This document shows, one piece after another, positions 1 through 53,194 of a DNA stretch of 53,194 nt. The stretch spans positions 1 through 53,194 of the forward strand of contig JBAXOU010000002.1 in assembly GCA_037133115.1 (NCBI GenBank). The letters run 5' to 3'. This DNA is from Planctomycetota bacterium (GTDB taxonomy: Bacteria > Planctomycetota > Planctomycetia > Pirellulales > UBA1268). A program made the position numbers and the translations under genes. Under the pieces are notes generated by a model. That model was not told the DNA's origin. It ran no database searches and worked only from the letters and a program-made list of their open reading frames with translations. How positions within the stretch are numbered: position 1 is the stretch's first letter; the number at the start of each line of letters is the position of its first letter.

Positions 1-1487
1 GCGCCGTGGCCACCATGGCCGTGGGCGGCATGGCCGGCGTCGTGGCCGTGGCCGGATGCACGAGGCGGCTCGCGCGAGCCGCCAAAGATTGCTCGCTCCA
101 CCGCCCAGAGCATGTACCAGGCGCCGAGCACCACGCCCGCCACGGCCAAGAGCGCCATCACGAGGTAGGCAAACTGCCAGGCCGGCGACACGCCCGACCA
201 GGCCCGCTGGAAGGATCCCAGGAGAATCATGAACTCGCCCACGAAGCCGTTGAGGCCCGGTAAGCCGATGCTCGAGAAGGTGAAGAGCATGAAGAACACG
301 GCGAGCCACGGCGCCTTCGAGGCGATGCCGCCAAGGTTCGCGATGTTTCGCGTGTGGAACCGCTCGTAGATCATGCCGACCAGCGCGAACAGGCCCGCCG
401 ACGAGAGACCATGGTTCACGAGTTGGAGGTTGGCCCCCTCGGTGGCCACCGGCGTGAGGGCGAACAGGCCCATCACGATGTAGCCCATGTGGCTCACCGA
501 CGAATAGGCGATCAGCCGCTTGAGGTCGGTCTGCACGAGCGCGACGAGCGCCCCATAGACGATGCCCGCCACGCCCAGGCCGAAAAGCCACGGGGCCGCG
601 ACGGCCGTCGCCTCCGGGAGCATCGGCATCGAGAACCGCAGGAAGCCGTAGATGCCGAGCTTGAGGAGCACGCCGGCGAGATCGACCGAGCCGCCCGTGG
701 GCGCCTCGACGTGCGCCAGCGGCAGCCAGGTGTGGAGCGGCACGATCGGCACCTTCACCGCAAAGCCGGCGAGCAGGGCGAGGAACACGACCATCTGGAG
801 CCAGCCGCCGGCGGCCGTCATGGGTAGCGGATGGATCTTCGTGCCATCGACGAGCGACTCGATGTCGAAGGTGACCACGTTCGCGTGGGCCGCGTGCCAG
901 AGTACGATCGTGAGCAGGCCGAGGAAGGTGAGCACACTGCCGGTGAGCGTGTAGATAAAGAACTTCACGGCCGCCTTCCGCCGCTCGTCGTGGCCCCAGA
1001 TGCCGATCAGGAAAAAGAGCGGCACAAGCGTGAATTCGAAGAACACGTAGAACAGGATCACGTCGCGGGCCGCAAACACTCCGAGCATCGCCGCCTCGAG
1101 CACGAGCAGCAGGACGTAGAACCCGACCGGCCGATCCTTGATCGCGTCCCAGCTGACGAACACCGCCGTGACCGAGAGCAGCGCGGCGAGGCCGAACATC
1201 CAGAGCGAGAGACCGTCGAGGCCGAGCGAGAACCGGACGTCGAAGATCCCCTCCGTGATCCAGGGAAACTCGACGAGCCCGTAGGGCAGACCCGACGCCG
1301 TGGCGGGATCAGCCAGGTAACGGACGATGAGCCAGGCGGCCAGTGCGAGCGTGACGAGCGTCGTGATCGCCGCGCTCTGCCGCACGGCGGATACGCCGCG
1401 GGAGCCGATGAGCCAGGCGATGACGGCACCGACGAGCGGGGCTGCGATCGTGAGGAGCAGGTGCGACGAGGGGCTGAAGCCGTTCAT
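1..1487 (-). CDS. nuoM: NADH-quinone oxidoreductase subunit M (3' end outside window)
   Basis: Absent from the ORF track because there is no stop in the window. Reverse translation from ATG at 1487 gives MNGFSPSSHLL...FEFTLVPLFFLIGIWG...HTWLPLAHVEAPTGGSV...KRLIAYSSVSHMGY, typical of NuoM/ND4 antiporter-like subunits. It follows nuoL on the same strand. Confidence 0.9.
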   Translation of the reverse strand, partial: MNGFSPSSHLLLTIAAPLVGAVIAWLIGSRGVSAVRQSAAITTLVTLALAAWLIVRYLADPATASGLPYGLVEFPWITEGIFDVRFSLGLDGLSLWMFGLAALLSVTAVFVSWDAIKDRPVGFYVLLLVLEAAMLGVFAARDVILFYVFFEFTLVPLFFLIGIWGHDERRKAAVKFFIYTLTGSVLTFLGLLTIVLWHAAHANVVTFDIESLVDGTKIHPLPMTAAGGWLQMVVFLALLAGFAVKVPIVPLHTWLPLAHVEAPTGGSVDLAGVLLKLGIYGFLRFSMPMLPEATAVAAPWLFGLGVAGIVYGALVALVQTDLKRLIAYSSVSHMGYIVMGLFALTPVATEGANLQLVNHGLSSAGLFALVGMIYERFHTRNIANLGGIASKAPWLAVFFMLFTFSSIGLPGLNGFVGEFMILLGSFQRAWSGVSPAWQFAYLVMALLAVAGVVLGAWYMLWAVERAIFGGSREPPRASGHGHDAGHAAHGHGGHG

Positions 1488-1507
1488 GCGTGTGTGCGGA
1501 GTTCCTT

Positions 1508-3718
1508 CTAGCCCATGGCCCGAGCGACGAGGGCGAGCACGATCAGGAGCGTGCCGATCACGCCGGCCAGGGCATATCGCTGCACGAGCCCCGACTGGAG
1601 ATGGCGAACGACGGCGCCGAGACCGGCCGGAACACGGGCGATGGCATCGACGAGCCCGTCGATCACGTGGCGATCGACCAGCGCGGCGAGCGTGGCGATC
1701 AGTTCCAGCGGCTTGACGATCAGGGCGGAGTAGATCTGGTCGAAGAAGAACCGGTTGGCGAACAGCGTCTCGAGCGGCCCAAGGAAACGCTCCATCTGCG
1801 GCCCGTCGCTTCGCCGGCCGAGGTGTCCCAGGGCCGCAACCACGATGCCGATGGCCGCGGCGAGCGTGCCCTGAATGGCCAGGTCCCAGTGGAAGGCGGG
1901 CGGCGTGGCGGTCGAGGCGACGCTGGGAGCGGTGAACGAGGGCGTCGAAGCGAGGAAGGAGGCCAGCGAGTGCGTGCTGAACAGCCACCAACCGCTCACG
2001 GCGGCGAGGGCCGCGAGGATCACCAGCGGGATTGTCATCGACGGCGGCGATTCGTGGGCGTGGTGGCCCGCTTCTTCCGGCACACGCGTTGGCCCGGTGA
2101 ACGTCATGAACACGGCGCGGAAGGTGTAGAAGGCGGTGAGTGCTGCCGTGACCAGCGACATCCAGAAGAGCAGCCGCCAGGTGGCGGGCGCGTTGAGGGC
2201 GTCGAGAGCCGAGCCTCGCGTGCCGCCGGCGAGTTGGGCGGCGTCGGGCGTGACACTCGCCACGTGGAAGGCTAGGTGGAAGGGCGTTGCGGTCGCCGCG
2301 TGGCCGCCCGCGGGAGCAGCCTCGTGGTGCTCGCCGTGGGCGTCGGGCCAGCCACGGGAGTGGAGCGACGCGAGGATCTCGTCCTTGCTGAAGAAGCCGG
2401 CGAAGGGGGCCACGCCCGCCAGCGCCAGCGACCCGATCAGGAACGTGGTCGCGGTGATTGGCATGATCCGCCGGAGCCCGCCGAACCGCCGCATGTCGAT
2501 TACGCCCCCCATGGAGTGCATCACCGACCCGGCGCCCATGAAGAGCAGCGCCTTGAAGAAGGCGTGGGTGACCAGGTGGAAGATCGCCGCGGTGAAGCCG
2601 AGCAGCGTGCCGGTGCCGAGGCTCGCGAACATGTAGCCGAGCTGACTGATCGTCGAGTAGGCGAGCACCCGCTTGAGGTCGTTCTGCACGGTGCCGATCA
2701 GCGCCGCGACGAGCGCCGTGGTTGCGCCCACGATCGACACGAGCGTGAGAGCTCCGGGGCAGGCCTCGAAGAGCGGGGCGGTGCGGGCCACGAGGTAGAT
2801 GCCAGCGGTCACCATCGTGGCGGCGTGGATGAGCGAACTGGCCGGCGTGGGACCTTCCATCGCATCCGGGAGCCAGACGTGCAGGGGCAACTGGGCGCTC
2901 TTGCCGCAGGCTGCCAAGAGGAACAAGAGGCAGATGGCCGTGCCCACGACGCCGCCCACGTAGGCGGAGGCGTCAGCGAGCCTCGTCGCGCCGAGGATGC
3001 CGGGCACCAGAGTGCCGTCGGCGAGGGTGGTGTCGTGGAAGTTGAGCGTGCCGTAGGTCATCCAGAGCAGGAACGTGGCCACGGCCAGGCCAAAGTCGCC
3101 GATGCGGTTGACGAGAAACGCCTTCTTCGCAGCTTTTGCCGCCTCGGGCTTCGTGAACCAGAAGCCGATCAGCAGGTAGCTGCAGGCGCCCACTGCCTCC
3201 CAGAAGACGTAGACGAGCAGGAAATTGCTCGCCATCACGAGCATCGACATCGAGAACACGAACACCGACACCAGCGCGAAGAAACGCGGGTAGCCTGGGT
3301 CGTCGTGCATGTAACCGATCGAATAGATCGCCACGAGCAGGCCGACGCCGGTAATGATCACCAGCAGCGTGGCGGTGAGCGGGTCGAGCCGTAGGGCCAC
3401 CGGGATCGAGAACGACCGTGCCGCAGAGCCCGCGTCGCCGGTCGCAGCGGCGTCGCCAACCGTCGCCCACTCCCAGAGCGTCGTGACCATCTCCACGGGC
3501 TTTGCTGCGTGGTCGTGGCCGGTCGTGCCGACGCCGACCTCTCGGGCCATGCCCGTGAGCAGCATCACCGCGACCACAAACGCCGCTGCGATGCCGGCGA
3601 TCGCCGGCAGATGAGCGCGCGGGCCAAGCACGCGGCCGAGGGCCACCGTGAGGATCGCTCCCACGAGGGGCAGCAGCGGCACGAGCACGAGGAGCGTCGA
3701 GGGAGAAAGGTCGTTCAT
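1508..3718 (-). CDS. nuoL: NADH-quinone oxidoreductase subunit L
   Basis: ORF 1508..3772. Multi-TM antiporter-like sequence (WEAVGACSYLLIGFW, HVWLPDAMEGPTPASSLIHAATMVTAG). The likely true start is the MNDLSPSTLLVLVPLLPLVG ATG at 3718, just after the nuoK stop. Confidence 0.9.
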   Translation of the reverse strand: MNDLSPSTLLVLVPLLPLVGAILTVALGRVLGPRAHLPAIAGIAAAFVVAVMLLTGMAREVGVGTTGHDHAAKPVEMVTTLWEWATVGDAAATGDAGSAARSFSIPVALRLDPLTATLLVIITGVGLLVAIYSIGYMHDDPGYPRFFALVSVFVFSMSMLVMASNFLLVYVFWEAVGACSYLLIGFWFTKPEAAKAAKKAFLVNRIGDFGLAVATFLLWMTYGTLNFHDTTLADGTLVPGILGATRLADASAYVGGVVGTAICLLFLLAACGKSAQLPLHVWLPDAMEGPTPASSLIHAATMVTAGIYLVARTAPLFEACPGALTLVSIVGATTALVAALIGTVQNDLKRVLAYSTISQLGYMFASLGTGTLLGFTAAIFHLVTHAFFKALLFMGAGSVMHSMGGVIDMRRFGGLRRIMPITATTFLIGSLALAGVAPFAGFFSKDEILASLHSRGWPDAHGEHHEAAPAGGHAATATPFHLAFHVASVTPDAAQLAGGTRGSALDALNAPATWRLLFWMSLVTAALTAFYTFRAVFMTFTGPTRVPEEAGHHAHESPPSMTIPLVILAALAAVSGWWLFSTHSLASFLASTPSFTAPSVASTATPPAFHWDLAIQGTLAAAIGIVVAALGHLGRRSDGPQMERFLGPLETLFANRFFFDQIYSALIVKPLELIATLAALVDRHVIDGLVDAIARVPAGLGAVVRHLQSGLVQRYALAGVIGTLLIVLALVARAMG

Positions 3719-3743
3719 GACGGAGCCGGGAGGGGGCGGTGGG

Positions 3744-4208
3744 TCAGACGTGCTCGCGCTCGAGGGCAGCATCTTCGTCGGCGGCCGGCTCGACGCCGGC
3801 AGGGGAGAGCTTCGGGAACTTCAGCGGCACGGTGTCGATCGCGGGCAACTCGTGGTCGATTGTTCGGGATAGGTTCGACTCACGGAGCGACTGCCAGGCC
3901 GCCGAGTCGAGCCGGCCAGTTCGGGCGAAGGCCTGGAGCACGAAGACGAGCGCCACGGCAGCCTCACAGGCGGCCACCGTCAGCACAAAGATCACGAGGA
4001 CGTGGCCCCCCCAGTCGCCGTGGTGACGGCTCCAGGAGACGAGGCTCACCGAAATGCCCTGGAGCATCAGTTCCGCGCAGAGGAACATCACGATCAGGTT
4101 GCGACGGGCGAGGATACCGACCACGCCGAGCGCGAACAGAATCGCGCCCACGACGAGCCCGTCGAGGACCAGCGGCGATGGTGTGACGACGTCCGCAAGC
4201 GGATTCAT
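3744..4208 (-). CDS. nuoK: NADH-quinone oxidoreductase subunit K, with a ~50-aa C-terminal extension
   Basis: Three-TM small subunit (LVVGAILFALGVVGILARRNLIVMFLCAELMLQG...). Position is between nuoJ and nuoL. Confidence 0.85.
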   Translation of the reverse strand: MNPLADVVTPSPLVLDGLVVGAILFALGVVGILARRNLIVMFLCAELMLQGISVSLVSWSRHHGDWGGHVLVIFVLTVAACEAAVALVFVLQAFARTGRLDSAAWQSLRESNLSRTIDHELPAIDTVPLKFPKLSPAGVEPAADEDAALEREHV

Positions 4209-5020
4209 GGCATGGCCCTCCGGGCGGCAGCGGATTCGGCATCGGCCGCGCCCCGGGAGACGATCGCGATCGAGCCGATGAGGGCGACGAGCAGGAGCAC
4301 GCCCGCGACCTCGACCGCGAGGAGATGGCGGCCAAAGAGTTCGCCGCCCAGCCGGGCGACGTGGTTGTCGGCCAGCATGTCGATGCCAGCTGCGGCTGCC
4401 GGCTCGGCAGCCGGCGAATCAGCGAGCAGCGCCGCCTTCGTGCCGCCCATCAGGCAGCAGGCAGGGGGCTCGGCAGTGAGGCGGCCGATCGACAGTGAGA
4501 GAATGCCGAGGAGCACGGCGCCTGCCACCGCGGCGAGCAGCGGTTCGTTCGAAACCCGGTCGTAGGGAGCGAGGCCGGCGGGCTGGGCGAGCATCAGCAC
4601 GAACAGGAACATCACCAGGATCGCGCCGGCATAGACCACGATCGTGGCCACGCCAAGAAACTGACCGCCGAGGACGAGCAGCACGCCGGAGACACCCGCG
4701 AGCGCCATCGCGAACCAGATCGCCGCATAGACCGGCGACCGGGAGACGACCGTTGCCGCTCCCGAGATCACGGCCACGAGGGCCACGGTGAGGAACACGG
4801 CCTCCTCGCCGACGTTGCCGAGGCGGTGACCAGTGGCGATGAAACTGGCAAGCGCGACGATCCCGATCAGCCAGCCCAGCCGGCGGGCAGTCCGGTCTGC
4901 GGCGCCACTCCGGCCACCGGGCAGGAGCAGCCAGAGGCTCGCCGCGGTGGCGGTCACGCCGCCGGCGAGCAGCGTGCCGGGGGAGATCGACGGCAGGATC
5001 GAGGCGATCACGGCGTGCAC
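4205..5020 (-). CDS. nuoJ: NADH-quinone oxidoreductase subunit J
   Basis: Hydrophobic protein with NuoJ-like SPVYAAIWFAMALAGVSGVLLVLGGQFLGVATIVVYAGAILVMFLFV. The ATGA overlap with nuoK supports operon order. Confidence 0.85.
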   Translation of the reverse strand: MHAVIASILPSISPGTLLAGGVTATAASLWLLLPGGRSGAADRTARRLGWLIGIVALASFIATGHRLGNVGEEAVFLTVALVAVISGAATVVSRSPVYAAIWFAMALAGVSGVLLVLGGQFLGVATIVVYAGAILVMFLFVLMLAQPAGLAPYDRVSNEPLLAAVAGAVLLGILSLSIGRLTAEPPACCLMGGTKAALLADSPAAEPAAAAGIDMLADNHVARLGGELFGRHLLAVEVAGVLLLVALIGSIAIVSRGAADAESAAARRAMP

Positions 5021-5541
5021 CCCATGGAGGCGGACTTCATCGGCTCGGCGTCCTTCGTCATGTCGTAGACGCTCAGCAGTTTCTCCTTGTCGAAGATCAT
5101 CTCCTCACGGCTCTTGCCTGTGAGATCGAGGAGGCTCGTCAGTTCGATCGCGTCGACCGGACAGGCCTCCTCGCACATGCCGCAGAAGATGCACCGCAGC
5201 TCGTCGATCGAAAAGCTCTCGGGGTATTTCTCGCGGTCGGGCCAGGGGCTGTTGGTGGCGACGATGTCGATGCAGTGGGCCGGGCAGGCGGTGGCGCAGA
5301 GGAAGCAGGCCACGCACTTCACGCGGCCTTCCGCATCGCGGTTGAGCCGATGGACGCCGCGGTAGATCAGCGGGTTGCCCACCTTTGGCCGCTGTTCCGG
5401 GTAGCTGACCGTGACCTTGGGGCTCACCAGGTGCCTGGCGGTGGTCGCGAGGCCGCTGACGAACAGCGGCAGGTAGAGCCGCTCGGCGAGGCCGAGGGGC
5501 TTCTCTTCGAGCCAGGTGATCGACGGGTCGGACGGCTTCAT
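5008..5541 (-). CDS. nuoI: NADH-quinone oxidoreductase subunit I (2x[4Fe-4S])
   Basis: Two ferredoxin-type motifs, CVACFLCATACP and CIFCGMCEEACP. The start at 5541 (MKPSDPSITW) has GGAGG upstream and sits just after the nuoH stop. The ORF track extends it to 5580. Confidence 0.9.
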   Translation of the reverse strand: MKPSDPSITWLEEKPLGLAERLYLPLFVSGLATTARHLVSPKVTVSYPEQRPKVGNPLIYRGVHRLNRDAEGRVKCVACFLCATACPAHCIDIVATNSPWPDREKYPESFSIDELRCIFCGMCEEACPVDAIELTSLLDLTGKSREEMIFDKEKLLSVYDMTKDAEPMKSASMGCTP

Positions 5542-5545
5542 GGAA

Positions 5546-6814
5546 TCAGGCCTCCACCAGATCGTGCGGTCGCGACCCAAGCACGTGCTCCGCGTCGAGC
5601 GGACCGGGCGTGCGAATCGGCGTGTTGTCGGTACCGGAGGGCGTGAGCATGCCGGCAGCGATCCAGCCGAGGAAGAATATCGCCCACGGCACGGCGATCG
5701 CCGTAGCCTTGGCCCAGCCTTCGCCGAGCGCCGCCACGAGCTGCGGCCGGAACTCCTCGACCGCGGCCACGGTGACGAGATTCGCCAGTCCCAGCGGCAG
5801 CATCACCTTCCAGGCCAGGTTCATCAGCTGGTCGAAGCGGAACCGGGGCCAGCTCCAGCGGACGAGCATGAAGAAGAGGATCACCCCGAAGATCTTGGCC
5901 GAGAGGACCGCAAAGCGGATCAGGGCGACCAACCATGTCTCGACAGGACCAGAGCCGGTGACGCCCCAGAGGTGCCAGCCGCCGAGGAACATGATCACGA
6001 TCAGGAACGCCGCCGTGACCATGTGGAGAAACTCGGACACGAGGAACAGCAGCAGCTTGATGCCCGAATACTCGGTGTGATAGCCGCCGACGAGTTCCTG
6101 TTCGGCCTCGGGAAGGTCGAACGGCAGTCGCGCCGCCTCGGCGAAGCTCGCGATCAGGAAGACGACGAACCCGAGCGGCTGGGCGAAGGCGTACCACACG
6201 CCGCTCGATGCCTGGGCATTCATGATGGTGTCGAGTTTGAGTGAGCCGGCGGCGAGCACCACGCCGAGCAGGCCGAGGCCGAGCGGGATCTCATAGGCGA
6301 CGAGTTGGGCGCTCGACCGCAGGCCGCCAAGGAAGCCGTACTTGTTGTTGCTCGCCCAGCCGCCGAGGAGCACGCCGTAGACGGCGATGCTCGACAGCGC
6401 AAACACCCAGAGCACGCCGACATCGAGGCCCGGGGCCACGAGCAGCGGCTCTTCGCCCGTGAGGCCCAGGGCGGGGATCGGTGGCAGCGAACTACCGAAG
6501 GGAATCGCAGCGAAGATGGCGAGCGACGCGGCGAGGAGCACGAGCGGCGCAGCGACGTAGAGCACCTTGTCGACGTGCTTGGGCGTGAAGTCCTCCTTGA
6601 GGATGATCTTCAGGCCGTCGGCGAGCGGCTGGCCGAGGCCGAAGAGCCGGATCTTCGTGAGCGGGATGCCGACGCGGTTGGGACCCTTGCGGTCCTGGAC
6701 CCAGGCGGCCATCCACCGCTCGACGAGCACGAGGTAGGCGGCGGCCGTCATCAGGCCGCCGACAAGCAGGCCGATCTTCACCAGTGCGACGATCGTGGGG
6801 AGTGAGGGGAGCAT
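5546..6814 (-). CDS. nuoH: NADH-quinone oxidoreductase subunit H
   Basis: LVERWMAAWVQDRKGPNRVG and EAEQELVGGYHTEYSG are NuoH/ND1 signatures. The ORF track's N-terminal 93 aa (Arg/Ser/Pro-rich) overlap nuoG and were trimmed to the MLPSLPTIV start. Confidence 0.9.
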   Translation of the reverse strand: MLPSLPTIVALVKIGLLVGGLMTAAAYLVLVERWMAAWVQDRKGPNRVGIPLTKIRLFGLGQPLADGLKIILKEDFTPKHVDKVLYVAAPLVLLAASLAIFAAIPFGSSLPPIPALGLTGEEPLLVAPGLDVGVLWVFALSSIAVYGVLLGGWASNNKYGFLGGLRSSAQLVAYEIPLGLGLLGVVLAAGSLKLDTIMNAQASSGVWYAFAQPLGFVVFLIASFAEAARLPFDLPEAEQELVGGYHTEYSGIKLLLFLVSEFLHMVTAAFLIVIMFLGGWHLWGVTGSGPVETWLVALIRFAVLSAKIFGVILFFMLVRWSWPRFRFDQLMNLAWKVMLPLGLANLVTVAAVEEFRPQLVAALGEGWAKATAIAVPWAIFFLGWIAAGMLTPSGTDNTPIRTPGPLDAEHVLGSRPHDLVEA

Positions 6815-6848
6815 GGTCTGTGGAGTGAAAATGGTGGCTGCCGCCCTT

Positions 6849-8486
6849 TTAGGCGAGCTGGTGGATGCGGAGGTCGACGCCCGTGGCGGGCATCTCGCCG
6901 GCCAGCGCCGTGAAGGCGGGCGACGATGCGGCGATCTGCTGGCGGACGGCAGTCGCGTCGTACAGGCCGCGGCGGCCGAGCATGTTCCAAAACAGCCTGC
7001 CTTCGGGCCAGACGCCAGCCGGCGGCCGGATCGCCTGCCGGAAACTCTGCGCGTGGTGGGCGACATTGACCCACGTACCCGCGCGCTCCGCAAAACCGGT
7101 CGCGGGAAGTCGCCACGAGGCCAGCCGCATCAGCGGCGAGTCAAAGAGATCCTGCACGACGAGTTGCTTGAGATTGGCGAAGGCCTCTGCGGCGGCCGTG
7201 TCGATCCAGGGCCCGGGATAGCCGGCGGTGATCCATGCAGCGTCGGCCTTGCCGGCGGCGACGTGAGAGACGAGCTCGTTCCAGGAACGGCCCGCCGCGC
7301 CGTAGAGGGCGAGGACCTCCTCAACACCCTTGCGGTTGGGGCACTTTTCCGCGCGGATCGTGAACCCGCCGGGAAAGGTCTCGTCTTCGCCCTTCGTCGG
7401 CACGAAGCCGAGCGCGAGGAAGGCCTCGGGGTCGATCGATCGGGCGACGGCGCAGAGCATCCACGCCTCCTCAATCGTGAGCATGGGCGAGACAGCCACC
7501 GCGAGCCGGCCCGCGGTCTTGAGGTCGTCGCGAAGCTTCACCACGACGTCGGCCCACTCGACCGTTTCGGTGGCAGGCGTGGCACCGCTGCCGCGGTGAC
7601 TTGGAGACGTTGCCTTGCGGGCGGCGTCGAGAATCCGCGACTGATCGTGGAGGTGATGCCAGCCGTAGCGGCCTTCGTCGCAGATCCACCACGTGTTGAC
7701 GTGGGGATTCTCGCGGGGCTTGAGCCGGTAGACAGCATCCTGGTTGTGCTCGGTGTGGATCGAGCAGCCTGCTGAGCAGCCGCCGCAGACATTGGCCTCA
7801 CGCTTCAGGAACCAGACCCGCTGCTGGTAGAGGAAGTCCTTGTCGCCGAGGGCGCCGACCGGGCAGAGGTCGACCACGTTGCCCGAGAGTTTGTTGGCGA
7901 GCGGGTGGCCGGGGAAGACGTCGATCTCTTCCTTGGCGCCGCGGCTCGTGACCATCAACTCAGCGGTGCCGGAAATCTCACGAGTGAATCGCACGCACCG
8001 CGTGCACATGATGCAGCGATCGACGAACAGCGTGACCGTCGGGCCGACATCCCGCTTGCGGCTGTGAAAAGGCTGCAAGTCCGCGCGCCGCTCCGGCTGG
8101 CCGTGCTGGAAGTGGTAGTCCTGCAGCAGGCACTCGCCGGCCTTGTCACAGATCGGGCAGTCGATCGGGTGATCGATGAGCAGCGCCTCCTCGACTCGAG
8201 CCCGGCTTTCCTTCACCGTCTCGCTCTCGGTGACGATCACGGTGCCGTCCTTGACCGGCGTCTGGCAGCCAGGCACGAGCTTCGGCACCATCGTGATCTT
8301 GCCGGTGGCGGCGTCCCGTTGTCCGGTCTCGATGAGGCACATCCGGCAACTGGCCACGACCGAGAGGCCCGGATGCCAGCAGTAATGCGGGATTTCCTTA
8401 CCGGCCCGCCGCGCCACTTCGATGCAGTTGAGCCGCTCGTCGGCACCGATTTCGATCTCTTGTCCGTCGACGATCACGACCGGCAT
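6849..8486 (-). CDS. nuoG: NADH-quinone oxidoreductase subunit G (short form, 545 aa)
   Basis: N-terminal 2Fe-2S and 4Fe-4S motifs (CWHPGLSVVASCRMCLIE, HPIDCPICDKAGEC, RCIMCTRCVRF, CPVGAL). Confidence 0.85.
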   Translation of the reverse strand: MPVVIVDGQEIEIGADERLNCIEVARRAGKEIPHYCWHPGLSVVASCRMCLIETGQRDAATGKITMVPKLVPGCQTPVKDGTVIVTESETVKESRARVEEALLIDHPIDCPICDKAGECLLQDYHFQHGQPERRADLQPFHSRKRDVGPTVTLFVDRCIMCTRCVRFTREISGTAELMVTSRGAKEEIDVFPGHPLANKLSGNVVDLCPVGALGDKDFLYQQRVWFLKREANVCGGCSAGCSIHTEHNQDAVYRLKPRENPHVNTWWICDEGRYGWHHLHDQSRILDAARKATSPSHRGSGATPATETVEWADVVVKLRDDLKTAGRLAVAVSPMLTIEEAWMLCAVARSIDPEAFLALGFVPTKGEDETFPGGFTIRAEKCPNRKGVEEVLALYGAAGRSWNELVSHVAAGKADAAWITAGYPGPWIDTAAAEAFANLKQLVVQDLFDSPLMRLASWRLPATGFAERAGTWVNVAHHAQSFRQAIRPPAGVWPEGRLFWNMLGRRGLYDATAVRQQIAASSPAFTALAGEMPATGVDLRIHQLA

Positions 8487-9841
8487 CAGTGCGCTCCCAC
8501 GATCTGCAGGGCAGGGACGGGGTCGGTCACCATCCAGCCCGAGGGGTTGGTCCGCTTGATGTAATCCTCGAACTCGCCGCGGAACTTCTTGATGGCGTTC
8601 TTCATCGGCCAGGCGGCGCCGTCGGCCAGGCCGCAGATCGTGCTGCCCGGCATCATGCCCATCGTGTTTCCGATTTCAAGGAGAATGTCGAGATCCTTGA
8701 GCCGGCCCTTGCCCGCCTTGATCCGTTCGAGGATCCGCAGCGACCAACTCGTGCCCTCGCGGCAGGGAGTGCACTGGCCGCATGACTCGTGGGCGAAGAA
8801 CCGTGCCGAGTTGTGGAGGAAATCCACGATGCTCGTTTGGTCGTCGATCACCACGACGGCTGCCGTACCGAGGCCGAGGCAGCCGACCTTGCCAGGTCCG
8901 GCGAAATCGAGGGGCGTGTCGAGTTCGCTTTCCGTCATCAGGCCCATCGAGATGCCACCCGGAATCACCGCCTTCGCCTTACGTCCCTTCCAGACGCCGC
9001 CACCGAAGCGGTCGATAAGTTCGCGGGCCGTGATGCCCAGCGGGGCCTCGTAGCAGCCCGGCTTCTCGACGTGGCCGGAGAGGCAGTAGAGCTTGGGTCC
9101 GTAGGAGCCCGGGTCGCGGGGGTTGGACGGATCGGCAGGCACGCCAATCGACTTGAACCAATCGACGCCGCGGCGGGCGATCTGAGAGACACAGGCCATC
9201 GTCTCGATGTTGTTGACGACCGTCGGCTTGCGGAACAGCCCCTCGATCGCCGGGAACGGCGGCTTGATCCGCGGCCAGGCTCGCTTGCCCTCAAGGCTCT
9301 CGATCAGCCCCGTCTCCTCGCCGCAGATGTAGGCGGCCGCGCCGCGGTGGAGATAGATGTCGAGCGAAAAGCTCGTGCCACGGATGTTCTTGCCGAGGTA
9401 CCCGGCCGCATAGGCCTCGTCGATCGCGCCCTGCAGGCGGTGCCAGCTCTGCGGATACTCATACCGCAGGTAGAGGTAAGCGGTGGAGGCCCGCGTGGCG
9501 AACGACGAGAGGATGATCCCCTCGATCACCTGGTGTGGGTCGTCCTCCATCAGGATCCGGTTGTTGAACGTGCCCGGCTCGCTCTCGTCGGCGTTGATGC
9601 AGAGGTAGATCGGGCCGGGGTGGTCTTTCGGTAGGAAGGTCCACTTGAGACCCGTGGGGAAGCCGGCGCCGCCGCGGCCGCGAAGCCCCGACGACTTCAC
9701 CATCTCGATGACGTCGCCGGGCTGCTTTCCGGCGAGCGTTGCCTCGAGCGGGGCGTAGCCGCCGCGGCTCTTGTAGCTGGCGATGGTGTGCCCGTCGGGC
9801 ACGCCCACCGCCTCGAGAAGAACGGGCTTGAATGGTGTCAT
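8486..9841 (-). CDS. nuoF: NADH-quinone oxidoreductase subunit F (NADH/FMN-binding)
   Basis: GLRGRGGAGFPTGLKW, the FMN/NADH site, and the 4Fe-4S motif ESCGQCTPCREG. Confidence 0.95.
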   Translation of the reverse strand: MTPFKPVLLEAVGVPDGHTIASYKSRGGYAPLEATLAGKQPGDVIEMVKSSGLRGRGGAGFPTGLKWTFLPKDHPGPIYLCINADESEPGTFNNRILMEDDPHQVIEGIILSSFATRASTAYLYLRYEYPQSWHRLQGAIDEAYAAGYLGKNIRGTSFSLDIYLHRGAAAYICGEETGLIESLEGKRAWPRIKPPFPAIEGLFRKPTVVNNIETMACVSQIARRGVDWFKSIGVPADPSNPRDPGSYGPKLYCLSGHVEKPGCYEAPLGITARELIDRFGGGVWKGRKAKAVIPGGISMGLMTESELDTPLDFAGPGKVGCLGLGTAAVVVIDDQTSIVDFLHNSARFFAHESCGQCTPCREGTSWSLRILERIKAGKGRLKDLDILLEIGNTMGMMPGSTICGLADGAAWPMKNAIKKFRGEFEDYIKRTNPSGWMVTDPVPALQIVGAH

Positions 9842-9842
9842 G

Positions 9843-10340
9843 TCAGGTGGCCCTCGCCCGTGGCTTCTTGAGTTCCGCCTCGGCGGTCTCGGGAGTCATG
9901 TTCTTGAGCAGGTCGTCGTTGGCGAGGATGCAGGGGGCGAAGTCGCAGGCGCCGAGGCACTCGGCAGGCTCGATCGTGAGCTCGCCGTCGGCCGTCGTGC
10001 CGTAGGGCTCGACGCCGTTCTTCGCGCAGAGCTGTTCGAGCAGGTGGTCGCCGCCCCGCAGGGCGCACGACACCGAGCGGCAGACGAAGGCCCGCACCTT
10101 CCCGTGCGGCTTCTCCTGATGGAAGAACTGGTAGAAGGTGAGCGTGTCCTGCACCTCGGCGGGAGCAAGGCCGAGCACGGCGGCGATCTCGACGACAGCC
10201 TCGAGCGGCACGTGGCGGAGTTCGGCGTTGACGATGTGCAGCGCCGGGAGCGTGAGGGCGCGGCGATTCGGGTACCGCGGCGCGAGCGCCTCGATCTTGG
10301 CCACCATCTCGTCGGTGAGGACTTTTCTGTGGGCGATCAT
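9843..10340 (-). CDS. nuoE: NADH-quinone oxidoreductase subunit E (2Fe-2S)
   Basis: CRSVSCALRG ... CLGACDFAPC thioredoxin-like 2Fe-2S motifs. The start was trimmed to MIAHRKVLTDE (ATG at 10340). The ORF track extends it to 10394, into the repeat. Confidence 0.9.
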   Translation of the reverse strand: MIAHRKVLTDEMVAKIEALAPRYPNRRALTLPALHIVNAELRHVPLEAVVEIAAVLGLAPAEVQDTLTFYQFFHQEKPHGKVRAFVCRSVSCALRGGDHLLEQLCAKNGVEPYGTTADGELTIEPAECLGACDFAPCILANDDLLKNMTPETAEAELKKPRARAT

Positions 10341-10352
10341 GCGTGGTGAGTC

Positions 10353-10483
10353 GGGGTTGTCCCCGCCGCGTCTCCGGACGTTCCCTGCGCCCATCCTGGG
10401 CTCCGCTCACTCGATGCTGGCTGCGCTTCGCCATCCATGGCTTCGCTTGCCAGCAACGCCGGCTCCCCGGCAGGGACAACCCC
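10353..10483. repeat. ~130-bp hairpin repeat, family 1, copy A (inside the nuo operon)
   Basis: GGGGTTGTCCCCGCCG...CGGCAGGGACAACCCC closing stem. The interior GATGCTGGC...CGCCATCCATGGCTTCGC...GCCAGCAAC is shared with the copies at 29498, 43893 and 51336. Confidence 0.8.
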
Positions 10484-10542
10484 TCCTCGACTCAGCCTCC
10501 GCGGAGCGGAGGGCAACCCCGACCCGCGCTGGATGGCACGTC

Positions 10543-11775
10543 TCATCGGTCGAGCTCCGCAGCGATGATGTTGAGGCTGCCGAGCACGGCCACCACGTCA
10601 GAGAGCGTGTGGCCGCGGATCAGCTGCGGGAAGAGGGCGAAGTGGAGTACGGAAGGGGGGCGGCAGCGGGCGCGGTACGCGTTTTCCGTGCCGTCGCCCA
10701 CGATGTAGAAGCCGAGCTCACCGTTGGGGGCCTCGATTGCCGCGTACGACTCCTCGGAAGGCACTTCGAAGCCACGATTGGCCATCGAGAGCTCGAAGTG
10801 CGAGATTGTGCCCTCGATCGAAGAATAGACCTGCTGTTTTGTGGGCGGGGCCACCCGCTGGTCGATGCTCACGTTGACGTCGCCTGCCGGCAGGTTTTCG
10901 AGGGCCTGCGCGACGAGTTTCAGGCTCTCCCGCATCTCCTGCATCCGCACCAGATACCGGGAGTAGCAGTCGCCGGCACTGGCGCAGCAGATCTGGAAGT
11001 CGAGGTCGGCGTAGGCGAGGTAGGGCTCGTCCTTGCGGAGGTCTCGCGTGACGCCACTGGCCCGGGCGACCGGCCCGCTGGCGCTGGCATTGATGGCCTC
11101 CTCTTTCGAGAGCAAGCCCACGCCCTTGGTGCGGTCGACGAAGATGCGGTTCCTGGTGAGAAGACGCTCCATGTCGTTAAGCGTCTTGGGAAACGTGCGG
11201 ATGAAGGCCCGAATCTTCTCGATCACCAGCGGTGTGAAGTCCTGCGAGACGCCGCCGACCCGTGTGTAGGAGTTGGTGAACCGGGCGCCGCAGAGAGTCT
11301 CGAAGATGTCGTAGATCACTTCCCGCTGGTAGAAGCCATACAGGAAGAAGGTAAACGCGCCCGTGTCGAGGCCCACCGCGCCATTGCTGAGCAGGTGATC
11401 GCTGATCCTCGCCAGTTCGGCGATGATTGTGCGGATGTAGGTGCACCGTGGCGTCAGTTGGATGCCCAGCAGCGTCTCCACCGCGTGGTGCCAGGCGACG
11501 TTGTTGGCCATCGGCGAGATGTAATTCATCCGGTCCGTCACGGTGACGTACTGGTTGAACGTGAGGTGCTCGCCGAGCTTCTCGAACCCCGAGTGGAGGT
11601 AGCCCATCTCGGGCATGGCGTCGACCACCCGCTCGCCGTCGAGTTTGAGCACCAGCCTGAGCGTGGTGTGGGTGGCGGGGTGCTGCGGACCGAAGTTGAG
11701 CGTCCAGAGGTAGTCCTCGCTCCGGGCGCCCGCTTCCGGGCCGTGGGTGTCGAACGTAGCCGTGGCGATGGACAT
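10543..11775 (-). CDS. nuoD: NADH-quinone oxidoreductase subunit D
   Basis: LNFGPQHPATHTTLRLVLKLDGE and the rest of the sequence are typical of the 49-kDa subunit. Confidence 0.95.
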   Translation of the reverse strand: MSIATATFDTHGPEAGARSEDYLWTLNFGPQHPATHTTLRLVLKLDGERVVDAMPEMGYLHSGFEKLGEHLTFNQYVTVTDRMNYISPMANNVAWHHAVETLLGIQLTPRCTYIRTIIAELARISDHLLSNGAVGLDTGAFTFFLYGFYQREVIYDIFETLCGARFTNSYTRVGGVSQDFTPLVIEKIRAFIRTFPKTLNDMERLLTRNRIFVDRTKGVGLLSKEEAINASASGPVARASGVTRDLRKDEPYLAYADLDFQICCASAGDCYSRYLVRMQEMRESLKLVAQALENLPAGDVNVSIDQRVAPPTKQQVYSSIEGTISHFELSMANRGFEVPSEESYAAIEAPNGELGFYIVGDGTENAYRARCRPPSVLHFALFPQLIRGHTLSDVVAVLGSLNIIAAELDR

Positions 11776-11778
11776 GGG

Positions 11779-12288
11779 CTAGCTGTGGTCGCGGGTGATG
11801 ACGGGGAAGTTGTGCCGCTCGCCACGGCCCTGCAACGGATAGTCCTTCCGCAGCGGGTGCGCGGTGAACTCCTCGGGCATCACAAGGCGGCGGAGATCGG
11901 GGTGGCCGGTGAAGCGGATGCCGAACAGGTCCCAGACCTCGCGCTCCAGCCAGTTGGCACCTGCCCAGAGCGGGACAACGCTCCGCACCGTCGGGTCGGG
12001 ATCGTCAACGAACACGCGGACCGTGAGCCGCTGGTTGGTCGTTGTCGAGGCGAGCAGGTAGACGAGACCGTAACGATGCGTGGCGTCGCGATATTCGAGG
12101 TAGTCGACGCAGGTGACGTCGACGAGCAGATCGAAGCCCCGCTCCTTGAGCCACGCCAGCGCGTCGAACGACAGGTCGGCCGGCACGACCACCCGGGCCT
12201 GGCCGCGGTACACGCTCGCGTCGAGGGTCCCGAACCGGTCCGTAAGGCCGGCGAGCACGTCGTCAACGGATGGTGATGTGAAGGGCAT
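11779..12288 (-). CDS. nuoC: NADH-quinone oxidoreductase subunit C
   Basis: 30-kDa subunit signature WLEREVWDLFGIRFTGHPDLRRL. Confidence 0.9.
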   Translation of the reverse strand: MPFTSPSVDDVLAGLTDRFGTLDASVYRGQARVVVPADLSFDALAWLKERGFDLLVDVTCVDYLEYRDATHRYGLVYLLASTTTNQRLTVRVFVDDPDPTVRSVVPLWAGANWLEREVWDLFGIRFTGHPDLRRLVMPEEFTAHPLRKDYPLQGRGERHNFPVITRDHS

Positions 12289-12309
12289 CGGTGGGGGGCG
12301 TGAGGAGGG

Positions 12310-12948
12310 TCAGGTGCGGGAGGCGATGGCCTCGGCCGCGGCAGCGAGTTCTCGCTGCAGCACGGGATTGCGGGAGGCGTCGATCGTCGCGTGGCCGGTG
12401 ATTTCGACCAGCGATCGCTTCCGCAGCTGGCGGCCGACAGTGTCGAACTCGCGGCCAGTGATCGTCCCTTCCCGCTGGATCTTATCCTGGAGGTCGATGA
12501 TCGCCTGGATCAACTGCTCGGGCCGCGGTGGGCAGCCGGGCACGTACATGTCGACCGGGATGAAGCGGTCGATGCCCTGCACGACGGCATACGTGTCGAA
12601 CACGCCGCCCGTGCTGGCACAGGCACCCATCGAAATGCACCACTTCGGCTCGTGCATCTGCTGCCAGATCCGCTGCAGCACCGGGAGCATCTTCATCACC
12701 ACGCGGCCGGCCACGATCATGAGGTCGCACTGCCGCGGGCTGAAGCGGAAGACTTCGGCGCCGAAGCGGGCCAGGTCGTGCTTGGCCGCACCGGTGGCCA
12801 TCAGCTCGATGCCGCAGCAGGCCGTGGCAAAGGGCATCGGCCAGAGGCTGTTCTTGCGACACCAGTTCGCCAAGGCGTCGAGCCGGCTGACTACGACGTT
12901 TTCAGGCAACTCGATCCGTCCGCCGGATCCGGAAGGTATCACCGCCAT
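12310..12948 (-). CDS. nuoB: NADH-quinone oxidoreductase subunit B
   Basis: PMPFATACCGIELMA, MGACASTGG and VPGCPPRPE are the N2 cluster ligand motifs. Confidence 0.95.
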   Translation of the reverse strand: MAVIPSGSGGRIELPENVVVSRLDALANWCRKNSLWPMPFATACCGIELMATGAAKHDLARFGAEVFRFSPRQCDLMIVAGRVVMKMLPVLQRIWQQMHEPKWCISMGACASTGGVFDTYAVVQGIDRFIPVDMYVPGCPPRPEQLIQAIIDLQDKIQREGTITGREFDTVGRQLRKRSLVEITGHATIDASRNPVLQRELAAAAEAIASRT

Positions 12949-13334
12949 CGGAAAACCCCCTTTCGCCAGTCATAGGCGAAGCCCACGATCACCATCGCGA
13001 TGAACAGCATCGCGCCGCCGAAGACGAGTCCGCGGGATGAAACGAGGCCGCCCTGCACCGCGGCGTCGACCCCGGCCGCCGAGCGGCTCGCCACTGCCCA
13101 TGGATAGAGAAAGAGCAGTTCGACATCGAACACGAGGAACGTGATCGCCACCAGGTGGAAGCGGACGTCGAACCGCCGTCGGGTGTCATGGACGGGGTCC
13201 ATGCCGCTCTCGTACGGCATTTCCTTGACGGCGCCCGAGCGATGGGGGCCGACGAGGCTGGCGAAGACCACCAGCCCGACCGACACGGCCGCCGCGATCG
13301 CGACGAACAGCAGGACTGGCAGGATCGCGTCCAT
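12939..13334 (-). CDS. nuoA: NADH-quinone oxidoreductase subunit A
   Basis: Three-TM protein with YESGMDP and FLVFDVELLFLYPWA. It is the first gene of the operon. Confidence 0.9.
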   Translation of the reverse strand: MDAILPVLLFVAIAAAVSVGLVVFASLVGPHRSGAVKEMPYESGMDPVHDTRRRFDVRFHLVAITFLVFDVELLFLYPWAVASRSAAGVDAAVQGGLVSSRGLVFGGAMLFIAMVIVGFAYDWRKGVFRWR

Positions 13335-13388
13335 GAAAGCTCTGGGGCGGTGCGGAAGGGGGCGATATGCGTTTTTCGGCCGCGGAAA

Positions 13389-13418
13389 CCGACTTCGTGA
13401 AATTCGTCACAAAGTCGG
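13389..13418. promoter_or_regulatory. CRP/FNR-type palindrome upstream of nuoA
   Basis: CCGACTTCGTGA-AATTCG-TCACAAAGTCGG: 12-bp arms with 1 mismatch and core GTGA-N6-TCAC. It is centred ~70 bp upstream of the nuoA ATG and just downstream of the preceding terminator. Confidence 0.45.
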
Positions 13419-13423
13419 CCCGC

Positions 13424-13454
13424 AAAAAAGCCGGTGGGCGTTCCGCCCGCCGGC
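13424..13454 (-). terminator. Rho-independent terminator after the glycosyltransferase pair
   Basis: The minus strand reads GCCGGCGGGCG-GAA-CGCCCACCGGC followed by TTTTTTG (11-bp GC stem with one mismatch). It lies ~100 nt after the stop at 13551. Confidence 0.6.
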
Positions 13455-13550
13455 TCGGCCATGACCGTCACAGTTATACCGGCCTCGAATCCGGGCGACG
13501 AGTCGGATCGGTTTCCCGGGGACCAGCGATCAGCCCAGCCCGGTCCGGGG

Positions 13551-14453
13551 CTAGCCAAAGCGGGCCAGATGGCCGTGGATGAGGCCTCGATCAAAGGGGG
13601 TCTGCCGGCCGAGTTCGCTGAGCACCCGGTCGAGGTCGATCCCGTAGTGGTTCACGCGAAACAGGCCAACCTTGACGAAGGGCACCCCCGCCGCGAAGAG
13701 CCGCCACCAGACGAGTTCGCTGGGGTTGTGAGGCGTGCGGCGGCTTTTTCGGATCAGCCGCCACGACCGGTAGGGTGCGGAGAGCGAGACGTGCGGCATG
13801 ATTTCCCGCAGGGCAACCCGGGGGGCAGTCGTGGCGTCGTACAGCCCGGCGATTTGGAAACCGGCCTCAACAGCAGACCGCGACAGCCCGATCTCGAACC
13901 GTTCGACGATCTCCCGCTTCGTTGGCGCCGGCTCGACCGCGGACCAGAAGGTGTCGAACCATGCTGACTCGAGCAGCGGCCGGCGCATGGCGAAAAACCA
14001 CGATTGCAGGTGCGGGATGCGGGGGCCGTCGCGGCCCGTCGGCTGCTCAGAGAGCACCATGCCCCAGAGGTCGGCCGCCGCCGTGCGGGGGTCGTCGAAG
14101 GCTGGGGCAAGGTCGAAGAGCGGTCCGTAGACGCTGTCGTTGACGCACACCACCTCGTCGTAGTCGCCGCGGTCGAGTGTGGCGAGGCCGTCTTTCCAGG
14201 CCCCGAAGTCGTAGCCCACGTTGGGTCTCGGCAGGTAGTCGTCGACGAGCGCTGCGAGGTCGCGCGGCAGGCGTCCGCCGCCGTTTGAGACGAGCACCAG
14301 CCGCTCCGCGAGCCTGCGGTAGGCCCGGGCGGCGTGCGTCACATGCGGATCGAAGCGGCCGTGCGGGTCGAAGTGCGCGAGCACGATCGCGCGGCGAGCG
14401 ACTGGCCGCTGCAACCGCAGGATCACCTCGTTGCCGGCGGACGGCGCGGACAT
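13551..14453 (-). CDS. Rhamnan synthesis protein F (RgpF)-like glycosyltransferase
   Basis: HFDPHG, NVGYDFGAWK, CVNDSVYGP and HLQSWFFAM resemble the RgpF family. The start overlaps the stop of the upstream GT2 gene (TGATG). Confidence 0.7.
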   Translation of the reverse strand: MSAPSAGNEVILRLQRPVARRAIVLAHFDPHGRFDPHVTHAARAYRRLAERLVLVSNGGGRLPRDLAALVDDYLPRPNVGYDFGAWKDGLATLDRGDYDEVVCVNDSVYGPLFDLAPAFDDPRTAAADLWGMVLSEQPTGRDGPRIPHLQSWFFAMRRPLLESAWFDTFWSAVEPAPTKREIVERFEIGLSRSAVEAGFQIAGLYDATTAPRVALREIMPHVSLSAPYRSWRLIRKSRRTPHNPSELVWWRLFAAGVPFVKVGLFRVNHYGIDLDRVLSELGRQTPFDRGLIHGHLARFG

Positions 14454-15484
14454 CAGGCCGCCCGCCGCAGAATGGGCTCATCGCGGAGCCGGGCTCGCAG
14501 CGACGCGAGACGTCTTGTGGCGACGCCCTGCAAAGCCCTTCCGTCGAGCACATCGAGGATGTCGGGGATCGCCCTCAGGGTTGCCGCGGCCGCAGTCGTG
14601 GCGCCGGCGGCCAGCTGGCGCTCCGCGGTGCGGATGGCCGATGCGGCGTGCCAACGGACGCTCGCGGCGAGCGTGGCCTCGCGGATCGAGTCGGGCAGCG
14701 AGGTGGCGTTGATTCGCAGGGCACGGGCCATGTCGGGCCAGACCGCCCCGGATGCGAACAGGCGGGTGGTTTCGTTGGCCATGTGGCGGCGGTAAATCGC
14801 GAGCGACCTGGGTTCGTACCAGACGCGATACCGCGCGGCGATCCGCACCCACATCTCCCAGTCGAGGGCGTGACAGAGATCGTTACGGTAGCCACCGATA
14901 GACTCATAGGTGGTGCGGGCCACCACGGCCGCCGGCGTCTGGATCCGCTGTCGCTCGGCGATCGTCGGCAGCCAGTTGGCCAGCACGCCGGCGAACCACT
15001 TCTGTCGCGACGTCGTCTTCATGAGTCGGTCGCGATCGTCGACGATGCGGCTGCGGCAGAAGGCCATTCCAATGTCGTTGGCGTGGCGGAAGCCGCGGTC
15101 GATCGCGGCATAGAAGCCTGGTCGAACGGCATCGTCCTGATGGAGCAGGTGCACGAAGTGGCCGCGGGCCAGCGCGATCGCACGATTCCAGTTGCCGGCG
15201 AGGCCAAGCCGATGGCCATGCGACACCACGTTGACGCGGCCCGATGGATCGATGGACCGAACGAGCCGTTCGACGCTCCCGGGAGTCGAGGCGTCGTCGA
15301 CCACGGTGATCTGCATCTCCGCAGGGGGCAGTGCCTGGGTCAGCACGGATTCCAATGAGTCGCGGAGTCTGGCGTCGGGCTCGAACGCGGGAATCATCAC
15401 CGAAAACCGCGGCCTTGCGAGGCCGTCAGGCAACGGTTGGATGGGTGGCGGGGCCGCAACGGAGGCCTGATGCTGGAGCGACAT
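14453..15484 (-). CDS. Family 2 glycosyltransferase
   Basis: FSVMIPAFEP ... ITVVDDASTPGS ... LLHQDD are GT2 (GT-A fold) motifs. The start could be 15484 or 15553. Confidence 0.8.
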   Translation of the reverse strand: MSLQHQASVAAPPPIQPLPDGLARPRFSVMIPAFEPDARLRDSLESVLTQALPPAEMQITVVDDASTPGSVERLVRSIDPSGRVNVVSHGHRLGLAGNWNRAIALARGHFVHLLHQDDAVRPGFYAAIDRGFRHANDIGMAFCRSRIVDDRDRLMKTTSRQKWFAGVLANWLPTIAERQRIQTPAAVVARTTYESIGGYRNDLCHALDWEMWVRIAARYRVWYEPRSLAIYRRHMANETTRLFASGAVWPDMARALRINATSLPDSIREATLAASVRWHAASAIRTAERQLAAGATTAAAATLRAIPDILDVLDGRALQGVATRRLASLRARLRDEPILRRAA

Positions 15485-15636
15485 AGCAGGGGGGAAATAG
15501 CAGCCCCCGACCGACGCCGACAGACCAACCGAACGGCAAGGCGGCATCGCCAAACTGAAGAGGCCCCCTGAACGCCCAAATCGCCCAGACCCTCACGGCT
15601 CACCCCGTCGGGTGGGCTTCGGGTGTGTGCGCGGGT

Positions 15637-16428
15637 TCACATGTTGCCGACGTTCATGCTCACGTAGGCACCCCACGGCCCGACGCCGACGCTCATGCCG
15701 GAGCCCTTCGCGTCGGCGAACGGTGGCTTGCCGCCTCCCTGGTTACCACCACGGTAGGGAGAGAAGGAGGCGCCCGACTGGGCCGCGGCCGCGGCCGAGT
15801 TTGACGCTGCCGCCGTCGCCTGCCGAGCGGCCTGCGCCCGATCGACGAGCTGCTGGCGGCTCGAGTCGAACGCCGCCTGACGCTGCTGGAGGTCGGCCTT
15901 CTTCTGCTCGATCTTGTCGATCTCCTGCTGCAACTGAGCGCTCGTCATCGTGACGACATTCGGCACGTCCTTGAGCACCTCAGACCGCTTGCTGTCGGAC
16001 ATCACGGAGAGATACTGGCCGACCCACTGCCGTGCATCCTTGGCCTCCGGGGTCTCCAGGAGCTTGAACTTGGAGTCGAGGTCTTCAAGCAGATACTCGA
16101 GCTCATACGACGACATCCCCGCGACCCGCTTGTTGAAGTCGGCCTTGATGTTGTGCACTTCCTGAGGCGAATAGATCTGCTGGGAGGAGAGCCATTCGCC
16201 CAGTTCGAAGATCGCCCGCCGCCACCGCTGGCTGTTCATGATCTCAGCCTTGCGAGCCAGATCGCCTTCATCGTCGTCGGCTGCCTTGGCCGGGGCGGCA
16301 GCCGCTTTGGCCGGGGCGGCTGGCTGCTGGCCGAAGGAACGAACCGGCGGCACCGCCGTGACGATCACCACGGCGGCGATCATGAAAAGTGAACTGCGTC
16401 GGGTAGGGTAGGTCATGATCGACTGCAT
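15637..16428 (-). CDS. Secreted hypothetical protein with a coiled-coil region
   Basis: Signal-like LFMIAAVVIVTAVPP and a natural, K/E/Q-rich composition (QLQQEIDKIEQKKADLQQRQ). The start was trimmed (MQSIMTYP) so it does not overlap the upstream gene. Confidence 0.6.
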   Translation of the reverse strand: MQSIMTYPTRRSSLFMIAAVVIVTAVPPVRSFGQQPAAPAKAAAAPAKAADDDEGDLARKAEIMNSQRWRRAIFELGEWLSSQQIYSPQEVHNIKADFNKRVAGMSSYELEYLLEDLDSKFKLLETPEAKDARQWVGQYLSVMSDSKRSEVLKDVPNVVTMTSAQLQQEIDKIEQKKADLQQRQAAFDSSRQQLVDRAQAARQATAAASNSAAAAAQSGASFSPYRGGNQGGGKPPFADAKGSGMSVGVGPWGAYVSMNVGNM

Positions 16429-16442
16429 GGTGCATTCAGGCT

Positions 16443-17432
16443 CTAGCGAGCCCCCTCGGTGGTTCCGGTGCCGGGCTTGCGGACGAGCGTTATTTTGACC
16501 TGCGGCATGTGCTCGCCGCCCACATGGGTCGGCAGCGACCGCCACAGGCACTTATCCTTGCCATCGTAGCTGTAGATGTTGAGCGAAGACGTCTGCGAGC
16601 CATCGGGCAGCACAGCCGTGGTCCGCGCGACCCACGAGCCGTCGTCCCGGCTCCAGGCCGCCTCGCCGTGCCCGCCGTCGGAACTGAAGACCCAGGAACG
16701 GATGCTCTTCGAGAGCGGGTCCCACCCGATCCGCTGCGTAACCTGGATCGCAGCGTCGGCGACCGCTCCGGGGGGCGTGATCTTCATGTCACGGAGTAGG
16801 AACGTGCGCGTCGGATTCCAGCGGGCACTGACCTCGATCTTCGGCTTATTCGCGGCGGGCTTGCCGGCGGTCGCCTCATCGACGGCCGTCCAATCGCCTA
16901 CCATCCAATCGAGTGATGCGAGCGACTCTTCGCCCGAGGCTTCGTCGCCCCGCGCCTCACGAAGCGCGGCCAACTTCCAGCTGCCTTCATGGCGGACCCA
17001 GGTTGCCGAGAAGCGGCCGTGCAGCGGGGCGGTGTGGCCCGGCGGCACGACCTCGACGGTGCCGTCTTCGAGGGCGACGTCGGCGTCGAGGAACCGGAGC
17101 TTCGTCTCGCGGACGGCGATTTCCGGTTGGCCCGGCTTTGCGTCGCCCTCGGCGGCCGGTTCGAGCATGGAAACGGTGTCGCGGCCCTTCATGACGTTGC
17201 CCATGGCATCGACGATGTCGCCGTCCGGCGTCCAGAGTGCGGTGAGCGCCTTGCCGTCACCTCGCTCGAGCGCCACCTTGTAGGCCTGCCCGGCCTCCTG
17301 GATCGCCTTGGTGTCGGCGGCGAGATCAGCGCGGCCTGATGCCGGCACGATCGCACCGATGACGAGGGCGAGCATCGCGTGCAGCAGCGTGGCGGCCCTT
17401 TGGGAAGCGCGGGATTCCAGAAACGTCGGCAT
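16443..17432 (-). CDS. Secreted NTF2-like (SnoaL/DUF4440-type) domain protein
   Basis: A signal peptide is followed by IQEAGQAYKVALERGDGKALTALWTPDGDIVD...WVRHEGSWKLAALRE, an NTF2-like pattern. A second beta-rich domain follows. Confidence 0.55.
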   Translation of the reverse strand: MPTFLESRASQRAATLLHAMLALVIGAIVPASGRADLAADTKAIQEAGQAYKVALERGDGKALTALWTPDGDIVDAMGNVMKGRDTVSMLEPAAEGDAKPGQPEIAVRETKLRFLDADVALEDGTVEVVPPGHTAPLHGRFSATWVRHEGSWKLAALREARGDEASGEESLASLDWMVGDWTAVDEATAGKPAANKPKIEVSARWNPTRTFLLRDMKITPPGAVADAAIQVTQRIGWDPLSKSIRSWVFSSDGGHGEAAWSRDDGSWVARTTAVLPDGSQTSSLNIYSYDGKDKCLWRSLPTHVGGEHMPQVKITLVRKPGTGTTEGAR

Positions 17433-17568
17433 GCAACACCGGGCGGGTGAAGGAGAAGGTCGATTCCCGCGTGCCACGAGCACATGGGGCGGATCGAGCC
17501 GACTATTTTACCACGGACGGGTCGCTCAGGGAAAGCACGTGGGCGGCTCGTCTGGTAGGGTTTTCGGG

Positions 17569-18783
17569 ATGTCCGGTCACATCCCCCTGCTCGCCGACCT
17601 GGTCCGGCGGCCGAGCGTCAATCCGATGGGCCGCGATGTTTCCGGCCCCGAGTATCTCGAGGGTCGGGTGACGGACTTTCTCGTGCAGCGGTTCACGGCG
17701 CTCGGCCTGCCCTGGGCCCGGCAGCCGGTGTCGCCAGGCCGCGACAATGTCGTCGCCCGACTCGATGCCACGGTGCCGCGGGCCCCGGTCATCCTCTGGG
17801 ATGCCCATCAGGACACGGTGCCGGTGGAGAACATGACGATCGAGCCGTTCGTGCCGGTCATCCGGGACGGGCGGATGTATGGTCGCGGCACGTGCGACGT
17901 GAAGGGGGGCATGGCGGCGATGATCGCGGCGGTCGAGCGGTTGCTGACGCATCGTGGCGAACGCGCCGCCACGGTTGTGTTCTCCGCGACCGTCAATGAG
18001 GAGTTCGGATTTTCGGGCGCCAGGGCTTTGGCCCGGCTCTGGGAACCGGCCGCCGCCGACGCCCCCGTGACGGATGCCGCGGCCCGCAAGGTCGTCGGCC
18101 GCCGTCCCGCCCTGGCCGTTGTCGCTGAGCCCACGGCGCTCGACCTCGTGATGCAGCACAAGGGGGCCATCCGCTGGCGGATCCGGGTGCATGGACGCGC
18201 CTGCCACAGCGCCTTCCCCGAACACGGCAGCAACGCCATCTATCCGGCCGGCCGCGTGATCCTCGCGCTCGAGGCGCTCGCCTGTGATCTGCTGACGCGG
18301 CATGCCGACCACCCGTGCGGCCCGCCTACCCTGAACCTCGGCACAATCCGCGGTGGTGCGGGCGTGAACCTCGTTCCCGACCTCACGGTGCTGGAAGTGG
18401 AGCGGCGGGTGCTGCCTGGTGAGTCTCCCCACGAGGCCCGGGCCGAGGCGATCGCGCGGATCGCGGCCGCTTGTGGCGACGCGCGGATCGAGCACGACGA
18501 ACCGTTCCTCGAAAGTGCCGGCCTCGTCGACGCCACGAGCGACTCGAAGGCCGCCGCATGGATCGAGAAACTCGCTGCGATGGCTCGCGCCCGCGGCGCT
18601 GCGGCGGCCCGCACCGCTGCCCGCTACGGCACCAACGCCAGCGTGTTCACGGCCGCAGGTGTGCCGAGCGTGGTGTTTGGCCCAGGCTCGATTGCCCAGG
18701 CCCACACGGCCGACGAGTGGATCGACCTCACCCAGGTCGGCACGGCCGCCGAAATCCTGGCGGCCGTCATTGCGACTACGTGA
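17569..18783 (+). CDS. M20 family metallopeptidase (ArgE/DapE-like deacylase)
   Basis: WDAHQDTVP, GRGTCDVKGG and TVNEEFG are M20 metal-ligand motifs. The start was trimmed to MSGHIPLL (ATG at 17569). The ORF track begins at 17308. Confidence 0.85.
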   Translation: MSGHIPLLADLVRRPSVNPMGRDVSGPEYLEGRVTDFLVQRFTALGLPWARQPVSPGRDNVVARLDATVPRAPVILWDAHQDTVPVENMTIEPFVPVIRDGRMYGRGTCDVKGGMAAMIAAVERLLTHRGERAATVVFSATVNEEFGFSGARALARLWEPAAADAPVTDAAARKVVGRRPALAVVAEPTALDLVMQHKGAIRWRIRVHGRACHSAFPEHGSNAIYPAGRVILALEALACDLLTRHADHPCGPPTLNLGTIRGGAGVNLVPDLTVLEVERRVLPGESPHEARAEAIARIAAACGDARIEHDEPFLESAGLVDATSDSKAAAWIEKLAAMARARGAAAARTAARYGTNASVFTAAGVPSVVFGPGSIAQAHTADEWIDLTQVGTAAEILAAVIATT

Positions 18784-19018
18784 CGTCGTGGCAGGGCACA
18801 GGGAGCGACATCAGCATCATCATCCCCGCAGGCACGCCGCCCGTCAGTAGTTCTCACGGGCAGGCGAAGGGATCGGGGCGAGGATGGCGAGCCTCGGCTA
18901 TCCTGCCGCAGCGATCCAACTCGTCCCGTCCCGCAGCCGGTGACCGCGAGTCTTTTCCGGCCGATTCAGGCTGGTACAACATCGCCACCACATACCCCAA
19001 GCACGGAGGAGTGAAAGC

Positions 19019-20239
19019 ATGGCAGGCAAGATCAACGTCAAGGGTCCGGTCGTCGACCTCGACGGCGATGAGATGACGCGGATCATCTGGCAGTTCATCA
19101 AGGACAAGCTGATCCTGCCCTATCTCGATCTCGAGATCCGCTACTACGACCTCTCGATGGAGAACCGCGACGCCACCAGCGACCAGGTGACGATCGACGC
19201 GGCCAATGCCATCAAGGAGTGCGGCGTGGGCGTGAAGTGCGCCACGATCACGCCCGACGAGGCGCGGGTGAAGGAGTTCAGCCTCAAGAGCATGTGGAAG
19301 AGCCCTAACGGCACGATCAGGAACATCCTCGGCGGCGTGATCTTCCGCGAACCGATCATCATCAAAAACATTCCGCGGCTCGTGCCCGGCTGGACGAAGC
19401 CGATCGTGGTGGGCCGCCACGCCTTCGGCGACCAGTACCGTGCCACCGACGTGAAGATCCCGGGCAAGGGCACACTCACGCTCACCTTCACGCCGGCCGA
19501 TGGCACGAAGCCGATGGAGATGAAGGTCTTCGAGTTTCCGTCGTCGGGCGTGGCGATGGCGATGTACAACCTCGACGATTCGATCCGCGACTTCGCCCGT
19601 GCCAGCTTCCGCTACGGCCTGGCGCGAAACTTCCCCGTCTACCTCTCCACGAAGAACACGATCCTGAAGGCCTACGATGGCCGGTTCAAGGACATCTTCC
19701 AGGAGATCTTCGACGCCGAGTTCAAGGCAGAGTTTGCGGCGAAGGGGATTACCTACGAGCACCGGCTGATCGACGACATGGTGGCCAGCGCCCTGAAGTG
19801 GGAGGGCGGCTATGTCTGGGCCTGCAAGAACTACGACGGTGACGTGCAGAGCGACATCGTGGCGCAGGGCTTCGGCTCGCTCGGGCTGATGACGAGCGTC
19901 TTGATGACGCCGGACGGCAAGACGGTGGAGGCCGAGGCTGCCCACGGCACGGTCACGCGGCACTACCGCCAGCACCAGCAGGGCAAGCCCACGAGCACCA
20001 ATCCGATCGCCTCGATCTTCGCCTGGACGCGGGGCCTGGCGCACCGTGGCAAACTCGACGGCACGCCCGAGGTGACCCGGTTTGCCGAGACGCTCGAGCG
20101 GGTCTGCATCCAGACGGTGGAGGAGGGGAAGATGACGAAGGATCTCGCGATCCTGATCGGCCCGAATCAGCCCCACCTCACCACGCAGGAGTTCCTGGCG
20201 GCGATCGACGCCAATCTCGTGAAGGAGATGCAGGCCTGA
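19019..20239 (+). CDS. icd: NADP-dependent isocitrate dehydrogenase (eukaryote-like homodimeric type)
   Basis: [33 protein letters not shown] and DGDVQSD match. GGAGGAG lies 7 nt upstream of the ATG. Confidence 0.95.
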
Positions 20240-20514
20240 GCGGCGGGGCAACGGCAGGGTGAATCGGGTGCGGTCGTGCGGCCCTGGGCGTGAGCCTGGT
20301 CGGTCGACCGCCGCCGATCCAACTCGAGGTGGAGGAATCCCCTGATGCAATGGTATCTCGGCCTAGGCGACGCGGGCCGGGGGGCCGTGGTTGCGCCCGA
20401 TGCTGACGAGAAACGCGGAAGCCAGGCCCCTTGTCGGCAACCTGCACCCCCGCCGTCGACTCGCCAGAACAGCGCCCTCGCTGGCCCACGTGCGACGTCG
20501 GCACGTCCACCTCG

Positions 20515-23500
20515 TCAGATCACCGCGAAGACCGACTTCTTGCGACCGGTGCCGACGACACCCTGCGACTCCGACGCGATCGCGGCGAAGGCCGCATCGG
20601 CCGGCGACAGCGTCGTGGTCGTTCCGACCTCGACTGCAGCCGACTGGGACGCGGGGAGGTAGGAGCCCGTGTCGTAGACATCGCTAGCGAGGATTCCGGT
20701 GATGTCGGTAATGTCGACCACTCCGTCATGGTTGTTATCGCCCTCGCTCCAGTCAGCAGGCAGACCGGTCTCGTACTTACTGGACGTAAGCAGGGCGGCG
20801 ACGTCCTGGATGTCAACTAAACCGTCGAGGTTCGAGTCACCCGCCGCCGCAAAGCCGACGGTGTACGACCCGCCGTTATCCATCCACCCGAGCGTCCGAC
20901 CAGGGTTCGAGGCCACGACCGACGATGTGAAGCCCGCGGTGCCATTCCACGAGCCATCGCTCTTGCCGGCGTTGATCGCCGCAAGGATCGATGTCCGATT
21001 CAGGCCGGACCGGGTCGTCATCTTGCCCGCACCGAAGTCGACGAGGCCCCCGGTCGCAAGAACGAGCGAGGTGATGTCAACCGTGCGGGTGCCGACGTCG
21101 AGCACCACCTTCGCCCCAGCCTGGACTTCCAGCGGACCGCTGCCGAGGGCGGCGACGTTCTGCACGATCAGCGTACCCGCCGTCACGACCGTGCCACCCG
21201 CATGGGTGTTCGCGGCCGTGAGGACGAGCGTGCCCGCACCCTGCTTGACGAGCCGCTCCATTCCCGCATGCACCGTCGAGTCGGTCTGCGAGCCCGACGC
21301 GACAGCGATGATCGTGTCCTGGACGATGATCAGTCCCGAGCCGCCGGCTACGACCTGGAAGTCGAACGAGCCGTTGCTGGCGACGGCCGTGCCCGCATTC
21401 AGGTCGTTGTCGGTCGAGCGGCCGTTGCCGATCAGGCTGTTGCCCACGAAGTTCAGGCGATACGTGCCCGTCGGCGGCAGACCACCGGACACGGCGCTGC
21501 CGCGGAAGGTCACGGTGAGCGTGTTGGTACCGAGCCCGGTGACGTTCGGCTGCGGCTGCACATTCGTGACAGCCGTGCCAGCGGTGGTGCTGATGGAGAT
21601 CCCCGTGCCGGCAGAACCCTGGAACGACCCGTCACCGTCGAGCACTTGGCTGACGGGACCGTCGAACGTCAACACGAGCGACTGACCGCCGGCGCCGGGC
21701 GTCACCGATACGATCCGGACGCGGGCAGCCGCCGCGGTCACGTTGGGCTCGCCCGGCGTGATCGCGGCTCCCTCCACCGGCAGGAGCACACTCTTGGGAG
21801 CCCCCTCGAACACCCCCGCATCATCGCTTCCCCGGAGGTCGCCACCGAACCAGGCTGCGGTTGAGTTGCGAGTCGTGTCGCCCCGTAGCCGATCGATGGA
21901 GTCCGCAACGAAGGCCGCCTGGTAGAAGTTCGTGCCGCCGTACAAAACGTCGCCGATGCCGCCATCGTTGACAGCGATCGAGTCAACGATCACCGCCCCC
22001 GACGGCAGGTCGAGCACTCCATCGTTGTTCCAGTCGAAGTCAAACCCCATCGTGGGAAGGTCGGCCGATGGGCTGTAGACCAGGACGTAACTCGCCGAGT
22101 CGTTGGCGATCGTCTCACTGTTCAGGGCAGCCGACATGATGCGTGTCGAACTGCTCGGAATGCGGAAGCCGAAGTTACCGGGCCCCGGGACGTCGCCGCG
22201 ATTCGAGCCGGCCGACGGGTCTTCCGAGGTGATCACGGACAGGCCGCTGGACCCGTTTTGGTAGCTCCCCAAGCTGAACGTCACGTCGTCGAGGCCCGTC
22301 TCCGGCCCCAGATCACTGTCGATCACGAGGACGTAGAACCCTCCCATGCCCAACGCCGCCGTCCCGGACAGTTCGACGAACTCGTGAAAACTATCGAGTC
22401 CGGGGGAGTTGATGTAGATCTCATTCAGGAGGAGCTGCGCCGTCGCCGGATTGAAATCGTTGTCCCGAATCGTCAGGGACGACATGCCCAGGGTCACGCC
22501 ACCCGACGTCAGGCGGATCGACAGCGTCTCGTCCCGCTCGACCTGAGCGTCATCGATCGTCGGAATCTGAATCACCTTGAAGAGTTCGCCCTCGGCGAAC
22601 GTGAGCGTGGTCGGCGTGGCCGAGCCGATGTCAGCCAAGCTGCCTGTGCCCGCCTCGATCGCGTAACTCACTTGCAGCGTACCGCTCGCCCCGCCCACCC
22701 GATTGACGACGACGGAGGCGGTTTCGCCCTCGTTGACCCGGACACCGCCGTCCAGCGCGAACGCGGCATGGCCAGCTCCGGCCGGGGCGTTGTACAGGAC
22801 CGTCAGCTGTGGCGCGAACGCGTTGGGAAGCGACGACTCGGAACTCTCGAAGCGGAAACTGTTGGGCGAGTCGGAGAGGATCGCCCAGCCATAGTTGGGC
22901 ACGCTGCCGTTCGCCCAGGCCTGGAGCGTGGCCAGATTGATCGGGATCTGCACGCGGCCTGCCCTGCCCGGGGCGGTCACCCTGCTGTCCGGGCGGGCGA
23001 CCGCGACCATGCCATCAGGCATGATGCCGTTGGCGGCCGCACTGCCGGCACTGCCTTGCGGGTCGTCGAAGTTGGAGGTGTTTTCATTCCAGTCCACGAG
23101 CATCCTGTGGAGCGTGATGTTGGCGGTGGCTGCGGATTGATTGAGCACATTGAGCGTCAGGAAGCCACCGAAGATCTCGGCTCCAGCCGGCACTTGCCCC
23201 GGCCCGGACCCGAACAGGTCACCGAATCGCAACAACGCCTGCTGCGGCCGCGTGGCCAGGCCGGCCAGCGACGGCTCGCCTTCGCCCTTCTGCAGGTCGA
23301 CGACCATCTCCTCGCCCTGGCCGAACGCGAGGTCGCGAAGATCGCCGTCGAGGTAGGTGTCGGCCGTGCCGGTGTAGCCGCTGGCGCCCTGTTGGAAGTT
23401 CGCGACCGTCACGTTCGCGTCCACGATCGTGACCGTCGCGGATCCGCCTACGGCCAGGTACTTGCTGGCCCCGCCGCCGGGGACGGTGACGCCCGTGAGG

Positions 23501-25689
23501 TTCACGAGGAAGGTCTCGAAGCCCTCGGCAATGCCATCGGCGCCGTTGATGGGTACGGAAATCGTCGCCGTGTTCGCGCCGCCGCGGAACTGCAGCACTC
23601 CCGGAGCGGCAGTGTAGTCGGCACCCCCGACGGAACTGGCCGTCTGATCGGTGAACGAGTAGGCGACGTCGATGTCGGTCGCGTCCCCGGTGCGGGCCAC
23701 GGTCAGCACGGCCACTCCGGCCGACTCCTGCACCTCGATCGAGGTCACGGAGAAAAACGCATTGCGAAGGGTGTTCGGGGCACCGGGGGTGAGCACGGCA
23801 CCCAGCGGATTCACCACGCTCGCCCAGGGGGCCGTGTCGTAGGCGACCGGCGTGGCCGCCGGATTGGGAATCTCGCCGTTGAACCAGACTCCGATGGTGT
23901 TGGGATCACGTTGCCCCAGCCGACGCGAGATCGCGTCGGGAGTCACACCGCCCGAGCCCTTGCCCGTCGGGATGTGGACATGGACGCCCGGATTGGCCAG
24001 CCCCACGACGCGGTCGCGGTCGTTGCCACCGCCCTCGACGGTGCCCACGCTATCGATCAACTGGGCACCCGCTGGCAGGAGTCCGGTATCCAACACACCG
24101 ACCCCTGATCTAACTTCAGTCTGGAAGCCCGACACACTCGACTGGATCAGGAACCGGTCACGGTCGTAGTCCTCGCCCTGCACGAAGTTGCCGCCGGGGC
24201 TGTACCAGAGGGCATAGGTCTGCGATGAGTTCTCGAGCGCCGGCAACGCCGTCGGGGCGACGGTGGTGCCCGCCTCTGCGGAGTACAGCCAGCCGCTCGC
24301 CGCGATCACCAGCAGACCGTTCGATCCGATCGTCAAACCCGACAGGTTGTAGACGACGTCGGCGACGCCGATGCCGGCGCCCTCGTTCGTGACAGACGCG
24401 CCGCTGTTGTCCTTGCCCCCGCGCTCCTCCTCCTCGCCCTCGAACACCACGAACTGCCAGCCGGCCGGAATGGTGGCGCCCGGCGTGCCGATGAACTCGA
24501 CATACCGCCGATTCGACGGTCCCGAGCCCTGGGCGTTCGCCAGCACCTCGTTGATCAGCAGGTCGTCGTCCGCGATCGTGAGCGTTGCGGCGCCACGGCC
24601 GGCGGCGATGGTCGCGCCGCCCGTGGACGAGAGCGTGACAGCGAGCGTTTCGAGGCCCTCGATCGAGGTGTCACCGTTGATCGTGATATCGACCGTCTTG
24701 TATTCCTCCCCCTCCGCGAACGACAGCGTCGTGGGGCCCGCATACGAGAAGTCCGCCGCCGAGGCGGATCCCGCCGTCACCGTCACGCCCACCGTGGTGG
24801 CCGCCAGACCACCGAATCGAGCCACCGTGAGCGATGCGGTGCGGGTCCCGGCGTCGCCTTCGGTCACCCGCGGAGCGAGATCGAGGAACTCCACCGTGCC
24901 CGGGCTGGAAGCCGACGGCGCCGTGTAGTCGACGACCAGCACGGGCCGGTCGCCATCGGCGGCCTCGGACGATATGAAATCCCATCCGTTGGTCGCGTTG
25001 GTTTCGAACAGCCACCCATAGTTCGGCTCGCCGCTCGACCAGTGCTTCAGCGAAAGACCGACGTCGAACGTCCGCTTTGTCGGGATGGTCGGCGTGCTGC
25101 CGTCCAGCAGGATCGCATCCGGCGGCAGGTCGAAACTCTCGTTCTCCGAGGCCTGCACACCGCCGACGGGGTTGGTGTTGCCGAGAGTGGGGACGTTCCA
25201 CGTCGCGGCCGATTGTGACCAGTTTTGCCGCATGCGGTACAGACTCATTTGCATCGACGCATTCGAGTCGTTGTTGACGGAGACGACCAACTGCGCCGAG
25301 TTGATCACGGATCCGAACGGAATCTTCCCGACTTCGTTGCTGCTGGTAAACAGATCATCGAACTTCAGGAGGCCTTGGCGAACACCTGCGACGCCTGCAT
25401 CGTCCGCGTCCTGTTGATCGACGCTGATACCCGTGTCGCCGCCGAAATTGGTGTCGGGCAGACGGGAGAAGATCACGCAGTCCTGCGTTCCGCTGTAGCC
25501 AGCGACCGGATTGGTGAGCGAGCCGTTGCCGATGCTACCGTCGACGAAGGCGAGCGTCGCCATGACGGCGCGGCCCTCGAGCCGCTCCGGAGCATGGCCC
25601 TCGAAGCGCGTGCCGCGCCGGGAGGCGCGACGGGCCGTGGAGCGGGTTGACGCGGAGCGGCGGCTTGACGGACGACGGCGGCTAGCCAT
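20515..25689 (-). CDS. Giant secreted/surface protein (1724 aa) combining DNRLRE-like, Calx-beta, lamin-tail, PATR and dockerin-like modules
   Basis: Arg-rich leader ending PERLEGRAVMA. Calx-beta ends TLTIADDD, TVTIVDAN and LTIRDND. Lamin-tail starts LLINEVLAN and LLLNEIYINSPG. PATR repeat GAGTLVLTAANTHAGGTVVTAGTLIV. C-terminal DSNLDGLVDIQD and DNNHDGVVDITD are dockerin/EF-hand-like pairs. Confidence 0.85.
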   Translation of the reverse strand: MASRRRPSSRRSASTRSTARRASRRGTRFEGHAPERLEGRAVMATLAFVDGSIGNGSLTNPVAGYSGTQDCVIFSRLPDTNFGGDTGISVDQQDADDAGVAGVRQGLLKFDDLFTSSNEVGKIPFGSVINSAQLVVSVNNDSNASMQMSLYRMRQNWSQSAATWNVPTLGNTNPVGGVQASENESFDLPPDAILLDGSTPTIPTKRTFDVGLSLKHWSSGEPNYGWLFETNATNGWDFISSEAADGDRPVLVVDYTAPSASSPGTVEFLDLAPRVTEGDAGTRTASLTVARFGGLAATTVGVTVTAGSASAADFSYAGPTTLSFAEGEEYKTVDITINGDTSIEGLETLAVTLSSTGGATIAAGRGAATLTIADDDLLINEVLANAQGSGPSNRRYVEFIGTPGATIPAGWQFVVFEGEEEERGGKDNSGASVTNEGAGIGVADVVYNLSGLTIGSNGLLVIAASGWLYSAEAGTTVAPTALPALENSSQTYALWYSPGGNFVQGEDYDRDRFLIQSSVSGFQTEVRSGVGVLDTGLLPAGAQLIDSVGTVEGGGNDRDRVVGLANPGVHVHIPTGKGSGGVTPDAISRRLGQRDPNTIGVWFNGEIPNPAATPVAYDTAPWASVVNPLGAVLTPGAPNTLRNAFFSVTSIEVQESAGVAVLTVARTGDATDIDVAYSFTDQTASSVGGADYTAAPGVLQFRGGANTATISVPINGADGIAEGFETFLVNLTGVTVPGGGASKYLAVGGSATVTIVDANVTVANFQQGASGYTGTADTYLDGDLRDLAFGQGEEMVVDLQKGEGEPSLAGLATRPQQALLRFGDLFGSGPGQVPAGAEIFGGFLTLNVLNQSAATANITLHRMLVDWNENTSNFDDPQGSAGSAAANGIMPDGMVAVARPDSRVTAPGRAGRVQIPINLATLQAWANGSVPNYGWAILSDSPNSFRFESSESSLPNAFAPQLTVLYNAPAGAGHAAFALDGGVRVNEGETASVVVNRVGGASGTLQVSYAIEAGTGSLADIGSATPTTLTFAEGELFKVIQIPTIDDAQVERDETLSIRLTSGGVTLGMSSLTIRDNDFNPATAQLLLNEIYINSPGLDSFHEFVELSGTAALGMGGFYVLVIDSDLGPETGLDDVTFSLGSYQNGSSGLSVITSEDPSAGSNRGDVPGPGNFGFRIPSSSTRIMSAALNSETIANDSASYVLVYSPSADLPTMGFDFDWNNDGVLDLPSGAVIVDSIAVNDGGIGDVLYGGTNFYQAAFVADSIDRLRGDTTRNSTAAWFGGDLRGSDDAGVFEGAPKSVLLPVEGAAITPGEPNVTAAAARVRIVSVTPGAGGQSLVLTFDGPVSQVLDGDGSFQGSAGTGISISTTAGTAVTNVQPQPNVTGLGTNTLTVTFRGSAVSGGLPPTGTYRLNFVGNSLIGNGRSTDNDLNAGTAVASNGSFDFQVVAGGSGLIIVQDTIIAVASGSQTDSTVHAGMERLVKQGAGTLVLTAANTHAGGTVVTAGTLIVQNVAALGSGPLEVQAGAKVVLDVGTRTVDITSLVLATGGLVDFGAGKMTTRSGLNRTSILAAINAGKSDGSWNGTAGFTSSVVASNPGRTLGWMDNGGSYTVGFAAAGDSNLDGLVDIQDVAALLTSSKYETGLPADWSEGDNNHDGVVDITDITGILASDVYDTGSYLPASQSAAVEVGTTTTLSPADAAFAAIASESQGVVGTGRKKSVFAVI

Positions 25690-25765
25690 GGTGCACCTCG
25701 GGGTTGACGAACTGGGGAAGTAAAAAGTTGTGTGGCGCTCGACAGGTCGAGACCTCGATCACGGA

Positions 25766-26968
25766 TCACGGCAGGGACTGGCTCTCGGACTGGAAGTCGG
25801 TGTCGCTCGACTGCGCTGGACGGCTGGAGCCCTGCATGGTGCAGGCGGCCCGCCATACCCCGCGCTCGATGTTGTCGGCGACGAATCGAACGCCGCCATC
25901 GGCGAGGGCGGCGTTGACGCCACCGGGATGGCGGCTGCGGGCCGCGGCGAACACATTGCCGCCATTGGCCCGGGCCCGTTCCTCCCGACAGGGGATGCGG
26001 GTGAAGTCCGGCGTGCCGTCGAGTCCCGTGCCGCAGGCATCGATGACGTCAGGCTGCGAGGAGTTCGGCGTCGTGTTCGCCATAAAGGCGCTGGCGCCGG
26101 GCCCGGGAATCATCCACACACCGCGCCAGTCGTCATTGCCCTGGCTGACGCCGCTGCCCTCCTCCGGCGCGCCCTCTGGGTTGGGCGAGTTCCACGTCAG
26201 CACTTCGCTGAGGATCACCGTCTTCGACGTGCCGTCGGACACGTCCTTGATCCGGGCGCCCTTTCCGAGCCGCCCCCGCACCGGCGATTTCTGAATCAGT
26301 TCCATCCGGAACACGCCGACGTATCCCGGATGGATGTTTTCAAACCCACCATGCTTGAACGAGAAGGCGTTCGCCATCGTGCCCGCGCCAAAACAGGCGG
26401 CGTAGTTGCCACGGCTCAGGTGGGCCAGGCCGACACCACCGCCCCCCTCATCGCCGTCGTTGAAGGGCACCTCCGTGCCCTGGGTGCCGGAACTCGGGCA
26501 GCGGAAGGAGGAGACGGCGTTTTGGTGAAACGCCCGCCATTCGGGACGCTGCATGTCCCACGTGTCGGGCGGGTTGGCTCGGTCGACTTCGGCCGACTCC
26601 AGGGCTTGGTTCGCAAGAGCCGAGAGTCCGCCCTCCTCCAAGTACGAGAAGAGTTGCAGGGCCCAGTTGGGGCCATAGCATGTGCCGCCCGCCTGCGTGC
26701 CGGCTACGATCCAGGGGGCTTTGCCCTCCGTCGGCATGCAGGTCGGACCGCCTGGCGGAAAGTGCCGCTTGGACGCCTCAAAGTTCAGGCACGCCAGGGA
26801 ATTCTGCTTGAGGTTGTTGGAGCAGGCCATCCGACGGGCCGACTCGCGGGCGGTCTGGACCGCGGGCAGGAGCAGCCCAATGAGCGTCGCGATGATCGCG
26901 ATCACGACGAGCAGTTCCACGAGCGTAAAACCGCGCCAAGGCCCACGGAGAGTTGCTGAGGACGACAT
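25766..26968 (-). CDS. DUF1559 protein (prepilin-type N-terminus, H-X9-DG C-terminus)
   Basis: [13 protein letters not shown]|[25 protein letters not shown] is a class III signal, and the C-terminus carries [19 protein letters not shown]. It lies 76 bp upstream of the giant gene on the same strand. Confidence 0.9.
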
Positions 26969-27130
26969 GGGAAGTGCCAGGGATAAACTTGCCGACGCCT
27001 ACTTAGCCGGGCGGGACTATCCCTCGAAAGCGTGAGACCTTGATGAGCGTTGCGTGAGAAGTCCATTAAAGTTTTCTGCTGCTCTCGACCGGGTCTCGCC
27101 GTTGGCGGCGCGAGTTGAATCCGCACCGCC

Positions 27131-27300
27131 GACAGACCTGCCCCCCTTACACGGCGCCGCTTTCAGACAGAGAATCTCAGGTGGCGGTAACCAAGGGAGG
27201 GCAAGAGATGCCATGAGGAAAGAAGTTCACTGCGGAGCAGATCATCGGAAAGCTCCGTGAGGCTGAGGTTGGGTTGGCTCAAGGCAAGACGGTGCCGCGA
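27131..27300 (+). mobile_element. IS3-family remnant (possible left end plus a frameshifted, truncated orfA N-terminus)
   Basis: ATG at 27213 gives MRK. After a 1-nt frame slip the sequence reads KFTAEQIIGKLREAEVGLAQGKTVP, typical of the IS3/IS407-group OrfA HTH N-terminus. Similarity stops near 27300. The upstream ACCTGCCCCCC resembles an IS3-type terminal repeat. Confidence 0.5.
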
Positions 27301-27365
27301 TGGCCGCTTGCCTGCTCCGGCGTCGCCGGGCAGGGCGGCAATAACCACGCGGCCACGCGCCTCAT

Positions 27366-27409
27366 CCCTTTCCGCGTGCGGAGGCTTTGCCAGCAGCACG
27401 CGGAAAGGG
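27366..27409 (-). terminator. Perfect 14-bp hairpin downstream of the OPT gene
   Basis: CCCTTTCCGCGTGC-N16-GCACGCGGAAAGGG, 85 nt after the stop at 27494. There is no clear U-tract, so terminator function is uncertain. Confidence 0.4.
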
Positions 27410-27493
27410 ACAACGCGATCCGGGTTGGGTGAGGCTCTCAGCAGCCGCCGGAAGCAACCATCGGGCCACTCGGGCGAGGAAGCGCACGCCCCG

Positions 27494-29407
27494 TCAGCCG
27501 GCCCCGAATGCCTTCATGAGCTCCAGCACGAGGATGATCGCCACGCCCATCAGGCTCTCGCCCGCGATCAGGCCGCTCGAGAGGGGCACGGTGTAGGTTT
27601 CGGCAGGTCTCGGCCGGGCGCGGGCGAAGAGCCAGGCGGCAAGGGCGCCGGCAAACATCGCGAACGAGTTGAAGGCCGGGATCACGCCGGCGATGCCCAG
27701 GCCGGTGGTCGAGGGAAGCCAGGGCCGCCACCTTTTCGGCCCGAACTCTTCGAGCAGCGTGAGCACGATGCCGATGGCCACGCCCACCGCAATCGCCTGA
27801 AGTGCTCCGGCCGGCAAGGCTTGGATTCCGTTGGCAAGCAGTTCCGCCACACCCGCCCAGACCTTCGCCGATGGCGCCGGCAGGGCCTCGGAACCGAGCC
27901 TGGTGGGATCCCGCTGTACCACGAAGAGATACGCCGGCACCGACACGATCGTGCCGGCGATCACGCCGAAGAGCTGCGAGATCGTCTGCTTGCGGGGATT
28001 GCCGCCCAGGAGATAGCCGCTCTTGAGGTCGGTGAGCAGGTCGGCTGCGTGCGAGGCGGCGCCCGAGGTGATCGACGCCGTCATCAGGTTCGTCGTGATG
28101 TTCGACGGGGCGACCACGCCGTACATCAGTTGCGTGATCTTGCCCATGGCGCCGATCGGCGTGATGTCGGTCTCGCCGGTGGCCCGCGCGGCCACGATCG
28201 AGAGGAAGAACGTGACGAGCACCGCCAGGATGCCCATCCACCAGGTGATGCCAAACAGCCAATGGCCGAGGATCACGCAGGCGGCCCCCGACGCGAGCGT
28301 CCCGAACACGAACCAACTCGACGGCACCTCGACATGGGCGAGCGGATCGTCGTGCTCAGGGGCCGCGGTGCCCCCCACCAGCCGGCTCAGGCCACCGAAG
28401 GCGCGGAGCACCGTCTTCCACTTGAGTCCGAAGGAGAGGAGTCCCGACGACACCATCATCGCGGTGGAAGGCCAGAGCACCCACGACACGATGCCGCGGT
28501 AGCCGGGCTGGGCGATGCCCCGCTCCACGAGGATCGGGCCGATGATCCCGTAGAAGATGATCGACCCCAGGAGCATCGACGCGGCGACCCGCAGCCCCAT
28601 GATCGCGCCGGCCGCGACCATGATCAGCGAGCCCTCGATGCCGAGCGTGTATTTCGTGAGCAGGTCACGGGCGAAGCCACCGGGGCCGAAGGGGATCTCG
28701 CTGGGGATCGCCCACGCGGAGATCGCCTTGATGCCACCGACGAGGTCCCGCCACAGGGCCACGACAGCTCCAAGTACCGCGGCCCCGAAGAGTGATCGGG
28801 CCTTGACGACGGCCTCGCCTCCCTCGCTGTGCATGCTGGTGAGCGTCTCGGCGGTGGCGATACCAGAGGGGAAGGGGAGCTGGTCGATGTTGATCAGCTG
28901 GCGTTTGAGCGGGATTGCCATGAAGACGCCGAGCATCGACAGCGCGGCGAGCCAGAGGCCGATCTCCCACCACTCGAGCAGCCTGCCGGTGGTGAGGTAG
29001 AGCGCGGGGATCGCCGATACGAGACCGGCGCTCGACATGTAGCCCGCGGCGCTGGCAGCGCTGCTCATCGTGTAGTTCTCGAGCGTCGAGAACGGCCGGT
29101 TACGATAGGCCGGCACGATCTGCTCGAGGAACTTGAAGACGGCGTAGGCGATGATGCAGGAGGTGATCGTGACACCGAGGCCCCAGCCGGTCTTGAGGCC
29201 GACGTAGAGGTTCGACACCGACATCAGCCCGCCGATCAGCATCCCCGTGACGACGGCTCGGGGCGTGAGCTGCACGGCGTCGTCGCCGGCGTAGACGTTT
29301 TCGAGCCACCACCGCCCCGCCTCGCGGTCATCGGCAAACGGCGGATGCTTCCGGGGCAGGATGGAACGGGCCATGGGGGTTTTCCAGGTGTGACGGATCG
29401 CCTCCAA
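27494..29407 (-). CDS. OPT-family oligopeptide transporter
   Basis: Polytopic membrane protein of 637 aa. The N-terminus LTPRAVVTGMLIGGLMSVSNLYVGLKTGWGLGVTITS is typical of the OPT superfamily. Confidence 0.85.
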   Translation of the reverse strand: MEAIRHTWKTPMARSILPRKHPPFADDREAGRWWLENVYAGDDAVQLTPRAVVTGMLIGGLMSVSNLYVGLKTGWGLGVTITSCIIAYAVFKFLEQIVPAYRNRPFSTLENYTMSSAASAAGYMSSAGLVSAIPALYLTTGRLLEWWEIGLWLAALSMLGVFMAIPLKRQLINIDQLPFPSGIATAETLTSMHSEGGEAVVKARSLFGAAVLGAVVALWRDLVGGIKAISAWAIPSEIPFGPGGFARDLLTKYTLGIEGSLIMVAAGAIMGLRVAASMLLGSIIFYGIIGPILVERGIAQPGYRGIVSWVLWPSTAMMVSSGLLSFGLKWKTVLRAFGGLSRLVGGTAAPEHDDPLAHVEVPSSWFVFGTLASGAACVILGHWLFGITWWMGILAVLVTFFLSIVAARATGETDITPIGAMGKITQLMYGVVAPSNITTNLMTASITSGAASHAADLLTDLKSGYLLGGNPRKQTISQLFGVIAGTIVSVPAYLFVVQRDPTRLGSEALPAPSAKVWAGVAELLANGIQALPAGALQAIAVGVAIGIVLTLLEEFGPKRWRPWLPSTTGLGIAGVIPAFNSFAMFAGALAAWLFARARPRPAETYTVPLSSGLIAGESLMGVAIILVLELMKAFGAG

Positions 29408-29457
29408 GGTAGCGGGATGGTGCGGCTTCGGGCGACGGTGGTTGCTCAGGCATGTGG

Positions 29458-29478
29458 GTGCAGGTTGTCAACCTGCAC
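29458..29478. repeat. AGGTTGTCAACCT palindrome family, copy 1
   Basis: GTGCAGGTTG-T-CAACCTGCAC, with perfect 10-bp arms. Confidence 0.8.
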
Positions 29479-29497
29479 AAGAATCCCGCGGCGGCTC

Positions 29498-29627
29498 GGG
29501 GCTGCCCATGCCCGTCACCGGACGCTCGCTACGGGCATCCTGCCCTGCGCTCGCTCGATGCTGACTTCGCTTCGCCATCCATGGCTTCGCTCGTCAGCAA
29601 CGCCGGCTCCCGGGCATGGGCAGCCCC
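29498..29627. repeat. ~130-bp hairpin repeat, family 1, copy B
   Basis: GGGGCTGCCCATGCCCG...CGGGCATGGGCAGCCCC closing stem. Internal hairpins are GGGCA-TCC-TGCCC and GCTGAC...GTCAGC around CGCCATCCATGGCTTCGC. Confidence 0.85.
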
Positions 29628-29643
29628 TCGCTGAGTTCGTGCT

Positions 29644-29740
29644 CGTGAAAGCCGCAGGCCGTGAGGCCTCGGGCGACTCTCGCTGGGCTCCGTGTTCAGC
29701 CTGGACCCACCCCACGCCTTACGGCGTTGGGCTTGGACAG
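29644..29740 (+). repeat. Repeat family 2, forward copy
   Basis: CGTGAAAGCCGCAGGCCGTGAGGCCTCGGGCGAC ... CCCCACGCCTTACGGCGTTGGGCTTGGACAG. The reverse complement recurs at 44109..44206. Confidence 0.7.
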
Positions 29741-29843
29741 GCGGTTGCCCAAGACCGCAGGGCATGGATGGCCCGGCGTTGTCGCCTGGAGGTGCGACCG
29801 CCGGCATTCGAGCCGCACCTTGGCTGCGGCTCCGAATGCCCAA

Positions 29844-29866
29844 GCGAAAACGGGCAGGATGCCCGT
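29844..29866 (-). terminator. Candidate intrinsic terminator of the Tyr-rich gene
   Basis: The minus strand reads ACGGGCA-TCC-TGCCCGT then TTTCGC, starting 13 nt after the stop at 29880. Confidence 0.5.
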
Positions 29867-29879
29867 GTTTCGCGTGAAT

Positions 29880-30224
29880 TTAGAACACGTCGAGATGGAA
29901 GTGGTGGCCCTGGTAGTAGCGGCGCGACTTCGGGTATTCGTTCTGCCACGCCCGGTTGTAGACCGGCACCCGCATCTCCTGCGGATAGCGGTAGTAGAGG
30001 TCGTTGGCGCTCTGGTAGTAGCCGTCCTGGTAGAAGTTTTGCGGATACCAGACGTACGGATAGTGGTAGAGCCGGTTCCAGTCCTGGGCGTTGTAGGAGT
30101 TGCCCCACTGGTAGCCGTAGGCCTGCGTGCCGGCCCCAACGGGTGCCTGGGCGGCCGCGTCACGGGTGGTGAAAGCGACAAGCGCAAGGGCGGTGACCGC
30201 CCCGGCGGCGAAGGAACGAAGCAT
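29880..30224 (-). CDS. Small secreted Tyr/aromatic-rich protein (114 aa)
   Basis: Signal peptide AVTALALVAFTTRDAAAQA, 17 Tyr by my count, and the motifs YHYPYVWYPQNFYQDGYY and RRYYQGHHFHLDVF. It has its own downstream hairpin. Confidence 0.7.
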   Translation of the reverse strand: MLRSFAAGAVTALALVAFTTRDAAAQAPVGAGTQAYGYQWGNSYNAQDWNRLYHYPYVWYPQNFYQDGYYQSANDLYYRYPQEMRVPVYNRAWQNEYPKSRRYYQGHHFHLDVF

Positions 30225-30316
30225 CGGATTGGCCCCCTGAGAATCCAGTGTCAGGAGGAGTATCGACCGGCCCTACGATCGGTCTTCACGGAAAATTCCG
30301 CAGGGTCGCCCAGGTG

Positions 30317-31102
30317 TCAGGAGGCGGGGAACCGTCCCTCGGCGAGGTCGCGGTCCCACTCGTCGAGCAGCGGCCAGTGAGGGGCGCAGGTTCCGAAGTC
30401 GGCGAGGTTGAGATATCCCTTGAGGCGGGTGATGGTGGCGGCCAGCAGCCGGTCGTCCTTCCTGAAGATCGGACCGTGGCTCGGCAGCAGCCACTCCACG
30501 TCGCTGGCGGCGATCCGCTCGAGCGACTGGATGAACGACGGGATGTCGCTGCCGTGGTGGGCGTCGATCGCGCCGACCGAACCGTCGCGGTAGATGTTGT
30601 CGCCCGAGAGCAGCAGGTTACCCATTCGGAAGCCGAGCTGGCTGTCGGTGTGGCCAGGCGTGAGCCAGACTTCGAGCGACCGGCCGCCGACCTCGATCGT
30701 GTCGCCGTCGACGATCTGGCGGTCGACCTTCACCTTCGGCATCTCGAGGTGGACGTTCTGGGCGTCGATTTCGGCGAACGTCTTGATGCGATCGCCGTTC
30801 TCCAGCGACGGTACGGCCTTCGGATGGGCAAGCACCGGGGCCTTGAGGATCGACTTGGCCTTGGCGAGCCCCTGGATGTGGTCCACGTCGGCATGCGTGG
30901 CCACCAGCGCCCGGCACTGCGACAGCGGGAAGTCCATCTGCCGGATCAGCTCGACGATCTCGTCGACGCTCTCCTCGTAGCCGATGTCGATGAGCGCCCA
31001 GTCGCGGTCGTCGTAGACGAGGTAGACGTTGCAGCCGATCCGCCAGCCCGCCTGATAGTTCATCTCGATCACACCAGGAAAGACGGGACGGCGTTCGAGC
31101 AT
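30317..31102 (-). CDS. MBL-fold metallo-hydrolase
   Basis: VYLVYDDRDWALIDIG, the metal motif region ATHADVDHIQG (HxDxDH in place of HxHxDH), TPGHTDS and LLPSHGP. The start was trimmed to MLERRPV (ATG at 31102). Confidence 0.8.
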   Translation of the reverse strand: MLERRPVFPGVIEMNYQAGWRIGCNVYLVYDDRDWALIDIGYEESVDEIVELIRQMDFPLSQCRALVATHADVDHIQGLAKAKSILKAPVLAHPKAVPSLENGDRIKTFAEIDAQNVHLEMPKVKVDRQIVDGDTIEVGGRSLEVWLTPGHTDSQLGFRMGNLLLSGDNIYRDGSVGAIDAHHGSDIPSFIQSLERIAASDVEWLLPSHGPIFRKDDRLLAATITRLKGYLNLADFGTCAPHWPLLDEWDRDLAEGRFPAS

Positions 31103-31302
31103 GGCGGGGGAGGCGGACGAAAGGGGGAGGGCGTGCCGGGTTTGCGGGGAAATCCCGCCGAGGACACACTTGGTTCGGCTCGCGGTCGAGCACGACGGTC
31201 GCAGTCTAGGGTGGCGAAACGGCGGCGGCAACGAACGCCGCGGCCGTCCGGCCAGCGCAGTGGATCCACATACAGGAGCGAAGTGCCGAGTCGCGGCAGA
31301 GC

Positions 31303-33123
31303 ATGGTGTCCAGTGGCCAGTCCGCCGCGTCGTCGTTTGCCACCTGGGCCGGGAGCGTGGCCGAACTCTGCGATGCCGTCGATCGTCTAACGCCAGTGGC
31401 CGCCTCTCTCGGTGTCGCCGATGCGTCGGCTGCCGCGTGGCACGGCGCCCTCTACGGCAAGCTGCGGCCGCAGGTGTCGCGGGAGCCGCTGCTGGTCGCC
31501 GCCGTTTGCGGCGGCACGAACACCGGCAAGAGCCTGATCACCAACTCGCTCGTCGGCTCGGGCATCAGCCGCTCGACGCCCGAAGCCGCCCGCACGCTCC
31601 ATCCTGTCGCCAGCCTCGCCCGGGGCGTCGCCGCCCGCACCGATCTGGCCGCGCTCTTCCCGGGCTTCCGGCCGGTCGCCTGGCGGAGCGAGGCCGACGC
31701 GGTCGATGCCGCGGCCGCCGACGTGCTCGTCTGGAGGGAAGAATCCGGTGGCGAGCAGCCCGAGCGGCTCGTCGTCCTCGACACGCCCGACATCGACGGC
31801 ACCCTGCGAGAGAACTGGCACCGGGCCGAACTGGTCCGCAATGCCGCCGACGTGATCGTCGCCGTGCTCACGCAGCAGAAGTACAACGATGCCGCGGTCC
31901 GCGACTTCTTCGCGGCCGCCGCGGCGGCCGGCAAGACGGTGATCGTCGTCTTCAACATGGTGGACTGGCCGCGGCAGCGTGAGCGGATCCCCGGCTGGCT
32001 GGCCACGTTCGCTGCCGAGACGGGCGTTGTGGCGGCGGCGGTCTATGCCGGACCGCACGACTTCGACGCCGCCGAGGCGGGCAGGATCACGCTGCATCCG
32101 CTTCCCGAACTCACGCCCGGCGCTGCCGATGTGCCGCTCAAGGAGCGGCTCGCGACCGGTGACTTCGACCGCATCAAACGGCAGGCGATGGCCGGCGCGA
32201 TGCGGGTGGTGGCCGATCCTGAGCAGGGGCTGGCAGGCTGGCTTGACGCCATCGACCGAGCCGCCGCCGGCTGGCGAGATGCGCAGCGGCTCCTGGAACG
32301 CGAGGGTCGAGTGCAGGTGGAACTGCCGTCACCGCCTCGGGAGATCGTCTGGGACGAGGTCTGGACGTGGCTCGAGCCGCGGCGATCGGCGGTCGATCTT
32401 GTGGTCAGCAGCGGTTATCGCACCGTGGGCCAGGGGATGTCGTGGGCCGCTCGCCGGCTCGGCGTCGGTCGCACGGCCGCGGAGCGGAAAGAAGACTTCG
32501 CCGCCACCGAACTCGAGGCGCTCAAGCGGGCCCTCGCCGACTTCATCGATCGGCTCGACGACTCCTGCCGGCGCGACGACCGACTGGGACGGCTGCTCGG
32601 ACCCCGGCTCGCGACCGGCGACCGCAAGGCGTGGTACGCCGACCTCGAGCGGCGGCATGCGGCGCTGCCGCTGGTGTCGGAGGACTATCGCACCTTCGTG
32701 CGGGCCGAACTCGACCGGTTCGCCGCCGCGAATCCCGGGATGGTGAAGGCGGTGCTCACTGGGCTCACCGTCGGATCGGTCGTGCGGCCGGTGATGACGC
32801 TGGCGCTCTTCAGCGCGGGGGCCGCCGCCGTGCCCGCGGCGGCGGGCGTCTTGCATCACGTGCTCGACTTCGGTGTCGCGGTGGCGGCGCCGCTGGCAGG
32901 CGAGGGGGCCGTCGCGGCGGCGTCGCAGGGCATTCGGCCGCTGATCGAGCGGCTGTTCGCCGGCTGGTCGGCGGAACGAGGGCGGATTCTCGCCGAGACG
33001 CTCCACAACGTGGTGCTCGGCGACGGCGTCGAGGAGATCGGGCGGCTGGCATCATCGGGCTCGCGGCCCGAACTCGTTCGGGCACGACACCTGCTCGTGG
33101 AATGTTCGCGGGAGTGCGGCTGA
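31303..33123 (+). CDS. Dynamin-like / P-loop NTPase, paralog 1 (606 aa)
   Basis: Walker A VCGGTNTGKSLITN, VVLDTPDIDG, VAVLTQQKYND, a long helical region and a C-terminal hydrophobic segment (LTGLTVGSVVRPVMTLALFSAGAAAVPAAAG). Confidence 0.7.
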   Translation: MVSSGQSAASSFATWAGSVAELCDAVDRLTPVAASLGVADASAAAWHGALYGKLRPQVSREPLLVAAVCGGTNTGKSLITNSLVGSGISRSTPEAARTLHPVASLARGVAARTDLAALFPGFRPVAWRSEADAVDAAAADVLVWREESGGEQPERLVVLDTPDIDGTLRENWHRAELVRNAADVIVAVLTQQKYNDAAVRDFFAAAAAAGKTVIVVFNMVDWPRQRERIPGWLATFAAETGVVAAAVYAGPHDFDAAEAGRITLHPLPELTPGAADVPLKERLATGDFDRIKRQAMAGAMRVVADPEQGLAGWLDAIDRAAAGWRDAQRLLEREGRVQVELPSPPREIVWDEVWTWLEPRRSAVDLVVSSGYRTVGQGMSWAARRLGVGRTAAERKEDFAATELEALKRALADFIDRLDDSCRRDDRLGRLLGPRLATGDRKAWYADLERRHAALPLVSEDYRTFVRAELDRFAAANPGMVKAVLTGLTVGSVVRPVMTLALFSAGAAAVPAAAGVLHHVLDFGVAVAAPLAGEGAVAAASQGIRPLIERLFAGWSAERGRILAETLHNVVLGDGVEEIGRLASSGSRPELVRARHLLVECSRECG

Positions 33124-33125
33124 CG

Positions 33126-34958
33126 ATGGACACACCGAACGGATCATCGTCGTCCACTGCGGCTGCCGAGCCCGACTTCGCGGCGTTCGATCTGCTCGTC
33201 GAGGCGCTCGGCCGCTGGGCGCCATCCGGCCCCGCCTGGCCGCCCGCCCGCCGGGTGAGAAGCGAGTGGGAGGGCGTGGCCCCGCGACTCGACAAGGCGC
33301 GATTGGAACTCTCACGGGTGCTCGTCGTGGGCGTGGTCGGCGGCACCGGCACGGGTAAGAGCACGCTCGTCAACGCCTTGGCCGGCAGCGAGGTGACCAC
33401 GGCCGGCGACGTGGCCCGGCCCACGACCATCAATCCCGTCGTCGTGGCGGCCCGCGATGTGGATGTCTCGTGGCTGCCGCTGGATGTGATGCAGGCGCGG
33501 CTCGTGCGGAGCGACTCGCCCGCGGTCGCCAACATCGTACTCGTCGACTGCCCCGATCCCGACACGCAGGCCGCGGCAGGGACGCCATCCGCAGAGTCGT
33601 CGAAGCCGAGCGCCGCCAATCGCAACCGCGACCTGCTCGAGGCGGTGCTGCCGGCCTGCGACGTGCTCCTGCTGGTCTCGACGGCGCAGAAGTACCGCTC
33701 GTGGATCGTGGCCCGCGAGGTGGCGGCCTTCGCGCCCGGCCGGCCGCTGCTCTTCGTGCAGACCCACGCCTCCCGCGATCCCGACATCCGCGATGATTGG
33801 CGGAAGGAGCTGGAGTCGCAAGGCTTCGATGTGCCAAGAATCTTCCGCATCGATGGGGTCGAGGCGACGGCGCGTGCTGCGGCCGGACTCGAACCCGAGC
33901 CCGGCTTCCGCGACCTCGTGGCGGCGATCGATGGGGAACTCGCAGGCCGCGCGGCTAGGCGGGTGCGCCGCACCGGCGCCCTCGACCTCGCCGCCTGGTT
34001 CACGCGGCAGGCGCGGACTGACCTTGCCGCGAGCGGGGAAATGGTGGCGGCGCTCGCGGCCGGTGTCGACGCGGAACGGAGCCGTCTGGAATCGATCCTC
34101 GCCCGCTCGATCAGCGAGACGCTCCGCGCCAACCGCTCGGCCTGGCAGCGGCTGATCGCCGACGATGTGGTGGCCCGCTGGCACGGCGGACCGTTCGCGA
34201 GTTTCCTGCACGTGATCGCGGCGCTGGGGTCGCTGTGGAGTCGCGTGCGGCCCGGAACGGGTGTCGTCGGCAGGCTGCTGGCCGGCCAGTCGATGTCTGG
34301 CACCGGCCGGGATGGCGGCTGGAAGGCGGTCGAGGAACTTGGGCTGCCGGCCGGAGAAGTGGAGCAGTCGCGGAGCGTGCTCGCAGGACTCGCCGCGCGG
34401 GCAGGCATGCAGGAGCCGCTTGTTGGCCGGGCGCGGCTCGATGACGCTGCCGCCTCCGCGGCGACTGCGGCGCTCGTCGATCGCGCGGGAGCGTGGCTCT
34501 CTGCCGGCATCGACCAACTCGTGGCGGAGCGTCGCGGCCGCGTCGGTCGTTCCGCTTACCACTGGCTCTTCGAAACGCTCTTCTCGGCGCTCCTGGTCAC
34601 CGTGCTCGTGCGGGCCGGCTGGAACTTCTTCCACGGCAACCTCTGGGAGGGAAAGCCCGTCTCTGGTATTGGCTTTCTCGAGGAGGCGATCGTCTGGGTG
34701 ATCCTCTGGGGGCTACTGCTCCGCTGGCTGATCTTCGCGCTGGTGCGGCTGGGCCTCGACCGCGACATCCAGGGGCTCGTCGGCTCCGTCGCCTCGTCGC
34801 GGCTCGTTGATCCCCTGCTTGCCGACTTCGCGGTGGCCGCCGCTGGTGCCTCAGCATGGATCGACGAGGGCATGCGACTCGGTGCCGAGGCTGACCGTCT
34901 CGCCGGCGGCTGCGGCGAGACAACCGGACTCGGCCGACTGCGGAGGCCGGGGACGTGA
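33126..34958 (+). CDS. Dynamin-like / P-loop NTPase, paralog 2 (610 aa) with a C-terminal TM hairpin
   Basis: VVGGTGTGKSTLVNALAG, IVLVDCPDPD, LLVSTAQKYRS and two predicted TM helices (LFETLFSALLVTVLV, AIVWVILWGLLLRWLIFALV). The ATG lies 2 nt after the paralog 1 stop. The ORF track's longer 863-aa form is an upstream read-through of the same frame. Confidence 0.7.
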   Translation: MDTPNGSSSSTAAAEPDFAAFDLLVEALGRWAPSGPAWPPARRVRSEWEGVAPRLDKARLELSRVLVVGVVGGTGTGKSTLVNALAGSEVTTAGDVARPTTINPVVVAARDVDVSWLPLDVMQARLVRSDSPAVANIVLVDCPDPDTQAAAGTPSAESSKPSAANRNRDLLEAVLPACDVLLLVSTAQKYRSWIVAREVAAFAPGRPLLFVQTHASRDPDIRDDWRKELESQGFDVPRIFRIDGVEATARAAAGLEPEPGFRDLVAAIDGELAGRAARRVRRTGALDLAAWFTRQARTDLAASGEMVAALAAGVDAERSRLESILARSISETLRANRSAWQRLIADDVVARWHGGPFASFLHVIAALGSLWSRVRPGTGVVGRLLAGQSMSGTGRDGGWKAVEELGLPAGEVEQSRSVLAGLAARAGMQEPLVGRARLDDAAASAATAALVDRAGAWLSAGIDQLVAERRGRVGRSAYHWLFETLFSALLVTVLVRAGWNFFHGNLWEGKPVSGIGFLEEAIVWVILWGLLLRWLIFALVRLGLDRDIQGLVGSVASSRLVDPLLADFAVAAAGASAWIDEGMRLGAEADRLAGGCGETTGLGRLRRPGT

Positions 34959-36469
34959 TCGGCTGCCGACACACAATCGTGGCAGTCGCCTGCGTCGTGG
35001 CCGCCACAGTCTCGTGGGCCGGCGCCGCCGAACTCGATGAGATCCAATCGCGGAGGGAACTGGTCTGGGCCGGCGATCAGGAGGGGGGCGGGCCCCACGT
35101 GTTTCCGGATCCTGCCAACCCGCGGCGGCTGACCGGCTTCGAGGTGGAGTTCGCCAAACTGCTTGCCGGCGAACTCGGCGTGAAGGCCCGCTTCCAGCAG
35201 GGGCAGTGGGACCGGCTGCCGCTCCTGCTCGACCAGTCGGTCGACTGCGTGATCAACGGCCTCGAGCTCACGCCCGAGCGGCGGCGAGACTACGGCTGCT
35301 CGCGTCCCTACTTCGGCTATGCGCTGCAGATGGTGGGCCGCCGCGCCGCGCCACCGGCGACGCTCGCCGACCTCGCCGAACCCGGACCATCGGGGGCGTG
35401 GCGGATCGGCGTGCTCACCGGCTCGGCCGCCGAGATCGAGATGCGGGCCCGCGCCGCCCGCGGTGAGGCCCAGATCGAGGTGATCGGCTACGACGGCACG
35501 CTCGACTCGATGGAGCAGGTACAGACCGGCGTGCTCGATGCCGCCGTGCTCGACGACTGCATCGTCGCCTTCTACGCCGATCGCTTCGCCGGGCTGCGAA
35601 ACGTTGATCGGCCATTCGCCGGTGGCCTCTACACCGTGCTCACCTCCCACCGCACGCCGAAGCTCGCCGCCGCGATCGACGAGGCCATCGGCAGACTGAT
35701 CGCCGACGGCCGGCTCAAGACACTCTACGATCGCTGGGACCTCGCCGGCCGGCAGCAGATGCTCATGCTTCGCGACGCAGCCGAGATTCCTGTCGCCCGC
35801 GGCCGCACGCTCGGCGAACTCCTCCGGCAGGCACTGCCGCTCTTGCTTTCTTCGGCCGGCATGACGGTGCTGCTGTCGTGCACCGCGTTCCCGCTGGCGG
35901 TCGCGGCCGGCCTGGCCGTGGCGGTCGGTCGGCTGTACGGCCCGGCCTGGCTCAGGCCGCTGCTCACCGGCTACGTCGAGGTGCTCCGCGGCACGCCGCT
36001 GATGCTCCAGCTCTACGCCATCTTCTTCCTGCTGCCAAAGATCGGCCTCGCTCTGCCGGCACTCGCGGCGGCGATCATCGGCCTCGCGCTCAACTACTCC
36101 GCCTACGAGTCGGAGATCTATCGGGCAGGTCTCAAGGCGGTTCCGCTCGGGCAGTTCGAGGCGGCCCTGTCGCTCGGGCTCACGAAGTGGCAGGCGCTGC
36201 GGCACGTGCTCGTGCCGCAGGCGGTGCGGATCGTGATGCCGCCGGTCACGAGCGACTTCATCGCGCTGTTCAAGGACACGAGCGTCTGTTCGGCGATCAC
36301 CGTGATCGAGCTGACCAAGCGATACAGCGTGCTCGCCCTCTCGACGGGCCGGATCGTGGAACTGGCGGTGGTGACGGCGGTGCTCTACCTCTGTATGAGT
36401 TGGCCGCTCGCGCTGCTCTCGCGGTGGTTCGAGTCGCGGCTCGACCGGCCGGCGGAGGGCGGGCCGTGA
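34955..36469 (+). CDS. Fused amino-acid ABC transporter substrate-binding domain and permease
   Basis: A signal peptide and a family-3 SBP-like region (GFEVEFAKLLAGELGV...DCVINGLELTPERR) are followed by a HisM/GlnP-type permease (GTPLMLQLYAIFFLLP, LNYSAYESEIYRAGL). The GTG start overlaps the upstream stop (GTGA). Confidence 0.85.
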   Translation: MIGCRHTIVAVACVVAATVSWAGAAELDEIQSRRELVWAGDQEGGGPHVFPDPANPRRLTGFEVEFAKLLAGELGVKARFQQGQWDRLPLLLDQSVDCVINGLELTPERRRDYGCSRPYFGYALQMVGRRAAPPATLADLAEPGPSGAWRIGVLTGSAAEIEMRARAARGEAQIEVIGYDGTLDSMEQVQTGVLDAAVLDDCIVAFYADRFAGLRNVDRPFAGGLYTVLTSHRTPKLAAAIDEAIGRLIADGRLKTLYDRWDLAGRQQMLMLRDAAEIPVARGRTLGELLRQALPLLLSSAGMTVLLSCTAFPLAVAAGLAVAVGRLYGPAWLRPLLTGYVEVLRGTPLMLQLYAIFFLLPKIGLALPALAAAIIGLALNYSAYESEIYRAGLKAVPLGQFEAALSLGLTKWQALRHVLVPQAVRIVMPPVTSDFIALFKDTSVCSAITVIELTKRYSVLALSTGRIVELAVVTAVLYLCMSWPLALLSRWFESRLDRPAEGGP

Positions 36470-36474
36470 AGGGC

Positions 36475-37173
36475 ATGGCGAACCGCATGATCGAAGTCGA
36501 CTCGTTGACGAAGCAACGCGCCGGCAGGCCGGTGCTCGATGCCGTGAGCCTTCGCGGCACCGAGGCTGGCGTGACGGTGCTTGTCGGTGCTTCGGGCAGC
36601 GGCAAGAGCACGCTGCTCCGCTGCCTCAACGGCCTCGAGATCTTCGAGGGGGGCTCCATCACGATCGCCGGCCACCGGCTCGCCGCCGGCGGTCAGTCCA
36701 CCGTGGGGCTCGATGACCTGCGGCGGGATGTCGGCATGGTGTTTCAGCAGTTCAACCTCTTTCCGCATCTCTCCGTGCTCGACAACGTGATGCTTGCCCC
36801 GCGGGTGGTGTCAAAGCTGCCCGTCGAGGAGGCGCGGTCTCGCGCCGTCGATCTGCTCGACCGGGTCGGACTCTCCGCCTTTGCCGCGGCCCGGCCGGCC
36901 ACGCTCTCCGGTGGGCAGCAGCAGCGGGTGGCGATCGCGCGGGCGCTGGCGATGCGGCCGCGGGTGATGCTCTTCGACGAACCAACCAGCGCCCTCGACC
37001 CCACGATGACCTCCGAGGTGCTGGAGGTGATCGTCGATCTCGCGAAGGGGGGGCAGACCATGGTGGTGGTGACGCATGACTACGGCTTCGCGAAGCGGGC
37101 CGCGACCTGGGTCGTGGAACTTGCCGCCGGCCGGGTCATCCGTCAGGGCACGGCCACCGAGGTGCTGCCGTAG
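36475..37173 (+). CDS. Amino-acid ABC transporter ATP-binding protein
   Basis: Walker A GASGSGKST, signature LSGGQQQRVAIARAL and Walker B VMLFDEPTSALD. An alternative GTG start at 36466 overlaps the permease stop. Confidence 0.9.
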   Translation: MANRMIEVDSLTKQRAGRPVLDAVSLRGTEAGVTVLVGASGSGKSTLLRCLNGLEIFEGGSITIAGHRLAAGGQSTVGLDDLRRDVGMVFQQFNLFPHLSVLDNVMLAPRVVSKLPVEEARSRAVDLLDRVGLSAFAAARPATLSGGQQQRVAIARALAMRPRVMLFDEPTSALDPTMTSEVLEVIVDLAKGGQTMVVVTHDYGFAKRAATWVVELAAGRVIRQGTATEVLP

Positions 37174-37183
37174 CGGTTGCTTT

Positions 37184-37274
37184 CGTAGCATAGGTTTTCA
37201 ACCTGTGTGTCCTGCGTAGCACAGGTTGTCAACCTGTGTGCCCCACGTAGCACAGGTTTTCAACCTGTGTGTCT
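37184..37274. repeat. Three tandem 31-bp units of the GTAGC-AGGTTNTCAACCT palindrome family
   Basis: GTAGCATAGGTTTTCAACCTGTGTG, GTAGCACAGGTTGTCAACCTGTGTG and GTAGCACAGGTTTTCAACCTGTGTG start at 37185, 37216 and 37247. They lie between convergent genes. Confidence 0.85.
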
Positions 37275-37359
37275 TTTCGATTCGCAGTGAGCTTGAGACT
37301 GTAAACGCATCATCCTGCACGGGCCATGGAAGGGCCGTGCAGGCTTCTACACAGCAACG

Positions 37360-37395
37360 AAAAAACTCCGCCCGGGGGTTTCCCCCCGGGCGGAG
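37360..37395 (-). terminator. Strong intrinsic terminator of the Cys-rich gene
   Basis: The minus strand reads CTCCGCCCGGGGG-GAAA-CCCCCGGGCGGAG followed by TTTTTT, ~55 nt after the stop at 37449. Confidence 0.8.
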
Positions 37396-37448
37396 CTCAC
37401 TGGCCGAAGTCGGGCAACAGATCTCCGTTCGACCTATTGACCCTCAAC

Positions 37449-38237
37449 TCACTTGCTGGCGACCGTCCGAACCGCCTTCACCGTCGAGGCGGAGGCATCG
37501 GGGGTCGGCTCAGCGGCACACGGCGCACAGCCCGTGCCCGCACCACAAGCCGGCTCCGCACCGCACGCCGGCTCGCAGCAGCCGTTGCCGGCCGAGCAGT
37601 CGGGCTCACCACCGCAGCAGCTGGTGCCGCAGCAGCTCTTGCGAGCGTGCTTGGCCTTCAGGTGGGCGATGATGCCCATGAGGTGATGCTTCTTCTTCCG
37701 GACACCGCAGCACGAAGCCGCACCGCAGCTGGGCTCGCAGCAGCCAGCACCAGCGTCGCAGGCCGGCTCGGCACAGCCGTTGCCGGCTCCGCAAGCAGGC
37801 TCAGCGCAACCGTTGCCAGCACCGCAAGCCGGCTCGCAGCAACCGTTCCCAGCGTCACAGCCGGGCTCGGTGCAGCTGCCGCAGCAGCTGTGCTTCCGCT
37901 TGCACTTCGCGAACAGGCCCTTCAGGCCACCGAACAGGTCATGCTTCTTCCGGACACCGCAGCACGAAGCCGCACCGCAGCTCGGCTCGCAGCAACCCGC
38001 ACCAGCGTCGCAGGCCGGCTCGGCACAGCCGTTGCCGGCTCCGCAAGCAGGTTCCGCACAGCCGTTGCCGGCACCGCAGCCGGGCTCGCAGCAGCCAGCA
38101 CCGGCATCGCAGCCGGGCTCACAGCACGAAGCACAGCCCTTGCAGCCGAGCATCCGATCGAGGAGCTCGAAACCGAAAGACTGGCTACAAACGGTGACGC
38201 CGAGAACCAGCGCACCGAGATACATCATACGCTTCAT
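37449..38237 (-). CDS. Secreted, extremely Cys-rich repetitive protein (262 aa)
   Basis: Start MKRMMYLGALVLGVTVCSQSFG (AGGAG about 10 nt upstream). There are ~46 Cys by my count, in reiterated GCCEP[AGS]CGAGNGCAEPAC units. Two ~80-aa super-repeats are separated by Lys/His-rich linkers (VRKKHDLFGGLKGLFAKCKRKH, VRKKKHHLMGIIAHLKAKHARK). Confidence 0.75.
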   Translation of the reverse strand: MKRMMYLGALVLGVTVCSQSFGFELLDRMLGCKGCASCCEPGCDAGAGCCEPGCGAGNGCAEPACGAGNGCAEPACDAGAGCCEPSCGAASCCGVRKKHDLFGGLKGLFAKCKRKHSCCGSCTEPGCDAGNGCCEPACGAGNGCAEPACGAGNGCAEPACDAGAGCCEPSCGAASCCGVRKKKHHLMGIIAHLKAKHARKSCCGTSCCGGEPDCSAGNGCCEPACGAEPACGAGTGCAPCAAEPTPDASASTVKAVRTVASK

Positions 38238-38663
38238 CGAGCCACATCTCCTTTGATTATGGATCACCGGTGTGGTCGTCCCGCTCGCGACGGTGTCACC
38301 CCGAGGTTGTGATCCACTACTCTCTGCGGCAGGCCTGTCGAGCCATTCCGTGACTCGAGGGATCTTCAGGTTACTGCCGCCCCCTGGTTGCCCGACGGGC
38401 ACAGTGATGCCCCGGGGGACACGGGGGCTATCGGCGGCCACGATCGACGCTCTTGAACGGTGCCCAAGTTTTTTGTCCTGCGCCACTTGCCCTTGCGCAT
38501 CGCGGTGAGATTGCGGCGTAAGCCGCTTCGGCGAGGCCTGCGGCGCAGGGCTGCGGGACCGTCAAGGTCTCGCGTCAGGGTCATCCCTAACCGGCAAGGT
38601 TTGCCACCCGTGGTGCCACTCCGTGGGAAACTCTGCGGCCGGAGGATGGGTGGCGCGATTTGT

Positions 38664-38691
38664 TTGACAGGCTTTGCCCGACCCCTACACT
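38664..38691 (+). promoter_or_regulatory. Sigma70-like promoter for the riboswitch operon
   Basis: TTGACA (38664-38669), a 16-nt spacer, then TACACT (38686-38691), ~12 nt before the riboswitch P1 helix. Confidence 0.5.
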
Positions 38692-38702
38692 TTGCCTTCG
38701 AC

Positions 38703-38896
38703 TCTGGTGGCCGGCCGCGCGAACGCTCACGCGACCGGCAAACAGGGAACTCCGGTGCAAATCCGGGACGGCCCCGCCGCTGTGACCAGGCGACGAGGTC
38801 GGCCGCTTCAGGCCATTGCGGGATGCGCGAACGACGCGCGTGTCCGTGAGAAGGCATGCGGCCGACGAAGTCTGGAAGTCAGAAGACCTACCAGGT
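38703..38896 (+). promoter_or_regulatory. Cobalamin (B12) riboswitch
   Basis: Core AAACAGGGAACTCCGGTGCAAATCCGGGACGGCCCCGCCGCTGTGACC, the GAGAAGGC element and the B12-box-like GAAGTCAGAAGACCTACCAG. P1 pairs CTGGTGG with CCTACCAG. Confidence 0.85.
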
Positions 38897-39043
38897 GTCA
38901 TGGGTTCGTTGGACCGCGAGGGCGGGAAGGCGGACACGGCCGCCCGCGGCCGTTCGAATATTCGGGTCGTCTCCCCTGGAACGGGATGCCGTGCGCCCGC
39001 GTGGCCGCTTCGAGGCGGCGCGTGCGCGTGGTCATCGCCTTGC

Positions 39044-39865
39044 ATGGCCGCACCAATCCACCAGCCCCACTCCGGTCGAGGCATGACGCTCATCGAGCTG
39101 CTCGTGGTGGTTGCGGTCATCGCCGGCCTCACGGCGATCCTGCTGCCGGCCGTGCAGACGGCCCGAGAGGCTGCTCGGCGGATCGGCTGCCTCAACAACC
39201 TCCGGCACATCGGCTGTGCCCTCCACGGCCACTTGCTCACGCGGCGGGCGTTTCCGGTGGGATGCGCCGAGTGGCGGTCGCCCGGCAAGGCCGGCTCCGA
39301 GCGGTGCCTGGCGTGGAGCAGCCGTATCCTTCCGTGGCTCGAGGAACAGGCGGTGGCCGACCGGATCGATTTCGACAAGCCGTTCGACCATCCCGTCAAT
39401 GCGACCGCCGCCGCGACGGCGCTTGGTATCTACCGCTGCCCGTCGGCCGACCGGCCCGATCTCCTCGTGGCGGGCCTGGGCCGCAGCGATTACGGCGGGG
39501 TCACGGGTGAGCGGATCACCTCCCCCAACAACCCGGAGAAGGGCGGGATGATCCACGACCGTGCCTTCTCCCCGCGCGAGATCCCCGACGGCCTCGCGCA
39601 CACCGTGCTCGTCGGTGAGTGCGCGGCCGGCAGTTGGCCCGACGGGCAGTGGATCAACGGCCGCAACCTCTTCGACCAGGCCTACGCCGTGAACTGGCCG
39701 ACATGGGAGGATGAGCTTCGCAGTCGTCACCCCGGCGGTGGGCATGCCCTCTTTGGTGATGGATCCGTCCGCCTGCTCGGAGAATCGCTCGACACTCGAG
39801 TTCTCGCCGCCGCCTGCACGCGGGCCGGCGGTGAGTCGCTCCCGGTCGCGGGGACCACGCCATGA
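39044..39865 (+). CDS. Short DUF1559 protein (prepilin-type N-terminus, H-X9-DG)
   Basis: MAAPIHQPHSGRG|[33 protein letters not shown], then a C-terminal RSRHPGGGHALFGDGSVR. The start is uncertain: 38900, 39044 and 39083 are all in frame, and 39044 gives a normal-length leader. Confidence 0.85.
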   Translation: MAAPIHQPHSGRGMTLIELLVVVAVIAGLTAILLPAVQTAREAARRIGCLNNLRHIGCALHGHLLTRRAFPVGCAEWRSPGKAGSERCLAWSSRILPWLEEQAVADRIDFDKPFDHPVNATAAATALGIYRCPSADRPDLLVAGLGRSDYGGVTGERITSPNNPEKGGMIHDRAFSPREIPDGLAHTVLVGECAAGSWPDGQWINGRNLFDQAYAVNWPTWEDELRSRHPGGGHALFGDGSVRLLGESLDTRVLAAACTRAGGESLPVAGTTP

Positions 39866-40021
39866 CGCGACCCGCTCTTCGTCAGCCCGGAGGTGCCGCT
39901 ACTCGCGAATGACACTCGTGACCGCCGCTGCCGCGGAGGTCAAGACCACGTCGTCGCGCCGGGTGCTCGCCACCCGACGCGGGTAGCCGCCTCCCCTCTG
40001 GTTGATTTGGAGAGTCCACTC

Positions 40022-40846
40022 ATGCGTATCGCACCCGTCCGTCCGTTCGTCGTTCTGCTCGCCTGTCTCGTCTTCCTCGTGCCGTCGACGCTTTGCAAGG
40101 CGGCGGTGATCGACTTCGAGAATCTCCCGGTCCCACCGTCGGGCTTCTTCAATGGCGATCCCGGCACCCTCGCGCCCGGTCAGTTCGTGGACACGCCCTG
40201 GACGTCCGGAGGCGCAGCGTTTGCCAACATGTTCGGCATCGACAGCTACGGGGGCTTCGACTACCCCTACTGGTACGGCTTCGCCTACTCAAACGTGGTC
40301 AACACGACCGACCCGGCCTTCGAGAACCAATACGCCTCCTATCCGGGCGGTGGGTTCGGCTCGAGCACCTACGCCGTCGCGTATTCCGAGGCGGCGGTTC
40401 TGACGCTTCCTGTGGCGACCACGGTCTCCGGCTTCCAGATCGCCAACACCACCTATGCCGCGCTGACGATGAAGAACGGCGACCAATACGGTTTCTCGGC
40501 CCCGCTCCCCGCGGGCGGTTGGTTCTCCACCACGGCCACCGGCAGGCTCGGCGGCACCACCACCGGATCCGTGACGTTCTACCTGGCAGACCTCCGCAGC
40601 GGTTCATCGCCCGGCGTGATTGCCGCCTGGTCGTGGTTCGACCTCACGTCGCTGGGAACGGTCGATCGGATCGAGTTCTCGTTCGACGGTTCCGACAAGG
40701 GGACGTTCGGGCTCAACACGCCTGCGTACTTCGCGATGGACGATTTCACGGTAACCGCCGTACCGGAGCCGACGTCGCTCGCGGCGGCGTTGGCGACCGT
40801 CGCCTACGGCCTGCGGCAACTTCGGAGTCGACGCCGCCATGCGTGA
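40022..40846 (+). CDS. DUF4465-like secreted protein with a PEP-CTERM anchor
   Basis: Signal peptide MRIAPVRPFVVLLACLVFLVPSTLCKA. YWYGFAYSNVVNTTDPAFENQYASYPGGGFGSSTYAVAY and NTPAYFAMDDF resemble DUF4465. The C-terminus VPEPTSLAAALATVAYGLRQLRSRRR is a PEP-CTERM sorting signal. Confidence 0.75.
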   Translation: MRIAPVRPFVVLLACLVFLVPSTLCKAAVIDFENLPVPPSGFFNGDPGTLAPGQFVDTPWTSGGAAFANMFGIDSYGGFDYPYWYGFAYSNVVNTTDPAFENQYASYPGGGFGSSTYAVAYSEAAVLTLPVATTVSGFQIANTTYAALTMKNGDQYGFSAPLPAGGWFSTTATGRLGGTTTGSVTFYLADLRSGSSPGVIAAWSWFDLTSLGTVDRIEFSFDGSDKGTFGLNTPAYFAMDDFTVTAVPEPTSLAAALATVAYGLRQLRSRRRHA

Positions 40847-41678
40847 GGCCGAGCGGACGGCGGAGCAGGCGGCGGCGATCGACCACAACCGCCGCGCCTG
40901 GGACCGCCTGGCGGCCGAGGGCGTGCCACTTGCGCGGCCGGCGACGGATGAAGCGTTTGGCGACCCGCGCGGCTGGCTGGGCTCGGCGGGCAGCGCCGCC
41001 CGTCCATGGCTACCAGCGCGGCTTGATGGTCTCGAAGTACTCTGTCTCGCCGCTGGCGGCGGTAAGCACGGTCCGCTCTACGCGGCCGCCGGGGCACGAG
41101 TGACGGTGCTCGACGTCTCCCCCGCGATGCTCGCGCTCGACCGTGCCGTGGCTCGCGAGCGGCGGATCGACCTCGAGATCATCGAGGGCTCGATGGACGA
41201 CCTCGCGATGCTCGCCACCGCCCGGTTCGACCTGGTGATCCATCCCGTGAGCACCTGCTATCTGCCCGATGTGTCGGTGGTCTTTCGCGAGGTGGCGCGG
41301 GTGACGCGAGCGAACGGACTCTACGTGAGCCAGCACAAGTCGCCGGCGAGCCTGCAGGCGGGGATCGTCCCCAACGACCGCGGCCGCTATGAACTGGAGC
41401 ATCCTCAGCAGTCCGGCATTCTGCTGCCGGCGATGCCTCCGTCGCGGCTCCGCGAGGCGGGCACTCGCGAGTACGTCCATTCCCTGAGGAGTCTTCTCGG
41501 TGGCATCTGCCAGGCGGGGTTCACGATCGAGGACGTGGCCGAACCCGACCACGCCCTGCCTTCCGCAGCGGTCGGCAGCACGGCCCACCGCGCGGCCTTC
41601 CTGCCCCCGTACCTCCGCGTTCTCGCCCGCCGCACGGCCGAAGGCCGGCCCACCGGGGCCATCGTGCTGGTAGACTGA
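40839..41678 (+). CDS. Class I SAM-dependent methyltransferase
   Basis: Motif I VLCLAAGGGKHGPLYAAAGARVTVLDVSPAML. An 8-nt overlap with the upstream gene supports co-transcription. Confidence 0.75.
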   Translation: MREAERTAEQAAAIDHNRRAWDRLAAEGVPLARPATDEAFGDPRGWLGSAGSAARPWLPARLDGLEVLCLAAGGGKHGPLYAAAGARVTVLDVSPAMLALDRAVARERRIDLEIIEGSMDDLAMLATARFDLVIHPVSTCYLPDVSVVFREVARVTRANGLYVSQHKSPASLQAGIVPNDRGRYELEHPQQSGILLPAMPPSRLREAGTREYVHSLRSLLGGICQAGFTIEDVAEPDHALPSAAVGSTAHRAAFLPPYLRVLARRTAEGRPTGAIVLVD

Positions 41679-41685
41679 TCGCATC

Positions 41686-41973
41686 ATGATCTGCCTCACT
41701 ATTCTTCTCACGGCCAAAGACGCGGCCGACATCCCGCTGCTCCGCGACCTGCTTGCTCAGGCAATGCGGAAGAGCCGCGGCGAGCCGGGCTGCCTGCGGT
41801 TCGACGTCTACCACTCCACCGCAGAGCCGCGGCGGTTCACGCTCGTCGAGCATTGGGCCGACCAGGCGGCGATCGACGCCCACCGGCTCGCCGAAGCCTA
41901 CACCACGATCTACAAGCCGCAGGTGATGCCGCTCGTCGACCGCGAGGGGCATCCGAGCACTCTTGTGGAATGA
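41686..41973 (+). CDS. ABM-domain (antibiotic biosynthesis monooxygenase-like) protein
   Basis: 95 aa. GCLRFDVYHSTAEPRRFTLVEHWADQAAIDAH is the typical ABM/dimeric alpha-beta barrel pattern. Confidence 0.7.
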   Translation: MICLTILLTAKDAADIPLLRDLLAQAMRKSRGEPGCLRFDVYHSTAEPRRFTLVEHWADQAAIDAHRLAEAYTTIYKPQVMPLVDREGHPSTLVE

Positions 41974-41983
41974 ATTCGGTGCG

Positions 41984-42580
41984 ATGATTCTCCTCATCGA
42001 CAACTACGATTCGTTTACCTGGAACCTCGTCCAGCGAATCGGCGAGATCGCGCCCGGCACGGCCGTCGAGGTGTATCGCAACGACCGGATCACAGGCGAC
42101 GAGATCGCCGCGAAGGCTCCGAGCCACCTGGTGATCTCGCCCGGGCCCTGCACTCCCGACGAGGCGGGAATCTCCTGCGACGTGGTCCGGCGGTTCGCAG
42201 GCCGGATGCCGATCCTCGGCGTCTGCCTCGGTCACCAGTCGATCGGGCAGGTGTTCGGCGGCACGATCGTGCGGGCCAAGCAGCTCATGCACGGCAAGGT
42301 CGATCGCATTGCGCATACGGGCAGCGGGCTGTTCGCGGGCCTCAGCTCACCGATCGAGGCCACGCGCTACCACAGCCTCGTGATCGACCCGCCCACGCTC
42401 CCCAAGGACTTCGAGGTGGATGCCTGGGCGGCGGCGCCCGACGGCTCGCGGGAGATCATGGCGATCCGCCACAAGACGCTCCCGATCTTCGGCGTGCAGT
42501 TCCATCCGGAGAGTTTTCTGACGCCCGCCGGCTACGACCTGCTGCGGGCTTTCCTCCGGACGAGCACCGTCGCTGCATGA
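41984..42580 (+). CDS. Class I glutamine amidotransferase, anthranilate/aminodeoxychorismate synthase component II
   Basis: MILLIDNYDSFTWNLVQ, GVCLGHQ and FGVQFHPES. TrpG and PabA cannot be told apart from the sequence. Confidence 0.9.
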   Translation: MILLIDNYDSFTWNLVQRIGEIAPGTAVEVYRNDRITGDEIAAKAPSHLVISPGPCTPDEAGISCDVVRRFAGRMPILGVCLGHQSIGQVFGGTIVRAKQLMHGKVDRIAHTGSGLFAGLSSPIEATRYHSLVIDPPTLPKDFEVDAWAAAPDGSREIMAIRHKTLPIFGVQFHPESFLTPAGYDLLRAFLRTSTVAA

Positions 42581-43836
42581 TCGACCTCACCGACGCGATC
42601 GGGCTGGTGGAGCAGACCGCCAGTCCGCTGCCGCCACGTCGCCAGCGGCTCCTCGATGCGGCGGGCAGGCGACTTGTCGAGCCCGTGGTCGCCGACGTCG
42701 ATTCGCCACCGTGGGACCGGGCGATGATGGACGGCTTCGCGATCCGCTCGATCGACGTGGCTGATCGGGCCGGCGACGTCATCGAACTCGAGGTGGTCGC
42801 CGACCTCGCGGCAGGCGACGTGACCACGCGGCCGATTCCTGCAGGCGGCTGCGCGCGAATCATGACCGGCGCCCCGATCCCACCCGGCGCCGACGCGGTG
42901 GTGCCGGTGGAGTCGGCGGTGGACGACACGGCGGCCGCGCACGCCGGCCACCGCGTGCGATTCCGGGAGCCGAGATTCCGTGTGGGGCAGCACGTTGGCA
43001 TTCGCGGCGCAGCCTTTCGGGCCGGGACGCCCGTGCTTCCGGCGGGCGCGATCCTCACACCCGCCGCCATTGGCTTGGCCGCCGAAGCCGGCGCCACGCA
43101 CGTGGTGGCGGTGCCGCGGCCGCGGGTGGCGATTCTCTCCACCGGCAGCGAACTGGTGCCCGTGGATGTGGTGCCAGCACACGGCCAGACGCGGAACTCG
43201 AACGGCCCGATGATCGCAGCGGCGGTCGCGGCCTGTGGCGGCGAGCCGATCCAGCTGGGTATCGCGGTCGATCGCCCCGAGGCGATCCGCGCGGCGGTGA
43301 TGCAGGGCCTTGCGGCCGACGTGCTCGTGCTCTCGGGAGGCGTGTCGGCGGGCGATCTCGACCTCGTGCCAGCGATCTTCGCCGCCTGCGGCGTGGAGCG
43401 GGTGTTCCACAAGGTGCGGCTCAAGCCCGGCAAGCCGGTCTGGTGCGGCCGGCTCGACCGAGGACTCGGCCAGCCGCCGGCGGTCGTCTTCGGCCTGCCA
43501 GGCAATCCGGCGAGCAGCCTCGTCTGCTTCGAGCTCTTCGTGCGGCCGGCGATCGCGATCCTCGCCGGGCTGCCCCGCGATCGCTGGCATCTCCCGCGAT
43601 GCCGCGGCGTGCTGACAGCGGCGGCGAAGGCCGCGGCGGATCGGCCTGTCTACCTGCCATGCCGCATCACGCGGGCCGGTGCACGGCTCGATGTGACGCC
43701 GCTGCCATGGACCGGCTCCTCAGACATGGTCGGCCTCGCGGTGGCCGATGGACTCGTCGCCCTGCCGGCCGGGGCGAAGGCCGAGCCCGGTACCGACGTC
43801 GAGGTGCTGGAGTTTGCGAGCGGCTCGATCGAGTAA
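42577..43836 (+). CDS. moeA: Molybdopterin molybdotransferase
   Basis: SPPWDRAMMDGFAIRS, IMTGAPIPPGADAVVPVE and LVLSGGVSAGDLD. ATGA overlap with the upstream gene. Confidence 0.9.
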   Translation: MIDLTDAIGLVEQTASPLPPRRQRLLDAAGRRLVEPVVADVDSPPWDRAMMDGFAIRSIDVADRAGDVIELEVVADLAAGDVTTRPIPAGGCARIMTGAPIPPGADAVVPVESAVDDTAAAHAGHRVRFREPRFRVGQHVGIRGAAFRAGTPVLPAGAILTPAAIGLAAEAGATHVVAVPRPRVAILSTGSELVPVDVVPAHGQTRNSNGPMIAAAVAACGGEPIQLGIAVDRPEAIRAAVMQGLAADVLVLSGGVSAGDLDLVPAIFAACGVERVFHKVRLKPGKPVWCGRLDRGLGQPPAVVFGLPGNPASSLVCFELFVRPAIAILAGLPRDRWHLPRCRGVLTAAAKAAADRPVYLPCRITRAGARLDVTPLPWTGSSDMVGLAVADGLVALPAGAKAEPGTDVEVLEFASGSIE

Positions 43837-43892
43837 ATCGTGCAGGCGAGTTCCCGTGAGCGTCACCGCGGGCTGTGTGTGGTGCGCCGCGA

Positions 43893-44025
43893 GGGGCTGC
43901 CCGCGCCCCGTCGCCGGACGCTCGCTACGGCCCTCCAGAGCCTCCGCTCGCTCGATGCTGACTTCGCTCCGCCATCCATGGCTCCGCTCGTCAGCAACGC
44001 CGGCTCCTGGGGCACGGGCAGCCCC
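43893..44025. repeat. ~130-bp hairpin repeat, family 1, copy C
   Basis: GGGGCTGCCCGCGCCCCG...CTGGGGCACGGGCAGCCCC closing stem. The interior GATGCTGACTTCGCTCCGCCATCCATGGCTCCGCTCGTCAGCAAC matches the other copies. Confidence 0.85.
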
Positions 44026-44045
44026 TCGCTCCGTCCACGCTTCTC

Positions 44046-44070
44046 GTAGCAGAGGTTGTCAACCTGAGCG
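44046..44070. repeat. GTAGC-AGGTTGTCAACCT palindrome family copy
   Basis: GTAGCAGAGGTTGTCAACCTGAGCG. The core palindrome is intact and the outer arms are degenerate. Confidence 0.7.
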
Positions 44071-44108
44071 TGTCCCCAGAGACGTCAGCCGAACCGCGTG
44101 CGCGGCCG

Positions 44109-44206
44109 CCGTCCAAGCCCAACGCCGTGAGGCGTGGGGCAAACCATCACAGGGTGCGGCGTCCAGCACGGTTCGCCCGCGGCCTCACGGCCGGCCGGCT
44201 TTCACG
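44109..44206 (-). repeat. Repeat family 2, inverted copy
   Basis: CCGTCCAAGCCCAACGCCGTGAGGCGTGGGG ... GTTCGCCCGCGGCCTCACGGCCGGCCGGCTTTCACG is the reverse complement of the ends of 29644..29740. The middle part has diverged. Confidence 0.65.
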
Positions 44207-44250
44207 TGCCGTGCACTCAAATGCGAGGATCAAGTGCGAGCCGTATTCGT

Positions 44251-44652
44251 TCAGCCCGGCACGCTACGGTGGAAGTGCACGTGCTTCCAGCCGTTTTTCA
44301 TGCGAACCCAGACCCGCGTTTCCTCGCCGCTCGACACCACCGGGCTGCCGGAGGCATCGAGCTTCTGCACCAGCCGCACGTAGCAGACCACGGCGACGTC
44401 GTCTCCGAGCATCTTCACGACCGGTGAGGCGAGCGTCGTGGTGACGTGCGACGGGCCCTGCGGCTTTCCGGCGGCCAGATCGAAATAGAATTTGTGGAAG
44501 GGCATGCCCTCGACGAGTTGCCCCTTCGCCTCGGGCTCGAAGCAGGTGATGTCGTCGGCGACGAGTTCCTGATAGGTCTTCCAGTCGGCCGCGGCGACGG
44601 CGTCGAGCAGGCGGCGGGTGACGGCGAGCACTTCCTCGGCAGGCGTGGGCAT
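44251..44652 (-). CDS. NTF2-fold protein resembling the CaMKII association domain / DUF4440
   Basis: DWKTYQELVADDITCFEPEAKGQLVEGMPFHKFYF ... ETRVWVRMKNGWKHVHFHRS closely follows the CaMKII-AD pattern. Confidence 0.7.
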   Translation of the reverse strand: MPTPAEEVLAVTRRLLDAVAAADWKTYQELVADDITCFEPEAKGQLVEGMPFHKFYFDLAAGKPQGPSHVTTTLASPVVKMLGDDVAVVCYVRLVQKLDASGSPVVSSGEETRVWVRMKNGWKHVHFHRSVPG

Positions 44653-44673
44653 CGATAACTCCGTGCGGGGGTG

Positions 44674-45624
44674 TCAGGCGGGGCGGGCGACGAGGCCGAG
44701 AGAAACGAGCTTGTCGAGGCACTCGTCCCGCTCGCGGCAGCGGGCCAGATCCTTCCACGACGGATCCTGGGCGGCAAGGAAGGCGTCGTGATTCGCCGGG
44801 AATCCACGCGATCCGGCCTGGGCCACGAGCCGGCCGATCAGTTCGCGGTCGAGCCGCGTGAGCCGCATCGCCTCCACGCGGTAGTCGAGAAACGCCTCCC
44901 AGACGAGTGGGAAGAGCGGCTTCACGATGTCGTTGCCGATCGTCTCGGCATAGCGGCGAATCTCGACTTGGGCGTGCGTGTCCATCCTCAGGGCGAGGAA
45001 GTGGAGCAGGTTGTGCAGGTCGATCTTCCAGTAGGCCTCGGTGTAGGTGGAGAGCGGCAGGTCCTTGCGGGCCTGCTCGCGGGCGATGCCCGCCTCGAGC
45101 CGCTCCTCGTAGATCTTGCGGGCGAAGCTCTGCAGTTCGTGCTCGGCCTGCGTGAGTGTGCCGCCCACGTCGGCCGACATGACGCCGGAGGAACCCTGGC
45201 GATTGTTCGTCGCCTGGCTCCGCCACTCGTCGTCGCCGGTCGCCTGCATCGAGTCGATCGCAAGCGAGTAGCGGGTGGAGTATTCGTTGACGCTCGCGGT
45301 GCGATGCCGGATCCACTGCCGCCAGCAGTCCATCGGCACGCGGACCACAAACTTGATCTCCGCCATCTCGAACGGCGTGGTGTGGGCGTGCCGGAGGAGG
45401 TAACGGATCAGCTGGCGGTCGTCGCTCACCTGCCGGGTGCCTTCGCCGTAGCTCACTCGAGCGGCCTGCACCACCGACCCGTCGTCGCCCATCACGTCGA
45501 CCAGGGCCACGAAGCCATCGTCGAGGACGGGAAACTTTTTCCAGCGGAGAGCTTCAACGGCCGCGGTGCGAGCGGAGGCGGTCGGGGCACCAGCGGAGGC
45601 GGTCGGTGTGTCGGGAGCGTTCAT
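44674..45624 (-). CDS. thyX: FAD-dependent thymidylate synthase
   Basis: ThyX motif RHRTASVNEYSTRYS, preceded by RHAHTTPFEMAE. The start was trimmed to MNAPDTP (ATG at 45624). Confidence 0.9.
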   Translation of the reverse strand: MNAPDTPTASAGAPTASARTAAVEALRWKKFPVLDDGFVALVDVMGDDGSVVQAARVSYGEGTRQVSDDRQLIRYLLRHAHTTPFEMAEIKFVVRVPMDCWRQWIRHRTASVNEYSTRYSLAIDSMQATGDDEWRSQATNNRQGSSGVMSADVGGTLTQAEHELQSFARKIYEERLEAGIAREQARKDLPLSTYTEAYWKIDLHNLLHFLALRMDTHAQVEIRRYAETIGNDIVKPLFPLVWEAFLDYRVEAMRLTRLDRELIGRLVAQAGSRGFPANHDAFLAAQDPSWKDLARCRERDECLDKLVSLGLVARPA

Positions 45625-45709
45625 GGCCGGCGATCCTGCGGGGCGGGAGAGTCCCACAGAATGCGGCAGCACGCCGGCCCGGTCAATCGGCTCCCGGCAA
45701 TCCCGGCTG

Positions 45710-45970
45710 TCAATCCTTCGCGAGAAGTTCCTGGAGCAGGGCCGCGAGCTTCCGGGCATCGTCCGATTGGCGGATTTGGTCGATCCGTGTCTTCGGAACC
45801 TCGAGCTTGGTAAGCGACGTGACGATGCTCGTCCAGAGCTTCTCCCGCTTCTTGCCCTCGGCCAGATAGAGGTCGGTCACTTGCTCGCCCAGCCGCTGGA
45901 GCAGGGCGGTGTCGAGGTTCGCGTAGTAGTTCTTGACGATCGACCGCTGGTACTTTGTGAGTTCCGCCAT
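45710..45970 (-). CDS. Small hypothetical protein (86 aa)
   Basis: Balanced, helical, K/E/L-rich composition unlike the shadow ORFs. It sits directly upstream of thyX on the same strand. Confidence 0.6.
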   Translation of the reverse strand: MAELTKYQRSIVKNYYANLDTALLQRLGEQVTDLYLAEGKKREKLWTSIVTSLTKLEVPKTRIDQIRQSDDARKLAALLQELLAKD

Positions 45971-46052
45971 GGCGGGGGTTCCGTCGCTTGGAGGTTGCCG
46001 GGGAGACCGCTACAGTATCGGCGAAATCCCCAGGATCCATCGAGAGTTTCCC

Positions 46053-46400
46053 ATGCCCACCATCACGTTCACGAACGAAAAGAAGGAAATCCAGGTTCCG
46101 GCCGGAGCGAATCTCCGGAAGGAAGCGATTCGGGCCGGCGTCCAACTCTATCCGGGCGTCCATCAGGTCGTGAACTGCCATGGGTTCGGCCAGTGCGGCA
46201 GCTGCCGGGTGCTCGTCACCAAGGGGATGGAAAACTGCAGCAAGCGGGGCCTGATGGAGTCGGCTCGGATGGCGGTATCGCTGGCCTACATCGGCAACGA
46301 GTCGCAGATGCGGCTGGCCTGCCAGACGAAGGTCAACGGCGACATCACCGTCACCACCAAGCCGCCGCTGAACCTCTTCGGTGAGAACTTTTTTAGTTGA
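46053..46400 (+). CDS. 2Fe-2S ferredoxin-like protein
   Basis: MPTITFTNEKKEIQVPAGANL with the cluster motif CHGFGQCGSC and a distal LACQT Cys. The start was trimmed to ATG at 46053. Confidence 0.7.
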   Translation: MPTITFTNEKKEIQVPAGANLRKEAIRAGVQLYPGVHQVVNCHGFGQCGSCRVLVTKGMENCSKRGLMESARMAVSLAYIGNESQMRLACQTKVNGDITVTTKPPLNLFGENFFS

Positions 46401-46441
46401 CCGGTCTGGGCCATCCATGGCTGCGGGCGGCAATGGCTGAT

Positions 46442-46469
46442 CGTAGCCGCAGGTTGGCAACCTGCGGTG
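46442..46469. repeat. GTAGC-AGGTTGNCAACCT palindrome family copy
   Basis: CGTAGCCGCAGGTTG-G-CAACCTGCGGTG with perfect 10-bp arms. A GCCATCCATGGCT fragment of the family 1 core lies ~30 bp upstream. Confidence 0.75.
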
Positions 46470-46538
46470 ATGCTCTGCCGCGGTTGGAGTGCACGTGCGG
46501 GTTGACACTCTGCACCCACGACGCGGGGTCGTGAACCG

Positions 46539-46844
46539 ATGAAAGAAGTGATCGTGATCGTGAAGCCGTTTCTCGCCGAGCGGGTGCTCGAGGCGCTGAA
46601 GTTCGCGCCGCTCGAGGCGTGCACGGTCCGCGAGGTGAAGGGCTACGGTCGCCAGAAGAGCTACCTCGACGCCTATGGCGACAGCGAATACGCGCTTGCG
46701 TTTCTGCCGAAGGTGGAGATCCAGCTCTGGGTGGAAGACGCCCGCGTTGACGAGGTCGTCAACGCGATCACCGCCGTCGCCCGCACCGGCCGCATGGGCG
46801 ACGGCAAGATCTTCGTACTGCCGGCGGCGGCCGTGGACGGGTGA
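46539..46844 (+). CDS. P-II family signal-transduction protein (short, 101 aa)
   Basis: MKEVIVIVKPF..., T-loop VKGYGRQKSYLDAYGDSEY, FLPKVEI and RTGRMGDGKIFV. Confidence 0.8.
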   Translation: MKEVIVIVKPFLAERVLEALKFAPLEACTVREVKGYGRQKSYLDAYGDSEYALAFLPKVEIQLWVEDARVDEVVNAITAVARTGRMGDGKIFVLPAAAVDG

Positions 46845-46947
46845 CGGAGGGCCCCGGACTGCCCCGAGCCGCGATCTCGTCGCTCACGCGCCGTCCGTCA
46901 GCCGGCAAACCGTTGCGCACGTGCAGCAGACCGGGCCGTCCCTTCAT

Positions 46948-47003
46948 CACTAGTCAAGTACACTTGACTAGTGGCCGATGCTGGTCAAGACTTCTTGACC
47001 AGC
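46948..47003. promoter_or_regulatory. Two adjacent perfect palindromes (candidate operators) upstream of the Fic gene
   Basis: CACTAGTCAAGT-AC-ACTTGACTAGTG (46948-46973) and GCTGGTCAAGA-CT-TCTTGACCAGC (46980-47003). Both share GTCAAG-N4-CTTGAC and lie in a locally AT-richer patch 34-89 bp before the ATG at 47037. Confidence 0.6.
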
Positions 47004-47036
47004 GGATGCCAAGAGGAAAGGAGGGCTACCTTCGTC

Positions 47037-48188
47037 ATGCGACGAACAACCGGGACCTATCAGGTGACCAAGGGCGGCGACGAAGAGGTGCGGGCGTTTG
47101 TTCCGGTGCCGCTTCCGCCGGCCAATCCGCCGCTCGCGCTCGACGAGCCGCTGATGACGTTGCATGCCGAAGCGGTTGCCGCTGTCGGCAAGTTGAGCGT
47201 CGCCGGCGCGATGGTGCCGAGTCCGCAGTGGTTCATCTATGGGTTCGTGCGCAAAGAGGCCGTGGTCTCGTCGGAGATCGAGGGCACCCAAGCCACGCTT
47301 CAGGACGTGGTCACCTACGAGGCCACCAAGCAGGCCGAGCGGCCAGACGATGTCCGCGAAGTCTGCAACTACGTCGACGCGCTCACCTACGCGCGGGCCG
47401 AGATCGCCAAGCCCAAGGGCTTGCCGCTGAGTTCACGTCTGCTCTGCGAGGCGCACAAGCGGCTCATGCGCGGCGTGCGTGGCGCGGATAGGCAACCCGG
47501 CGAGATCCGGCGGTCGCAGAACTGGATCGGCGGCACGCGCCCGGGCAATGCCAGCTTCGTGCCCCCGCCGCCGGAGAAAGTGCCCGCGCTCATGGCGCAG
47601 CTCGACACGTGGTTGCATTCCAGTGACGCGCTGCCGCCGCTGGTGAAGGCCGGGCTGGCGCACGTGCAGTTCGAGACGATCCACCCGTTCCTCGATGGCA
47701 ACGGTCGGATTGGGCGATTGCTCGTCACGCTGCTGCTCGAGCACTGGGGGCTGCTCAAGACCCCAATGCTGTACCTCAGTCTGGCGTTCAAACGCAGGCA
47801 GCAGAAGTACTACGCGCACCTCAGCGGGGTGCGCACCGCGGGTGAGTGGGAAGCGTGGACGACGTTCTATCTCGAGTGTGTGCGCGAGGCGGCGGACGAC
47901 GGTGTGCGGGCCGCGGAGGCGATCTTCACGCTCGTTGGGAAAGACCGCGCCCGCCTGATCAAGCACGACACGGTGACCGTGCCCGCGGTTCGCCTGGTCG
48001 ATCTCCTGCCATCGAACCCAGTCGTCACACTGCCCCTGGCCGTCGAGTTGCTCGATGTCAGCAAGCCAACAGCGATCAAAGCGATCGAGTCGCTCGAGAA
48101 GACAGGCATCCTGAAGGAGACCACCGGCAAACGCCGCGACCGCGTATACGCCTACCAGAAGTACCTCGATGTGCTCACTGGGGGCTGA
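47037..48188 (+). CDS. Fic family protein (AMPylase type) with an N-terminal inhibitory motif and a C-terminal winged-helix domain
   Basis: Fic motif HPFLDGNGRIGRLL, inhibitory (S/T)xxxE(G/N) as SSEIEG, and C-terminal KPTAIKAIESLEKTGILKETTGKRRDRVYAY. GGAGGG lies upstream of the ATG at 47037. Confidence 0.85.
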   Translation: MRRTTGTYQVTKGGDEEVRAFVPVPLPPANPPLALDEPLMTLHAEAVAAVGKLSVAGAMVPSPQWFIYGFVRKEAVVSSEIEGTQATLQDVVTYEATKQAERPDDVREVCNYVDALTYARAEIAKPKGLPLSSRLLCEAHKRLMRGVRGADRQPGEIRRSQNWIGGTRPGNASFVPPPPEKVPALMAQLDTWLHSSDALPPLVKAGLAHVQFETIHPFLDGNGRIGRLLVTLLLEHWGLLKTPMLYLSLAFKRRQQKYYAHLSGVRTAGEWEAWTTFYLECVREAADDGVRAAEAIFTLVGKDRARLIKHDTVTVPAVRLVDLLPSNPVVTLPLAVELLDVSKPTAIKAIESLEKTGILKETTGKRRDRVYAYQKYLDVLTGG

Positions 48189-48256
48189 TGCAGCGTGCTC
48201 GGCCTGTTATCACGATACGCAGTTCATTGCGGAAGCTCCATTGGCCGGACCATCCG

Positions 48257-49096
48257 TTACTCCCGGAAGATGCCGGTCGCGTACCAGATTCCGTTGCTGC
48301 CGCGGCGGATGTCGTAGCCGTAGGCCGAGTGCGATCCGCTGACGCCCCGCCAGTGGCCCGACGACTGCCGCCAACTCGCCACGCAGTCCACGCAGGAATC
48401 GAGCAGGTCTTGGTTCTCCCAACTCTCGGCGCAGACCTCGGCCGCGGCGCCGCCGAGCCGCTGCGATCGCGTCTCCCAGCCGTGGTGGCCCTGCCGGCGG
48501 ATCCTCGCCTGGTGGGCCGAGTGGGCTTCGGCCTCGCCGCAGAGCCCCGGATCACAGAAGCCCTCGGTGCTGCGGGGATTCTCGGGGTGAAGGCGAACCG
48601 CGAGGATCATCGACCGCTGCGTGAGCGACCCCGCCGGCAATGAGGCGAGTTCGTCGAGATGGTTGGGGGCGAAGCGGTAGTACTTCCCCGGCGTCTGCGG
48701 GAGCACCGACACGATCCGGCCCCGCCAGGCGTCGTGGGCATGATCGACGACGAACAGGCCAGCGCCGCCCCGCATCTCGACGAGGCCGCGGTCGGCTGCG
48801 AGAGTCGCCGCGGTGGCGGCATCGGGGCGGCAGAAGACCCAGGGCGTCCCACTCGCGGCAAACCGCTCCTCGAGGCCAGGGCGGTCGAGCGAACTCTCGC
48901 CGCCGTGAGACTCGACCGCCACCAGGAGCATCGCTCCCGAGGCCCGCGCGGCCTCGGAGGCAGCGGTGTAGTCGTCGATCCGCTGAACCGTCTGGATGCC
49001 GGCAGCGGGGCTGGTTCGCAGCGGCGTGGCCGCGAGCGCAGAGGTAAGAGACAGAGAGAGAAGCACAAGGGTAGCGGCGCGAAGAAACATGATCAC
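48257..49096 (-). CDS. Secreted hypothetical protein whose C-terminal region is possibly CAP/SCP (PR-1-like)
   Basis: Signal peptide MIMFLRAATLVLLSLSLTSALA. The C-terminus HHGWETR...AESWEN...WRQSSGHWRGV...YGYDIRRGSNGIWYATGIF resembles CAP-domain blocks. The gene call is firmer than the function. Confidence 0.55.
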   Translation of the reverse strand: MIMFLRAATLVLLSLSLTSALAATPLRTSPAAGIQTVQRIDDYTAASEAARASGAMLLVAVESHGGESSLDRPGLEERFAASGTPWVFCRPDAATAATLAADRGLVEMRGGAGLFVVDHAHDAWRGRIVSVLPQTPGKYYRFAPNHLDELASLPAGSLTQRSMILAVRLHPENPRSTEGFCDPGLCGEAEAHSAHQARIRRQGHHGWETRSQRLGGAAAEVCAESWENQDLLDSCVDCVASWRQSSGHWRGVSGSHSAYGYDIRRGSNGIWYATGIFRE

Positions 49097-49380
49097 CTCG
49101 TGGCGGGAATGGACGGAGGGAGAGCGCGGCCGGGGAGGGATGGATGGCCGCTGGGTGGGGCCACGATTGAACCACGCCAGGAGTCACAGCGGCAACCACC
49201 ATGCCACCGCGGGGTCGTATTGGGCGGTTTTTTGCGGCCCGGCGGTGATCGCGAGGTTTGGTGTGGAGGCCGGCAACCCTGTCGAGATAGACTTCGGCCT
49301 CCCGAGGAAGGGGAGACCGGCCGTGCGCTGCCGTCGCTCTTCCATTCGTCCACAGGATTCTCTCCCAGGACCCCATTCGC

Positions 49381-51324
49381 ATGTCGCTTCGCCACGTTGC
49401 CCCTCTCGCTGCCGCGTTCGCCTTCGCTCTCGTGGCGACCCCGTCAGTCGCTGCCGATCTCACCAGCCTCGGCAGCCAGCCGCTCGGCGCCGGCGAGGCC
49501 TTCCGTCCAGTGTCCGAAGGCCGCCTCGCGGCCGCCGCGTCGAAACTCCGTGAGTCGATCGGCCCCCTCGACCGGCTCCTGGCCCGCAGCGCGAGCGGTG
49601 AGAATTGGAAGAAATACCTCGACTGGTCCGCGCTCCAGCAGCAGGCGGCCTCTGGATCGCACGCCGACGTGACCACGCTCCGACGGATTTTTGGTCGGCT
49701 CGACTCCGGTGAGAACGGTTTGGAGATGCCGCAGTTCGCGGCCGTCCGCCGAGCCGTCGGGAGCTACCTGGAGGCAGCCGACACCGCCTCCAGCGCGCAG
49801 GCAGCCGATGTCTACGTTCAGCGGCTCGACAAGCTCGCCGCCGCGGTGGCCACCGCCGCCGCAACCGGCACGCCCGAACCGCTCGATCCGGTTGGGCCGC
49901 TGCTGGCCCGCCTCGAGGATTCGGGACAGGCTCCCGGGGCCGTGGCGCGGATTCGTGGCGCCGTGAGCCGCCCCAACCTGTTTCTCGAAGTCGATGAAAG
50001 CCTGCTGGCCAACGGCGTCAACCGTCCCGTGAACGATGTGTCGCCGATCAACGATACCGTGCTTGGCACGCGGGTCCGGGGCACGGGCCGCACGGACGGC
50101 CTCGTGTTCCTCGACTTCGTGCCCTCGACCGACCGGGCCACCGTCGACATCGCATTCAACGCCACCAACCACTCCGACACCAAGGGCTCACAGGGGCCCG
50201 TCACGGTTCGAACCCTGGGCACGACGAAACTCGGCGCCCGCAAGCGGATGCTGATCGACGACCAGCAGATCGTTGCCCTGCCCATCGATGCCCACGCGTC
50301 CACCGACACGCGGACTGCGGGGATCGGCGTCAACAAGAAGTTCGGCCAGCGGCTGATTCGCAAGATTGCGTCGCGGAAGATCGCCGAGATGAGGCCCCAG
50401 GTCGAGGCAATCGCCGAGGGGAAAGCCCTCGCGAAGGTCCGCGAGCAGTTCGAGAGCCAGACGGCCGACCCGATCGCCCGCGCGTCGCGCGACTATCAGG
50501 CGAAGTTTCGCAGGCCAATGATGGAGCGGGGCTGGTATCCGGAGATGCTGAATCTCTCCACCACGCAGTCGCGGCTCCAGGTGACCGCCCGCAAGTCGCT
50601 GCCCGACCAGATCGCCGCCTTCACCGCGCCCCCAGCGGTCGATCCCGATGCCGTCCTCTCGGCCCGGGTGCATGAGTCGATGGTCAACAACTCGGCTGAG
50701 ATCACGCTCGGTGGCCGCACGATCACGCAGAAGTTCGTCGAAGAACAGCTGAAGAAGAACAACATGGCCGTGCCGGTCGAACTCAAGAACGACGCCGACC
50801 AGCAGCCCTGGTCGATCACCTTCGCGAAGCGGCGGCCGGTGGAACTCGACGTCGATAACAACCGCGTGAAGATGACCGTCCGCGGCACCGGCTACACCTC
50901 GGGGGAGCGGGAGTTCGACGCGATGGACGTCTGGGCGACTTACCGGATCGAGCCGGGGCACCCGGGTGTCCGTCTGGTGCGGGACGGCGACGTGCAGATC
51001 TACCCGCCGGGATTCGTGCCCGGCGGCGGCAAGAAGCTGAGCATCCAGCAGACCTCGCTGCGGGGCATCCTCCAAAAGCGGTTCAACAAAGTGTTCAAGG
51101 AGGTGGTGGATGTGGAGCCGCTCAAGCTACCGGGCGAGATGGAGAAAGCCGGCCCGCTGCCGATCGAACAACTCGACGCCCGTAAGGACGGCTGGGTGGC
51201 CGCCGGCTGGCGGAAGCCGTATCCGGTGGTCTACGGCTCGGCTCCCCGCGAGATCATCGTGTCGGAGGAGCCGTCGTTCGTGGCCGAGGGCGCGACGGTG
51301 ATCGAGACCTCGTACACGCGCTGA
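49381..51324 (+). CDS. Secreted hypothetical protein (647 aa)
   Basis: Signal peptide MSLRHVAPLAAAFAFALVATPSVAA and a natural composition throughout. I recognise no motif. Confidence 0.65.
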   Translation: MSLRHVAPLAAAFAFALVATPSVAADLTSLGSQPLGAGEAFRPVSEGRLAAAASKLRESIGPLDRLLARSASGENWKKYLDWSALQQQAASGSHADVTTLRRIFGRLDSGENGLEMPQFAAVRRAVGSYLEAADTASSAQAADVYVQRLDKLAAAVATAAATGTPEPLDPVGPLLARLEDSGQAPGAVARIRGAVSRPNLFLEVDESLLANGVNRPVNDVSPINDTVLGTRVRGTGRTDGLVFLDFVPSTDRATVDIAFNATNHSDTKGSQGPVTVRTLGTTKLGARKRMLIDDQQIVALPIDAHASTDTRTAGIGVNKKFGQRLIRKIASRKIAEMRPQVEAIAEGKALAKVREQFESQTADPIARASRDYQAKFRRPMMERGWYPEMLNLSTTQSRLQVTARKSLPDQIAAFTAPPAVDPDAVLSARVHESMVNNSAEITLGGRTITQKFVEEQLKKNNMAVPVELKNDADQQPWSITFAKRRPVELDVDNNRVKMTVRGTGYTSGEREFDAMDVWATYRIEPGHPGVRLVRDGDVQIYPPGFVPGGGKKLSIQQTSLRGILQKRFNKVFKEVVDVEPLKLPGEMEKAGPLPIEQLDARKDGWVAAGWRKPYPVVYGSAPREIIVSEEPSFVAEGATVIETSYTR

Positions 51325-51335
51325 TCACGCCGCTC

Positions 51336-51465
51336 GGGGCTGCCCGTGCCCGTCGCCGGACGTTCGCGGATGCCATCGTGGCATCCGCTCTCTGCCTGTC
51401 CGCTGCGCTTCGGCATCCTGCCTACGCTTGCTCCCAGAGCCCGGCTCCCGGGCACGCGCAGCCCC
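51336..51465. repeat. ~130-bp hairpin repeat, family 1, divergent copy D
   Basis: GGGGCTGCCCGTGCCCG...CGGGCACGCGCAGCCCC closing stem followed by the shared CTCGCTGAG flank. The interior has diverged (GCGGATGCCATCGTGGCATCCGC hairpin). Confidence 0.7.
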
Positions 51466-51663
51466 TCGCTGAGTTGATCGTGAGGGGGAGCAGCCGGATC
51501 GGAGGCACGCGCAGAAGCCGGTGACACTTGTGGACGCCGGACGTCGACATTCCGTTGGTGCGCTGAAATCACAAGTGCCGCCGGCGCCGAGCATGTCACC
51601 GGCCGGCTGCGGCGCTTCGCGAGAGTGCCTCGGTGTGATGCACGAGCACGGTTCCAACGGCCC

Positions 51664-53194
51664 CTACGGCAGCAACTTCGGCTCGACCGGCTGGAAGGGG
51701 CGGACCCAGATTGAGCGGAACTGCACCGGGTTGCCGTGATCCTGAATCATGAGCGGCAAGGCATCGGCGTGCTGCTGATAGCTCGGTGGCTGGTGCCAGA
51801 ACGTTTCGCCGAGGATCACGGTGTCGGAGTGGATCGCGATGCCGTTGTGAAGCACGCTCACGCGGCCCCGCTTGTCGAGACTGCCGTCGGCGGCGAATCG
51901 CGGCCGCGTAAACAGGATGTCGTAGGTCTGCCACGCGCCCGGCCTGCGGCAGGCGTTTACCGCGGGGGGCCGCTGCTTGTAGAGAGCGCCGCACTGGCCG
52001 TCGGGATAGGTGAGCGGGCCGTCGGTGCCGTCTTCGAACGAGTCGAGCACCTGGATCTCATACTTGCCCATCAGGAAGATACCGGAGTTGCCACGGCCCT
52101 GGCCCTTGCCCGACGCCGGCGAGGGCATCCGAAACTCGACGTGCACCTGACAGTCGCCGAAGGGTTGCTTGGAGACGATCCGCTCCTTGCCCACGGTGAC
52201 CACGCCGTCGGTCACCGGCCAGTTCTCGCCGTTCTCCCAAGCCGTCATGTCCTTGCCGCCGAAGAGTACCACCGCGTCGGGGGGAATCGGGGCCGGCTTC
52301 TCCGGGGCCGGGCCCGGATCGACCGCCTTCGGCCGCGGCCACTCGATCGCCATCCGCCATTCGCCGCTCTCGTGCTTCGTGCCGCGAAGCTGCAGTCGCC
52401 GGAAGCGGAGCGACTCCGTGAGCCGATGGGCCTCCGCCTCGGCGTCGCCGATCGGCGGGCCCGCAGGCGTCCCAGGACGCGCGTGGCCCGCCGCCTCGCG
52501 GTAGGCATCGCTGAGCAACCGCATTCGCTGCGTCACCTCGGGCAGGAAGGGGCCCAGCTTCGTGGGCAGGTCGGCGCTCGCTGCCGCCTTCGCGTCACCG
52601 AGGCCCGCGATCACCGCCCGGCAGATCGCCCAGTGGCCCTCGTCGTTCGGGTGGATGCAGTCGGGCGTGAACGTAAACGCCGGATCAGCCGTCCTTCGTT
52701 CCTCGAGGGTCGCCCTCATCGGCCCGTGGACGTCGATCACCGACCAGCCGTCGGCCCGCCGCGCGAGCAGCCAGTTGGAGTAGGCGGTGAGCACCGCGTC
52801 GTAGTCGGTGTCGCCAGCCGGGCCGGGATTGGTGGGCTGCTTGTCATAGACGGGAGGCGTGAGGTGGATGGTCTTCACCCCGGTTTTCTCGACGGCGGTA
52901 TGGAGCCGCTCGATTCCCTCCTTGAACTTCGCAAACCGTTCCTCGTCGAGCGGCTGATAGATGCCGCAGTTCATGCCGTACATCGCCAGCACGAGGTCCG
53001 GCCGCGTCACCTTGAGCACGTGATCGAGACGGTCGAAGACATCGGGCCGGGGAAATCGACCGCCCGCGTGTCCTTGTTCGGTGAGCCCCGAGACCGTCTC
53101 GCTCGAAAGGCCGACGTTGATCACGTCGGCCGTGAGGCCCTGCTCCTCCATCCACGCCACGAGGTCGGCCACCCAGCGGCCGTCCTGGGTGATC
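51664..53194 (-). CDS. SGNH/GDSL-type hydrolase fused to a DUF1080 (3-keto-disaccharide hydrolase-like) domain; 5' end outside window
   Basis: The reading frame stays open to the window edge (..ITQDGRWVADLVAWMEE). The SGNH-like N-terminal half contains IHPNDEGH. The C-terminal half (GRGNSGIFLMGKYEIQVLDS, IQDHGNPVQFRSIWVRP) is typical of DUF1080. Confidence 0.75.
   Translation of the reverse strand, partial: ITQDGRWVADLVAWMEEQGLTADVINVGLSSETVSGLTEQGHAGGRFPRPDVFDRLDHVLKVTRPDLVLAMYGMNCGIYQPLDEERFAKFKEGIERLHTAVEKTGVKTIHLTPPVYDKQPTNPGPAGDTDYDAVLTAYSNWLLARRADGWSVIDVHGPMRATLEERRTADPAFTFTPDCIHPNDEGHWAICRAVIAGLGDAKAAASADLPTKLGPFLPEVTQRMRLLSDAYREAAGHARPGTPAGPPIGDAEAEAHRLTESLRFRRLQLRGTKHESGEWRMAIEWPRPKAVDPGPAPEKPAPIPPDAVVLFGGKDMTAWENGENWPVTDGVVTVGKERIVSKQPFGDCQVHVEFRMPSPASGKGQGRGNSGIFLMGKYEIQVLDSFEDGTDGPLTYPDGQCGALYKQRPPAVNACRRPGAWQTYDILFTRPRFAADGSLDKRGRVSVLHNGIAIHSDTVILGETFWHQPPSYQQHADALPLMIQDHGNPVQFRSIWVRPFQPVEPKLLP

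Follow-up and report, generated by a model that had tools for sequence, protein, structure and literature searches.

A cobalamin riboswitch heads a recurrent gene pair encoding DUF1559 pilin-like and BtuJ-like DUF4465 proteins in Planctomycetota

What is a cobalamin riboswitch controlling when the first gene behind it encodes a pilin-like protein? Proteins with the DUF1559 domain are among the largest protein families without a known function. At 50% identity, the family falls into 171,632 representative clusters; the genome of Planctopirus limnophila encodes 68 paralogs, and two of these are essential (PMC10632474). The uptake of large molecules by Planctomycetota is itself an open question (PMC6474216). 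In the 53-kb stretch of planctomycetal DNA analyzed here (the window), a cobalamin riboswitch precedes a DUF1559 gene and a gene for a DUF4465 protein. Because a riboswitch names its ligand, it connects one well-delimited DUF1559 subfamily with a single small molecule and a biochemically known partner, and a riboswitch-defined pair makes the DUF1559 question experimentally tractable. We propose that the locus is probably a cobalamin-repressed two-protein B12 capture module of Planctomycetota, with the pilin-like protein as a dedicated envelope partner, a role that we infer. The new element is the DUF1559-DUF4465 partnership; B12 binding by DUF4465 proteins is already known biology. The initial annotation of this DNA held that a connection between DUF1559 and B12 was undescribed, and our literature searches indeed found no paper joining DUF1559 and cobalamin; papers on DUF4465 make no mention of DUF1559 or pilins.

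Promoter, riboswitch, and leader

Transcription of the locus would be driven by a sigma-70-like promoter on the forward strand (positions 38664 to 38691; TTGACA, 16 nt, TACACT), which has 10 of 12 consensus matches. It had been pointed out in the initial annotation and is the only sigma-70-like site between positions 38300 and 44300, where shuffled sequences gave an expectation of 0.4. Because the promoter runs into the beginning of the Rfam cobalamin riboswitch match (RF00174), transcripts would begin at the 5′ boundary of the aptamer. This match spans positions 38688 to 38909 of the forward strand and encloses the riboswitch core that had been placed at 38703 to 38896; it scores 84.1 bits (gathering score, 31.5; E value, 2.5e-19), covers model positions 1 to 189 of 189, and is the sole Rfam match across the window. 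The full-length aptamer has a long peripheral extension and a B12 box, AGUCAGAAGACCUACC, that is aligned with high posterior probability, and its 3′ end lies 134 nt ahead of the DUF1559 start codon (39044) on the same strand. Twenty related loci have equivalent matches (62 to 108 bits) in the corresponding place.

Directly 3′ of P1, a conserved hairpin (38904 to 38935, forward strand) with a loop, CCGCGAGGGCGGG, complementary to L5 of the aptamer (CCCCGCC) is a candidate P13/L13 regulatory hairpin. Pairing of a P13 loop with L5 in a 5′ leader is characteristic of cobalamin riboswitches. A GCG[AT]GG motif lies 5 to 9 nt past the Rfam match in 18 of 22 loci (chance, 0.11 per locus), the sequence of the candidate stem varies by lineage with its pairing kept, and L5 and the hairpin loop covary, with compensatory changes in L034 (GGCC/GGCC), L040 (GACC/GGUC), and L030 (UCGC/GCGA).

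A second GC-rich hairpin (38936 to 38953, forward strand; ACGGCCGC and GCGGCCGU, then UUCGAAUAUUC) is kept in close relatives and is a weak candidate terminator. The terminator scan did not call it because its U-run is poor, and no intrinsic or canonical terminator was predicted in the leader, the folding energy of which is ordinary (z, −1.0). Sequestration of the start codon by the 3′ tail of the aptamer, at which RNAalifold hinted (GUCAUG-CAUGGC), was rejected; across 18 loci, the duplex energies did not surpass those of other leader windows.

Nearly all cobalamin riboswitches are OFF switches. In its full RF00174 aptamer, L5-L13-type kissing-loop hairpin, and expected OFF logic, the leader resembles that of Escherichia coli btuB and other canonical regulons. 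Unlike in the E. coli btuB leader, more than 100 nt separate the regulatory hairpin from the start codon downstream, and unlike in the canonical regulons (btuB, btuFCD, cob/cbi, metE, and nrdDG), the first regulated gene is pilin-like, a class that is not counted among their usual genes. A riboswitch upstream is no guarantee of tight repression, given that BtuJ1 levels in Bacteroides thetaiotaomicron reportedly stayed high whatever the B12 supply (bioRxiv 10.1101/2025.07.01.662609).

A pilin-like protein and a BtuJ-like partner

The first gene (39044 to 39865, forward strand) encodes 273 aa; the short DUF1559 protein, prepilin signal, and H-X9-DG motif noted there earlier are all recovered by profile models: PF07596 (DUF1559; 141.7 bits; cutoff, 23.3), TIGR02532 (prepilin N-terminal domain; 22.9; cutoff, 16.3), and TIGR04294 (H-X9-DG; 34.8; cutoff, 19). 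A 13-aa prepilin leader with the processing site GRG/MTLIELLVV (G-1, M+1, E+5) is followed by a long alpha-1 helix (residues 16 to 67), a small alpha/beta head, and the H-X9-DG motif, HPGGGHALFGDG. The pilin motif is kept in 18 of 18 orthologs examined. With its G-1/E+5 leader, hydrophobic alpha-1 of about 50 residues, and small globular head, the protein resembles GspG/PulG, PilA, and ComGC; unlike in those proteins, the head is a DUF1559 domain with H-X9-DG and the gene is under a vitamin riboswitch. Unlike type II secretion and type IV pilin genes, it lies apart from secretion or pilus machinery, and the window holds no peptidase or assembly genes for prepilins. We rejected an identity as GspG/PulG, for which TIGR01710 gave 21.7 bits against a cutoff of 88.85 in a match confined to the N-terminal 60 residues, with gsp genes absent nearby. 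Judged by its sequence, the protein is PulG-like in its N terminus only and is not a GspG ortholog.

The AF2 model of this protein (pLDDT, 74.8; pTM, 0.74) has medium confidence in the head and the least confidence in the conserved loops. Foldseek found no PDB structural match for the head, only the type IV pilin alpha-1 helix (E about 1), and phmmer against PDB sequences returned pilin N termini only. The head has no structural relative that would point to ligand binding. The Pfam identifier SBP_bac_10 evokes a periplasmic-binding-protein fold, which was rejected because the AF2 model does not have such a fold.

Orthologs in related loci match the first gene at 1e-80 to 1e-175 and the other DUF1559 paralog in the window does so at about 1e-20; the riboswitch-linked proteins form a distinct short subfamily, with the subfamily-specific invariant loops GERITSPNNPxKG and DGQWIxxxNxFDQ. 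Between clades, identity is 49.6% in the DUF1559 head versus 38.1% in the DUF4465 partner, and 49 of 191 columns are invariant in the former versus 27 of 183 in the latter.

This difference bears on an explanation that we consider unlikely, in which the DUF1559 protein would be a type II secretion system (T2SS)-like pseudopilin that exports the DUF4465 protein across the outer membrane, or displays it there, and never handles B12. A cargo adaptor would be expected to diverge with its cargo, yet conservation is clearly higher in the DUF1559 head than in DUF4465. The DUF4465 protein also has its own PEP-CTERM sorting signal, normally handled by an exosortase and not by T2SS, and in other phyla the neighboring slot of DUF4465 is held by an importer, a TonB-dependent receptor, and not by an export factor. 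An export role would agree with the pseudopilin architecture (prepilin signal and alpha-1) and the weak N-terminal similarity to GspG and ComGC, and strict co-regulation and pairing would suit a cargo-specific export factor equally well. It also has a precedent in Verruconatronum alginivorum, where a PulG-like pseudopilin with 67 paralogs belongs to an alginate-induced cluster; its authors read it in terms of enzyme export, proposing that alginate lyases leave by T2SS (PMC13274419). That cluster resembles the window locus in that one paralog of an expanded PVC pilin-like family sits in a substrate-regulated cluster and differs from it in having a polysaccharide substrate, induction observed by proteomics and not deduced from a riboswitch, and no defined binding-protein partner (PMC13274419).

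The second gene (40022 to 40846, forward strand; 274 aa) had been said to resemble DUF4465, an assignment borne out by PF14717 (163 bits; cutoff, 25). Its predicted domain is an augmented beta-jellyroll of the B12-binding type at about residues 28 to 246. Among PDB sequences, phmmer retrieved 4jqr, 9fct (BtuJ1), 9i2l (BtuJ2), and 9hmu (D5EK51 with B12) at E values of 1e-15 to 1e-19. Foldseek matched the AF2 model (pLDDT, 81.6) to 4jqr, 9hmu, 9qpm, and 9fct, with target-length-normalized TM scores of 0.72 to 0.83 and E values of 1e-13 to 1e-17; these targets include B12-bound BtuJ1 and D5EK51. The NTTY and NTPAYF motifs align column for column with Y146 (DE-helix) and Y245 (HI-loop) of BtuJ1, which were defined as B12-contacting tyrosines in PMC13398666. 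Among 18 DUF4465 partners, NTTY is present in 17 and the HI-loop Tyr in 16.

By modeled fold and both signature tyrosines, the second gene product is placed in the DUF4465/BtuJ family and is predicted to bind B12. Binding has been demonstrated for eight DUF4465 proteins, one of them planctomycetal (“Pan” of Mucisphaera calidilacus) (PMC13398666). The signal peptide and HI-loop NTPAY of the window protein are shared with Pan and with D5EK51 of Coraliomargarita akajimensis (PDB 9HMU), both of which were shown biochemically to bind B12 in that study, which makes no mention of DUF1559, pilins, PEP-CTERM, or riboswitch linkage in Planctomycetota. The initial annotation referred to a DUF4465 B12 binder of Bacteroides as BtuH. 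The binding is published, but the name needs correction: the Bacteroides DUF4465 binders are BtuJ1 and BtuJ2, and BtuH has a different fold (PMC13616437, PMC13398666). We likewise rejected a BtuH identity for the window protein, as PF14717 is assigned to BtuJ1/BtuJ2 and BtuH to a structurally novel class of its own (PMC13616437), and all PDB matches of the window protein are BtuJ or DUF4465 entries.

The Sec-type signal of the second protein ends in STLCKA/AV with no canonical lipobox, and those of the other loci end in AxA. Its tail, VPEPTSLAAALATVAYGLRQLRSRRRHA, combines PEP (VPEP), 17 hydrophobic residues, and a basic cluster (RSRRRHA). The PEP-CTERM signal attributed to it earlier thus holds as a visible motif but not at the level of the NCBIfam subfamily model (30.6; cutoff, 80), and we describe the tail as PEP-CTERM-like by motif and not by curated model. 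PF07589 matches some homologs, and of 18 DUF4465 partners, 16 have a PEP-type tail and 2 have close variants of it. We saw no exosortase gene across the window. A Bacteroides-type surface lipoprotein BtuJ was rejected because the protein has no canonical lipobox, no BtuB or BtuG alongside, and a PEP-CTERM-like C-terminal anchor instead.

The terminal signals of the two proteins allow another arrangement, which we regard as quite improbable. Neither protein would leave the cytoplasmic membrane, where the N-terminal helix would anchor DUF1559 and the C-terminal helix DUF4465, and the two would form a periplasmic B12 complex that acts as a BtuF analogue and feeds a BtuCD-type importer encoded elsewhere, without a pilus or an outer-membrane step. 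Each protein has one terminal transmembrane helix with its folded domain toward the periplasm, pilus machinery or exosortase genes are absent from all loci, and pilin subunits sit in the inner membrane before assembly, all of which this arrangement would accommodate. However, PEP-CTERM tails and prepilin leaders are processing signals, and the conservation of both across loci argues for their use. The arrangement also leaves the crossing of the outer membrane by B12 (1.36 kDa) unexplained, and an ABC transporter is never adjacent to the gene pair.

Recurrence of the pair and its neighborhood

The order riboswitch, DUF1559, DUF4465 is found in the window and in each of the 20 related loci whose upstream sequence was long enough to be informative (L001 to L008, L010, L012, L024, and L032 to L040), so that the recurrence in relatives expected from the initial annotation extends over several planctomycetal families. 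The arrangement spans Pirellulales, Thermoguttaceae, Planctomycetaceae, and Isosphaeraceae (at least four family-level groups), and its carriers include the isolate genomes of Tautonia sp. JC769, T. plasticadhaerens, and Thermostilla marina. Paludisphaera is another cultured carrier. The flanking genes of distant loci are wholly different; in Tautonia JC769, the operon consists of DUF1559 and DUF4465 only, followed by a convergent gene.

DUF1559 genes are so numerous that chance adjacency to any given gene is not rare, and the pilin-like gene could merely adjoin a riboswitch-controlled btuJ-like gene or share its leader for reasons other than B12. This is highly improbable, and the recurrence data come close to refuting it. 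In 21 of 21 loci, the gene that separates the riboswitch from DUF4465 belongs to the same orthologous subfamily, and the flanks are reshuffled. Other DUF1559 genes, namely, the window paralog and one for a 612-aa protein in L032, have no riboswitch. In L030, from a non-planctomycete bin, the same parts occur in swapped order: a riboswitch, a two-domain DUF4465 protein, and a prepilin/DUF1559-like H-X9-DG protein. No DUF4465-DUF1559 fusions were found among representative matches, in which the long proteins turned out to be either DUF1559 repeated in tandem or the product of merged gene calls. One such merged call runs from a PEP-CTERM tail into a prepilin start.

A third gene follows in some loci. 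In the window, it encodes a class I SAM-dependent methyltransferase (40839 to 41678, forward strand; Pfam Methyltransf_11/25), the start of which overlaps the DUF4465 stop codon (ATGCGTGA). It also follows DUF4465 in close relatives of the window and, as an ortholog (54% identity, 262 bits) with unrelated flanks, in L039; it is absent from L010, L012, L024, L032 to L037, and L040. The methyltransferase is a recurrent accessory third gene outside the universally conserved core. A corrinoid-associated CpaM identity was rejected (31.8 bits; cutoff, 180), the best PDB match being a generic SAM methyltransferase. ABM, PabA, and MoeA were rejected as module parts, as they are syntenic in the window's own clade only and missing from distant loci.

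Neither the window nor the nine loci for which genes were called contain a btuB, btuFCD, or TonB receptor gene; btuB or btuFCD may lie elsewhere in the genome. DUF4465 neighborhoods were reported to contain ABC transporters, TonB-dependent barrels and plugs, and beta-propellers (PMC13398666). In agreement with those published statistics, a TonB-dependent receptor gene lies directly after DUF4465 in Lentimonas and Thalassobacterium (Verrucomicrobiota), where the pilin-like gene is absent, and no riboswitch was found within 6 kb of DUF4465 in the verrucomicrobial loci L021, L027, and L029.

A close described parallel is in B. thetaiotaomicron, where riboswitch-controlled BtuB, BtuG, BtuH, and BtuJ form an extracellular cobamide relay in which BtuJ has high affinity (PMC13616437, bioRxiv 10.1101/2025.07.01.662609). 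The window locus shares with these btu loci a riboswitch-headed operon, a DUF4465 binder, and accessory envelope proteins. It differs from them in having no BtuB, BtuG, BtuH, BtuK, or BtuFCD, an operon core of only two genes with a pilin-like DUF1559 partner, and a binder with a Sec signal and PEP-CTERM-like tail in place of a lipoprotein signal.

A proposed B12 capture module

In the cobalamin-repressed capture module that we favor, abundant intracellular adenosylcobalamin would cause the riboswitch to turn the operon off, and both proteins would be made when B12 is scarce. In the initial annotation, such capture was provisionally set at the cell surface. The DUF4465 protein would be exported by Sec, bind B12 with high affinity, and be held by its C-terminal PEP-CTERM helix or sent outward via an exosortase. 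The DUF1559 protein would be processed as a prepilin, with alpha-1 either in the inner membrane or part of a T2SS- or type IV pilus-like pseudopilus; there it would receive B12 or the loaded binder and carry it through the periplasm toward the cytoplasmic membrane. DUF1559 would in this way take the genomic and functional slot that BtuB/BtuG holds beside DUF4465 in Bacteroidota and Verrucomicrobiota.

A wider reading, which we offer tentatively and rate as possible but rather doubtful, is that a planctomycetal (pseudo)pilus serves as an uptake apparatus and that DUF1559 proteins are its interchangeable “receptor pilins,” each specific for a ligand. The riboswitch-linked subfamily would be the cobalamin member, taking B12 inward from the BtuJ-like binder and replacing the TonB-dependent BtuB step. 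Such an apparatus may correspond to the fibers of crateriform structures, for which a role in macromolecule uptake has been proposed.

The riboswitch-linked pair gives DUF1559 its first ligand-defined context and suggests B12 capture without the usual outer-membrane transporter gene alongside. It further extends BtuJ/DUF4465 scavenging, a system described only recently, to a lineage with a non-TonB partner and a non-lipid anchor. If the pilin-like protein only exports its neighbor, the pairing would still be a useful annotation rule, though far less surprising. If DUF1559 proteins do act as receptor pilins, cobalamin would be the first ligand for any DUF1559 protein, and Planctomycetota would have a new mode of vitamin import.

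The cobalamin riboswitch and its leader

A single Rfam family was matched in the 53-kb window, the cobalamin riboswitch aptamer (RF00174), at 38688-38909 on the + strand (84.1 bits against a gathering score of 31.5; E 2.5e-19), and the match is full length (model positions 1-189 of 189). The riboswitch proposed in the initial annotation is therefore present, essentially where it had been placed, and so is the promoter proposed with it, TTGACA-16-TACACT at 38664-38691, which is the only sigma-70-like match within 38300-44300, where shuffled sequence gives 0.4. The first open reading frame past the aptamer encodes a 273-aa DUF1559 protein (39044-39865, +), with its start codon 134 nt beyond the aptamer end; the second encodes a 274-aa DUF4465 protein (40022-40846, +).

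The leader contains a regulatory hairpin (38904-38935, +) with a loop complementary to aptamer loop L5 and, 3′ of it, a second GC-rich hairpin with a poor U-tract (38936-38953, +); no canonical terminator was predicted in this leader. The first hairpin begins a few bases 3′ of the Rfam match in 18 of 22 loci, with the loop consensus YGCGWGGGAC, and GCG[AT]GG falls at +5 to +9 after the match, for which the chance expectation is 0.11 per locus. Read directly from the sequences, the stems vary by lineage yet stay paired (GGCUC/GAGCC, GUCUC/GAGAC, CGACU/AGUCG, and ACGUUC/GGACGU), and automatic alignment recovers compensatory changes in three of five predicted stem pairs. Loop and L5 also vary in concert: L5 CCCCGCC is accompanied by the downstream loop GGCGGG in the window, UCCCC by GGGA(C) in three related loci (L033, L035, and L036), and UCGC by GCGA in L030, a locus from an unclassified bin. 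In two Isosphaeraceae loci, L034 (7760-7900) and L040 (5770-5915), a variant regulatory hairpin, GAUGCUU-CGGYCUC-AAGCAUC, has a loop that follows the altered L5: L034 has L5 GGCC and loop CGGCCUC (GGCC with GGCC), and L040 has L5 GACC and loop CGGUCUC (GACC with GGUC).

The L5-L13 kissing loop of cobalamin riboswitches couples ligand binding to the expression platform. The covariation indicates that the pairing of hairpin loop and L5 corresponds to this interaction, and the two Isosphaeraceae loci supply a clean compensatory pair of natural origin for it. Base pairing between aptamer tail and start codon, also considered, was rejected as no better than controls. The switch looks complete and under selection, and may act on either transcription or translation.

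Recurrence and genomic context of the gene pair

To search from the DUF4465 side, we scanned a genome collection, one genome per species, and obtained 31 loci. Wherever a planctomycetal locus extended far enough upstream, RF00174 was found on the same strand, at 74-87 bits. The informative loci were L001-L008, L010, and L012 (Pirellulales and Planctomycetaceae MAGs) and L024 (Tautonia sp. JC769, Isosphaeraceae); L009 and L011, in which the contig ends upstream, were left out. Each informative locus carries an ortholog of the DUF1559 gene between the riboswitch and DUF4465 (phmmer E, 1e-80 to 1e-175), and the window's other DUF1559 paralog matches the same open reading frames at only about 1e-20. 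Two homology searches from the DUF1559 side yielded more than 240 cluster representatives of this protein's short subfamily (about 260-280 aa) at 60% identity or above. We inspected nine of these on long contigs (Tautonia plasticadhaerens, Thermostilla marina, a Paludisphaera borealis MAG, an Isosphaeraceae MAG, a Pirellulaceae MAG, and four metagenomic contigs); DUF4465 was the next gene in all nine, and RF00174 lay directly upstream in all nine (62-108 bits). The order riboswitch-DUF1559-DUF4465, first described from the window, thus recurs in 20 loci besides it with zero exceptions, and chance adjacency is almost excluded. At distant loci the flanking genes are unrelated from one to another, and in Tautonia JC769 a convergent gene comes after the pair; the conserved unit is therefore the riboswitch and two genes.

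In the unclassified bin, L030, the module occurs in a variant form with its genes in swapped order (3598-9568): the riboswitch precedes a 1018-aa protein with two DUF4465 domains, followed by a prepilin/DUF1559-like H-X9-DG protein. That the parts stay the same while their order differs speaks for a functional linkage, not one that is simply inherited. This bin has lower G+C and is probably not planctomycetal; its locus also encodes a radical SAM protein and a 446-aa protein that matches nothing in Pfam and is porin-like in its composition.

Other DUF1559 genes served as controls: Rfam found no riboswitch at the window's second, longer, prepilin-type DUF1559 gene (25766-26998, −), and none accompanies a 612-aa DUF1559 protein in the related locus L032. 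The second gene lies directly upstream of one for a 1747-aa Calx-beta/CBM96/PATR surface protein (20515-25758, −); the two make up a further pair of DUF1559 and exported partner, and such pairing may be a general pattern of the family.

Outside the Planctomycetota, the gene after DUF4465 in L021 (Lentimonas) and L027 (Thalassobacterium) encodes a TonB-dependent receptor, in agreement with the report that 40-55% of DUF4465 genes adjoin TonB-dependent barrels and plugs (PMC13398666). In all three Verrucomicrobiota loci, these two and L029, DUF4465 precedes genes for a TonB-dependent receptor and a TSP3-repeat protein; no RF00174 match occurs within 6 kb upstream of DUF4465 in the three, which may be regulated differently or have a riboswitch further away. 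A pilin-type N-terminus is absent throughout the non-planctomycetal control loci. Neither the 53-kb window nor the nine loci with called genes contain a TonB-dependent receptor or BtuFCD-like ABC transporter. In Planctomycetota, therefore, the genomic position that belongs to BtuB elsewhere is taken by the DUF1559 protein.

A class I SAM methyltransferase gene (40839-41678, +) overlaps the DUF4465 stop codon; behind it on the same strand come genes for an ABM monooxygenase, a PabA-type amidotransferase, and MoeA, and synteny of these three is confined to the window's own clade, which includes L038. The methyltransferase is a recurrent accessory gene of the module, since its ortholog in L039 (8325-9176; 54% identity) likewise comes after DUF4465, in a neighborhood that is otherwise unrelated. 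Its assignment as a CpaM-type corrinoid-associated methyltransferase was rejected (31.8 bits against a cutoff of 180), and its PDB matches are generic only.

Directly past moeA, one copy of a dispersed intergenic repeat closes the + strand gene string begun at the riboswitch. The repeat has four copies in the window (10351-10485, 29498-29632, 43893-44030, and 51328-51475), about 135-150 nt long and 74-89% identical, and is also found in L001 and L002, two related contigs. Because it bears terminal inverted repeats (GGGGCTGCCCRYGCCC ... GGGCAYGGGCAGCCCC), the element looks like a MITE or REP-type element. Divergent from the riboswitch promoter, and kept upstream in close relatives, is a gene (37449-38240, −) for a secreted, extremely cysteine-rich repeat protein with CCEPxCGAGNGCAEPACGAGNGC units and a 33-nt DNA period. 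This protein has no Pfam match and might bind metal or serve a structural role in the envelope. At the nucleotide level the window shares about 95% identity with contig CAMBSN010000026.1 (L001), a record labeled Candidatus Kuenenia stuttgartiensis, and about 89% with two MAG contigs from Pirellulales/Planctomycetota. Given 67.5% G+C and Pirellulales-like nearest relatives, the L001 label probably stems from an error in binning or taxonomy.

A probable B12 binder and its pilin-like partner

The DUF4465 identity proposed for the second protein was confirmed by Pfam (163 bits). The initial annotation had linked such a protein to B12 binding in Bacteroides under the name BtuH; the literature bears out the activity but assigns DUF4465 (PF14717) to BtuJ, BtuH being a separate class (PMC13616437). 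BtuJ1 (BT1491) and BtuJ2 (BT1957) of Bacteroides thetaiotaomicron are surface-exposed cobamide binders of picomolar affinity (PMC13616437). A 2026 study showed that eight divergent DUF4465 proteins bind B12, including a planctomycetal one (Mucisphaera calidilacus), and identified an HI-loop NTPAY motif and a DE-helix tyrosine as conserved binding elements (PMC13398666). The window protein matches BtuJ1, BtuJ2, D5EK51 with B12, and two structural-genomics DUF4465 structures in the PDB (E, 1e-15 to 1e-19), and its NTTY and NTPAYF align exactly with BtuJ1 Y146 and Y245. Its AlphaFold2 model (pLDDT, 81.6) superposes on the same structures with TM-scores of 0.72-0.83, normalized by target length. 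Because of these matches to a characterized family, the aligned tyrosines, and the superposing model, we strongly infer that the protein binds B12. It begins with a Sec-type signal and terminates in VPEPTSLAAALATVAYGLRQLRSRRRHA; unlike Bacteroides BtuJ, it lacks a lipobox and has instead a C-terminal PEP-CTERM-like helix, a feature that recurs in the DUF4465 partners of other loci. The PEP-CTERM-like tail described earlier is thus present, with the curated NCBIfam PEP-CTERM models scoring below their cutoffs.

For the first protein, three model matches agree with the short DUF1559 gene carrying a class III prepilin signal and an H-X9-DG tail that had been described: Pfam DUF1559/SBP_bac_10 (141.7 bits), the prepilin N-terminal methylation domain, and the H-X9-DG C-terminal domain. 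The N-terminus reads MAAPIHQPHSGRG followed by MTLIELLVV and, with its G-1 and E+5, constitutes a class III signal. In the AlphaFold2 model (pLDDT, 74.8; pTM, 0.74), a 52-residue alpha-1 helix (residues 16-67) leads into a small alpha/beta head, the predicted architecture of a type IV pilin or pseudopilin. When the PDB was searched with Foldseek, only the pilin alpha-1 helix was matched (E about 1) and the head had no structural relative; a PDB sequence search likewise recovered only pilin N-termini. Because it falls far below the GspG equivalog cutoff, the protein was rejected as a GspG ortholog, though it is pilin-like.

The subfamily is marked by invariant residues (C49, C132, C258, GERITSPNNPxKG, DGQWIxxxNxFDQ, and CTRAGGE) that are missing from the window's other paralog; GERITSPNNPxKG and DGQWIxxxNxFDQ fall within low-confidence loops of the model. 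In an alignment of 16 paired loci (alpha-1 left out), between-clade identity was 49.6% for the DUF1559 head and 38.1% for DUF4465, with 49 of 191 and 27 of 183 columns invariant, respectively, and the head was the more conserved in 86% of locus pairs. This conservation points to a constrained, specific function and weakly favors the view that the head recognizes something invariant (perhaps the ligand, perhaps a conserved machine) rather than the DUF4465 surface, which evolves faster.

A candidate B12 capture module

Of the accounts considered, a B12-repressed capture module has the best support. Both proteins would be made when B12 is scarce. The high-affinity BtuJ-type binder would be tethered by its PEP-CTERM-like helix or passed on by an exosortase, and the dedicated pilin-like partner would anchor in the cytoplasmic membrane through its alpha-1 helix or assemble into a pseudopilus. 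The partner would then receive B12 or the loaded binder and convey it across the periplasm, replacing the BtuB/BtuG step. Alternatively, the partner might be a pseudopilin for cargo-specific export or display, or a static periplasmic trap, tethered to the inner membrane, that feeds an ABC importer. Reception and periplasmic conveyance of B12 are favored because an importer-type gene fills the DUF1559 slot in other phyla, because the DUF1559 head is the more conserved of the two proteins, and because DUF4465 has an independent sorting signal.

Riboswitch control of B12 uptake genes and DUF4465 B12 binding, planctomycetal member included, are already known. To the extent that the literature could be searched, three features are new: DUF4465 is obligately paired with one specific DUF1559 subfamily, its anchoring is of the PEP-CTERM type, and no TonB-dependent transporter is encoded alongside. 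We found no DUF1559-cobalamin link in that literature, in keeping with the earlier suggestion that such a tie is undescribed; work on DUF1559 treats the family as expanded and of unknown function, and the DUF4465 literature mentions neither DUF1559 nor pilins. NCBI names some members "DUF1559 family PulG-like putative transporter," a name behind which we found no publication. Closest in concept is a PulG-like pseudopilin paralog within an alginate-induced cluster of a verrucomicrobium (PMC13274419).

An exhaustive HMMER search placed 171,632 representative clusters in the DUF1559 parent family at E up to 1e-3, just 230 of which reach 1e-30 with the window query. The main value of the module is as a ligand-defined, experimentally tractable entry into this very large family without an assigned function, and it also offers an entry into the unresolved question of planctomycetal uptake (PMC6474216).
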